Assembly (NCBI RefSeq): GCF_900232105.1
Contig: NZ_LT934425.1
Location: 2,010,001 to 2,042,000 of the forward strand
Length of the DNA stretch: 32,000 bases
Direction: 5' to 3'
Source: Candidatus Kuenenia stuttgartensis
Lineage (GTDB): Bacteria > Planctomycetota > Brocadiia > Brocadiales > Brocadiaceae
In this document: positions 1-32,000 of the stretch, in pieces
Numbering within the stretch: position 1 is the first letter of the stretch
Layout of the letters: every line of letters begins with the position of its first letter
Notes under the pieces: generated by a model
The model's database searches: none
Told to the model about the DNA's origin: nothing
The model's input: only the letters and a program-made list of their open reading frames with translations
Made by a program: the position numbers and the translations under genes

Positions 1-1
1 C

Positions 2-487
2 CACATAGCGCCAGACCCAAAAGAAGTGGCAGGAAGATTGGAAAAAATGCTTGCCGGATATAACGCCGCCAGCCATGAAAATATTATAAAACGTATTGCG
101 CGGCTGCATCTTACCTTTGAACACACCCACCCGTTTGTTGATGGCAATGGCCGTATCGGAAGGGTAATAAATAACTATTTGCTTATACGGGAAGGCTTTG
201 TGCCGATGAATATTAAATTCATTGACAGGAAGATGTATTACGAGGCGTTTAAGGAGTTTGACGAAAAAGGCACTGCCAAAATCATGGAGGAAATAGTCGG
301 CAAAGCGCTTACGAATAGTTATCACAAGAGACTTGCGTATCTGGAAGGAGCACACATTATGACGCTTGCTGAATATGCAAAAAAGCATAAAGTATCGCAC
401 TCTAATTTGATAAATAAAGCACATCGCCAAACTATAGAAGCCTTTTTTGAAAAAGGCGTTTGGAAGATTGGAGATTACAAACCATGA
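2..487 (+). CDS. Fic/DOC family protein, C-terminal portion (5' end lies left of the window)
   Basis: The frame stays open from the window edge through the tracked GTG at 26. Canonical Fic active-site motif HPFVDGNGRIGR. HTH-like C-terminal tail. The stop overlaps the next start (ATGA at 484-487). Confidence 0.85.
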   Translation, partial: HIAPDPKEVAGRLEKMLAGYNAASHENIIKRIARLHLTFEHTHPFVDGNGRIGRVINNYLLIREGFVPMNIKFIDRKMYYEAFKEFDEKGTAKIMEEIVGKALTNSYHKRLAYLEGAHIMTLAEYAKKHKVSHSNLINKAHRQTIEAFFEKGVWKIGDYKP

Positions 488-1920
488 ACGAAGCGGAACA
501 CCCCTATTCAAAGATAAAAGCCATTATCAAGCAGGGCAAAGGGTTGACCGTTGAGTTCAAGGAGTGTAATACCGCCCTCAACAAAGATATTTACGAGACG
601 GTGTGCGCCTTCCTGAACCGCTTCGGCGGCGAGCTTCTGCTTGGCGTTAGAGATGACGGCGTGATAACCGGTATAGTCCCTGAGTGCCTCCACCAGATCA
701 AAAATGATTTTACGACAGCCGTCAATAATCCACAGAAAATCAGCCCGTCGTTTTATCTCTCAATGGATGAGGCCGTAATCGACGGGAAAACCATTCTCTC
801 CATTTACATCCCCGAAAGCTCCCAGGTTCACCGCTGTAACGGGAAAATATACGACCGGAATGAAGACGGTGATTTCAATATCACGGACAACCACAACCTT
901 GTATCCGCACTTTACCTGCGAAAGCAGATCGGCTACTCAGAAAACACTATTTACCCATATACTGAACTTGCCGATCTGCGGCCTGATGTTATAGCAAGAG
1001 TTCGAAAAATGGCTTTGCTCCAGTCGGAAAACCACCCATGGGGCGCTATGAGTGACCTTGACCTTTTGAGAAGCGTTCAGTTGTATAGGAAGGATTTTCA
1101 AACCGGGAAAGACGGTTTTACGCTTGCCGCAATACTGCTCTTTGGAAAAGACGAGACCATTCTATCGGTAGTGCCGCATTTCAGAATCGATGCCATTCTG
1201 AGACGGGACAACATCGACCGTTATGACGACCGTGACGATATCCGCACGAATCTCATCGAAAGTTATGACCGCCTGCTACGATTTGGAGAGAAACATCTGA
1301 ACGATCCGTTTTATCTGGAAAATGGCCAGAGGATAAGCCTGCGCGGCCATATTTTACGGGAAGTAATCAGCAATATCCTTATCCACCGCGAGTATGCCAA
1401 TGCGTTTCCAGCGAAGTTCGTCATTGATAGAGAAAAACTTTTCACGGAGAACAGCAATAAACCTCACGGGTATGGCATGATTGATCCGTCACATTTTACG
1501 CCCTATCCAAAAAATCCTTCTATTGCGCGATTATTCAGGGAAATTGGACGGGCGGATGAGCTTGGGTCTGGTGTTAGGAATCTGTTTAAGTATTGCAAGG
1601 CCTATTGCGGCCACGATCCGCAACTCATAGAACAGGATATTTTCAAATTCATCCTGCCGCTTACCGGGGAAGCTACCCCTCAAGCTACCCCCCAAGCTAC
1701 AGGGGAAGACGAACGGACAAAAAAAATAATGAATTACTGTCTTAACCCAAGAACAAGAGAGGAAATACAGGAGTTTACCGGTTACAAAGACAGAAAACAT
1801 TTTCGTTTAGAAATCTTACAGCCGCTTCTTGATAAGGGCTTGCTGCACCCGACTATACCCGATAAACTGACAAGCCCGAAACAGAAGTATTACTCTGCAA
1901 AGAAACGAGAGAACCTATGA
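484..1920 (+). CDS. AlbA_2 (Schlafen-like) + HATPase_c_4 putative DNA-binding regulator (family often auto-annotated as RecG-like ATP-dependent DNA helicase)
   Basis: N-terminal LTVEFKE...FLNRFGGELLLGVRDDGVITGI fits the AlbA_2 pattern. C-terminal HREYANAFP...NPSIARLFREIGRADELGSGVRNL fits the HATPase_c_4 pattern. ATG 484 is preferred over the tracked 460 because of the ATGA coupling to fic. The stop is again in an ATGA overlap (1917-1920). Confidence 0.75.
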   Translation: MNEAEHPYSKIKAIIKQGKGLTVEFKECNTALNKDIYETVCAFLNRFGGELLLGVRDDGVITGIVPECLHQIKNDFTTAVNNPQKISPSFYLSMDEAVIDGKTILSIYIPESSQVHRCNGKIYDRNEDGDFNITDNHNLVSALYLRKQIGYSENTIYPYTELADLRPDVIARVRKMALLQSENHPWGAMSDLDLLRSVQLYRKDFQTGKDGFTLAAILLFGKDETILSVVPHFRIDAILRRDNIDRYDDRDDIRTNLIESYDRLLRFGEKHLNDPFYLENGQRISLRGHILREVISNILIHREYANAFPAKFVIDREKLFTENSNKPHGYGMIDPSHFTPYPKNPSIARLFREIGRADELGSGVRNLFKYCKAYCGHDPQLIEQDIFKFILPLTGEATPQATPQATGEDERTKKIMNYCLNPRTREEIQEFTGYKDRKHFRLEILQPLLDKGLLHPTIPDKLTSPKQKYYSAKKRENL

Positions 1921-3930
1921 ACGAAGCGGAAACCAGAGCGGAACTGATTGACCCGAAGCTCAAAGAAAGCGGCCGGGGCGTGGTGGACGGGTCAAAAATA
2001 TTGCGTGAATACAATATCACTGCCGGCAAAATCCAGACCGGCGGCGGGCGTGCCAAGCCGTTGATTGCCGATTATGTGCTGGTGTATCAGGGGCGCAAAC
2101 TGGCCGTTGTCGAAGCCAAGAGCGATGAGTTTGTCGTGGGCAAAGGGTGGCGCAGGCCAAGAACTACGCCGAAAAGTTAAAATTGGATACTACCTTTGCC
2201 AGCAACGGTAAAGAGATTTATCAAATCTGCATGAAAACCGGCGGAGAAGGTTTGGTTGCTGGTTTTCCCGCACCGGATGAACTCTGGAATAAAACCTTCG
2301 CCACGCAAAATCGGTGGCGGGACAAGTTTAATCAGGTGCCGTTTGAGGATGTGGGCGGCACGAAGAGTGTGCGCTACTACCAGGAAATCGCGGTCAACAA
2401 TACCATGGCCGCTATTGCCGAAGATAAACAGCGTATTTTGCTCACCATGGCGACAGGTACCGGAAAAACCTTTATTGTCTTTCAGATTGCGTGGAAGCTG
2501 TTTCAGACTCGCTGGAACTTAAAGCGCGACGGTTCGCGCAGGCCGCGGATTTTGTTTTTGGCTGATAGAAATATTTTGGCGGATCAGGCGTTTAACGCAT
2601 TTTCCGTTTTCCCTGAAGATGCGTTGGTGCGGATTAACCCTAAAGAAATCAGCAAAAAAGGCGGTGTGCCCACCAACGGCAGCATTTTCTTTACCATCTT
2701 CCAGACCTTCATGAGCGGGGGTTCGACAGGCTCAGGGCAGGCTCCTTCGGCAGGCTCACCACATCGACCTGTCGAAGGGTGTTTTGGCGAATATCCTCCA
2801 AACTATTTTGATTTCATTATCATCGACGAGTGCCATCGCGGCGGGGCGAACAACGAAGGCAACTGGCGCGGCATCATGGAATACTTTTCTCCTGCGGTTC
2901 AGCTTGGTTTAGCCGCAACGCCCAAACGCGAAGATAATGCGGATACCTACAAATATTTCGGAGAGCCGGTGTATATCTATTCGCTCAAAGAGGGCATCAA
3001 CGACGGCTTTCTGACGCTGTTCAAGGTAAAGCGGATCAAGACCACGCTGGACGATTATATTTATACCTCGGATGATCAGATTATTGAAGGTGAAATAGAA
3101 GAAGGCAAAATTTACACAGAACCAGACTTTAATAAGATTATCGAGATTAAAGAGCACGAAGCCAGGTGGGTGCAAATATTTCTCTCGGAAATCAATCAGA
3201 ACGAAAAGGCTATTGTTTTCTGCGCTACCCAGGACCATGCGCTGGCAGTGCGCGATTTGGTCAATCAATTCAAAAAGAGCAAGGAACCAAATTACTGCGC
3301 CCGTGTTACCGCCAATGATGGCGCGATGGGTAAACAGTATTTGCGCGAGTTTCAGGATAATGAAAAGACTATCCCGACTATTCTGACTACCTCGCAAAAG
3401 CTATCTACCGGTGTGGATGCCTGTAATATCCGCAATATTATCCTCATGCGTCCGGTCGATTCTATGATCGAGTTTAAGCAGATTGTGGGGCGCGGCACAC
3501 GGCTATTTGATGGGAAAGAGTTTTTCACAATCTATGATTTTGTCGATGCCTACCATCATTTTGCCGACCCTGAATGGGATGGCGAGCCTGTTGTTGATGA
3601 TTCCTGCCCTAAGTGCGGCTACAGTCCGTGTACCTGTGTAAAAAAACCGCAGGGACATTGTCCGGAATGTGGTGAACGGCCTTGTATCTGTATAAAAGAA
3701 CCGACCGAACCCTGTTCTGTTTGTGGAAATGCCCCATGCATCTGTAACAGGAAACAAAAGGTAAAAATCAAACTGCGCGATGGTAAGGAGCGCGAAATTC
3801 AGCATATGATAGCCACTTCATTTTGGAGCGCCGAGGGAAGGCCGATCTCTGCAGAAGAGTTTTTACAGAATATGTTTGGAAAGCTGCCGGTTTCAAAGAG
3901 GTCAATTGTTCCGAACTATTACGTATATTT
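1917..3930 (+). pseudogene. hsdR: Type I restriction enzyme R subunit (HsdR, EcoEI-like), disrupted by a frameshift and a 3' truncation
   Basis: N-terminus MNEAETRAELIDPKL; helicase motifs MATGTGKT, DECHRG, LGLAATP, QIVGRGTR. The tracked ORFs 1917-2180 and 2147-4150 are one gene split at G-run 2145-2147; adding one G reads ...VGKGVAQAKNYAEKL. HsdR-like sequence ends near 3890-3930, right at the argC stop. The tracked ORF tail to 4150 is antisense to argC. The usual C-terminal EcoEI_R_C-type domain is absent. Confidence 0.8.
2721..2778. repeat. Small palindromic repeat-like insertion inside hsdR, read in frame as STGSGQAPSAGSPHRPVEG
   Basis: Perfect 9-bp terminal inverted repeat ttcgacagg (2722-2730) / cctgtcgaa (2768-2776). 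Three internal direct copies of caggctc (2727, 2738, 2751). It lies in the variable loop just upstream of the DECH box. Confidence 0.4.
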
Positions 3931-3933
3931 TAT

Positions 3934-4965
3934 CTATTTCAATCCAGTTTCTTCTTTAAATCCGCACATTACATTCATATTTTGTACTGCCTGGCCTGCG
4001 GCGCCCTTGATTAAATTATCGATGGCAGAAAGAATCACTATCCTTTTTTCTGTTACCTTTACCGCAATATCGCAGAAGTTTGTGTGGCTTACGTCTTTTG
4101 TTTTCGGCAGGGTGTTGTTTTCTTTTAAGCGGATAAAGGGTTCTTTTTGATAAAATTCCCTATAGATATTCAATGCTGCCTCATCGTTCAGAGCTGAAGC
4201 GCCTGTCCTTATTTTGGGGTTGCAGTAAATAGTGCATAATATGCCTCTGTTCATGGGGATGAGGTGGGGAACAAACTGGATGGATACGGATTTGCCGGTT
4301 TGGGTGGATAGTATATGTTCTATTTCAGGACTGTGGCGATGGCCGCCCACAGCGTATGCCTCGGTATTTTCGTTGCATTCGCAGTAGTGTGTGTCTTCCC
4401 GTGCTTCTCGTCCTTTCCCGGAAACGCCCGACTTTGCATCCACAATGATATCATCGGGTTCTATAAGACCTTTCGCAAGCAATGGCGCTAATGCCAGTAT
4501 GGTTGCGGTAGTGTAGCATCCAGGATTTGCCGTTAATTGAGTATTTTTAATTTTATCGCGAAAAAGCTCCGGCAGGCCGTAGACGGCTTTTGTTATGCCG
4601 GTGCTATCGGTATGCCGGGCCTTATACCATTTTTCATACAACGCGCTATCCTGAAACCGGTAATCAGCACTGAAGTCTATTGCCTTTATTCCTTTCTGAA
4701 TAAAATGCGGCACATATTTCATTGAAATCGTGGGCGGCAGGGTAATAAAGGCAACATCCAGGTTATCAGGGACTTCTTTTTCCTGAATACTATTGCAAGG
4801 CAATTCGATTTGACCTTGCAATGAAGGAAATATATCGGAAATTTTAGGACGGTCTGTTCTCCTCACACCGAGAAAGGAAATTTTCACTTCCGGATGGCGA
4901 AGAAGGATTTTGATGAGTTCAAGGCTGGTGTAAGCAGTAGCACCAATAATTCCAATGTTTAACAT
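3934..4965 (-). CDS. argC: N-acetyl-gamma-glutamyl-phosphate reductase
   Basis: MLNIGIIGATAYTSLELIKIL NAD-binding N-terminus and catalytic-Cys motif NPGCYTTA. ATG at 4965 is preceded by GGGAGA; the tracked TTG at 4983 was rejected. Confidence 0.92.
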   Translation of the reverse strand: MLNIGIIGATAYTSLELIKILLRHPEVKISFLGVRRTDRPKISDIFPSLQGQIELPCNSIQEKEVPDNLDVAFITLPPTISMKYVPHFIQKGIKAIDFSADYRFQDSALYEKWYKARHTDSTGITKAVYGLPELFRDKIKNTQLTANPGCYTTATILALAPLLAKGLIEPDDIIVDAKSGVSGKGREAREDTHYCECNENTEAYAVGGHRHSPEIEHILSTQTGKSVSIQFVPHLIPMNRGILCTIYCNPKIRTGASALNDEAALNIYREFYQKEPFIRLKENNTLPKTKDVSHTNFCDIAVKVTEKRIVILSAIDNLIKGAAGQAVQNMNVMCGFKEETGLK

Positions 4966-4996
4966 AGCTGTATCTCCCTGCAAGAACGAAAACAGT

Positions 4997-5072
4997 CATT
5001 GGCATTGGTCAACCGCCAACCGCCAACTGCCGATTGCTGACTGTGGATTGTGGATTGTGGACTGTAGATTGC
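4997..5072. repeat. Tandem heptanucleotide array (STRR-like): 2 x cattgg then 9 heptads caaccgc caaccgc caactgc cgattgc tgactgt ggattgt ggattgt ggactgt agattgc
   Basis: Parsed by hand: 9 contiguous 7-nt units at 5010-5072. Located between the lon stop and the argC start. Confidence 0.85.
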
Positions 5073-5139
5073 CTATGCCTGTTTTTAAGTATTATTCGCT
5101 CCATAAAGAATAGACTTCCTCAAATCCTGCTAATAAACT

Positions 5140-7557
5140 TTATCCTTTTTTTGGCTCTTCTGCGCCGAAAACAATTGGCAGCATTTCATCTACCCTTTCT
5201 ACAAATGCGAAATTCAATCTTTTTTTTGCATTTTCAGGAACTTCGGTTAAATCTTTCTCATTTCTCTTCGGTAAGACAACCGTTGTAATCCCTGCCCTCT
5301 TGGCTGCCAGTACCTTTTCTTTTATGCCTCCAACGGGTAGAACCCTTCCGCGCAGCGTGATTTCGCCCGTCATTGCCACATTAGAGAGGATTGGCGTCCC
5401 TTTCAAAAGTGAGATAAGCGCCATAGCCATTGTTACTCCGGCAGAAGGTCCGTCTTTTGGAATAGCTCCCGCAGGAACATGAATGTGAAAGTCGTATTTA
5501 TCAAAATCCTTAAATGAAATCTTCAGGCTTTCGAGTTTTGACCTGATATAGCTCATTGCTGCCTGGGCAGATTCTTTCATAATATCCCCTAAACATCCGG
5601 TCAGGGTGAGTTTCCCAGTGCCTGGCATAAAAGTCGCCTCAATAAAAAGTATGTCTCCGCCGGCCTGCGTCCACGCGAGACCGGTGGCAACTCCGGCGTC
5701 AGTGGTTCGTTCCGCCGCCTCAGAGAAAAACTTGATTGGCCCTAGAAGCGTATTTAATTGTTCCGCATTTATGGTTACCGACGTCTCTTCTCCGGAAGCG
5801 ATTTTCTTCGCCGTTTTCCTGCAAAGGTGTGCGATTTCACGCTCCAGGTTTCTCAATCCTGCCTCCCGTGTGTAATCAGTGATTACCATCTTTATTGCAT
5901 CGTCTGTAATCGTTAGCTGCTCCTCCTTGAGGCCGTGGGCTTTTAGCTGCTTGGGAAGGATGAATTTTTTCACGATGGATATTTTTTCTTCCGCAGTATA
6001 TCCTGAAAGTTCCAACACCTCCATACGATCTTTCAGTGCAGGCGGTACCGTATCTAATATGTTTGCGGTGGTGATAAACATTACATTTGAAAGGTCAAAC
6101 GCTACGTCGAGATAATGGTCGGAAAAGGCATGGTTTTGTTCAGGGTCAAGCACTTCCAGCAAGGCGGCTGAGGGGTCTCCGCGGAAATCAGCGCCAAGTT
6201 TGTCAATTTCGTCCAGCATGAATACCGGATTGTTTGATTCCGCCTTTTTCAGTCCCTGTATGATCCTGCCCGGCAATGCACCGATATATGTGCGCCTGTG
6301 ACCCCTTATCTCCGCCTCGTCTCTTACTCCGCCCAGGGACATACGGACAAATTTCCTGCCCATCGAACGTGCAATTGACATCCCAACAGAGGTTTTCCCT
6401 GTGCCGGGCGGTCCGACAAAGCACAAGATCGGCCCCTTCATATCATCCTTGAGTTTCCTTACCGCAAGATATTCAAGGATCCGTTCCTTTAATTTTTCTA
6501 AATCGTAGTGATCTTCATCCAATATTGTGCTTGCCGTTTTAATATCCAGTTGGTCTTTTGTAGAAACCGACCATGGAAGGGCAATCAACAGATCCAGGTA
6601 TGTCCTTGAAACCGTATATTCCGCCGAAGCAGAATGCATTTTTGCAAGCCGTTCAAGCTCTCGTTCGGCCTCTTTTTTTGCTTCGGCAGGCATTTTGGCA
6701 TTTTCGATTTTTTCCTTTAATTCTTTTATCTCCATTGAACGTTCGTCGCCTTCGCCCAGTTCATCCTGAATCGCCTTTAGCTGCTGCCTCAGATAATATT
6801 CCTTCTGTCCCTTTTCCATTTCGTTCCTTACCTGAGACTGGATTTTTGTAGCCATTTCCAGGACTTCCAATTCGCTGGCAATCAGTGTAGTAACTTTTTG
6901 CAAACGCAATTTTACGTTTGCCAGTTCAAGCACCTTTTGTTTTTCCGCCACGCTAACATTTAAATGCGAAGTAATAAGATCCGCTAAACGGCTGGGATTT
7001 TCAATATTAACGACAGCTATCTTCAATTCTTCGGGCAGTGATGGCATCATGGAGATCATGTGCGCAAATTGGTCCGCCGCATTTCTTGCCAGTGCCTCTG
7101 TCTCTCTATCGTCTTCAATGATATCTTCGATAGCGCTGATTTTTGCTTTAAAATAAGGATCGGATTGAACGTATTCCCCGATTTTTACCCTGCGAAGTCC
7201 CTGGACAAGCATTTTTGCAGAATTATCGGGCATGCGCAGCATTTGAAGAACGACAGCCGCCGTGGCGCACTCATAGATATCGGATTGTTTTAGCACTTTA
7301 ATATCTTTATCTTTCTGCGCGGTCAGGGTCAGGAATCGGTTCCCGGCTAAAACATCGTTCAGGAGTTTAATATCCCTATCGGTATAAACGCTTAACGCCG
7401 CGACCATTCCCGGGAATACAACGGTGTCTTTCACTGGAAGCACAGGGGTTTCATGTGGTATTTTTATTCTTTCTATTTTGTCCTGTACTTCTTCTTCAAC
7501 CGTAAGTACAGGATGCTCCTGGTCTTCGCCATGGTTATTATTTTCGCTATTTGTCAT
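5140..7557 (-). CDS. lon: ATP-dependent Lon protease (La)
   Basis: 805 aa. Lon N-terminal domain, Walker A GPPGTGKTS, catalytic-serine motif PKDGPSAGV. Confidence 0.97.
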   Translation of the reverse strand: MTNSENNNHGEDQEHPVLTVEEEVQDKIERIKIPHETPVLPVKDTVVFPGMVAALSVYTDRDIKLLNDVLAGNRFLTLTAQKDKDIKVLKQSDIYECATAAVVLQMLRMPDNSAKMLVQGLRRVKIGEYVQSDPYFKAKISAIEDIIEDDRETEALARNAADQFAHMISMMPSLPEELKIAVVNIENPSRLADLITSHLNVSVAEKQKVLELANVKLRLQKVTTLIASELEVLEMATKIQSQVRNEMEKGQKEYYLRQQLKAIQDELGEGDERSMEIKELKEKIENAKMPAEAKKEAERELERLAKMHSASAEYTVSRTYLDLLIALPWSVSTKDQLDIKTASTILDEDHYDLEKLKERILEYLAVRKLKDDMKGPILCFVGPPGTGKTSVGMSIARSMGRKFVRMSLGGVRDEAEIRGHRRTYIGALPGRIIQGLKKAESNNPVFMLDEIDKLGADFRGDPSAALLEVLDPEQNHAFSDHYLDVAFDLSNVMFITTANILDTVPPALKDRMEVLELSGYTAEEKISIVKKFILPKQLKAHGLKEEQLTITDDAIKMVITDYTREAGLRNLEREIAHLCRKTAKKIASGEETSVTINAEQLNTLLGPIKFFSEAAERTTDAGVATGLAWTQAGGDILFIEATFMPGTGKLTLTGCLGDIMKESAQAAMSYIRSKLESLKISFKDFDKYDFHIHVPAGAIPKDGPSAGVTMAMALISLLKGTPILSNVAMTGEITLRGRVLPVGGIKEKVLAAKRAGITTVVLPKRNEKDLTEVPENAKKRLNFAFVERVDEMLPIVFGAEEPKKG

Positions 7558-7595
7558 GTTGTGTATTGTTTCCTCTCCGGCAATACAGGGAATGG

Positions 7596-8048
7596 TTAAA
7601 GGTTAATTTTTATGGCAAATGCTTCCGGCTCTTTTTGCTGAATTTTTGGCAGGATTATTTGTAAAAAACCTTCCTTGTATGAGGCTTTTATATTATTTGT
7701 ATCAACTGGTTTGGGCATATAAAATGCTCTTTCAAAATATCCATACCTGATTTCTACCTGATAGAAACATATCTTTTCGTGAGGTGAGTCGTCAGTTCTG
7801 TGACCAGTTATCGTAAGGGTGTCTTTTGAAAAAGAAACCTGCACATTGTGCGGTTTAGTGCCAGGAATGGCCATTTTTACAATAATGTCTTCAGGTGTTT
7901 CGTAAATATCTGCCTGGGGTTTCCAGGGAGACATTGAATCGAAAGAATATTCTTTCCCGGCAAAAGAAAAAAATTCGCTTAAGATTTGTTCTATCTTATT
8001 TTGTTTTGCATCGGCTTTGTAATAAGTGTCGTTATCATTTGAAATCAT
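7596..8048 (-). CDS. Small heat-shock protein, Hsp20/alpha-crystallin family
   Basis: Alpha-crystallin domain pattern: ADIYETPEDIIVKMAIPG...LTITGHR...GYFERAFYMPKPVD...GFLQIILPK. Start taken at ATG 8048, downstream of GGAGG; tracked TTG 8072 is possible. Only 38 nt upstream of lon, so likely co-transcribed. Confidence 0.85.
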   Translation of the reverse strand: MISNDNDTYYKADAKQNKIEQILSEFFSFAGKEYSFDSMSPWKPQADIYETPEDIIVKMAIPGTKPHNVQVSFSKDTLTITGHRTDDSPHEKICFYQVEIRYGYFERAFYMPKPVDTNNIKASYKEGFLQIILPKIQQKEPEAFAIKINL

Positions 8049-8087
8049 TTTAGAATGAAACCTCCAGGTCAAAAGGAAAACGATGTC

Positions 8088-8116
8088 AATATAACAATTT
8101 TCATTTTCAAGTACAA
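8088..8116 (-). promoter_or_regulatory. Possible sigma70-type promoter of hsp20-lon (TTGTAC-17 nt-TATATT)
   Basis: The minus strand reads TTGTAC (8116-8111), a 17-nt spacer, then TATATT (8093-8088), about 40 nt upstream of the hsp20 ATG. Pattern match only. Confidence 0.25.
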
Positions 8117-8186
8117 GAGAATTTGCAGCATAAGCATCTGCAAAGAAATAATGATAAAACTGGCATTAGCGCCAAATTCTGCCGAA

Positions 8187-8218
8187 ATAAAAAACCCCGC
8201 AAAAGCGGGGTTTTTTGT
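8187..8218 (-). terminator. Rho-independent terminator downstream of groEL
   Basis: Stem ccccgc (8195-8200) / gcgggg (8205-8210), loop aaaa. Flanked by an A-run on one side and a T-run on the other, so there is a U-tract on either strand. Confidence 0.8.
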
Positions 8219-8242
8219 GATGGCGGTAAAAACGTAAAAAAA

Positions 8243-9880
8243 TTAATACATATCTCCATAACCACCATAGCCGCCGCCAGGAGGCATTGGAGGGGTCTTC
8301 TTTTTCTCCGGTATCTTGCCTATTATGGCGTCTGTTGTAAGCAGCAAAGTGGAAACGCTCGCTGCATTTTGCAGTGCGGTTCTCACCACTTTCGTCGGAT
8401 CAATGATGCCTTCGCTCACCATATTGCAATACCGGTTTGCCCCCGCATCATAGCCTTCATTTCCTTTCGCATTTTCAACATTCTGTACGACAATTGCAGC
8501 GCTAACCCCTGCATTCGCTGCGATTTGTCTTAATGGCGCCCTTAAAGCCCTCTGAAGGATATCAACGCCTATTTTTTCATCGCCTGTAAGGGCAAGATCA
8601 TTCAGGGGGGAAATAGACCTGAGAAGTGATACGCCTCCGCCGGGAAGGATGCCTTCTTCAACGGCAGCTCGGGTTGCATGGAGTGCATCTTCAACACGCG
8701 CCTTCTTTTCCTTCATTTCACTTTCCGTTGCCGCGCCTACATTGATCATTACCACGCCGCCAGCCATCTTGGCAAGCCTCTCCTGAAGCTTTTCCCTGTC
8801 GTAATCCGATGTGGTAGTCGAGATTTCCCTTTTTATCTGTTCAATACGATCCTTGATTTTTTTGCTTTCACCGGCGCCCTCGATGATGATTGTATTTTCC
8901 TTGTCGATTTCTATCTTCTTTGCGCGGCCAAGGTCGCTTAATTCTAACGTTTCAAGGTTAATACCCAAATCTTCAAAAACAGCCTGGCCGCCGGTAAGGA
9001 CAGCGATGTCTTCCAGCATCGCCTTGCGTTTATCACCAAAACCCGGCGCCTTAACTGCAGCGCATTTCAGCGACCCACGAAGCTTGTTCACAACAAGCAA
9101 GGTCAAGGCTTCGCCTTCTATCTCTTCGGCAATAATCAAAAGAGGTTTGCCTGTTTGAGAAATTTTCTCCAATATCGGCACCAGCATCTTGGTGGTGGTT
9201 ATCTTTTTCTCATGAATAAGCAGGTAAGGGTCTTCCAGAACACATTGCATCGTGTTAGGATTCGTGACGAAATAAGGAGAGAGATATCCTTTGTCAAACT
9301 GCAATCCTTCAATCCATTTCGCTTCAGTTTGCAAACTTTTGCCTTCCTCTACCGTAATCACGCCATCTTTGCCGACCTTATCCATAGCGTCGGCGATAAT
9401 TTTACCGATTTCAGCATCGTAATTAGAGGCTACCGTGGCAATCTGCTCAACCTCTTTTCTTCCCTTTACCGGAATACTCATCTGCCGCAGCTTGTCCACT
9501 ACACACTGAACGGCCTTGTCTATGCCGCGCTTCAACGCCATTACGTTGGCTCCAGCAGTAACATTCTTAAGCCCTTCTACAAATATTGCCTCTGCAAGCA
9601 CCGTAGCTGTGGTTGTTCCGTCACCGGCAACATCGCTCGTTTTTGCGGCAACGGACTTTACCATTTGCGCACCGATGTTTTGCATGTGGTCGGGCAAGTC
9701 TATTTCTTTCGCAACAGTTACCCCGTCCTTCGTAATCGTTGGCGAACCAAAACTTTTTTGAATAATAACATTACGTCCCCTCGGTCCCAACGTTACCTTT
9801 ACCGCATCTGCTAATTGTTTTACGCCAATCTTGATTGCCTCCAGCGCGTCGTGATCATAAATAATTTTTTTTGCCGACAT
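8243..9880 (-). CDS. groEL: Chaperonin GroEL (Cpn60)
   Basis: [20 protein letters not shown] start at ATG 9880 with GGAGG 10 nt upstream. [13 protein letters not shown] motif. Gly/Met-rich tail [13 protein letters not shown]. The tracked N-terminal extension to 10006 was rejected. Confidence 0.96.
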
Positions 9881-10209
9881 AACAAAGTTTCCTCCAAATG
9901 TATGTACTGCTGACTTTAATAAATCTTTTAACGGCTGAATTAACGGAGCAAACAGTATGCCGAACAATGCCTGCCACCCCTCAGTTGACTTCTTTTTCCC
10001 CTGCAAATTAACTTATTTAATCACAATAGGATATGTGAAAAGTTTTTTGCACAAAAAAATCTTTACGGATTACATAAACAAAAGTATGCCATTGTGGCAG
10101 TGCTTTGCTTAAAACCACCCTTTTAGATGTGTCAATATGACAGTATTACATGGTAGGCGAATGGTATTCGGCGGACGAGCAGGCTTTGCACGAAACCTAC
10201 CGGCAAAAA

Positions 10210-10327
10210 CAGTCGGCAGTCGGCAATCCACAGTCTACAATTTGCCGATTGCCTGCTGTAAGTACTTTCCATTCTAATGATGGACGACGGATGATAGATG
10301 ATGGACGATGTTCGTCCTTCGTCCATC
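10210..10327. repeat. Two blocks of tandem heptanucleotide repeats (7 + 7 units)
   Basis: 10210-10258: cagtcgg cagtcgg caatcca cagtcta caatttg ccgattg cctgctg. 10279-10327: gatggac gacggat gatagat gatggac gatgttc gtccttc gtccatc; the last unit is the reverse complement of the first. The first block is the reverse-orientation relative of the array at 5010-5072. Confidence 0.8.
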
Positions 10328-10404
10328 GCCCAAAGTTGGGTCGGGATAGGACACTTCATGTATTTTAAGAATTAATCAGGGAGTGTCCCTCTATTTTCAG
10401 GTGA

Positions 10405-10743
10405 TCAATTATGTACCAATTCTTTCTCTATTGCTGTTTGAACAAGCTGATTTAATGACAAGCCTTTTTGAATAGCTCTCTCGGCTGCTTTTCTGTGCAT
10501 CTCTGGCGGTATACGAACATTAAAACTTCCCCTATATGACTTTATAGGCACTTTACCCATTTCTCTGCAAAGAGCAGCATAATCATCCGCCGCATTGTGA
10601 AATGCCTTTACTAGTTCTTCTACACTATGACCCTCAAAGATTACAAGGTCATCTATACCCTCGATTTTCCCATGAAAAACTTTATCCTCTGCGCTGAAAT
10701 GCACAGTTCCCGTGAAACCTTTGTACGTTAAAACATCCTTCAT
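10405..10743 (-). CDS. hicB: HicB family antitoxin (HicB fold + C-terminal RHH)
   Basis: N-terminal YKGFTGTVHFSAEDKVFHGKIEGI pattern. C-terminal SFNVRIPPEMHRKAAERAIQKGLSLNQLV ribbon-helix-helix. 4-nt overlap with hicA. Confidence 0.85.
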   Translation of the reverse strand: MKDVLTYKGFTGTVHFSAEDKVFHGKIEGIDDLVIFEGHSVEELVKAFHNAADDYAALCREMGKVPIKSYRGSFNVRIPPEMHRKAAERAIQKGLSLNQLVQTAIEKELVHN

Positions 10744-11000
10744 TGTATTAACCCCTTATTTCTTAATGCTTCTTCTATATAATCCAATTGATATCTCTTA
10801 AGCTCAACTCCCGGATGTGGTTTATGCAATCTTATAATATGCCTTGTTTCCGGATTAATAAAGGTTACCCCCGACCCGGTAGTTTTGCCTGACTTTGCCT
10901 TTTCATAACCAAATCCAGCCAGAAGACTTTTAAGATCATCATAGGTGAAATCCTTTGGCTTTGATAAGAAACGCCTCAATAATTTCTCAGCCTTACTCAT
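10740..11000 (-). CDS. hicA: HicA family mRNA-interferase toxin
   Basis: 86 aa. Pattern GFGYEKAKSGKTTGSGVTFINPETRHIIRLHKPHP is typical of HicA/YcfA. Upstream partner of hicB. Confidence 0.85.
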   Translation of the reverse strand: MSKAEKLLRRFLSKPKDFTYDDLKSLLAGFGYEKAKSGKTTGSGVTFINPETRHIIRLHKPHPGVELKRYQLDYIEEALRNKGLIQ

Positions 11001-11030
11001 GCTATAAATATAACAGCAAAATAAAAATGT

Positions 11031-11049
11031 GCAACTGTAATATAGTTGC
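11031..11049. promoter_or_regulatory. Palindrome gcaact-N7-agttgc upstream of hicA, candidate HicB operator overlapping a TATATT -10-like box
   Basis: Perfect 6-bp arms, 31-49 nt upstream of the hicA ATG. RHH antitoxins typically autoregulate through such sites. Confidence 0.3.
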
Positions 11050-11071
11050 TATTCCTGTTTTCTCTTATTGC

Positions 11072-11096
11072 GTAGCACTTTAATTTTTTGAAAAAG
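11072..11096 (-). repeat. Copy of the 24-25-nt AT-rich motif GTARCAYTTTARTTTTTTGAAAAA
   Basis: gtagcactttaattttttgaaaaag, directly after the ABC ATPase stop. 20/25 identity to the copies at 21857 and 22351 (reverse complement). Confidence 0.7.
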
Positions 11097-11100
11097 ATAT

Positions 11101-12180
11101 TCACGTATGCATGGTATTAACAGATCTGTCTAGGATTCTCATTCCTGTTGACTGGTCGAACCAATGAACCGCATCCGGGGAAAATGCCAGGCCAACAAGG
11201 TCGCCAGCCGAGACCGTTGATTCGGTATTTTTTACTGACCAAAGTATATCCGGGGAGATCCTCACATGGCATACTGATTCATGCCCAAGGTATTCAATAT
11301 GTTCCACAATGCTTTTAATGGCGTTTTTAAAATCCGGCGAAACGCATTGCAATTTTTCAGGACGTATCCCCAGAATAACCTGCGGCGTATTTGCCGGGGG
11401 AACCGGGGATTCAAGGATTGTTTCCCCTAAGGCAAAAGAACTTGCCGTGATTAGCCGCACCTCTGCAAAATTCATGGCCGGAGCGCCAACAAACCCAGCG
11501 ATGAAGGTGTTTTGAGGCGCATTGTATATTTCATAAGGAGTCCCTATCTGTTGCAGATGCCCCTTATCCATAACAGCAATCCGGTCTCCCAGTGTGAGCG
11601 CCTCGGTTTGATCATGGGTAACGTAGACGGTGGTAACATTCCGTTGTTTTTGAAGTTTTTTTAATTCCCCCCTCGCTGAAATTCTTAGGCGTGCGTCAAG
11701 GTTGCTCAAAGGTTCGTCCATTAAAAATACCTGCGGATTTCTCACGAGCGCCCTTGCCAGTGCAACCCGCTGTTTTTCGCCGCCGGAAAGTTCTTTTGGA
11801 TACTTTTGCAATAAGTTGTTTATTCCCAGCATCCTGGCGGTATTTTCCACGTTTTCATTTAGATCCTTTGCCTTTCGTATCCTGAGAGGAAATGCAATAT
11901 TGTCAAATATTTTCATATGCGGATATAAGGCATAGTTCTGAAACACCAGGGCAATGTCCCTTTTGCCGGGAGGCACAGTATTTACAAGGTTATCATTAAA
12001 ATAAATATCTCCCGAAGAGGGAGTCTCCAGCCCCGCGATCATATTTAATGTCGTGGTCTTTCCGCTCCCGCTCGATCCGAGTACTACAAGGAATTCACCG
12101 TCTTGTATCTCCATGTTCAGGCAATTCACCGCAGCGGTGTGTTTGTAATATTTTGTAATATTTCTTAAGTGAATTCTCAT
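11101..12180 (-). CDS. ABC transporter ATP-binding protein, MalK/UgpC/MsmX sugar-importer type
   Basis: Walker A GSSGSGKTT, signature LSGGEKQRVALARAL, Walker B FLMDEPLSNLD, H-loop VTHDQ, C-terminal TOBE-like regulatory domain. Start at ATG 12180 in an ATGA overlap with the permease stop. Confidence 0.9.
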   Translation of the reverse strand: MRIHLRNITKYYKHTAAVNCLNMEIQDGEFLVVLGSSGSGKTTTLNMIAGLETPSSGDIYFNDNLVNTVPPGKRDIALVFQNYALYPHMKIFDNIAFPLRIRKAKDLNENVENTARMLGINNLLQKYPKELSGGEKQRVALARALVRNPQVFLMDEPLSNLDARLRISARGELKKLQKQRNVTTVYVTHDQTEALTLGDRIAVMDKGHLQQIGTPYEIYNAPQNTFIAGFVGAPAMNFAEVRLITASSFALGETILESPVPPANTPQVILGIRPEKLQCVSPDFKNAIKSIVEHIEYLGHESVCHVRISPDILWSVKNTESTVSAGDLVGLAFSPDAVHWFDQSTGMRILDRSVNTMHT

Positions 12181-12992
12181 TCTTTCACCGCTCCGGAAAT
12201 AATGCCCTGTACGATATACCTTTGAAAGGCAAGTAAAAAAATAAGGAGCGGAACGGTAACAATCACTGAAGCTGCGGCAATATCTCCCCACGGAACCTCA
12301 TATGTGCCCTGGAACAGGGCAATGCCTACAGAAGCGAGCCTGGAGGATTCGTCAAGGGTAAAAGTAAGGGCAAACAGAAACTCATTCCAGCAAAAAATAA
12401 AGGTTAGAATTGCTGTGGAAATCAGCCCCGGCAATGCAATTGGCGCAATAACGTACCTAAGCGCCTGAAAATGGGTACAGCCGTCAATGAGAGAGGCGTT
12501 ATCCATTTCGATGGGTATTTTATCAATATATTTTATCATAAGAAATAGCGCCAATGGAAAGTTGTGGGCGCTGTAGGCACAAATAAGCGAAACGGGTAAA
12601 TTTATCCACCCCAGGGTGTAAAAAAGTTTATACAGGGCGGCAACAAGACAGATCGACGGAAGGGTAAACAAAACAACAATCATAAACAATATCGCCGTTT
12701 TCCCTCTGAACGAAAAACGCGAAACACTGTAGGCGGCGAGCAATGCACATGGTATGGCTACGCATACGGTAGAAAGCGAGACCATGAAACTATTGAACAA
12801 ATAATACGGGAAATGGCTTTTAAAGAGGACGTTTTTGTAAGAGTCAAGGACATACGTTTCAGGGAAAACGGGAGGCAATTGCATAATCTCTGAAGGGGGT
12901 TTGAAGGAGGTTAATACAATCCATGCAAACGGGCCTATGCTCCAACAGACCGCCATGAGGGTAAATAGAAAAAAAAGGCATCTTTTTCGCAT
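12177..12992 (-). CDS. ABC transporter permease, MalG/UgpE-type (carbohydrate uptake family)
   Basis: Six predicted TM segments and EAA-loop region DNASLIDGCTHFQALRYVIAPIALPG. Start taken at ATG 12992 (MRKRCLFF...). The tracked extension to 13073 is encoded by a palindromic repeat. Confidence 0.85.
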   Translation of the reverse strand: MRKRCLFFLFTLMAVCWSIGPFAWIVLTSFKPPSEIMQLPPVFPETYVLDSYKNVLFKSHFPYYLFNSFMVSLSTVCVAIPCALLAAYSVSRFSFRGKTAILFMIVVLFTLPSICLVAALYKLFYTLGWINLPVSLICAYSAHNFPLALFLMIKYIDKIPIEMDNASLIDGCTHFQALRYVIAPIALPGLISTAILTFIFCWNEFLFALTFTLDESSRLASVGIALFQGTYEVPWGDIAAASVIVTVPLLIFLLAFQRYIVQGIISGAVKE

Positions 12993-13034
12993 TTTATAAA
13001 GGATGTTATCCGCCTTGCCTACACATTTAAGAAA

Positions 13035-13107
13035 GCAGGGGCGAGGCACTTGCCCGTTTGGGCATGAGCACATTTATGACAATTTACGGCAAGTGCCTCG
13101 CCCCTGC
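13035..13107. repeat. Family A palindromic element (about 70 bp hairpin)
   Basis: Perfect 20-bp arms gcaggggcgaggcacttgcc (13035-13054) / ggcaagtgcctcgcccctgc (13088-13107). The loop contains gtttgggcatgagcacat. Confidence 0.9.
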
Positions 13108-13121
13108 TTTGCGATTATTGG

Positions 13122-13146
13122 AATTTTTCAAAAACTAAAATGTTAC
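13122..13146 (+). repeat. Copy of the 24-25-nt AT-rich motif (plus orientation)
   Basis: aatttttcaaaaactaaaatgttac, 14 nt after the family A element. Confidence 0.7.
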
Positions 13147-13737
13147 CTATAAAAATAAAGATACGTAATCGGGTTTTTTGGGCCTTAATCGTGACCGTTA
13201 TAAGACACAAGGAAGGTAAAATTATATACAATACGCATATTTATGAGAAGAAAAAAAGACGGCATTTGAACAGTGTAAAGGGTGTCTGGCAGATACTTTC
13301 TATTGAAAAGCCCTAGTGTGTACTTTATAATCGATTCATTAATATTTGCAACAGTTTTCCGATAACCAAAAATGGAAACATGTTGTAATCATTAAAAATC
13401 GCATATCTTTGATAAGAAACAGGTGCTCAGGTTGCAAGGAATTAATAACAAGTACACAATACTTAATTTAGCAATAAAGGATTTGGGGTTAAGCGCCTTC
13501 ACAAACTTCATCGGTATTAATCTGCGTTTTTTTACGGAAAATACCCTAAACGCATTTATCTTTTTTAATATTATCCAGGCGGATGACCCCGCAAACAGGT
13601 ATGATATACATACCCCAAGCCCCCCCGATATAGCCGGAGATGCAGCAACCATAATTACCCTTACTATCGCGTACCTTTTTTTTACGTCCTATAACGTAAG
13701 AAATGCGCTCAACGTCACAATCCGCAATAATAATAAA

Positions 13738-14199
13738 ATGGATGCGCAGTACATTAAAGCGGTCAAACATTTAGAAGCGTGTTACCGATGGGTAAAAAAC
13801 TTTTTTTTGGTAACCGTGGCAGGTTTTGGAGTATATCTTTTTTCGAAATATGTATTGTCAACGGGAATCGACGTGGTCTTTGTTGAAGGCAATGCTATTT
13901 CAAATATTTTAGGCATCGTAAGCTGTCTTCTCCAAATCTGTTACCCCTTTATCTTTGTTTATGTATATTGTAAATATGTATTCGCAAATACGGCTATTGC
14001 CCTGTTGTTCTATACTTTTTTCTTTATAAGGAATCTTTTTGCGACGGGTTTGCTGGGATTTGTTACTTATTATGATCTGCATGTAGTTGCCCCTTTTTTA
14101 GATTGGCTGACGATTCTTATACTATTATATTCCATAGGCTGCATAATGCTGCATCATCGCGCCTCTAAATTGTTTCATAAAATTGAATTTAAGGGATGA
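13738..14199 (+). CDS. Hypothetical small integral membrane protein (about 153 aa, about 4 TM)
   Basis: Only the hydrophobic C-terminal two thirds of tracked ORF 13423-14199 looks protein-like. No Shine-Dalgarno and no recognisable family. Confidence 0.35.
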   Translation: MDAQYIKAVKHLEACYRWVKNFFLVTVAGFGVYLFSKYVLSTGIDVVFVEGNAISNILGIVSCLLQICYPFIFVYVYCKYVFANTAIALLFYTFFFIRNLFATGLLGFVTYYDLHVVAPFLDWLTILILLYSIGCIMLHHRASKLFHKIEFKG

Positions 14200-14201
14200 C
14201 A

Positions 14202-14338
14202 GGTTTACAACCTGAACCCATAGTTTTATGTTTAGGAATTTCAATATTTTCAGTTAAATAATGAACAAACCCACCCCTCAATCCCCTCCCAAGAGAGGAC
14301 TTATAAAATTCCCCTCTTGAGAGGGGTCGGAGGTGGGT
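14202..14338. repeat. Family E: 18-mer ggtttacaacctgaaccc plus a C-run/G-run palindromic element
   Basis: The 18-mer at 14202-14219 recurs at 22213-22230 (17/18 identity, both preceded by atgaca). 14269-14338 has acccacc...ggtgggt outer arms and a cccctc/gagggg inner hairpin. Confidence 0.65.
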
Positions 14339-14409
14339 AAAAATGAATGCCGTTGGGTTTTTGGCTTTTCAAACCTTAGCCTAACGTAACCATAGGAGGT
14401 ATTTTTCAG

Positions 14410-17400
14410 TTGAAAACCTTAAAAAAGTACATCATTAAAGTTGTTGTATGCGTAGCAATGTGTTTGCTGTGGACGTCACTGTGTATACAGGCACAGGACC
14501 AAACCGTTGCCGTTGAGAAAAAAGCAGATGAGATTAAACTAGCGGGACAGCGTACGACAATAAAAAACGAAGATCTTGAAAAGGCGAAAAATAGACTCGA
14601 AGAAATAAAGGTCAGCGCAGAAAAGACTATTGCTGAAAATGAAACGGCAATTTTGAAATTGCAAAGCGATCGGGAATCAACATCTTCCTACCTTAAAAAA
14701 TTAACGGAAGAAAAAAATACCTATCCGGCAGAAGAACCGCATGTGAAATATTTGGAATTGTTAGACAAAGAGATCGGCATCCTAAAAGAAAAAATTGACG
14801 CGGGCAATGAGCAATTAGAAGAGTGCGAGGATCTCATCGCAGCACTTCAGCATCAGGTAAAGACATATGCAAATTACGTTTCATTATTAACCTCGGCGTT
14901 AAAGTTAAATGAAACAATTGCAGCAACCCCTGCCGACCAGGCGGCGCTTGTCAGACAGGAAGCTGAGATTGCAAAGGGATATATCAAAGCGGCGCAGGCA
15001 AGCATGAAAGAAAAAGAATCATTAATTGCCATTGCTACAAAAGAATTGGAGGATTACAGGCTTAAAGCGCCCGTTATCATGCAAGGGCTTGTTAAGGTGC
15101 TGGAGTCATTGAAGGCGGATACTGCCGGCAGTAAATTGGAAAGTCTGGTGCAGGAAAAGATAAACAATGTTTTGTTCTGGCAAAAGGAGGTAAGCAATCT
15201 ATGGATTTCAATATTAAAAAAAAGACTGACGATAGCAAAAATTCAATATGATGAAGCAATTCAGGCGCTAAAGTCTGCAGAATTCAACGCGGAGTTATTG
15301 GCAGAAAAAGCCGGCCTTTTGGAGGAAAAGCAGAAAACAGAAGAATTGAAAAGAAAACAGGAAGAGCTGGCGTACGCAAAAAAGGTTGAAGAAGTTACAA
15401 AAAAGGCTGCGGAGGTCACCCGGGCAGAGACGGAAAAAACCATACAGGAGGCTGCTAAGAAAGGAGAAGAAATTGTTCAGGAGCAAATGATAACCACCTC
15501 CCCAGAAAAAAAGAGGGTGCTGGAATTAGAGGCGGAAGTCTACAAACAGAACGGTATGGTGGCAAAAATGAAGGACGCACTTATTACGGAAGGCGCACAG
15601 CGATATAAAGGGCGTACCGAACTTAAAAAATTACAGGCAGACATTGGCGTTTTTCTGAGTAAGGGCGCCACGGCAAAAGATATCGAGGAAATGGAAAAGA
15701 AGGTCGCTGCGGAGGAAAAGCGTTATTCAGAGGCGGTCAATTCAGTAAAAAGCCTTATTGTTTCCTTAGATCAGGTGAAGAAACTCCTTTCTGATAAACT
15801 TGCCCTTTCCAGCGAAGAGATGTCAAATATTAAAAAGGAAGTTTCCTCTTTTGCCGATAAGGAATTGGCGCAGCAGGCAATTAATCATGTGGAACAAAGA
15901 ATCAAGGCGCAGGAAGAACAGTTCTCTCTTGTTCTGGAAAGAGTAAATATTTTATATGAACGTCTGGAAATAAGGGAATATGGCATGTCAGTGCTTTCAA
16001 ATGTCAAAGAAAAATTACAACAGATGAAAGCGGCAAACATATGGAAAAGGGATGAAGTGCAGATAACCACCCAAACCTTTGACGTAATTTACCTTGATGT
16101 TATAAACCTTCCTTCAGGTATTCATGCTCTTCTTGAAACAGCAAAGAGCCATATGAAAAACGCAGCGGCATATATTACTCTTGAGAAAAATACGGTTCGT
16201 TTCTGGTTAAGATGCCTTGGATTGGCGTCACTCATAGCATTATTTTATTTTTCCAACCGGTATATACGCCGATGGAGCACAGACACCCTGCAACAGTTGC
16301 ATGAATCAATAACCTTTACCTATTTTAAATCGCGGTTGCTCCCCAGCCTGCTTGTAATACTGGATAAGAGTATTACTGTGCTCTGGGTGGCGGTCCTTTG
16401 CATATTGATACGCGCGTTATTCCCTGTAAAAATACCGTCAACAACTTCAGCGATGTATATACTATTATATATTTCTCTTTATACGGCGCTGAAAGGTTTT
16501 CTTGTGGAGTCTTTCGGTCCGGAAAAGGGACACAGGAAACTCGTTGTTTCACTCGCCTACATATCACCAAAGCATATTTACAAGTCATTAAGCATCATTT
16601 TGCTCTTTTCCCTCATTTCCTTGTCTTTTATTACGGTACTTACCGTATTTCAGTACAAAAGAGACGTTATTGACCTGTTCTGGTTCATCTATCGAATAGG
16701 AATGCTGCTCCTGCTTTTGTGGCTTGCAACCCAAAAATCCCTGTTTTTCAAATTGTTGCCTGGAAAGAACAGCCAGTTGGGAAGGCTCATTCAGCGTATT
16801 ATTGGCATTATTTACCCGGTGTTTGTGGTGTTTGTCGTCTCTCTTTTTGCGATACGCAGTCTGGGATATCCTATATTGACGTATGTACTGCTGAAAACAT
16901 GTATAAAAAGTATAGTTGCCGCAATTATCGCTCTATGGATAGCGAAATTCCTGCTTTACCGGATAAGCAGAATGAGAGAAAGACTTTTTGCGGCGAGAAA
17001 AATAGAAAAGAACACCCCCGAAGAAAAGAAATTTAATGCGGCGACTGCGGCTTACGGTATCTCATTAAACTACGTCGCCTCCATTGTTTGTGCGATAGTT
17101 ATTGTACGGATATGGATGGGAACCTTCCGGGATGCAGTGGATTCTCCCGCCGCGCCCTATCTTATTCAGAAGATTTTTGCACAGGTAGGCATAATTTTCA
17201 GGAGCATTGGCAATGGCCTGTTGTACCGTTTCGTAATGCAGGAGGGAAGGTACACAACGCCGCTGAGAATTATCTTTGCAATACTCGTATTGGTTGCGTT
17301 TTTCTTCCTTGCGCGTTATATAAAAAAATTGATGGAAGAAAGGGTGTTTTCCAGGCTGGGAATGGAACGAGGGCTTAAGCATTCGTTCTCCAACCTTATC

Positions 17401-18108
17401 CGATATTTTATCGTAGCCATCGCCGTGCTTATCGGGTTCAATCTGGCGGGAATACCTTTACGCAGCCTTGCCTTCTTTGCCGGCGCATTTGGCATCGGGA
17501 TCGGATTCGGCATGCAAAACATCATAAGTAATTTTGTCAGCGGTATCATACTTTTACTTGAACGACCAATGCGTGTGGGCGACGTGGTAATCCTTGACGA
17601 CGGGACATTAGGCACTATTGAAAAAATCAGCACCCGAAGCACCACAATGATCACCCCGGACAATTTTGTTTTAACCATACCCAACTCAAAGTTCGTTGAA
17701 GGCAGGGTGACAAATTGGTCATTGCCTGATTCCGTGATGCGGGGCAGTGTTCAGGTGGGGGTTGCTTATGGGTCTGATGTCGCCCTCGTAAAAAAATGCC
17801 TCTTAGAAATTGCCGCACAAAATCAGAATGTAAAGAAATTCCCTGAACCTTATGTACGGTTTGATGATTTTGGCGATAGCTCGCTTGTCTTTAAATTATT
17901 CTATTGGGCGGATGACCCCGGAAAACGATGGTTTGCCATGAGCGAGATGCGTTTTAGCATCGATGAAGTATTTCGCAAAAATAAAATAGAAATTGCATTT
18001 CCCCAAAGAGATATTCATATTCGTTCCTATGTGCCATTCCCCGGCAGCAACACGGTGCATGAAAACAACAAACGGGAAGAAACACAGGAAAAACCGCAGA
18101 ATACCTGA
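14410..18108 (+). CDS. Large mechanosensitive ion channel, MscK/KefA-like (MscS family)
   Basis: Signal peptide, about 560-aa coiled-coil periplasmic region and about 11 TM helices. C-terminal MscS core GFGMQNIISNFVSGIILLLERPMRVGDVV...IPNSKF. TTG start 10 nt after AGGAGG. Confidence 0.9.
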   Translation: MKTLKKYIIKVVVCVAMCLLWTSLCIQAQDQTVAVEKKADEIKLAGQRTTIKNEDLEKAKNRLEEIKVSAEKTIAENETAILKLQSDRESTSSYLKKLTEEKNTYPAEEPHVKYLELLDKEIGILKEKIDAGNEQLEECEDLIAALQHQVKTYANYVSLLTSALKLNETIAATPADQAALVRQEAEIAKGYIKAAQASMKEKESLIAIATKELEDYRLKAPVIMQGLVKVLESLKADTAGSKLESLVQEKINNVLFWQKEVSNLWISILKKRLTIAKIQYDEAIQALKSAEFNAELLAEKAGLLEEKQKTEELKRKQEELAYAKKVEEVTKKAAEVTRAETEKTIQEAAKKGEEIVQEQMITTSPEKKRVLELEAEVYKQNGMVAKMKDALITEGAQRYKGRTELKKLQADIGVFLSKGATAKDIEEMEKKVAAEEKRYSEAVNSVKSLIVSLDQVKKLLSDKLALSSEEMSNIKKEVSSFADKELAQQAINHVEQRIKAQEEQFSLVLERVNILYERLEIREYGMSVLSNVKEKLQQMKAANIWKRDEVQITTQTFDVIYLDVINLPSGIHALLETAKSHMKNAAAYITLEKNTVRFWLRCLGLASLIALFYFSNRYIRRWSTDTLQQLHESITFTYFKSRLLPSLLVILDKSITVLWVAVLCILIRALFPVKIPSTTSAMYILLYISLYTALKGFLVESFGPEKGHRKLVVSLAYISPKHIYKSLSIILLFSLISLSFITVLTVFQYKRDVIDLFWFIYRIGMLLLLLWLATQKSLFFKLLPGKNSQLGRLIQRIIGIIYPVFVVFVVSLFAIRSLGYPILTYVLLKTCIKSIVAAIIALWIAKFLLYRISRMRERLFAARKIEKNTPEEKKFNAATAAYGISLNYVASIVCAIVIVRIWMGTFRDAVDSPAAPYLIQKIFAQVGIIFRSIGNGLLYRFVMQEGRYTTPLRIIFAILVLVAFFFLARYIKKLMEERVFSRLGMERGLKHSFSNLIRYFIVAIAVLIGFNLAGIPLRSLAFFAGAFGIGIGFGMQNIISNFVSGIILLLERPMRVGDVVILDDGTLGTIEKISTRSTTMITPDNFVLTIPNSKFVEGRVTNWSLPDSVMRGSVQVGVAYGSDVALVKKCLLEIAAQNQNVKKFPEPYVRFDDFGDSSLVFKLFYWADDPGKRWFAMSEMRFSIDEVFRKNKIEIAFPQRDIHIRSYVPFPGSNTVHENNKREETQEKPQNT

Positions 18109-18132
18109 TGGAATGCTAAGGAATTTCAATGC

Positions 18133-18162
18133 GTAGAGGCGAAGCATCTGCTATAAACGGTT
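18133..18162. repeat. Truncated half-copy of the family A palindromic element
   Basis: gtagaggcgaagcatctgctataaacgg aligns with the left arm plus loop start of the 22255 copy (taggggcgaagtatttgctataactgg). No matching right arm follows. Confidence 0.5.
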
Positions 18163-18220
18163 ACGACTCGTTCCTCATCCGATATCTAAGTCCACTAAGT
18201 TCCCGGCGCGGCCTCTGGCC

Positions 18221-18280
18221 GCAACCAAATTCGAAATACAAAACAAATTCAAATGATAAAAAACCCAATGCTACAAACTT
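18221..18280. repeat. Family B repeat (left-arm type only)
   Basis: gcaaccaaattcgaaatacaaaacaaattcaaatgataaaaaacccaatgctacaaactt is near-identical to 24950-25022. Preceded by the small hairpin gcggcc-tct-ggccgc. Confidence 0.8.
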
Positions 18281-18603
18281 TACGTAAGCCCCATCTAATC
18301 CATTCTTTACAGTTCTGCATTTTGAAAAACCAGCATTAAAAACAAAAGGTTGATGGATAGTCGTCTGTCGTGCGATGCGGTTCGTCGCAATACAAATGAC
18401 AATTTCCAGTTTCAAAAGGCTAAACTGTTGTATATTTTCTGATGTTCAATTTAACTACAAGAATAAAAATATTTGAAATCTTACTCATTTTTGGTTTAAT
18501 GCTACCGCAGATTGAAAAAGCATTTTCCTGTCATCTCTACTTTACACCTCTCTTCTCACATCACACCATTCGGAAGTAGGCGGAGAATTTGAAAGAATCA
18601 AAT

Positions 18604-20805
18604 ATGAATCGTAATTTTGAAAAAAACGAATGTGGAAACATTATCGCGGCGTTTCTGTTTTTCATCTTTCTTCTTGCAGGCATTTCCGGGACACTTTTTG
18701 CTGCCGGTACGGAAACGGCACATCAGTGGGAAACGCCTCAAAAACCGGTTTCTCAAACATCCAACGGTGGTATTGATACTTCGGTATTAGATATGCATTC
18801 CTCTGAAGTTCTCTGGCTTGAAAGCGAAGGGGTAGCCATTGCCACGAGACATGAAACACCCGTGAGCAAGGCGCCGGGAATTGTTACCGTAATAACGGCT
18901 GAAGAAATCAAACACCTGGGCTACCGCACCTTTGCGGAAATCTTAAGGACCGTGCCTGGATTTGAAATCCTTAAGTTGCCTGATTTTGGCGACGTGGTGC
19001 CGGCTGTGCGTGGCCTTGAGGCCGCAAACAAGGTAAGGCTGATGCTTGATGGACACTTTGTAAACAGTCCCCTGAAGGGGAGTTCCTTTAACGCTTTTGA
19101 TGACTTCCCGGTGCAAAATATAAAGAAGATAGAAATTATTCGAGGGCCTGGATCCGCAGTGTACGGAGAAAATGCATTCCTGGCCGTCATCAATATCATC
19201 ACTAAGGATGCAGGCGATATCGACGGCGCCAGAATAAGCAGCGGCTACGGGAGTTTTAACACATACGAGGAGAATGTTATATTCGGCAAGAAATACGGGA
19301 AGGTTGACATCTCCGGCATGCTTCATTACCGGTCAACGGATGGTTTTAGCGGTACGTTAGAGAGAGACGTGCAGACAACGCTCGATGAAGTTTTTGGCAC
19401 TTCGGCATCAAATACGCCTGGAAATGTGCATGATAAACGGCAGGAATTCGCAATGAATCTCAAAGTTGAGTACGATAACCTGTGGTTTCATGGATGGTAT
19501 AACAATAAAAACAGGGAAACCTTTGTCGGTCCCCAATACGTGTTGAGCAATGATTCCGATATAGAAAACAATTATGTTTTCGGCGAAATAGGATACAAAA
19601 AGATTTTTGACGGGGGACTTACCATAAAGCCAAGAATTTATTATGACCAATTCGATATCAGGCCTGAAATTGAAGCATACCCGGAAGGCTCGGTACTCGC
19701 CTTTGACACAAACAAGGACGGCGTCTACGACACCACGGTATCATTTCCTGATGGTTTTATTGGCATTGGCAGTGAGATTGAAAGGATAGCAGGGGCGGAA
19801 GTGCCCTTTGATTATGAGTTATTTGATAAAAACATCCTCACCGTAGGACTGGAATATCGTTGGGTGAATCAGGGAAACGTCCGCTATCAAAGCAACTTTA
19901 ATCCTGCAACCTACGAAGTCTTTGACGCAGTACAAAATCTTTCAGATACCTACCCGTATCTGAAAGAGGCGACCCGCCGGATATTGTCCGTATATTTACA
20001 GGATACCTGGGACTTGACAGACACCCTGAACTTAACGCTGGGGGTGCGCCATGACCAGTACAGCGATTTTGGCGGGGCAACCAGTCCACGCACCGGCCTG
20101 ACCTGGGCGTTTATGAAAAACGCCTCGCTGAAACTCCTGTACGGAGAGGCATTCCGCGCGCCGGATTTTATGGAAATGTACATCCAAAACAATCCGGCAC
20201 TTCAGGGAAACGAAGACCTCGACCCTGAAATTATCAAGACCTATGAAGCGGGATTGAGTTATAGATTTAACAAATATGTTACGGGCGGTTTAAATTATTT
20301 TTACAACGATATACAGGACTTTATCGTCAAGCGGCCGTTAACTCCCGGCAGCACCACCTTACGTTACGAAAATTATGGAGACGGGCACGTGCATGGAGTC
20401 GAAATGGAAACGAATGTGGATATTGGCGGAGGCAACTACCTGTTTATGAATTATTCGTTTCAGGATCCTAATGATGACAACGGCAACGATTTGCCATACG
20501 TCGCCCGGCACAAGGGCAACTTTGGGGTAAACGTGCGTTACTGGAAATATATAAACACCAACGTAAACACATTTGTCAGTGGAAGGCGGTCGAGGGAGGC
20601 TGATGACGCAAGGGATGACATGCCTTCATATGCATTGCTGAATCTTTCCGTAATTGGCAAGGAATTTTTCAGGACGATGGAAATACAGGGCACGGTGTTT
20701 AACCTGCTCGACAAGGATTACAATGACCCGGGGACTGCATCCATGTCAAGCGACCTTCCCCGTCCCGGGAGGTCGTTTTTTATTGGATTAAGTTATCAAT
20801 TTTAG
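18604..20805 (+). CDS. TonB-dependent outer-membrane receptor
   Basis: Signal peptide, plug domain (PGIVTVITAEEIKHLGYRTFAEILRTVPGF), 22-strand barrel-length body and terminal aromatic ...GLSYQF. Alternative TTG start at 18589. Confidence 0.9.
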   Translation: MNRNFEKNECGNIIAAFLFFIFLLAGISGTLFAAGTETAHQWETPQKPVSQTSNGGIDTSVLDMHSSEVLWLESEGVAIATRHETPVSKAPGIVTVITAEEIKHLGYRTFAEILRTVPGFEILKLPDFGDVVPAVRGLEAANKVRLMLDGHFVNSPLKGSSFNAFDDFPVQNIKKIEIIRGPGSAVYGENAFLAVINIITKDAGDIDGARISSGYGSFNTYEENVIFGKKYGKVDISGMLHYRSTDGFSGTLERDVQTTLDEVFGTSASNTPGNVHDKRQEFAMNLKVEYDNLWFHGWYNNKNRETFVGPQYVLSNDSDIENNYVFGEIGYKKIFDGGLTIKPRIYYDQFDIRPEIEAYPEGSVLAFDTNKDGVYDTTVSFPDGFIGIGSEIERIAGAEVPFDYELFDKNILTVGLEYRWVNQGNVRYQSNFNPATYEVFDAVQNLSDTYPYLKEATRRILSVYLQDTWDLTDTLNLTLGVRHDQYSDFGGATSPRTGLTWAFMKNASLKLLYGEAFRAPDFMEMYIQNNPALQGNEDLDPEIIKTYEAGLSYRFNKYVTGGLNYFYNDIQDFIVKRPLTPGSTTLRYENYGDGHVHGVEMETNVDIGGGNYLFMNYSFQDPNDDNGNDLPYVARHKGNFGVNVRYWKYINTNVNTFVSGRRSREADDARDDMPSYALLNLSVIGKEFFRTMEIQGTVFNLLDKDYNDPGTASMSSDLPRPGRSFFIGLSYQF

Positions 20806-20819
20806 CTCCAGGGAACCGG

Positions 20820-21845
20820 ATGGGTATGCATACACAGGGACAGGAATTGGTTCACGCCGCATCGCACCTTTCAATCGCCTTTATTGGCAACATTTCAAAG
20901 CAGATAGCACCCGTTTTCGTTTTTTTTCTGGCATTGTTTGCTGCCGTAATGTTAGGGGCTATTCCAAATGCAAATGGGAGCGGATACCGCGCCGTTATCG
21001 TGAAAAGCCTGGATATTCCGGCATATAATGACGTTGCCAAAGGTTTTAAAAAGCAGTGCCGTCATTACGGTATATCTCTCATGGCAACGTACGATTTAAA
21101 AGGAGACATTGAAGAAGGAAAACGGGACATCCAAATTATACAGGAACTCAAACCTGAGCCGGATATCATCATCACCATAGGAGTCCTTGCAACAACGCTC
21201 GCAAGAAAACACATCAGCAATATACCCCTGCTGTTTTGCGCCGTTATTAATCATGAACTGCTGGATTTGAGCGGCGAAAATATCTACGGCATCTCTTCCA
21301 GCGTGCCTTTCGAAGAACAATTTGCTGTAGTGAATAAGATGTTTCAGTCGCAAAAAACGATCGGGATAATATATGACCCGGCAAAAACCGAAAAGATTGT
21401 GTCAGAACTAACGTCTTTAGACGGCAGGCACGGCTACAAGTTTATTACCAGAAAGGTTACTTCCGGAAATGCCATCAAACCCGCGCTTGACGATTTCCGT
21501 AAGAAAATTGACGTTTTGTGGGTAGTGCCGGACGATACCGTGATTTCAAAGGAGTCAATCGGCATATTTCAGGATGCGGTAACGGAAAACCGCCTGCCCA
21601 TATTTTGTACTTCGAGTGCGCTTGTCAGGACCGGTGCGCTGGTCTCTATCTCCCCGGATTATTATTCGATGGGTGAACAGGCGGCAAAAATGGCGCAGGA
21701 GTTATTGCATGACCCCTCACAAAATTCGCCGCGCTGTATGAAACCGGAAAAATTGACAATCACGATCAATGCCAGGACAGCGGAAATGCTGAAAATAGAT
21801 ATATCGCAGTTTTTTTCATTACCCGACGTGGTGATATACAAGTAA
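20820..21845 (+). CDS. Periplasmic substrate-binding protein, ABC_sub_bind/COG2984 type, with no cognate permease or ATPase nearby
   Basis: N-terminal signal anchor. YRAVIVKS...IIITIGVLAT...TIGIIYDP...LWVVPDDTV...LPIFCTS pattern typical of this SBP family. 14 nt after the TBDR stop. Confidence 0.75.
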   Translation: MGMHTQGQELVHAASHLSIAFIGNISKQIAPVFVFFLALFAAVMLGAIPNANGSGYRAVIVKSLDIPAYNDVAKGFKKQCRHYGISLMATYDLKGDIEEGKRDIQIIQELKPEPDIIITIGVLATTLARKHISNIPLLFCAVINHELLDLSGENIYGISSSVPFEEQFAVVNKMFQSQKTIGIIYDPAKTEKIVSELTSLDGRHGYKFITRKVTSGNAIKPALDDFRKKIDVLWVVPDDTVISKESIGIFQDAVTENRLPIFCTSSALVRTGALVSISPDYYSMGEQAAKMAQELLHDPSQNSPRCMKPEKLTITINARTAEMLKIDISQFFSLPDVVIYK

Positions 21846-21942
21846 TCTAAAAATGAGTAACACTTTGGTTTTTAAAAAAAGCGTATTACCGATAAGCTCC
21901 GTAGTAGCAACCTGTTTGTAGATAGGATATCATAACAGATCG

Positions 21943-21969
21943 TAGAGACAGGTTTGAAACCTGTCTCTA
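21943..21969. repeat. Family D hairpin (GTAGAGACA core), 12-bp perfect stem
   Basis: tagagacaggtt-tga-aacctgtctcta. Confidence 0.8.
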
Positions 21970-21973
21970 TAAT

Positions 21974-22018
21974 CAGGAGCGGCCTGTCTTCCTGTCAATC
22001 ATATACAGGCCGCTCCTG
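21974..22018. repeat. Hairpin with a 14-bp perfect stem
   Basis: caggagcggcctgt (21974-21987) / acaggccgctcctg (22005-22018), 17-nt loop. Confidence 0.8.
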
Positions 22019-22254
22019 CGGAGCTATTTACCTGTTGAATTTTATTGTGCTACAAACAGACCGCCTCTAAAGGGGCTACATTGTTTTTTATGTCCCCTTG
22101 GATTTTTCAAATAACTAAGGTGCTATGAATTATTTGATCAAAAACAACCCCCCCCTTTTTTCCCCTTTATTAAGGGGGACTTTTGCGGCCGTTTGCTTAA
22201 CTTAATGACATTGGTTTGCAACCTGAACCCGCCGGGAATGTTTGCCGCACGGTA

Positions 22255-22323
22255 TAGGGGCGAAGTATTTGCTATAACTGGTATAATGCGTTCATGCCCA
22301 AACACGCAAATGCTTCGCCCCTA
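22255..22323. repeat. Family A palindromic element, loop inverted relative to copies 13035 and 27607
   Basis: Arms taggggcgaagtatttgc / gcaaatgcttcgccccta (one T-G mismatch). The loop contains gcgttcatgcccaaacac, the reverse complement of gtgtttgggcatgaacgc. Confidence 0.85.
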
Positions 22324-22379
22324 CGGTTTCAAAATATTAAAGTGTTACTGATTTTTCAAAAAACTAAATTGTTACAAAA

Positions 22380-24869
22380 ATGAGCATTCGGATAAAACTC
22401 ATCTTATTTATAAGCGGAATCATCATTATCATTGATGCCCTCAGTTGCATGTCATTCTTTTTTTACTCAAAAAAGAGATACCGCGTGGAACTGAGGTATT
22501 TTGGAGAGACACTGGTTAATTTGTTTAGCAGGGATAATGAAATACGATATGCCCTGGAATATGAACAGCCATTGCTCTTTGCGTCACCGGTAAGAAGGAT
22601 AAAGGAATTTGACAGGGAAAACGTCGTGTGCTACATCAGCATTTCAAATGACAGGGAAAAGCTCTTTGAAGACAAAGCGACGTGGCTGGATATTGAAACA
22701 AACGAAATCCCCGGGAGGAACCATCAGGACGATACCTCTGATACAGACTACAGGGTAATCACCGTATCCGGGAAAAGATTCTATGAATATTTTACCCCTA
22801 TCCGCGAAAGGCAGGTATTTTCAGGCGAGGGCCTTGCGGAGCAGATACTAAGCGAAGAATCGGTCAACAGGAAAAATATGCCGAAAGGGTTCGTGCAGGT
22901 GCTGTTATCCACCCACAGGTTAGATGAAAAAATACGCAGTGTTATCATATACAGCATTATGCCGGTAGGTATCGGCATTGTTTTTGGAGGTCTCGGCATT
23001 ATGCTGCTTTTGACAAAATATATCGTGTCTCCTTTGCAGCATCTGACGAATGTTACCCTGGAGATAGCCGGAGGAAATCTTGACCGTAAGGTACACGCTT
23101 CCCATAATGATGAAATAGGGCAATTGTGCGATAATTTCAATCAGATGACTGATGCACTGAGAAACTCACACAACCATCTAACCGCCGAAATCGCCGATCA
23201 TAAACGGGCAAAGGAACAGCTTCTGAAATTGTCCCAGGCCGTGGAACAGAGTTTCACGGCAATTGTCATTACCGATGTTGCCTGCGCTATAGAGCATGTT
23301 AATCCCAAGTTTACGGAGGTCACAGGCTATGCACGGGAAGAAGCCCTGGGGAATAAATTATTTGACCTGCTCTTATTCAATATGTCCGACGAAAGACACG
23401 AAAATATTATTACAATGGTGCTTTCCGGTGAAATATGGCGAAAGGAATTGGTTAATAGCAGAAAAGATGGTGAACAATTTTTTGCACAGGTAACCATTTC
23501 TGCAGTGCGGGGCGATGACGGATACATTATAAACTTTATCGGAGTCATAGAGGATATTACCGAAAGAAAGAAGTTTGAGGAGATGCTGGTCGTCATGGCG
23601 GAACACGACCCCCTTACCAACCTCTTTAATCGGCGCCGGTTTCAGGTGGAACTGGAATATTGGCTTGGATACAGCAAACGATACAACACGGGTGGGGCGT
23701 TGTTGTTTCTTGATATTGATAATTTTAAATATATTAATGATACGCTTGGCCATAAGGTGGGCGATGAAATACTGGTCGAGTTTGCAATACTCTTAAAAGA
23801 ACGTGTACGCCCGAACGACATAATTGCCAGGCTTGGCGGCGATGAATTTGCCGTTATTTTGCCCAATACAAACGTTGATCACGCCCGGTCTTTTGCAGAA
23901 CAAATAACACAGTCAGCGCAGAAACATTTCCGGGTGTTGAATGAACGCGGACATAATATTACAACAAGCCTGGGGATAGCGCTTTTCCCCGATCACAGCC
24001 TTGAAGCTGATGCGCTCCTTGCCTGCGCGGATATGGCCATGTATGGCGCAAAAGAGGCGGGCAAGAACCAGTGCTGCATATTTTCCCTTGAACAGAAACA
24101 GAATATCGAATCCAGGTTTTTGTGGGACAAGCGAATTCGTAGTGCTTTGGGAAAAGATGATTTTGAAATATACCTACAACCTATAGTAGATTTGCGGAGT
24201 AACGCTGTATTCGGCTACGAAGCATTGTTGCGAATGGTCGGCGAGAATGGAGAATTGATACCACCTGCCGAATTTCTCCCCTATGCCGAGAGACACGGCT
24301 CCATTCTTGATATTGATCGCTGGGTAGTGCGCAACGCCTTCCGGCTTTTTGTCAGATATAATATGCAGGAGAAAAAAGCAGTGCTCGAAATCAACCTCTC
24401 CGGTAAGGCAATTACCGATTCGGGAATGCTTTCTTTTATTAAAGAGGAGTTGTCCGCATCGCAGGCGGATGCGAGATACATAACATTTGAGGTTACGGAA
24501 AGCGCCGTCGTGGAAAATATAGAGTACGCCCGGTACTTTATGAATGACCTTTGCAACCAGGGTTTCCGGTTTGCGCTTGATGATTTTGGAATCGGATTTT
24601 GTTCGTTTACTTACCTCAAGCATCTTCCGGTAGATTTTCTGAAGATTGACGGAGGTTTTATTCGCAACCTGCCAGACAATCCGACAGATCAATGTTTTGT
24701 AAAGGCAATTGCTGATATCGGAAACGGACTGGAGAAAAAAATTATAGCTGAATTTGTAGAAAACAAACAGACCATTTCCTTGCTTAAGGAGATTGGAGTT
24801 GTCTACGGGCAGGGACACTTTTTCAGCAAGGCACTTTCCGCCTCTGAAATTTTTAAAACCTCCTCCTAA
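22380..24869 (+). CDS. Membrane-bound c-di-GMP signalling protein: periplasmic sensor region-HAMP-PAS-GGDEF-EAL
   Basis: Two TM segments flank an approximately 170-aa periplasmic region. HAMP (SPLQHLTNVTLEIAGGNLD), PAS (FTAIVITD...INPKFTEVTGY). Intact GGDEF (RLGGDEFAVIL) and EAL (FGYEALLRM ... DDFGIGFCSF ... LKIDGGFI) signatures. Confidence 0.92.
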   Translation: MSIRIKLILFISGIIIIIDALSCMSFFFYSKKRYRVELRYFGETLVNLFSRDNEIRYALEYEQPLLFASPVRRIKEFDRENVVCYISISNDREKLFEDKATWLDIETNEIPGRNHQDDTSDTDYRVITVSGKRFYEYFTPIRERQVFSGEGLAEQILSEESVNRKNMPKGFVQVLLSTHRLDEKIRSVIIYSIMPVGIGIVFGGLGIMLLLTKYIVSPLQHLTNVTLEIAGGNLDRKVHASHNDEIGQLCDNFNQMTDALRNSHNHLTAEIADHKRAKEQLLKLSQAVEQSFTAIVITDVACAIEHVNPKFTEVTGYAREEALGNKLFDLLLFNMSDERHENIITMVLSGEIWRKELVNSRKDGEQFFAQVTISAVRGDDGYIINFIGVIEDITERKKFEEMLVVMAEHDPLTNLFNRRRFQVELEYWLGYSKRYNTGGALLFLDIDNFKYINDTLGHKVGDEILVEFAILLKERVRPNDIIARLGGDEFAVILPNTNVDHARSFAEQITQSAQKHFRVLNERGHNITTSLGIALFPDHSLEADALLACADMAMYGAKEAGKNQCCIFSLEQKQNIESRFLWDKRIRSALGKDDFEIYLQPIVDLRSNAVFGYEALLRMVGENGELIPPAEFLPYAERHGSILDIDRWVVRNAFRLFVRYNMQEKKAVLEINLSGKAITDSGMLSFIKEELSASQADARYITFEVTESAVVENIEYARYFMNDLCNQGFRFALDDFGIGFCSFTYLKHLPVDFLKIDGGFIRNLPDNPTDQCFVKAIADIGNGLEKKIIAEFVENKQTISLLKEIGVVYGQGHFFSKALSASEIFKTSS

Positions 24870-24915
24870 CCCACACACTGGGGGGGGAAATGTTAAACTG
24901 GTACATTTGGGAGCT

Positions 24916-24945
24916 CGTAGAGACATGACATGCCATGTCTCTACG
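24916..24945. repeat. Family D hairpin (GTAGAGACA core), 12-bp perfect stem
   Basis: cgtagagacatg-acatgc-catgtctctacg, 47 nt after the EAL gene stop. May act as a terminator stem, but it has no U-tract. Confidence 0.8.
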
Positions 24946-24949
24946 GGCT

Positions 24950-25074
24950 GCAACCAAATTCGAAATACGAATATCGAAATACGAAACAAATTCAAATGAC
25001 CAAAAACCCAATGCTCCAAACTTCCGGTGTTGTTTCATTGGGATTTTGTATTTTGGAATTTGTCTCGTATTTCG
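24950..25074. repeat. Family B repeat, full copy forming a long imperfect hairpin
   Basis: 39-nt arms 24975-25013 and 25036-25074 are complementary at 32/39 positions (hand alignment). Internal tandem duplication of cgaaatacgaa. The left half matches 18221-18280. Confidence 0.8.
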
Positions 25075-25120
25075 TGCTTCGTGTTTAGTATTTTTTATCC
25101 ACAATCATGGTATTGTTATT

Positions 25121-25525
25121 ATGGAAAATTCGCAAAAACAGCCAAATAAATCTTCACCTGTAAAAAAACAACTTATTATTATCTTTTTTCTTACAACGGC
25201 TTTATTTGCCGGAATTGCAATAAAGGCAGGAAGAGATTACCATTGGTGGTTGCCGGAAACGGAAATCGTAAGCGTTCTTACCCCCGAAGACATAAAAACA
25301 AAAATCGATATTAATGAGTCCCCCTGGTATGAATTGTTATTATTGCCAAAAGTAGGAGAGGCAAAGGCAAAAGCAATTGTTGCCTATCGCGAAAAATATG
25401 GCAGATTTGAAAGCCTGGATGAATTGAGCCGCATCGACGGCATAGGAAAGAAGATAATAGCGTTATTAAAAGATTGCGCGATAGCAGGTACCGGCAGTGC
25501 GCATGTATCAGACAATCATGAATGA
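25121..25525 (+). CDS. ComEA-like helix-hairpin-helix DNA-binding protein
   Basis: N-terminal membrane anchor, then LLLLPKVGEAKAKAIVAYREKYGRFESLDELSRIDGIGKKII (HhH pair). The tracked start 24935 was rejected because that stretch is the family B repeat. Confidence 0.75.
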   Translation: MENSQKQPNKSSPVKKQLIIIFFLTTALFAGIAIKAGRDYHWWLPETEIVSVLTPEDIKTKIDINESPWYELLLLPKVGEAKAKAIVAYREKYGRFESLDELSRIDGIGKKIIALLKDCAIAGTGSAHVSDNHE

Positions 25526-25602
25526 AATAACAACTAACGAAAATAGCCGTAAAGGAACCGGAATATCTGTTTTCAGACTAAACGATAGGAAAGTATGTGT
25601 TT

Positions 25603-27570
25603 ATGTATGATTTTGAATTAATCTCCCCCTTCGAACCCGAAGGCGACCAGCCGGAGGCAATCCGCAAACTGGTGGAAAATTACAGGAAAAACGTCACATT
25701 TCAAACATTGCTTGGTGTTACAGGATCGGGCAAGACATTTACTATGGCAAATGTCATTGCTGCATTAGGAAAACCGACACTGGTTATGACTCACAATAAA
25801 ACCCTTGCAGCGCAGCTTTACAGCGAATTTAAAGATTTTTTCCCTAAGAATGCGGTGGGGTACTTCGTGAGTTATTACGATTATTATCAACCCGAGGCAT
25901 ATATTCCGCAGCGTGATATTTATATTGAAAAAGAGGCAACGATTAACCAGGAAATTGACCGGTTACGATTGGCGGCGACCAGTGTCCTTATGTCGCGCAA
26001 AGACGTAATTATTGTCGCAAGCGTTTCCTGTATATATGGTCTTGGATCCCCGGCAGAATATCAGGAAATGTATCTGCATCTCAGCAAGGGCGATGAAGTA
26101 GAACGGGACACTGTTTTGAAAAAACTTATCAGTATTCAATACGAACGGAATGACAGCCATTTTAGACGCGGAACATTCCGGGTACGGGGGGATGTTATCG
26201 AAGTGTTTCCCGCCTACGAAGAGTTTGCGTACCGGGTGGAATTGTTCGGGGATGAGGTGGATAAGATTTCCATGATAGACCCTTTAACTGGCAATACATT
26301 GCAAAAAATAAAAGAGGTTTCTGTTTATCCTGCAAAGCATTTTGTCATGCCGGAAGAGAAAATAGAACGTGTTGTCCAATCAATTACCGCTGAATTAAAT
26401 GACCGCCTTAAGGACCTTCGTTCCCGTGATAAGTTGTTGGAGGCGCAGCGTCTGGAAGCGCGGACGCGGTATGATATTGAAATGCTTCTGGAAATAGGGT
26501 ATTGCCATGGCATTGAAAATTATTCAAGGCACATAAGCGGACGAGCGCCGGGAGAGCCGCCTTATACGCTGTTTGATTATTTCCCGAAAGATTTTTTCCT
26601 CATCGTTGACGAGTCCCATGTTTCAACGCCTCAAATTGCCGGCATGTATCATGGGGACAGGGCGCGTAAAGAAACGCTGGTTGAATATGGCTTCCGGTTG
26701 CCATCCGCCCTTGATAACCGTCCGCTGAGGTTTGATGAGTGGGAATCAAGGATTAAGCAGATACTTTTTGTTTCAGCAACCCCCGGCCCTTACGAACTGA
26801 AAAAATCTCAAAACAATATCGTGGAACAGATTATTCGCCCTACCGGCCTTGTGGATCCGATAATTTACGTAAAACCTGCAAAAACACAGGTCAATGATTT
26901 GATAACGGAAATTAAAAAAAGAACTTTGAGAAAAGAACGGACGCTTGTCACCACATTGACAAAACGGCTGGCGGAGGACTTAAGCGGGTATTTAAAGGAA
27001 GAGGGGATTAAGTGTATGTATCTGCACTCCGAGATTAATGCCATAGAAAGAGTCACTATTCTCAGGGAGTTGAGAATGGGGACGTTTGATGTATTAATTG
27101 GCGTCAATTTGTTACGGGAAGGATTAGACTTACCCGAGGTTTCTTTGGTGGCTATTCTTGATGCGGACAAGGAAGGTTTTCTCCGTTCGGAAACCTCCCT
27201 TATACAAACCATTGGCAGGACAGCCCGGAATGTCAACGCTGAGGTGATATTGTATGGGGATGAAATAACAAAATCCATGCGGCGGGCAATTGACGAAACC
27301 AACCGGCGCCGGGCAATTCAAAGCGCATATAATAAGGAACATAACATTACTCCCGCTACAATACAAAAGGAAATCAAAAAGGGGATAGAGTCCGATATTT
27401 CTTCGCATAAGATAGTCTATGAAGCCGTTGCGGAAAGCGAAGAAGAATACATTACCCAGGAGTACCTTAACGAATTGGAAGCCGAAATGCTGAAAGCCGC
27501 CGAGGAATTGGCGTTTGAGAGGGCGGCGGAATTAAGAGACAAGATACAACAGCTTAAAAAAAGTGTGTAG
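25603..27570 (+). CDS. uvrB: Excinuclease ABC subunit B
   Basis: [11 protein letters not shown], Walker [14 protein letters not shown] box (VDESHVS). C-terminal UVR domain [23 protein letters not shown] 25597 is an alternative start. Confidence 0.97.
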
Positions 27571-27606
27571 TAAAGATCAAACGGCATTTTATCGTAATTT
27601 GATAAC

Positions 27607-27678
27607 GTAGGGGCAAAGCATTTGCCGGTTTAGGCATGAGCGCATGTCTGCCGGTTATCGCAAATGCTTCGCCCCTAC
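27607..27678. repeat. Family A palindromic element between convergent uvrB and the DprA-like gene (possible bidirectional terminator structure)
   Basis: Arms gtaggggcaaagcatttgc / gcaaatgcttcgcccctac, 18/19 paired. The loop contains gtttaggcatgagcgcat. Confidence 0.85.
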
Positions 27679-27747
27679 ATTTTGTTTCCAGACGTAAGCC
27701 AGTGGCTTTAGTCTGATTGAGTATATATGCTTTAAAATCCCAATCTC

Positions 27748-28335
27748 TTATCCAGTTTTAAAGGATGAAATTGTTTTCCCTGTGCGTGAAATGTCCGTAA
27801 TGATCTTTTCAATATTTCCACACGGTAAGGCATAGGCGATAAATATTTCATCCGCCAGTTCTGCCATTAAGTGGTTCCTCTGGTTGGCCGTTTCTCTGGT
27901 AACTCGTTTAACCTTTTCATCAAATGGTGTAGCGATCAACAGTCTGTTTTTATCCAGGGCATCCTTTAATTCGGGCTCTAGTCTCTTTTTAAGACCTCTT
28001 GCCAGTGCAAGGATGATGGGCTGTGCGCCTTTGAGCAGGTAATGCAACACATCTTTCTCTATTTTGGAATGAAAACCTGATATGACACAAACGCCTTTTT
28101 CCCTTTGTGCAATTGCCCAGTCATACGATTTGAGGATGATATCAGCCGGGCATTTGCGGGAACATAAGAAGGCGATTTTGTGGTCTTTAAGTATCTGCTT
28201 ATTCCCCATATAATTTATATTGTTTTGTGATAGGGGCGAAGCATTTTCCATGACAATGCCCGGAAGCGGTTTAATGGGCAAGGAAAATGCTTTGCCCCTA
28301 CAGGCATCGTTTTGATTATTATTTGTTGTCGCCAT
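27748..28335 (-). CDS. DprA-like (Smf/DprA-LOG, SLOG-type Rossmann) protein, short form
   Basis: IAFLCSRKCP...VISGFHSKIEKDVLHYLL...IILALARGL...QRNHLMAELADEIFIA parallels the DprA Rossmann-domain pattern (GSR..., SGxAxGID..H, RNRxIA). ATG 28335 has GGGGA 7 nt upstream, but codons 11-35 are encoded by a family A repeat. Alternative start at ATG 28209. Confidence 0.6.
   Translation of the reverse strand: MATTNNNQNDACRGKAFSLPIKPLPGIVMENASPLSQNNINYMGNKQILKDHKIAFLCSRKCPADIILKSYDWAIAQREKGVCVISGFHSKIEKDVLHYLLKGAQPIILALARGLKKRLEPELKDALDKNRLLIATPFDEKVKRVTRETANQRNHLMAELADEIFIAYALPCGNIEKIITDISRTGKTISSFKTG
28231..28300. repeat. Family A palindromic element (divergent copy) inside the 5' part of the DprA-like ORF
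   Basis: Arms taggggcgaagcattttcc / ggaaaatgctttgccccta, 18/19 paired. Confidence 0.8.
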
Positions 28336-28458
28336 TATTATGTCCCCTGCGGTATTTGATGTCGTAGTTCCGTAAGTATTACCCCATTGATTCTTAATGC
28401 AGAGAGCAGGTTAGTATTTTGTTCTTCTTTTGGGATGCAGTTATTTCTTTTTCAATTC

Positions 28459-28809
28459 TTAATCGGGATAGGCAATTCTTTTTGCTGATTTGGCAAGCAC
28501 TCGCGATATCTTTTTAGTAATTTCGCCCTTTATCAAGGCGTGGGCATAGTTGGCGGGTTGCGGGTCATGCACACATTCTAGCCCCAATTCTCTTGGTTGT
28601 TGTGCTTTTAGATAATACAACCTAAATCTGTGTATATCTTGAATACTATCCTCGTAGGAGGTTAATCTTTCAACGTTTACAGAAAGGCCATACTCTCCTT
28701 TTTTTAATTGAAATGCACATGAGGTAAGCGTGCCATCATCCCTTACATAATTAGGATCAATAAAGGGAACTCTTCTCAGCAGATTATCATTATCCAGTAT
28801 GGCTTCCAT
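28459..28809 (-). CDS. Hypothetical 116-aa protein (third gene of the coupled triad; possible toxin/effector)
   Basis: Start in a TAATG overlap with the upstream gene. Features LLRRVPF...GLSVNVE...NYAHALIKG. I can name no family. Confidence 0.6.
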   Translation of the reverse strand: MEAILDNDNLLRRVPFIDPNYVRDDGTLTSCAFQLKKGEYGLSVNVERLTSYEDSIQDIHRFRLYYLKAQQPRELGLECVHDPQPANYAHALIKGEITKKISRVLAKSAKRIAYPD

Positions 28810-29282
28810 TAAAACAGTTCAAGTATTTGAGGCAATAAATGATCAAGCGCACCCTCTGAAATACAGGCATCGCCCTCATAAATCAAAACCTCATTTGAAT
28901 TATCGGCATTGAAATATACTTCAGCCTCGTAATTTCCTTTTCTAAGCTCTACCACAATTTCCCCATTAGGTCCTGGAGCAACAAAGTAAACCGGAATTCC
29001 ATGCGCATCAATGACTCTTATAAATGATAATGCATTAACAATGGCGCTTTCTGAAGGTTTTTCAGCTCCATAACTATCCCAATTATCTGCAAAATTTCTA
29101 AAACCTAAAATTTTTGAGGTAGCCTTCATGGCTGCATTACTTAATGAAGGCGTTTGTGGATAAATGTCTATAACAATGCTCGTATTCCATTCCTGTTGTT
29201 CGGTTTCGAATGCTTCTGAAAGATAAATAGAAGAGCTTGCGCAACGTTTTCTATATGGAGACGCTTCTTGTAAAGCTGTCAT
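28809..29282 (-). CDS. Hypothetical 157-aa protein with NWDSYGA motif (second gene of the coupled triad)
   Basis: ATG 29282 is preceded by AAGGGGGAAG. It overlaps the end of the upstream gene by 32 nt. I can name no family. Confidence 0.6.
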   Translation of the reverse strand: MTALQEASPYRKRCASSSIYLSEAFETEQQEWNTSIVIDIYPQTPSLSNAAMKATSKILGFRNFADNWDSYGAEKPSESAIVNALSFIRVIDAHGIPVYFVAPGPNGEIVVELRKGNYEAEVYFNADNSNEVLIYEGDACISEGALDHLLPQILELF

Positions 29283-30042
29283 AAAACTTCCCCCTTGTCA
29301 TTTCTTTAAATAACGGTGAAATAATCTCGTGTGCATGTGTGCACCATTTCGTCATTTCATTTCTAGTAAACCTGCCTTTTTTGACAATTGCTGTTTGCCA
29401 AACCAGTGTGGGATCATGGGTTTTTTTATCACTGCCTGTTGTTACGTTAATGTGCAAAGCAGACCCATCTTTTAACCCGAATGTTTGATTCAGGTTCAGA
29501 CCTTCCATCGGACCGAGTGTGTCAAAATGGTTATGCAGTTCTATTTTCAGTGAATCATGTATAAAGGGTAATAAATTATCTTTGACGGTTACTTGATAAT
29601 CTTTCAATTTTACAGCATCAATGTAGCGTAGGCTGCAAAAATTCAGGTTTATTTTTTGATTATATGCCTCAAATAGCTTATTGGTAGATTCTAAAATCAG
29701 TGGGAAAAAGGTATCCTTCCAACAATACTTTTTGTCGGTATCATTTACTGTAAAAATCCCGGGACCCAATTGCAGTACGGGCCAAATATCTTCACCTTTC
29801 CAAAACTGATAGATAACGGAATAGTTTAGTAAATCTGTTGGAAAATCATCGGGAATTTTACGTACTATGTGAGGAAAATCATTTTTTAGCAAGGTGGCCA
29901 ATGTTCCTAAAGCAATAGCAAAACCCTCATCAAATTCCCGATTGCTGTCCGGATTTATATTTAAATCCCAGCGAATTTCAAATATCACTTCTTGTAAGGG
30001 TGCGTTAGGGAGTTTTTCGATATGTTCGTTATTCGATATCAT
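29251..30042 (-). CDS. TIGR04255-like uncharacterised protein (263 aa)
   Basis: N-terminus ...KLPNAPLQEVIFEIRWDL resembles the signature I associate with the function-unknown TIGR04255 family, and the length (about 260 aa) fits. The assignment is from memory and was not searched. Confidence 0.6.
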   Translation of the reverse strand: MISNNEHIEKLPNAPLQEVIFEIRWDLNINPDSNREFDEGFAIALGTLATLLKNDFPHIVRKIPDDFPTDLLNYSVIYQFWKGEDIWPVLQLGPGIFTVNDTDKKYCWKDTFFPLILESTNKLFEAYNQKINLNFCSLRYIDAVKLKDYQVTVKDNLLPFIHDSLKIELHNHFDTLGPMEGLNLNQTFGLKDGSALHINVTTGSDKKTHDPTLVWQTAIVKKGRFTRNEMTKWCTHAHEIISPLFKEMTRGKFYDSFTRSVSI

Positions 30043-30072
30043 ATTTTATTAATAATACGATTTATTTGTTAA

Positions 30073-30096
30073 TATAGGAATAGGGCTATTCCTATA
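30073..30096. promoter_or_regulatory. Perfect 10-bp-stem palindrome 31 nt upstream of the triad start codon (candidate operator or 5' hairpin)
   Basis: tataggaata-gggc-tattcctata inside a 340-bp AT-rich gap. Confidence 0.3.
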
Positions 30097-30234
30097 GATT
30101 TATTGATCTTATACATTGTTTAACCTGAAATCAAGGATTGAGTATTGAAGAGAAATTAAAAAAAACACAAAAGCAAAAATCAATTATTACGAAAAATTTG
30201 ATGGAATATTCCAATGAAATAAAACTTATTCTTT

Positions 30235-30258
30235 GTCTTCGTCTTCGTCTTCGTCTTC
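30235..30258. repeat. Tandem hexamer (gtcttc) x 4
   Basis: Read directly from the sequence. The minus strand would encode EDEDEDED inside a 15-codon ORF. Confidence 0.9.
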
Positions 30259-30381
30259 AAGTTCTTTGCCCATGCGGTATTAATATCATAGTTGATACCT
30301 TGTCCTGAGCCAAGCCGAAGGAATGAAGTCTAATTCCTCATCGGTGAAACCGTAGTGGCGAGCTAAACCGCAAACAAGCTG

Positions 30382-30570
30382 TTATTTAATGGAATGCGCC
30401 AATTCAATTTTAGAAAATGCTTTCATTAACATTCCTTCTATGTTTACAATGAACAATCCCATGGCAAAAGAAGTCCGTTGGGCTTTGGCACAAGTTTTTT
30501 GCAACGTGTTATCTGCCGGTGCAAACACATTTTCTAATAGAAGGACAAATTTATAATCTTCCGACCACAT
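30382..30570 (-). CDS. Hypothetical 62-aa ORF
   Basis: ORF only. Weak ribosome-binding site, no recognisable family; could be a gene remnant. Confidence 0.25.
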   Translation of the reverse strand: MWSEDYKFVLLLENVFAPADNTLQKTCAKAQRTSFAMGLFIVNIEGMLMKAFSKIELAHSIK

Positions 30571-30578
30571 ATCGTCTT

Positions 30579-30809
30579 CTAGTTTTCCCTCCTAAAATTA
30601 TCCTCAATCTCATTTAGTCTTTCCCGGCACTGATTTATCATGTGTAAAACACATTTAGTACAGTAGAAAGAATCCTTGTACATACCATCTTTGACCTTAA
30701 GAACGAGTTGACCCTTCTGGATAGAATGGGCATCATCGTGATAGCATTTTCGCTTTCTGCCAGCGACATCAACCGAATGAGTCTTAAGCATGCTTTTGTA
30801 TTTTGCCAT
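30579..30809 (-). CDS. Hypothetical 76-aa basic Cys/His-containing protein, coupled to the helicase
   Basis: ATG 30809 lies 1 nt after the helicase TGA (30813-30811) and is preceded by GGAAGGT. Contains RKRKCYHDDAH...FYCTKC (possible zinc site). The tracked start 30944 was rejected because it overlaps the helicase. Confidence 0.5.
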   Translation of the reverse strand: MAKYKSMLKTHSVDVAGRKRKCYHDDAHSIQKGQLVLKVKDGMYKDSFYCTKCVLHMINQCRERLNEIEDNFRREN

Positions 30810-30810
30810 T

Positions 30811-32000
30811 TCAGTTACCTTCCATTTTTTTTCTAATTTCAGACACCAGTTTATCAATAATTTCATCCATGTTGTCATGAGCATTTTTGAGTTGGTTTTC
30901 CGTGAGTAAATCTCGTTCCCGTGAGCAAACATGCAAGTATTCAAGGACTGCTCTATTAATTAAAATTATTGCCGCCGGAAGATTAGCAGATGCAGTTGTT
31001 GATGGAAAATGCTTTGGGAGGTCTAATCCACCAATCTTCAACTGAAGTTCATTTAATAGTTGCTTTGCTGCAGAACGTACTCTCTCATCAAGACGCCGCC
31101 TTGCTGCCTTTCTCGCTTCTTGTGGGGACACCTGAAGTTTACTGAGAGTTCCTCTTTTTTGTGCTTGTAAGTATGATTGCATGAGCTTAGTCTCTAATTC
31201 CTCACGAGACAAACCAAAAACTTCAAAATCAATCCCTCGCATTTGCATTGTCTGAATTAAGTCCTCGACAGCTATTCTGGTGTCTTCTGGTACAAAATGA
31301 TCCTGAACAAAATGTACGATGGCCTCTTCAATTACCTCCATTTCAGGTCTGAAGCGTTTGCGACTTGGAGCAGGGTCTTTTTCACTGCTTTTATGAAGAA
31401 TGAACTCATGCTTACCAAATGCAAGTTCTGCAAAGAATGCCTCATCATCTTGGTCAAATTCCTTTAACTCATTCCACCACCGGTCAACATTGAGGCCAAC
31501 ATGAGAAACAACAAAACCACGATTAGCTGGATGACCAGGAGCGTTTTGTTTAATAACACGCATTACACGACCCACGAATTGAACGTATGGCATCAAATGC
31601 CTGTAAGGCCTGAATATCGCAGCTACGCTTAAGTTTGGATAATCTGCACCTTCACCAAGCATTTGGACTTGTACTATTGCATCAATACTTTTTGTTTGTA
31701 GCTTATTTCTAACCTTATATTGTTCTTCTTCTGGCAGATTACTGTGTATAATTTCTGTTCGAATGTTCCTCTCGGTGTATAAAGCCCTAATTGAATTTGC
31801 ATGGTCAATTGAGCATGCAACGGCTATTATTTGGTGCACTTCCCCACTTTCTTTCAATTCTTGCAGGCTTTGGATGGAAGCATCAACAATGCTTTCGTTA
31901 CATTCACGAGACAGTGCTACGCCTTTACTAAACCAATCTTTTTCCCGTAACATCAGGACGTCGTTTAGCCCAACTTTTCGGTTCTCGCCTTTGTAGGTAA
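30811..32000 (-). CDS. SF2 helicase (ResIII/DEAD-like family), C-terminal portion; N-terminus lies right of the window
   Basis: Frame open to the window edge (...TYKGENRKVGLNDVLMLREK...). Helicase C-terminal motifs QMLGEGADYP (V) and QFVGRVMR (VI). About 230-aa helical C-terminal extension of unknown function. Confidence 0.85.
   Translation of the reverse strand, partial: TYKGENRKVGLNDVLMLREKDWFSKGVALSRECNESIVDASIQSLQELKESGEVHQIIAVACSIDHANSIRALYTERNIRTEIIHSNLPEEEQYKVRNKLQTKSIDAIVQVQMLGEGADYPNLSVAAIFRPYRHLMPYVQFVGRVMRVIKQNAPGHPANRGFVVSHVGLNVDRWWNELKEFDQDDEAFFAELAFGKHEFILHKSSEKDPAPSRKRFRPEMEVIEEAIVHFVQDHFVPEDTRIAVEDLIQTMQMRGIDFEVFGLSREELETKLMQSYLQAQKRGTLSKLQVSPQEARKAARRRLDERVRSAAKQLLNELQLKIGGLDLPKHFPSTTASANLPAAIILINRAVLEYLHVCSRERDLLTENQLKNAHDNMDEIIDKLVSEIRKKMEGN

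Follow-up and report, generated by a model that had tools for sequence, protein, structure and literature searches.

A three-gene cassette with a predicted toxin-antitoxin-like role at the core of a composite island beside uvrB in Candidatus Kuenenia stuttgartensis

The window analyzed here, a stretch of 32,000 nucleotides from the genome of Candidatus Kuenenia stuttgartensis, ends in a low-GC region whose core is a cassette of three genes (hereafter the triad) encoding a TIGR04255-family protein of 263 aa, p157 and p116, in this order. The triad is conserved across several bacterial phyla and often lies inside restriction-modification operons. The first-pass annotation had grouped the seven minus-strand open reading frames after uvrB into one candidate conflict locus. 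All seven are present at the given positions (Table 1; corrections to individual genes are given below) and the region is indeed accessory and of defence type; genes for a Type IIG restriction-modification enzyme and for an HKD+Snf2 protein adjoin it just past the window. The seven genes do not form a single system, however, as only TIGR04255-p157-p116 is syntenic across 80 genomes. As stated before, no validated named system fits the gene content.

Table 1. Features at the end of the window (strand: -, minus;., not stranded).
Feature	Position	Strand	Description
REP-like palindrome	27604..27681	.	between uvrB stop and DprA-like gene; inverted repeat I3, 22-nt arms, 91% complementary
DprA-like/SLOG Rossmann protein	27748..28209	-	mini, 153 aa from M43
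REP-like palindrome, second copy	28231..28300	.	between p116 and DprA-like gene; inverted repeat I1, 27-nt arms
p116	28459..28809	-	116-aa predicted effector, small alpha/beta fold
p157	28809..29282	-	157-aa predicted adaptor or antitoxin; stop overlaps p116 start (ATGA)
TIGR04255-family protein	29251..30042	-	263 aa, triad gene 1
Dyad TATAGGAATAG-CC-CTATTCCTATA	30073..30096	.	11+11 nt, 2-nt spacer; candidate operator
Candidate sigma-70-type triad promoter	30106..30134	-	TTGATT, 17 nt, TAAGAT
Type IIG gene 3'-end relic	30268..30366	-	frameshifted, LARHYGFTDEELDFI...YRMG
62-aa ORF (p62)	30382..30570	-	doubtful gene
p76	30579..30809	-	small protein translationally coupled to helicase
SF2 helicase, C-terminal part	30811..32000	-	396 codons of 728 aa; ResIII, SWI2_SNF2, Helicase_C; cut by window end

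The GC content between 27748 and 32000 is 0.386 versus 0.438 in the preceding 1-27747, and no other window of 4253 nt falls below 0.399. On a 2-kb scale, GC reaches its minimum for the window (0.359) at 28600-30700, and a second dip (0.37-0.38) is found at 13000-14500. The drop after uvrB is real, but it amounts to only about 5 points compared to the earlier estimate of 50-57% against 35-37%. Longer contigs reveal beyond the window the complete 728-aa helicase, a 186-aa gene (p186), the Type IIG enzyme (PADLOC match, 3.5e-298) and the HKD+Snf2 protein. Brocadia sp. WS118 carries other cargo at the same site, namely a 307-aa gene that appears SIR2-like by motif reading and a 949-aa gene.

Triad gene order is clearly kept across genomes: in about 74 of 80, neither order nor strand changes. 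The junctions overlap by 32 nt (TIGR04255/p157) and by ATGA (p157/p116), in agreement with the overlapping cassette described earlier. Most hosts are Bacteroidota; others are Planctomycetota, Ignavibacteria, Kapaibacterium, Kryptoniota, a gammaproteobacterium (Wenzhouxiangella) and a Spirochaetaceae MAG. When neighbouring genes were clustered, the three largest clusters were precisely the triad genes, and in the cultured Reichenbachiella faecimaris the triad stands alone between enolase and aspS. Among 35 well-flanked loci outside the Brocadiaceae, Type I or Type IIG genes lie at most 9 kb from the triad in 12, nearly all on the same strand (hsdM, hsdS and hsdR clusters were assigned by Pfam), and restriction-modification neighbours are absent from the other 23, i.e. 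about two thirds. The triad is truly embedded, as hsdR-hsdS-triad-hsdM, in two loci (L050 and L079), and directly follows an hsdS or IIG gene in eight (L013, L016, L023, L027, L035, L041, L044 and L084). Hymenobacter plasmids show the arrangement DUF4209(HEPN)-p157-p116, and divergent TIGR04255 genes are paired with other partners. Distant relatives occur in PDC-M32, a PADLOC candidate that is itself only predicted: p157 corresponds to the C-terminus of M32A and p116 to M32B, whereas the M32A N-terminus has no match to TIGR04255. Such PDC candidates were defined by lying inside BREX, DISARM and Type I systems (bioRxiv 10.1101/2024.01.29.577857).

The first triad protein had been correctly called TIGR04255-like (NCBIfam, 3.8e-30, 105.5 bits versus a cut-off of 30), and 80 related loci were collected. 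Its AlphaFold model (pLDDT 91) contains a duplicated beta-alpha-beta4-alpha unit. The top Foldseek matches are TBP (E 3e-4, prob 0.98), but with TM of only 0.25-0.37, and the model bears a weak resemblance to TBP-like or helical-grip-like folds; no recognizable catalytic fold or motif was found with Pfam and Foldseek. The second protein, p157, consists of a variable N-terminal part of about 45 aa and a conserved core with the motifs NWDSYGA and APGPNGE-x-VE. The PADLOC PDC-M32A C-terminus was matched by 38 of the 46 family members (best 1.8e-7), and a profile search returned 2025 cluster representatives at E<=1e-3. In one family, observed in two independent assemblies, the p157 domain is fused to HsdS and followed by a p116 homologue (50% identity).

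The third protein, p116, matches PADLOC PDC-M32B at 5.6e-6 and was modelled by AlphaFold with a pLDDT of 94. Foldseek against the PDB placed Tpt1/KptA on top, roughly half of the 50 best matches being Tpt1/KptA or DarT chains, and against BFVD the best named match was a phage putative RNA 2'-phosphotransferase; all these scores are weak (E 0.13-1, TM 0.4-0.56). Pfam and PDB profile searches gave no sequence signal for the ADP-ribosyltransferase-like class, and hhalign of p116 against E. coli KptA returned a probability of 0.2%. Across 71 sequences R12, R13, S30, F33, G41, S43, P83, N87 and H90 are near-invariant, and in the model the first strand carries R12/R13, the second S43 and a late strand H90. 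Judged from the model, the predicted fold most resembles the NAD-using, ADP-ribosyltransferase-type Tpt1/KptA-DarT class, from which p116 differs in the lack of the canonical catalytic Glu, an R-R...S...N-x-x-H pattern replacing the classical R-S-E. The gene is disrupted by a frameshift, truncation or insertion sequence in four of seven Brocadiaceae relatives (L007, L008, L011 and L012), all of which retain intact TIGR04255 and p157 genes; overall, about 10 of 72 p116 genes and 0 of 74 p157 genes are split. Some p116 frameshifts may be errors of MAG or long-read assembly.

The gene of the mini DprA-like protein is an occasional fourth gene beside the triad, and homologues immediately follow p116 in Brocadiaceae as well as in L041, L044 and L051. 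The protein has a partial PADLOC match to PsyrA (1.4e-12). Its size had been overestimated at 195 aa: the longer frame reaches 28335 solely by reading into a repeat element, and homologues align from residues 40-43 on, giving the shorter protein of Table 1. It scores 30.0 bits with Pfam DNA_processg_A (cut-off 29.6) and 21.8 bits with TIGR00732 dprA (cut-off 191). The palindrome reported to close uvrB exists but is merely one copy of a dispersed REP-like family, whose motif GTAGGGGCRAAGCATTTKCC has 9 matches (half-sites) in the window versus 0.01 expected. The false N-terminal extension arose because a second copy was inserted ahead of the DprA-like gene, where relatives (L009, L010 and L013) have a spacer of about 15-25 nt.

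The gap upstream of the triad, previously described as 340 bp, AT-rich and palindromic, measures 339 bp with a GC of 0.324 and does contain a dyad, but it is not empty, as it also holds a gene relic and a candidate promoter. The promoter block AATCCTTGATTTCAG..TTAAACAATGTATAAGAT is nearly invariant across eight Brocadiaceae loci. Just downstream of the predicted -10 sits the dyad, whose core GGAATAG...TATTCC is kept in eight Brocadiaceae loci, with a compensatory GGGATA/TATCCC in L010. The promoter call derives from conservation because a generic scan chose another site (30072-30043) and promoter-like sites were no commoner than in shuffles. Taken together, the conserved candidate promoter and dyad suggest that the triad has its own regulation. 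The relic was detected by tblastn with the IIG C-terminus (1.4e-4), and in L013 an intact IIG gene terminates exactly at this position, ahead of the triad. The 62-aa ORF is present as annotated, but as a gene it is doubtful because it lacks homologues or family matches (zero in Pfam, NCBIfam, PADLOC and PHROGs) and abuts the pseudogene relic; it occurs in same-species contigs only.

On the other side of this relic, the helicase and p76 constitute a separate module that is also found on plasmids. The helicase assignment is sound (PHROG 16, DNA helicase, 6e-48); its apparent incompleteness reflects the window end, and the supposedly unexplained tail of 230 aa is a C-terminal domain specific to the family, about 240 aa long and conserved in plasmid homologues from Actinomycetota and Alphaproteobacteria (40-42% identity over residues 113-725). 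As annotated, p76 starts 1 nt past the helicase stop; its cysteines are not conserved in the plasmid counterparts. ORFs of about 80 aa overlap the helicase stop on the plasmids of L090 (6860-7099) and L091 (6802-7062), and an ORF in L089 (6873-7115) starts about 30 nt beyond it; sequence similarity to p76 was detected for L090 only (E 1.3e-6).

With synteny, restriction-modification association, PDC-M32 homology, modular swaps, the relic and the gene decay pattern as observations, we consider it probable, though by no means certain, that the triad is a toxin-antitoxin-like abortive-infection or restriction-backup cassette within an island of independent cassettes. In this scheme, p116 would be the effector, a minimal NAD-using enzyme with a Tpt1/KptA-DarT-like fold that is presumed to be toxic, and p157 would neutralize it or act as its adaptor. 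The TIGR04255 protein may serve as an interchangeable sensor or platform, a slot taken elsewhere by a DUF4209/HEPN protein, the PDC-M32A N-terminal part or an HsdS fused to the p157 domain; the DprA-like/SLOG protein would be an optional addition. The overlapping junctions and the decay of p116 next to intact p157 were counted in favour of toxin-antitoxin logic. In the DUF4209 variant, one would sooner look to the HEPN RNase as the effector, so that p116 and p157 could be regulators.

A variant of this scheme, which we regard as rather unlikely, has p116 tethered by the p157 domain to a restriction-modification complex (HsdS/M of Type I, or the Type IIG enzyme here) and set free once this complex is disabled by a phage anti-restriction protein. 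PrrC/EcoprrI is the model for such a release, a precedent treated in the guilt-by-embedding paper (bioRxiv 10.1101/2024.01.29.577857), and both the HsdS::p157 fusion and the triads between hsdS and hsdM or behind hsdS/IIG genes agree with it, but the fusions belong to a single family and many triads, as in Reichenbachiella, stand far from such genes. It appears quite improbable that the roles are reversed, with the upstream protein (TIGR04255, DUF4209/HEPN or the PDC-M32A N-terminal part) as effector and p116 silencing it by modification within a p157-p116 regulatory pair, analogous to the MNT nucleotidyltransferase acting on HEPN toxins. Transferase-type antitoxins are an established class, and the Hymenobacter DUF4209 partner is predicted to be an active HEPN RNase and belongs to a type that occurs in restriction-modification-linked operons; its C-terminus matches the single-gene candidate PDC-S39. 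The absence of a catalytic signature in TIGR04255 and of a separate effector besides p116 in the HsdS fusion variant speaks against it, and the preferential pseudogenization of p116, not of the upstream gene, in Brocadiaceae is more in keeping with a toxin than with an antitoxin.

We find it very doubtful that the triad is a selfish element serving addiction or hitch-hiking, or else cargo, in either case without an anti-phage role and brought near restriction-modification genes by the 'genomic sink' effect of defence islands. Its patchy spread, plasmid presence and frequent p116 decay, and, at this site, the low GC and the turnover of cassettes, would be expected of such an element, whereas same-strand embedding inside hsd operons and fusion to HsdS exceed mere co-location, and solo p157-like genes on phage contigs also argue against it. 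Extremely unlikely is the original proposal that all seven genes make up one system, the SF2 helicase acting together with the DprA-like protein, in the manner of PsyrTA or ShosTA, as well as with the small proteins. The genes do share one strand, and the PsyrA match is accompanied by a weak PsyrT match of the helicase, but the helicase matches in PADLOC are generic (PsyrT about 1e-3, 16 bits; 14.8 bits full-length), none of the seven proteins matched the PADLOC ShosT/ShosA models at E<=0.1, and the triad lies between the two supposed partners. The one-system reading is already contradicted by synteny: in none of 80 other loci, close Brocadiaceae relatives included, do helicase, p76, p62 or p186 lie beside the triad or beside the DprA-like gene, plasmids carry the helicase and a p76-like ORF by themselves, and the relic and separate conserved promoter split the two blocks. 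Next to no credence is given to a uvrB-linked housekeeping repair cluster combining a KptA-like RNA/DNA end-processing enzyme with a DprA-like ssDNA-binding protein. Adjacency to uvrB is kept within Brocadiaceae, and there are the resemblances to Tpt1 and DprA; uvrB, however, lies on the opposite strand, convergent with the island, the linkage was not found outside Brocadiaceae, the dprA equivalog score is far below its cut-off, KptA is not matched in sequence, and distribution is sporadic with pseudogenes.

Returning to the toxin-antitoxin-like cassette, phage contigs encode solo p157-domain proteins of 77-118 aa without p116, a pattern expected of antitoxin mimics, which suggests that the system matters to phages. 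The locus is best read as a composite defence island next to uvrB that spans at least 12 kb, is assembled from independent cassettes and extends past the end of the window. The helicase and p76 (and p186) may have arrived in it with a new Type IIG allele, the 3' end of the former allele surviving as a relic.

The mean GC content was 0.431 over the whole window, with 0.386 in the island (27748-32000) versus 0.438 elsewhere; no 4253-nt window outside the island fell below 0.399, and the minimum per 2 kb of the whole window (0.359) was found at ~28600-30700. The compositional drop described in the first-pass annotation is real, but its size (50-57% versus 35-37%) was overstated. All seven minus-strand ORFs were found in the window, including the 76-aa ORF (p76) that starts 1 nt past the helicase stop and the three-gene cassette with overlapping junctions, which encodes a TIGR04255 protein, p157 (157 aa) and p116 (116 aa) and is called the triad for simplicity. 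The SF2 helicase at the end of the window had been described as partial; its ORF is cut by the window edge and comprises 728 aa in longer contigs. Longer contigs of this organism, retrieved through the identical TIGR04255 protein sequence (99.4% identical over 12.8 kb; JAVYJT010000608.1 among them), extend the island past position 32000 and contain the rest of the helicase, upstream of it at a distance of 3 nt a 186-aa gene (p186), and genes for a Type IIG restriction-modification (RM) enzyme (PADLOC 3.5e-298) and a 1115-aa HKD+Snf2 protein. The region is therefore a true defence island that spans at least 12 kb and ends at uvrB, and the initial view of an accessory, defence-type region belonging to no named system was right. 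A uvrB-linked repair role for the island was rejected. Upstream of uvrB (22380-25525) the window encodes an 829-aa HAMP-PAS-GGDEF-EAL protein and a ComEA-like HHH_3 protein, the start of which is uncertain because it is called with 134 or 196 aa in different assemblies.

The palindrome after uvrB exists, but it is one copy of a dispersed REP/MITE-like element, of which the window contains nine half-sites (GTAGGGGCRAAGCATTTKCC; 0.01 expected). The half-sites form pairs ~50 nt apart and the element is intergenic. When it is read through, the peptide '...CRGKAFSLP...ENASPL' arises and ORF calls are inflated. The DprA-like ORF is present, but its length of 195 aa was false; judged by the starts of its homologues, the protein begins at M43 and has 153 aa. 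A second low-GC stretch of the window (13000-14500, 0.37-0.38) holds another copy of the palindromic element.

An alignment of 43 TIGR04255 homologues was made, one genome per species was scanned, yielding 80 loci, and all window proteins were compared with these loci by tblastn and phmmer. The order and strand TIGR04255-p157-p116 were kept in ~74 of the 80 loci. Carriers are mostly Bacteroidota, and further include Brocadiaceae and other Planctomycetota, Ignavibacteria, Kapaibacterium, Kryptoniota, the gammaproteobacterium Wenzhouxiangella and a Spirochaetaceae MAG. Conservation within the triad was strongest for p116 (50-65% identity across phyla), and unsupervised clustering of the neighbouring ORFs returned the three triad genes as the only ubiquitous families. 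In the cultured Reichenbachiella faecimaris the triad stands alone, flanked by enolase and aspS; it behaves as a self-sufficient unit. Another cultured carrier is Echinicola arenosa CAU 1574 (L085). The helicase, p186, p76 and the 62-aa ORF (p62) were found beside the triad in none of the other loci compared, and the proposal that all seven genes form a single locus-level system did not hold: only the triad is conserved. The DprA-like gene is an occasional fourth gene of the triad. It directly follows p116 in the Brocadiaceae loci where it is intact and in three other loci (L041, L044, L051), has been disrupted by truncation or frameshift in L007, L008 and L011, and in L027 lies 4 kb from the triad. 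Our confidence in a composite island and a conserved triad is high; for the predicted defence function of the triad it is moderate.

The helicase module is independent of the triad. The helicase contains ResIII, SWI2_SNF2 and Helicase_C domains and gave only generic matches in PADLOC; among PHROGs it matched PHROG 16 'DNA helicase' (6e-48), and a metagenome scan with it found nothing. Its tail, previously considered unexplained, is conserved: homologues on plasmids of Mycobacterium, Rhodococcus, Mesorhizobium, Paracoccus and others are 40-42% identical over residues 113-725, including the C-terminal domain; 36 plasmid homologues are of full length. These plasmid helicases have ~680-700 aa and are annotated as 'DEAD/DEAH box helicase family protein' (WP_265155523.1 in Rhodococcus, WP_258597395.1 in Mesorhizobium); in our reading, their N-terminus may be an HTH of the MerR/excisionase type, unlike the N-terminus of the window helicase. 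An unannotated ORF of ~80 aa takes the position of p76, at the helicase stop or shortly behind it, in all three plasmids examined, and one of the three is similar to p76 in sequence (1.3e-6). The cysteines are not conserved in the plasmid homologues, and the reading of p76 as a conserved Cys/His zinc protein was therefore dismissed. A serine recombinase (two of three plasmids) or an IS6 transposase (one of three) is found near the helicase, and p186 is absent beside it. No family match for p186 was obtained in any database searched; its '...DYWIG...IEVSG' segment was considered as a putative PD-(D/E)xK motif. Hachiman was rejected for p186 and the helicase, as PADLOC gave no match to HamA (DUF1837) or HamB. 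For annotation, the island is a patchwork, and the helicase is not to be interpreted together with the triad.

The origin of this arrangement can be read from a relative, L013, in which an intact Type IIG gene ends directly before the triad. At this place the window retains a frameshifted relic of the 3' end of such a gene, and the intact IIG gene of the strain is a different allele (~63% identical) upstream of p186 and the helicase. The relic and the different allele thus indicate that a block of p186, helicase, p76 and possibly p62, together with the new IIG allele, took the place of the former IIG gene, of which the tail survived. The IIG-relic/triad junction is a cassette-exchange hot spot. 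In Brocadia sp. WS118 (L007 5929-9698, PHFX01000009.1) other cargo is found at the junction, encoding proteins of 307 aa, which looks SIR2-like from its GAGVS motif, and 949 aa. Upstream of the TIGR04255 start, ~110 nt show strong conservation across eight Brocadiaceae loci, and the triad therefore has its own transcription signals. The candidate promoter call rests on this conservation; in a generic promoter and terminator scan of the window, sites were no more frequent than in shuffles. A conserved dyad is located at the predicted transcription start, and in L010 it carries a compensatory GGGATA/TATCCC variant.

Coordinates of the sequence features in the window and of the compared loci (L-numbers) in other genomes, plasmids and phage contigs
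Feature	Position	Remark
Type IIG 3'-end relic, frameshifted (LARHYGFTDEELDFI...YRMG)	30268-30366	matches end of L013 IIG gene
Candidate promoter TTGATT, 17 nt, TAAGAT	30134-30106	conservation in eight Brocadiaceae loci
Dyad TATAGGAATAG-CC-CTATTCCTATA	30096-30073	conserved in Brocadiaceae loci
REP/MITE-like palindromic element copy	13035-13107	
REP/MITE-like palindromic element copy	18133-18152	
REP/MITE-like palindromic element copy	22254-22324	
REP/MITE-like palindromic element copy, after uvrB	27607-27678	
REP/MITE-like palindromic element copy	28230-28301	70-nt palindrome at 28231-28300; inflates DprA-like ORF to 195 aa
Plasmid helicase and small ORF	L089 4740-7115; L090 4806-7099; L091 4740-7062	
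p116 (often also DprA-like gene) pseudogene regions	L008 11234-12045; L011 11222-12899; L012 3413-3759; L007 11234-11615	
HsdS::p157 fusion and p116 homologue, without TIGR04255 gene	L087 1248-3141; L088 217-2110	
DUF4209 (~620 aa), then p157-like, then p116-like	L092 3573-6480; L093 3540-6327	Hymenobacter plasmids NZ_CP094674.1, NZ_CP006588.1
Divergent TIGR04255 loci	L083 4279-5168; L084 5179-6119; L086 10892-11839	
Phage p157-domain ORFs	L096-L103, near position 6000	solo examples L096 6040-6276, L098 5986-6219

The AlphaFold model of p116 (pLDDT 94) was compared with the PDB by Foldseek, in which Tpt1/KptA 2'-phosphotransferases led with more than 20 chains (E 0.19-1) and DarT was also found (E 0.19-3, TM 0.33-0.56 over both groups); the best named match in BFVD was a phage putative RNA 2'-phosphotransferase (E 0.13). 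None of the 33 family members scanned matched Pfam, and hhalign of the p116 profile against E. coli KptA gave a probability of 0.2%. Near-invariant among 71 p116 sequences are R12, R13, S30, F33, G41, S43, P83, N87 and H90, with R12/R13 on strand 1 and S43 on strand 2. The classical catalytic triad of ADP-ribosyltransferases is H-Y-E or R-S-E, and we take the R-R on strand 1 and the S on strand 2 to resemble the R-S-E type. The 71 sequences contain no invariant Glu, and N87 and H90 are conserved instead. From the model, p116 is plausibly a minimal enzyme with a Tpt1/DarT-like fold; for any specific chemistry our confidence is low to moderate.

For p157, the core motifs of which are NWDSYGA and APGPNGE-x-VE, no Pfam or PDB relative was found by profile search and member-by-member Pfam scan. 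The TIGR04255 protein matched its NCBIfam model over profile positions 1-251 of 252 (105.5 bits, cut-off 30, E 3.8e-30). Its AlphaFold model (pLDDT 91) shows a duplicated beta-alpha-beta4-alpha unit, the element order of which fits TBP, and TATA-binding proteins were the top Foldseek matches (E 3e-4, prob 0.98; TM 0.25-0.37, rmsd ~10 A), with helical-grip and SRPBCC proteins lower down; the TBP-like resemblance of the model is a topological lead only. Profiles of p116, p157 and TIGR04255 gave only spurious local matches against PDB sequences (U2A', mevalonate diphosphate decarboxylase, aIF2-alpha), and a Pfam scan of every family member returned nothing consistent. The 153-aa DprA-like protein is a Rossmann core only (PF02481, 30.0 bits versus a cut-off of 29.6); it scored 21.8 bits against the DprA equivalog model TIGR00732 (cut-off 191.15), and the full DprA architecture is absent from it.

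Same-strand neighbours that recur at the triad are HsdM, HsdS and HsdR (assigned by Pfam) or, alternatively, Type IIG and HKD-Snf2. For a survey, HMMs were built from the neighbour clusters and applied to loci flanked by no less than 4 kb of upstream and 3.5 kb of downstream sequence, Brocadiaceae excluded: RM genes lay within 9 kb of the triad in 12 of these 35 loci. The gene order is hsdR-hsdS-triad-hsdM in L050 and L079 and hsdR-hsdM-hsdS-triad in several others. Embedding of the RM type is the 'guilt-by-embedding' by which PADLOC phage defence candidates have been defined (Payne et al. 2024, bioRxiv 10.1101/2024.01.29.577857). One of these classes, PDC-M32, consists of two predicted genes, A (~375 aa) and B (~123 aa). 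The PDC-M32B HMM is matched by p116 (5.6e-6, 24.9 bits, profile positions 4-104 of 123), and the C-terminal domain of PDC-M32A (profile ~260-347) by 38 of 46 p157 relatives (best 1.8e-7), the p157 of the window reaching only E 0.035 over profile positions 260-335, short of a full-length A. None of 43 TIGR04255 relatives matched PDC-M32A. These matches and the non-matching TIGR04255 protein therefore indicate that the triad is a distant PDC-M32 variant with a different upstream module. Like PDC-M32, it has an adaptor gene before a small protein and is embedded in RM operons; unlike in PDC-M32, A is reduced to its C-terminal domain and a variable leader, the ~260-aa N-terminal part is replaced by a separate TIGR04255 gene, and some loci add a DprA-like fourth gene. 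Given the weakness of these matches, it is not certain that PADLOC would call PDC-M32 here. A literature search on TIGR04255 found no paper, and PDC-M32 was mentioned incidentally only. Judged from sequence, the triad is a widespread cassette, often embedded in RM operons, and a variant of the predicted PDC-M32 class; a mechanism of the toxin-antitoxin kind, centred on p116, is plausible for it.

The constant pair is p157 and p116, and the upstream module is variable. The p157 profile retrieved 2025 cluster representatives (E<=1e-3) among 1.84 billion proteins. One of the retrieved proteins, P0199, is an HsdS (Methylase_S) with a C-terminal p157 domain, followed in two assemblies by a p116 homologue (50% identical). 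On two Hymenobacter plasmids, the p157-like gene (hhalign probability 96.6%) follows the gene of a DUF4209 (HEPN) protein with a PDC-S39-like C-terminus; the cassette adjoins the gene of an MmeI-type enzyme on the first of them and a HipA toxin-antitoxin pair on the second. In RM-linked operons, DUF4209 has been noted as a predicted HEPN RNase (PMC3710099). Conversely, divergent TIGR04255 genes (29-32% identity) precede unrelated partners in three loci, a 113-131-aa and a 181-183-aa protein with the motifs SQSCDL and PPYREHLSQAFARYFMRVGLP; in L084 this set directly follows hsdM-hsdS.

Decay affects the triad genes unequally. In Brocadiaceae p116 is truncated (L007), frameshifted (L008, L012) or interrupted (L011), in our reading of the ORFs by what may be a degenerate ISL3-like element, and the disruptions include a deletion that joins p116 to the DprA-like C-terminus; in none of the seven Brocadiaceae loci is TIGR04255 or p157 disrupted. 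A rough tally of every locus, to which assembly errors may contribute, gave split genes in 0/74 for p157, ~10/72 for p116 and ~6/76 for TIGR04255. Nine IMG/VR phage contigs bear p157-domain ORFs with the NWDSYGA motif (HMM E 6e-17 to 5e-7), six of them 77-118 aa long, and none of the nine has a p116 gene beside them. These solo domains may be antitoxin mimics or anti-defence genes. By eye, the small genes around them look like early or replication genes. Neither TIGR04255 nor p116 gave a match in viral scans; a high-GC viral contig (L095 4616-6417) carries a TIGR04255-like gene followed by a p157-like gene. The triad shows the generic gene architecture of a Type II toxin-antitoxin system (p157 and p116 share ATGA, TIGR04255 and p157 overlap by 32 nt, and a palindromic dyad lies upstream), toxicity and neutralisation being predicted. 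The decay of p116, the retention of p157 and the phage copies, taken together, would agree with p116 as the toxic effector, with p157 as an indispensable component open to copying by phages, and with a sensor or platform role of the upstream protein.

Among known systems, DarTG is similar in that a small toxin with a fold of the ADP-ribosyltransferase class, as predicted for p116, adjoins its neutraliser, in its location in defence islands and in an abortive-infection logic, which is plausible for the triad. CmdTAC, another ADP-ribosyltransferase toxin system, presumably shares this likeness. However, the triad has neither sequence homology to DarTG nor a macrodomain antitoxin, p116 is much smaller (116 aa) and has no invariant Glu fit for catalysis, and three genes are present, including the TIGR04255 partner. 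The NAD-dependent Tpt1/KptA transferases, which act on nucleic-acid phosphates, are the best structural match of the p116 model in both PDB and BFVD. Tpt1 has ~180 aa in two lobes, the second of which binds RNA; p116 is too short for both lobes, lacks Pfam or profile similarity, and its Foldseek E values exceed 0.1.

The nesting of the triad on the same strand in hsd operons recalls PrrC-EcoprrI, an anticodon nuclease in a Type I RM operon, and the HsdS fusion suggests a PrrC-like physical coupling to the RM complex; the triad proteins, however, are unrelated to PrrC and contain no ABC ATPase or anticodon-nuclease domain, and many triads are not beside RM genes. The first-pass annotation had likened the locus to PsyrTA and ShosTA. 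The 153-aa protein does have the DprA-like/SLOG Rossmann domain of PsyrA (1.4e-12, profile 122-248 of 398), but it is the core domain only, its conserved neighbour is p116 and not the helicase, and neither a PsyrT-type RecQ nor a ShosT phosphoribosyltransferase partner is present. PsyrT gives a merely generic match to the helicase (~1e-3, 15-16 bits), the triad lies between the helicase and DprA-like genes, which are not syntenic elsewhere, and no ShosT or ShosA model in PADLOC matched any of the seven proteins at E<=0.1; both assignments were abandoned.

A more specific proposal is that the triad is a widespread unrecognised 'restriction-guard' immune module, which we consider rather unlikely. 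In it, the p157 domain would keep inactive a minimal transferase of ~115 aa that uses NAD, belongs to the Tpt1/DarT fold class and has a new R-R/S/N-x-x-H active site. The p157 domain would dock on interchangeable platforms, i.e. the double TBP-like TIGR04255 protein, HsdS or a HEPN protein, phage attack on the RM system would release the transferase, and solo p157-domain decoys would be the answer of the phages. The HsdS fusion and the phage solo p157 domains make the wiring of RM-embedded defences and antitoxin mimicry by phages directly testable. Should the triad prove to work in defence, a function would be gained for TIGR04255, which is curated in NCBIfam and has no Pfam-A match, and for the p157 domain with its more than 2000 cluster representatives. 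The predicted PDC-M32 class would then be widened into a family built of platform, adaptor and mini-transferase, and p116 would represent a compact new scaffold for enzymes that modify nucleic acids or proteins.

Follow-up and report, generated by a model that had tools for sequence, protein, structure and literature searches.

Three small genes of Candidatus Kuenenia stuttgartensis, here called A, B and C, lie on one strand and are packed so closely that the second and the third start before the preceding one has ended. Do they form a single unit, and what would that unit do? We examined them within a window of 32,000 nucleotides (the whole stretch of DNA analysed: contig NZ_LT934425.1, positions 2,010,001 to 2,042,000), whose numbering is used throughout. 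Our best reading takes the cassette for a new variant, with three genes, of a candidate defence system, in which C would be the effector, B its partner and A the sensor.

One unit of constant gene order

The cassette comprises the following elements:

29251..30042, minus strand: gene A, open reading frame of 263 aa; member of the TIGR04255 family, proposed as sensor or partner
28809..29282, minus strand: gene B, open reading frame of 157 aa; proposed partner or neutraliser of C
28459..28809, minus strand: gene C, open reading frame of 116 aa; proposed enzymatic effector
29251..29282, minus strand: dual-coded A/B overlap of 32 nt, read from the sequence
29287..29296, minus strand: Shine-Dalgarno-like AAGGGGGAAG within gene A, 4 nt upstream of the B ATG
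28807..28811, minus strand: B/C stop/start overlap TAATG, read from the sequence

All three open reading frames (263, 157 and 116 aa) claimed in a preliminary description of this DNA were recovered at their coordinates on the minus strand. Both junctions it reported were confirmed as well: gene B begins at ATG 29282, 32 nt inside gene A and behind a strong upstream site (AAGGGGGAAG, 29287-29296), and gene C starts in a TAATG overlap at 28807-28811. The B start codon is made from a conserved tyrosine codon of A and the codon that follows it (TAT GAC, read as ATG AC). This arrangement recurs in 39 of 39 loci: the A/B overlap is dual-coded in each, with a length of 17, 20, 23, 26 or 32 nt, and the B ATG is drawn from the conserved Tyr/His codon of A. 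The start codon of B is hard-wired into a conserved C-terminal motif of A. The B/C junctions elsewhere mostly range from -26 to +12 nt. Since gene order and the A/B overlap are kept in every related locus examined, the tight packing is not due to chance. A programmed +1 frameshift at TTT-T, fusing A to B, was considered and set aside: the phenylalanine encoded there is Leu, Tyr or Met in many loci.

Searching with C, we found 40 genomes from Planctomycetota, Bacteroidota, Ignavibacteriota, Kryptoniota and Balneolaceae and from one gammaproteobacterium, about 37 of which keep the order A-B-C. Searching with A alone gave 80 metagenome loci; where the sequence allows a verdict, B is present in 72 of 72 and C in 66 of 66. 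The three genes are always adjacent in both collections, contrary to the possibility entertained earlier that their homologues might never be neighbours elsewhere. A, B and C form an obligate co-translated unit of constant order on one strand.

The flanking genes, in turn, vary from locus to locus, with housekeeping genes among them, which marks the cassette as horizontally mobile. It is scattered sporadically over the phyla, and decayed copies are frequent. Natural mutations have broken C more often than A or B: it is disrupted with A and B intact in L008, L009, L024 and L041. In L016 gene A is lost and in L036 it is broken, with C intact in both, and in no locus does C occur without the globular domain of B. 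These counts are small and come from draft metagenome genomes.

Protein families, partners and neighbours

The first protein had been assigned provisionally to TIGR04255, and this is borne out: A scores 105.5 bits (E 3.8e-30) against the curated cut-off of 30 bits for this NCBIfam subfamily, and its residues 10-257 cover nearly the complete profile (positions 1-251 of 252). It is the largest and most conserved of the three proteins, with 26 invariant columns in the family alignment (A3), among which polar and aromatic residues are numerous. A matched no family of Pfam, PADLOC or PHROG, and family profile searches detected no nuclease or other toxin family in it. Its profile found nothing significant among PDB sequences, tblastn against plasmids found nothing, and a test for internal duplication was negative. 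A full-text search of one collection of papers returned no mention of TIGR04255.

The other two proteins, described before as lacking a nameable family, indeed have no Pfam or NCBIfam match. According to its structure model, B is made of two parts: a disordered segment (residues 1-42) and a globular NWDSYGA domain (residues 45-157). Its family counts 1971 clusters at 50% identity, and the domain is common to small phage proteins; in protein P0197 it is joined to an N-terminal region that reads as HsdS-like. The B profile and a broader B alignment gave nothing significant against PDB sequences, and Foldseek found no meaningful PDB match for the model. B has no PHROG match either, and tblastn against plasmids found nothing.

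The model of C is a compact alpha/beta fold (pLDDT 94.5). Four residues, R13, S43, N87 and H90, are invariant in the C alignments (A1, A5) and kept in the most divergent members. When the model was compared with the PDB by Foldseek, about 20 of the top 50 matches were Tpt1/KptA or DarT, all of them below significance (best E 0.2, TM 0.41-0.56). By sequence, no ADP-ribosyltransferase family was detected for C in Pfam and PDB profile searches: the C profile and a broader C alignment found nothing significant among PDB sequences, and Pfam gave chance-level matches only across all C-family members. The R-S-N/H pattern of C does not evidently follow a canonical ADP-ribosyltransferase motif (H-H-hydrophobic, H-Y-E or R-S-E). 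C has no PHROG match, tblastn against phage genomes found nothing, and no C-like genes were found on viral contigs.

Not every cassette begins with a TIGR04255 gene. Three Hymenobacter plasmids carry triads of DUF4209, B and C, adjoining HipA, MmeI and BrxA/BrxE genes. DUF4209 is a HEPN family whose members are predicted to be active RNases and which occurs in restriction-modification operons (PMC3710099). The first partner of B and C is exchangeable: TIGR04255 here, HEPN/DUF4209 on these plasmids and, in PDC-M32A, a fused N-terminal domain. B and C, not TIGR04255, are the invariant core.

PDC-M32 is a two-gene defence candidate (Payne et al., bioRxiv 10.1101/2024.01.29.577857), one of a set proposed from embedding in BREX, DISARM or type I restriction-modification loci. 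C distantly resembles PDC-M32B over nearly its full length: the window's C matches the PADLOC profile with E 5.6e-6 (positions 4-104 of 123), and 17 of 23 family members do so with a best E of 4.4e-8. B, also distantly, resembles the C-terminal part of PDC-M32A: 11 of 12 family members match positions 260-335 of 375, with a best E of 2.5e-5; the window's own B reaches only E 0.035, with about 75 of the 375 positions covered. Both the cassette and PDC-M32 are associated with restriction-modification and BREX-type loci. However, the cassette has three genes, neither A nor any of 36 A-family members matches PDC-M32A, and the first 250 positions of that profile have no counterpart in the A family. 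The window contains a small protein of PDC-M32B type but, next to it, no full-length protein of PDC-M32A type (about 375 aa). As PDC-M32 is itself a candidate from computation, no mechanism can be taken over from it.

The cassette sits preferentially beside restriction-modification and helicase genes. In a count of Pfam families over the 74 nearest large neighbours, Eco57I (6), ResIII (5), N6_Mtase (4) and DEAD (4) lead, followed by HsdM_N (3), Helicase_C (3) and Methylase_S (2). The types of adjoining system vary (I, IIG, III-like), and many cassettes have no restriction-modification gene nearby, lying between enolase, DnaE, EngA, PFOR or other housekeeping genes. In five loci (L022, L028, L035, L036 and L037) a methyltransferase or HsdS gene stands directly upstream on the same strand. 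The window's copy also belongs to a restriction-modification island, which in K. stuttgartensis encodes, upstream, helicases of the PLD-SNF2 and ResIII kinds and a methyltransferase of MmeI type. The flanks of the cassette in the window hold three further elements:

27748..28209, minus strand: gene D, optional, DprA/SLOG-like (PsyrA-like), from Pfam and PADLOC matches
28231..28300, no strand assigned: REP-like palindromic element between C and D, inserted
30226..30357, minus strand: frameshifted C-terminal remnant of an Eco57I/MmeI-type methyltransferase (HYGFTDEELDFI...INYDIKYRMGKE-like), from DNA alignment with relatives

Gene D probably starts at ATG 28209 (153 aa), the mechanical open reading frame extending to 28335, and matches Pfam DNA_processg_A (E 3.7e-7) and PADLOC PsyrA (E 1.4e-12). 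It follows C directly in L006, L007, L024, L022, L036, L066 and L108; the REP-like element is missing from the C/D position in the relatives L006, L007 and L024. A homologue of the methyltransferase remnant lies directly upstream of A in L022, where it is intact, and in L036, where it is frameshifted. Flavobacteriales and Ignavibacteria both have the order methyltransferase-A-B-C-D, of which a remnant persists in Brocadiaceae. A 949-aa upstream protein of L009 was considered as a further homologue of the methyltransferase and discarded, BLASTP giving no similarity. The preliminary description had been silent on gene D, on the restriction-modification island, on the methyltransferase remnant and on B and C as invariant core.

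Possible functions

We propose, with a probability of about 40%, that A-B-C is one mobile conflict module, serving phage defence by abortive infection or acting in a toxin-antitoxin-like manner, and a three-gene relative of the candidate PDC-M32. C would be a small enzyme built on the invariant R13, S43, N87 and H90, perhaps a NAD-using enzyme of ADP-ribosyltransferase fold that acts on nucleic acids like Tpt1/KptA or DarT, and its activity would arrest growth. The globular NWDSYGA domain of B would bind C and keep it inactive, its disordered N-terminal tail connecting it to A, while translational coupling would hold the three proteins in fixed proportion. A would sense the trigger, either an infection cue or the loss of a neighbouring restriction-modification function, upon which C would be released. 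D may serve as an optional nucleotide-binding accessory; its SLOG-type nucleotide-binding domain would fit NAD or ADP-ribose chemistry.

A conflict module, of toxin-antitoxin or sensor-effector kind, had been suggested from the start. The suggestion fits the restriction-modification neighbours, the PDC-M32 matches and the HEPN/DUF4209 variants, but not the type II toxin-antitoxin definition of two genes with a DNA-binding, autoregulating antitoxin: the three genes here are obligate, and B is a tail plus a domain of unmatched fold. The accompanying assignment of the 116-aa protein as effector and the 157-aa protein as neutraliser or adaptor agrees with the natural mutants, which are anecdotal and drawn from draft genomes. 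Several points weigh against the conflict module as we outline it. The structural matches of C are insignificant and its sequence reveals no ADP-ribosyltransferase; B aligns with PDC-M32A over no more than about 75 of 375 positions, and A not at all; many loci lie between housekeeping genes; and the first protein of the DUF4209 variants is a predicted nuclease, so that by analogy A, not C, could be the effector.

Three known systems bear on this proposal. No structural matches of the C model recur other than DarTG and Tpt1/KptA, enzymes of ADP-ribosyltransferase fold that modify DNA or RNA with the help of NAD; like DarT, C may be a small enzyme that adjoins its neutraliser. Yet C has 116 aa against 180-210 aa, its matches have E 0.2 or worse, neither the H-H-hydrophobic motif nor the catalytic Glu motif is evident in it, and the cassette is without the macrodomain antitoxin of DarTG. 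CmdTAC-type tripartite toxin-antitoxin-chaperone modules likewise combine three co-transcribed small or medium genes, here with an effector that may be ADP-ribosyltransferase-like and, in the middle, a protein bearing a disordered extension. The disordered segment of B is N-terminal, however, the gene order differs, and family profile searches found no SecB-like or other chaperone family in A, B or C. Finally, PsyrTA/RqlHI pairs a helicase toxin with a DprA-like antitoxin: D matches PsyrA (E 1.4e-12), and the helicase gene 1.5 kb upstream is weakly PsyrT-like (E 6e-4). Of the 398 positions of the PsyrA profile, though, D covers only 122-248, and five genes separate it from the helicase. A PsyrTA pair split by the cassette was rejected, as the helicase is absent from related loci where D still follows C.

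In the first rival explanation, the roles are reversed: the first protein, whether TIGR04255 or the HEPN/DUF4209 protein of the plasmids, is toxic, C is a small modifying enzyme that silences it, and B is the adaptor that brings the two together. MNT nucleotidyltransferases neutralise HEPN toxins, and the cassette would then resemble such pairs. That A is the largest and best-conserved protein, rich in invariant polar and aromatic positions, would suit a toxin, as would a B start codon tied to A and not to C, and on three plasmids B and C do accompany a predicted active HEPN RNase family. Nevertheless, an antidote C should be lethal or counter-selected when broken, and four loci have a broken C beside apparently intact A and B; conversely, B and C are retained where A is lost (L016) or broken (L036). 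With no nuclease or toxin family found in A, we hold this exchange of roles to be unlikely. The likeness to HEPN-MNT pairs and PrrC lies in the variant triads with a HEPN-family (DUF4209) first gene (PMC3710099) and in the frequent position beside restriction-modification genes; it breaks down in that the window's first gene is TIGR04255 rather than HEPN, C is without a detectable nucleotidyltransferase and an anticodon-nuclease domain is lacking.

Selfish addiction is a second alternative: a plain toxin-antitoxin-type module that stabilises islands and plasmids, with no anti-phage role. Small co-translated genes, a patchy and mobile distribution, common decayed copies and presence on plasmids, there beside a HipA toxin-antitoxin pair, all speak for it. 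We nonetheless consider it rather improbable, given the three obligate genes instead of two, the want of a DNA-binding antitoxin domain and the consistent adjacency to methyltransferases, specificity subunits and helicases; moreover, the sole database relatives of the cassette are candidates defined by their embedding in defence systems.

That same adjacency raises a third option, namely that the cassette is an accessory of restriction-modification or DNA-modification systems and does not stand alone: a guard that responds to inhibition of the neighbouring methyltransferase or restriction enzyme, or part of a nucleic-acid modification pathway with the methyltransferase and the SLOG protein. 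PrrC acts as such a guard with EcoprrI. The five loci named above, in which A immediately follows a methyltransferase or HsdS gene of its own strand, argue for an accessory, together with the methyltransferase remnant in the window and its relatives, the recurrent methyltransferase-A-B-C-D order and the fusion of an HsdS-like region to the B domain in P0197. Against it stand the many cassettes amid housekeeping genes with no such system near, and the variety of adjoining types, which argues against one specific partner; we give this option little credence.

One may also imagine B and C as a universal "plug-in" pair of enzyme and keeper, able to join interchangeable first proteins (TIGR04255, HEPN/DUF4209 or the N-terminal domain of PDC-M32A). 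The NWDSYGA domain of B would have been domesticated from a widespread small phage protein, and infection would be sensed by subunit exchange. An incoming phage NWDSYGA protein would displace B and free C; alternatively, the phage proteins would be anti-defence decoys that keep C bound. This is a long shot. If true, C would found a new, minimal enzyme family that modifies nucleic acids in an NAD-dependent manner, and a first function could be assigned to TIGR04255.

An ordinary metabolic or stress-related operon, transferred horizontally by chance, would explain why no toxin, nuclease or defence domain is significant in A, B or C and why some loci lie inside housekeeping regions, but the sporadic spread across phyla with variable flanks, the frequent decay, the B homologues in phages and a neighbourhood dominated by restriction-modification genes make it very improbable.

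By this analysis, one TIGR04255 subfamily belongs with two unnamed families to a fixed unit of three genes, and that unit is linked to restriction-modification islands and to the defence candidate PDC-M32. The phage homologues of B could be triggers or inhibitors of the conflict module proposed above. Should the module protect against phages, it would count as a new system, notable for a dual-coded gene overlap that is unusual and deeply conserved, and perhaps also for a new family of minimal enzymes; should it not, it would be another mobile toxin-antitoxin-like cassette.

The region upstream of gene A

Two elements precede gene A:

30043..30072, minus strand: sigma-70-like promoter match TTAACA, 18 nt, TAAAAT, from a consensus scan (10/12)
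30073..30096, no strand assigned: perfect palindrome with 11-bp arms TATAGGAATAG / CTATTCCTATA and a 2-nt spacer, 30 nt upstream of the A ATG

The promoter match lies between the palindrome and the A ATG, its -10 element abutting the ATG; we record it as an observation, not as evidence of function. Rfam and tRNA scans were empty, which disposed of a type III toxin-antitoxin RNA and of a tRNA-linked island. The 380-aa helicase reading frame further upstream was suspected to be a truncated gene; this was rejected, since it stays in frame to the end of the window and measures 728 aa in contigs of the same species.

The palindrome had been put forward as an autoregulatory operator. No DNA-binding domain was detected in any cassette protein, with no HTH, RHH or AbrB domain in A, B, C or D, so the proposed operator is left without a candidate binder. 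The palindrome itself is real and perfect; its dimensions are corrected here to 11-bp arms (not 10) and a distance of 30 nt (not 31) from the ATG. It is unique in the window, and none of 100 shuffled sequences matched it even with 3 mismatches allowed. In Brocadiaceae relatives it is imperfect, and the DNA alignment contains one compensated change.

Architecture and conservation of the cassette

The three overlapping genes lie in the window as follows:
29251-30042, minus strand: gene A, ORF of 263 aa, TIGR04255
28809-29282, minus strand: gene B, ORF of 157 aa
28459-28809, minus strand: gene C, ORF of 116 aa

Their extreme packing, noted in the preliminary description, can be read directly off the sequence: the ATG of B at 29282, preceded by AAGGGGGAAG, stands 32 nt within A, and the start of C shares a TAATG overlap with the stop of B. 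The TIGR04255 profile (NCBIfam) scores 105.5 bits against A, with a cut-off of 30, and is covered entirely, confirming the family proposed for the first gene; Pfam and NCBIfam searches of B and C found no family, as none could be named before. A shares 94% identity with a protein of Candidatus Brocadia pituitae, and B 99% with one from a Candidatus Kuenenia stuttgartiensis genome bin, which makes an anammox planctomycete the probable source of the window. Altogether, the earlier account of the cassette is correct save for small details.

A, B and C form a conserved, obligate unit. Scanning one genome per species for the C family gave 40 loci, distributed over Brocadiales, many Bacteroidota orders, Ignavibacteriota, Kryptoniota, Balneolaceae and Wenzhouxiangella. 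About 37 of these have homologues of A and B immediately 5' of C, in the same order and strand; the others are contig ends or damaged genes. In the reverse sample, 80 metagenome loci retrieved with A alone, B was found wherever at least 450 nt follow A (72/72) and C wherever at least 850 nt do (66/66). The preliminary description named a lack of adjacency elsewhere among the findings that would refute it, and these counts decisively contradict such a lack. The flanks differ between loci, with housekeeping genes a frequent case; therefore A, B and C move as a unit.

The ATG of B is built from the conserved C-terminal motif of A in 39 of 39 loci: [F/L/Y]-[Y/H]-x-[S]-[F/L] of A, read one base on, is M-x-A-L of B. 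The overlap measures 17, 20, 23, 26 or 32 nt, each a multiple of three plus 2, and the B/C junction is tight (mostly -26 to +12 nt). Since both are kept across loci, gene order and translational coupling appear to be under selection, and the coupling would fix the protein proportions.

The palindrome reported upstream of A is present at 30073-30096; its arms are 11 bp rather than 10, with a 2-nt spacer, and it ends 30 nt, not 31, before the ATG. It is unique within the window, and none of 100 shuffles matches it, even with 3 mismatches allowed. The 150 nt 5' of A are conserved among Brocadiaceae loci. Only the window has the perfect dyad: in relatives it shows one or two uncompensated changes and a single compensated one (TATA...TATA to TATT...AATA). 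Between palindrome and ATG lies a sigma-70-like match (TTAACA, 18 nt, TAAAAT) whose -10 element abuts the start codon. No recognisable DNA-binding domain was found in A, B, C or D, and it is only by its symmetry that the palindrome suggests itself as a putative operator.

The B-C core and its relatives

The confident structure model of C (pLDDT 94.5) alternates strands and helices. Its sole recurring matches in the PDB are NAD-dependent tRNA 2'-phosphotransferases Tpt1/KptA from several organisms, with DarT ranked lower, all of them weak (E 0.2-0.6, probability 0.4-0.8, TM 0.40-0.56); we treat an ADP-ribosyltransferase-like fold as a lead, not a result. The residues invariant in the alignment, DUF4209-linked versions included (R13, G41, S43, V44, L49, N87, A89, H90 and I93), look like a putative active site. 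Should C prove a new minimal NAD-dependent enzyme, the significance of the cassette would rise sharply.

In B, a tail predicted to be disordered (residues 1-42) is followed by a confidently modelled domain (45-157) of two helices, five strands and one helix; B has no meaningful match in the PDB. The family comprises 1971 clusters at 50% identity (E up to 0.001). One member, P0197 (508 aa), carries the B domain at its C-terminus (400-507), and its first ~370 residues, judged by eye, resemble the HsdS specificity subunit of type I restriction; it is a genuine fusion or else a read-through of the gene call in a copy embedded among restriction-modification genes. B also resembles many small uncharacterised phage proteins (BFVD), and viral contigs of IMG/VR (L050-L058) carry genes for free-standing proteins of 77-118 aa in which the invariant NWDSYGA is retained (e.g. 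L051:725-964 and L050:6040-6276), with no C-like gene found near them. Such phage proteins could be triggers or inhibitors of these systems, which, if true, would likewise raise the significance sharply. Another viral contig, viral or prophage (L049:4616-6417), holds a divergent A-like (333 aa, E 2e-10) and B-like (267 aa) pair overlapping by 4 nt; a 218-aa ORF of unrecognised family comes after, and no C is detectable downstream. The alignment of A contains 26 invariant columns, many polar or aromatic, and no detectable internal repeat.

The core consists of B and C; the gene that precedes them can vary. Searching plasmids with C (tblastn) yielded three Hymenobacter plasmids, each encoding a 620-aa DUF4209 protein in place of TIGR04255, then a B-like (profile E 2e-16 to 1e-7) and a C-like gene (E 3e-21 to 1e-9). 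These triads adjoin genes for HipA, MmeI, or BrxA and BrxE. DUF4209, a member of the HEPN superfamily, is a predicted active RNase and has been noted in restriction-modification operons (PMC3710099).

The core also resembles PDC-M32, a two-gene PADLOC candidate; PDC systems were put forward for their embedding in BREX, DISARM or type I restriction-modification loci. PDC-M32B matches 17 of 23 members of the C family (best E 4.4e-8), and PDC-M32A matches 11 of 12 members of the B family in its C-terminal stretch (positions 260-335 of 375, best E 2.5e-5); no A-family member matches PDC-M32A. These profile matches make the three-gene cassette distantly related to PDC-M32 without making it a member; more broadly, it belongs with the candidate multi-gene defence or toxin-antitoxin-like systems. 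In the literature searched, TIGR04255 is nowhere mentioned, and the sole paper with PDC-M32 is a survey of prophages that has it as a PADLOC hit. Nor does that literature appear to describe the TIGR04255-B-C cassette or its dual-coded overlap, a B-C core whose partners are interchangeable, or homologues of B in phages.

Proposed roles of the three proteins

C is frameshifted or truncated beside intact A and B in four loci (L008, L009, L024 and L041). In L016 (5648-5974) a deletion has removed A apart from its first 11 residues (MSRLPNAPLQE), which now run in frame into the NWDSYGA domain of B; in L036 A is broken. C is intact in both. Among the loci examined, no intact C lacks the globular domain of B. 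The pattern of these few cases, from draft genomes, fits C as a costly effector kept in check by the B domain, with A dispensable for that restraint.

Our preferred reading, with a probability of about 0.4, is a mobile conflict module often placed in restriction-modification islands. C would be an enzymatic effector held by B, A would receive the trigger, translational coupling would set the protein proportions, and gene D would be an optional nucleotide-binding accessory. The main rival reverses the roles and makes the first protein the effector, as the HEPN variants suggest; the loci with C broken and A intact speak against it, and we regard it as unlikely. A plain addiction module seems somewhat less probable still, and a restriction-modification accessory or guard about equally so; an ordinary cellular operon we consider highly improbable.

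Genomic neighbourhood

On either side of 44 loci the closest ORF of 200 aa or more was taken, giving 74 neighbouring proteins, in which the commonest Pfam families are Eco57I (6), ResIII (5), N6_Mtase (4) and DEAD (4), followed by Helicase_C and HsdM_N (3 each), Methylase_S and MmeI_Mtase (2 each). Taken as raw counts, this enrichment in restriction-modification genes is large but qualitative. Directly 5' of A on the same strand, L022 and L028 have an Eco57I-type methyltransferase, L035 an N6_N4 methyltransferase, L037 HsdS, L014 a SNF2 helicase and L032 a HerA-like ATPase; three other loci have PFOR, DnaE and EngA.

Around the cassette, the window holds:
30811-32000, running past the window end, minus strand: helicase, 728 aa in same-species contigs
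30579-30809 and 30382-30570, minus strand: small genes between helicase and cassette, conserved in same-species contigs
30226-30357, minus strand: methyltransferase remnant, a degraded, frameshifted C-terminus of Eco57I/MmeI type (HYGFTDEELDFI...INYDIKYRMGKE and an acidic tail)
28231-28300: REP-like palindromic element; other copies at 27604-27681 (also delimited as 27608-27677) and 22255-22323, half copy at 18134-18149
27748-28335, minus strand: gene D, DprA/SLOG-like, mechanical ORF of 195 aa
25597-27570: uvrB

Through uvrB the window is housekeeping (Lon, GroEL, ABC transport, a MscS-type channel, a TonB receptor and a GGDEF-EAL protein), and the island begins past it. Same-species contigs with identical B give its full order. 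In cassette direction, a PLD-SNF2 helicase of 1115 aa and an MmeI/Eco57I-type methyltransferase of about 1140 aa come first, then a 186-aa gene, a 728-aa ResIII/SNF2 helicase and small genes of 76 and 62 aa; A, B and C follow, with the DprA-like gene and then uvrB, convergent on the island, at the end. The two helicases and the methyltransferase (L060/L061 1-8478) look like a restriction-modification or DISARM-like island. What the window shows as a "380-aa helicase" is the C-terminal part of the 728-aa gene, in frame to the window end. The 76-aa protein is cysteine-rich (CYHDD...YCTKC), possibly a zinc ribbon; both small genes have no family match and were not found in the other loci.

Gene D matches Pfam DNA_processg_A (E 3.7e-7) and PADLOC PsyrA (E 1.4e-12). 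It starts 3 nt past the stop of C in three relatives (L006, L007 and L024) and also lies 3' of C in L022 (Flavobacteriales), L036 (Ignavibacteria) and two metagenome loci. In the window the REP-like element is inserted between C and D and inflates the ORF of D to 195 aa; the true start is likely ATG 28209. The element consists of intergenic inverted pairs of TAGGGGCRAAGCATTT, with 7 matches in the window against 0.06 expected by chance.

In L022 A-B-C-D follows directly on an intact Eco57I-type methyltransferase, and L036 carries a frameshifted one; the window, L006, L007 and L009 keep only the degraded C-terminal remnant. There is therefore a five-gene form, methyltransferase-A-B-C-D, in Flavobacteriales and Ignavibacteria, and only its remnant in Brocadiaceae; this form may have spread between phyla and decayed in Brocadiaceae. 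The remnant bears an extra segment of ~23 nt (ccttcggcttggctcaggacaag), common to L006 and L007 and absent in L009.

In the Brocadia relatives L009 and L024, uvrB has the cassette upstream of it and in the same orientation; in the window the cassette is downstream of uvrB and converges on it, with REP-like elements at the junctions. It therefore sits beside the same gene in another place and orientation. Ahead of the cassette in L009 (Brocadia sp. WS118) stand genes for a SIR2_2-domain protein (696-1619) and a 949-aa protein without Pfam match (1616-4465), which may be another defence pair.
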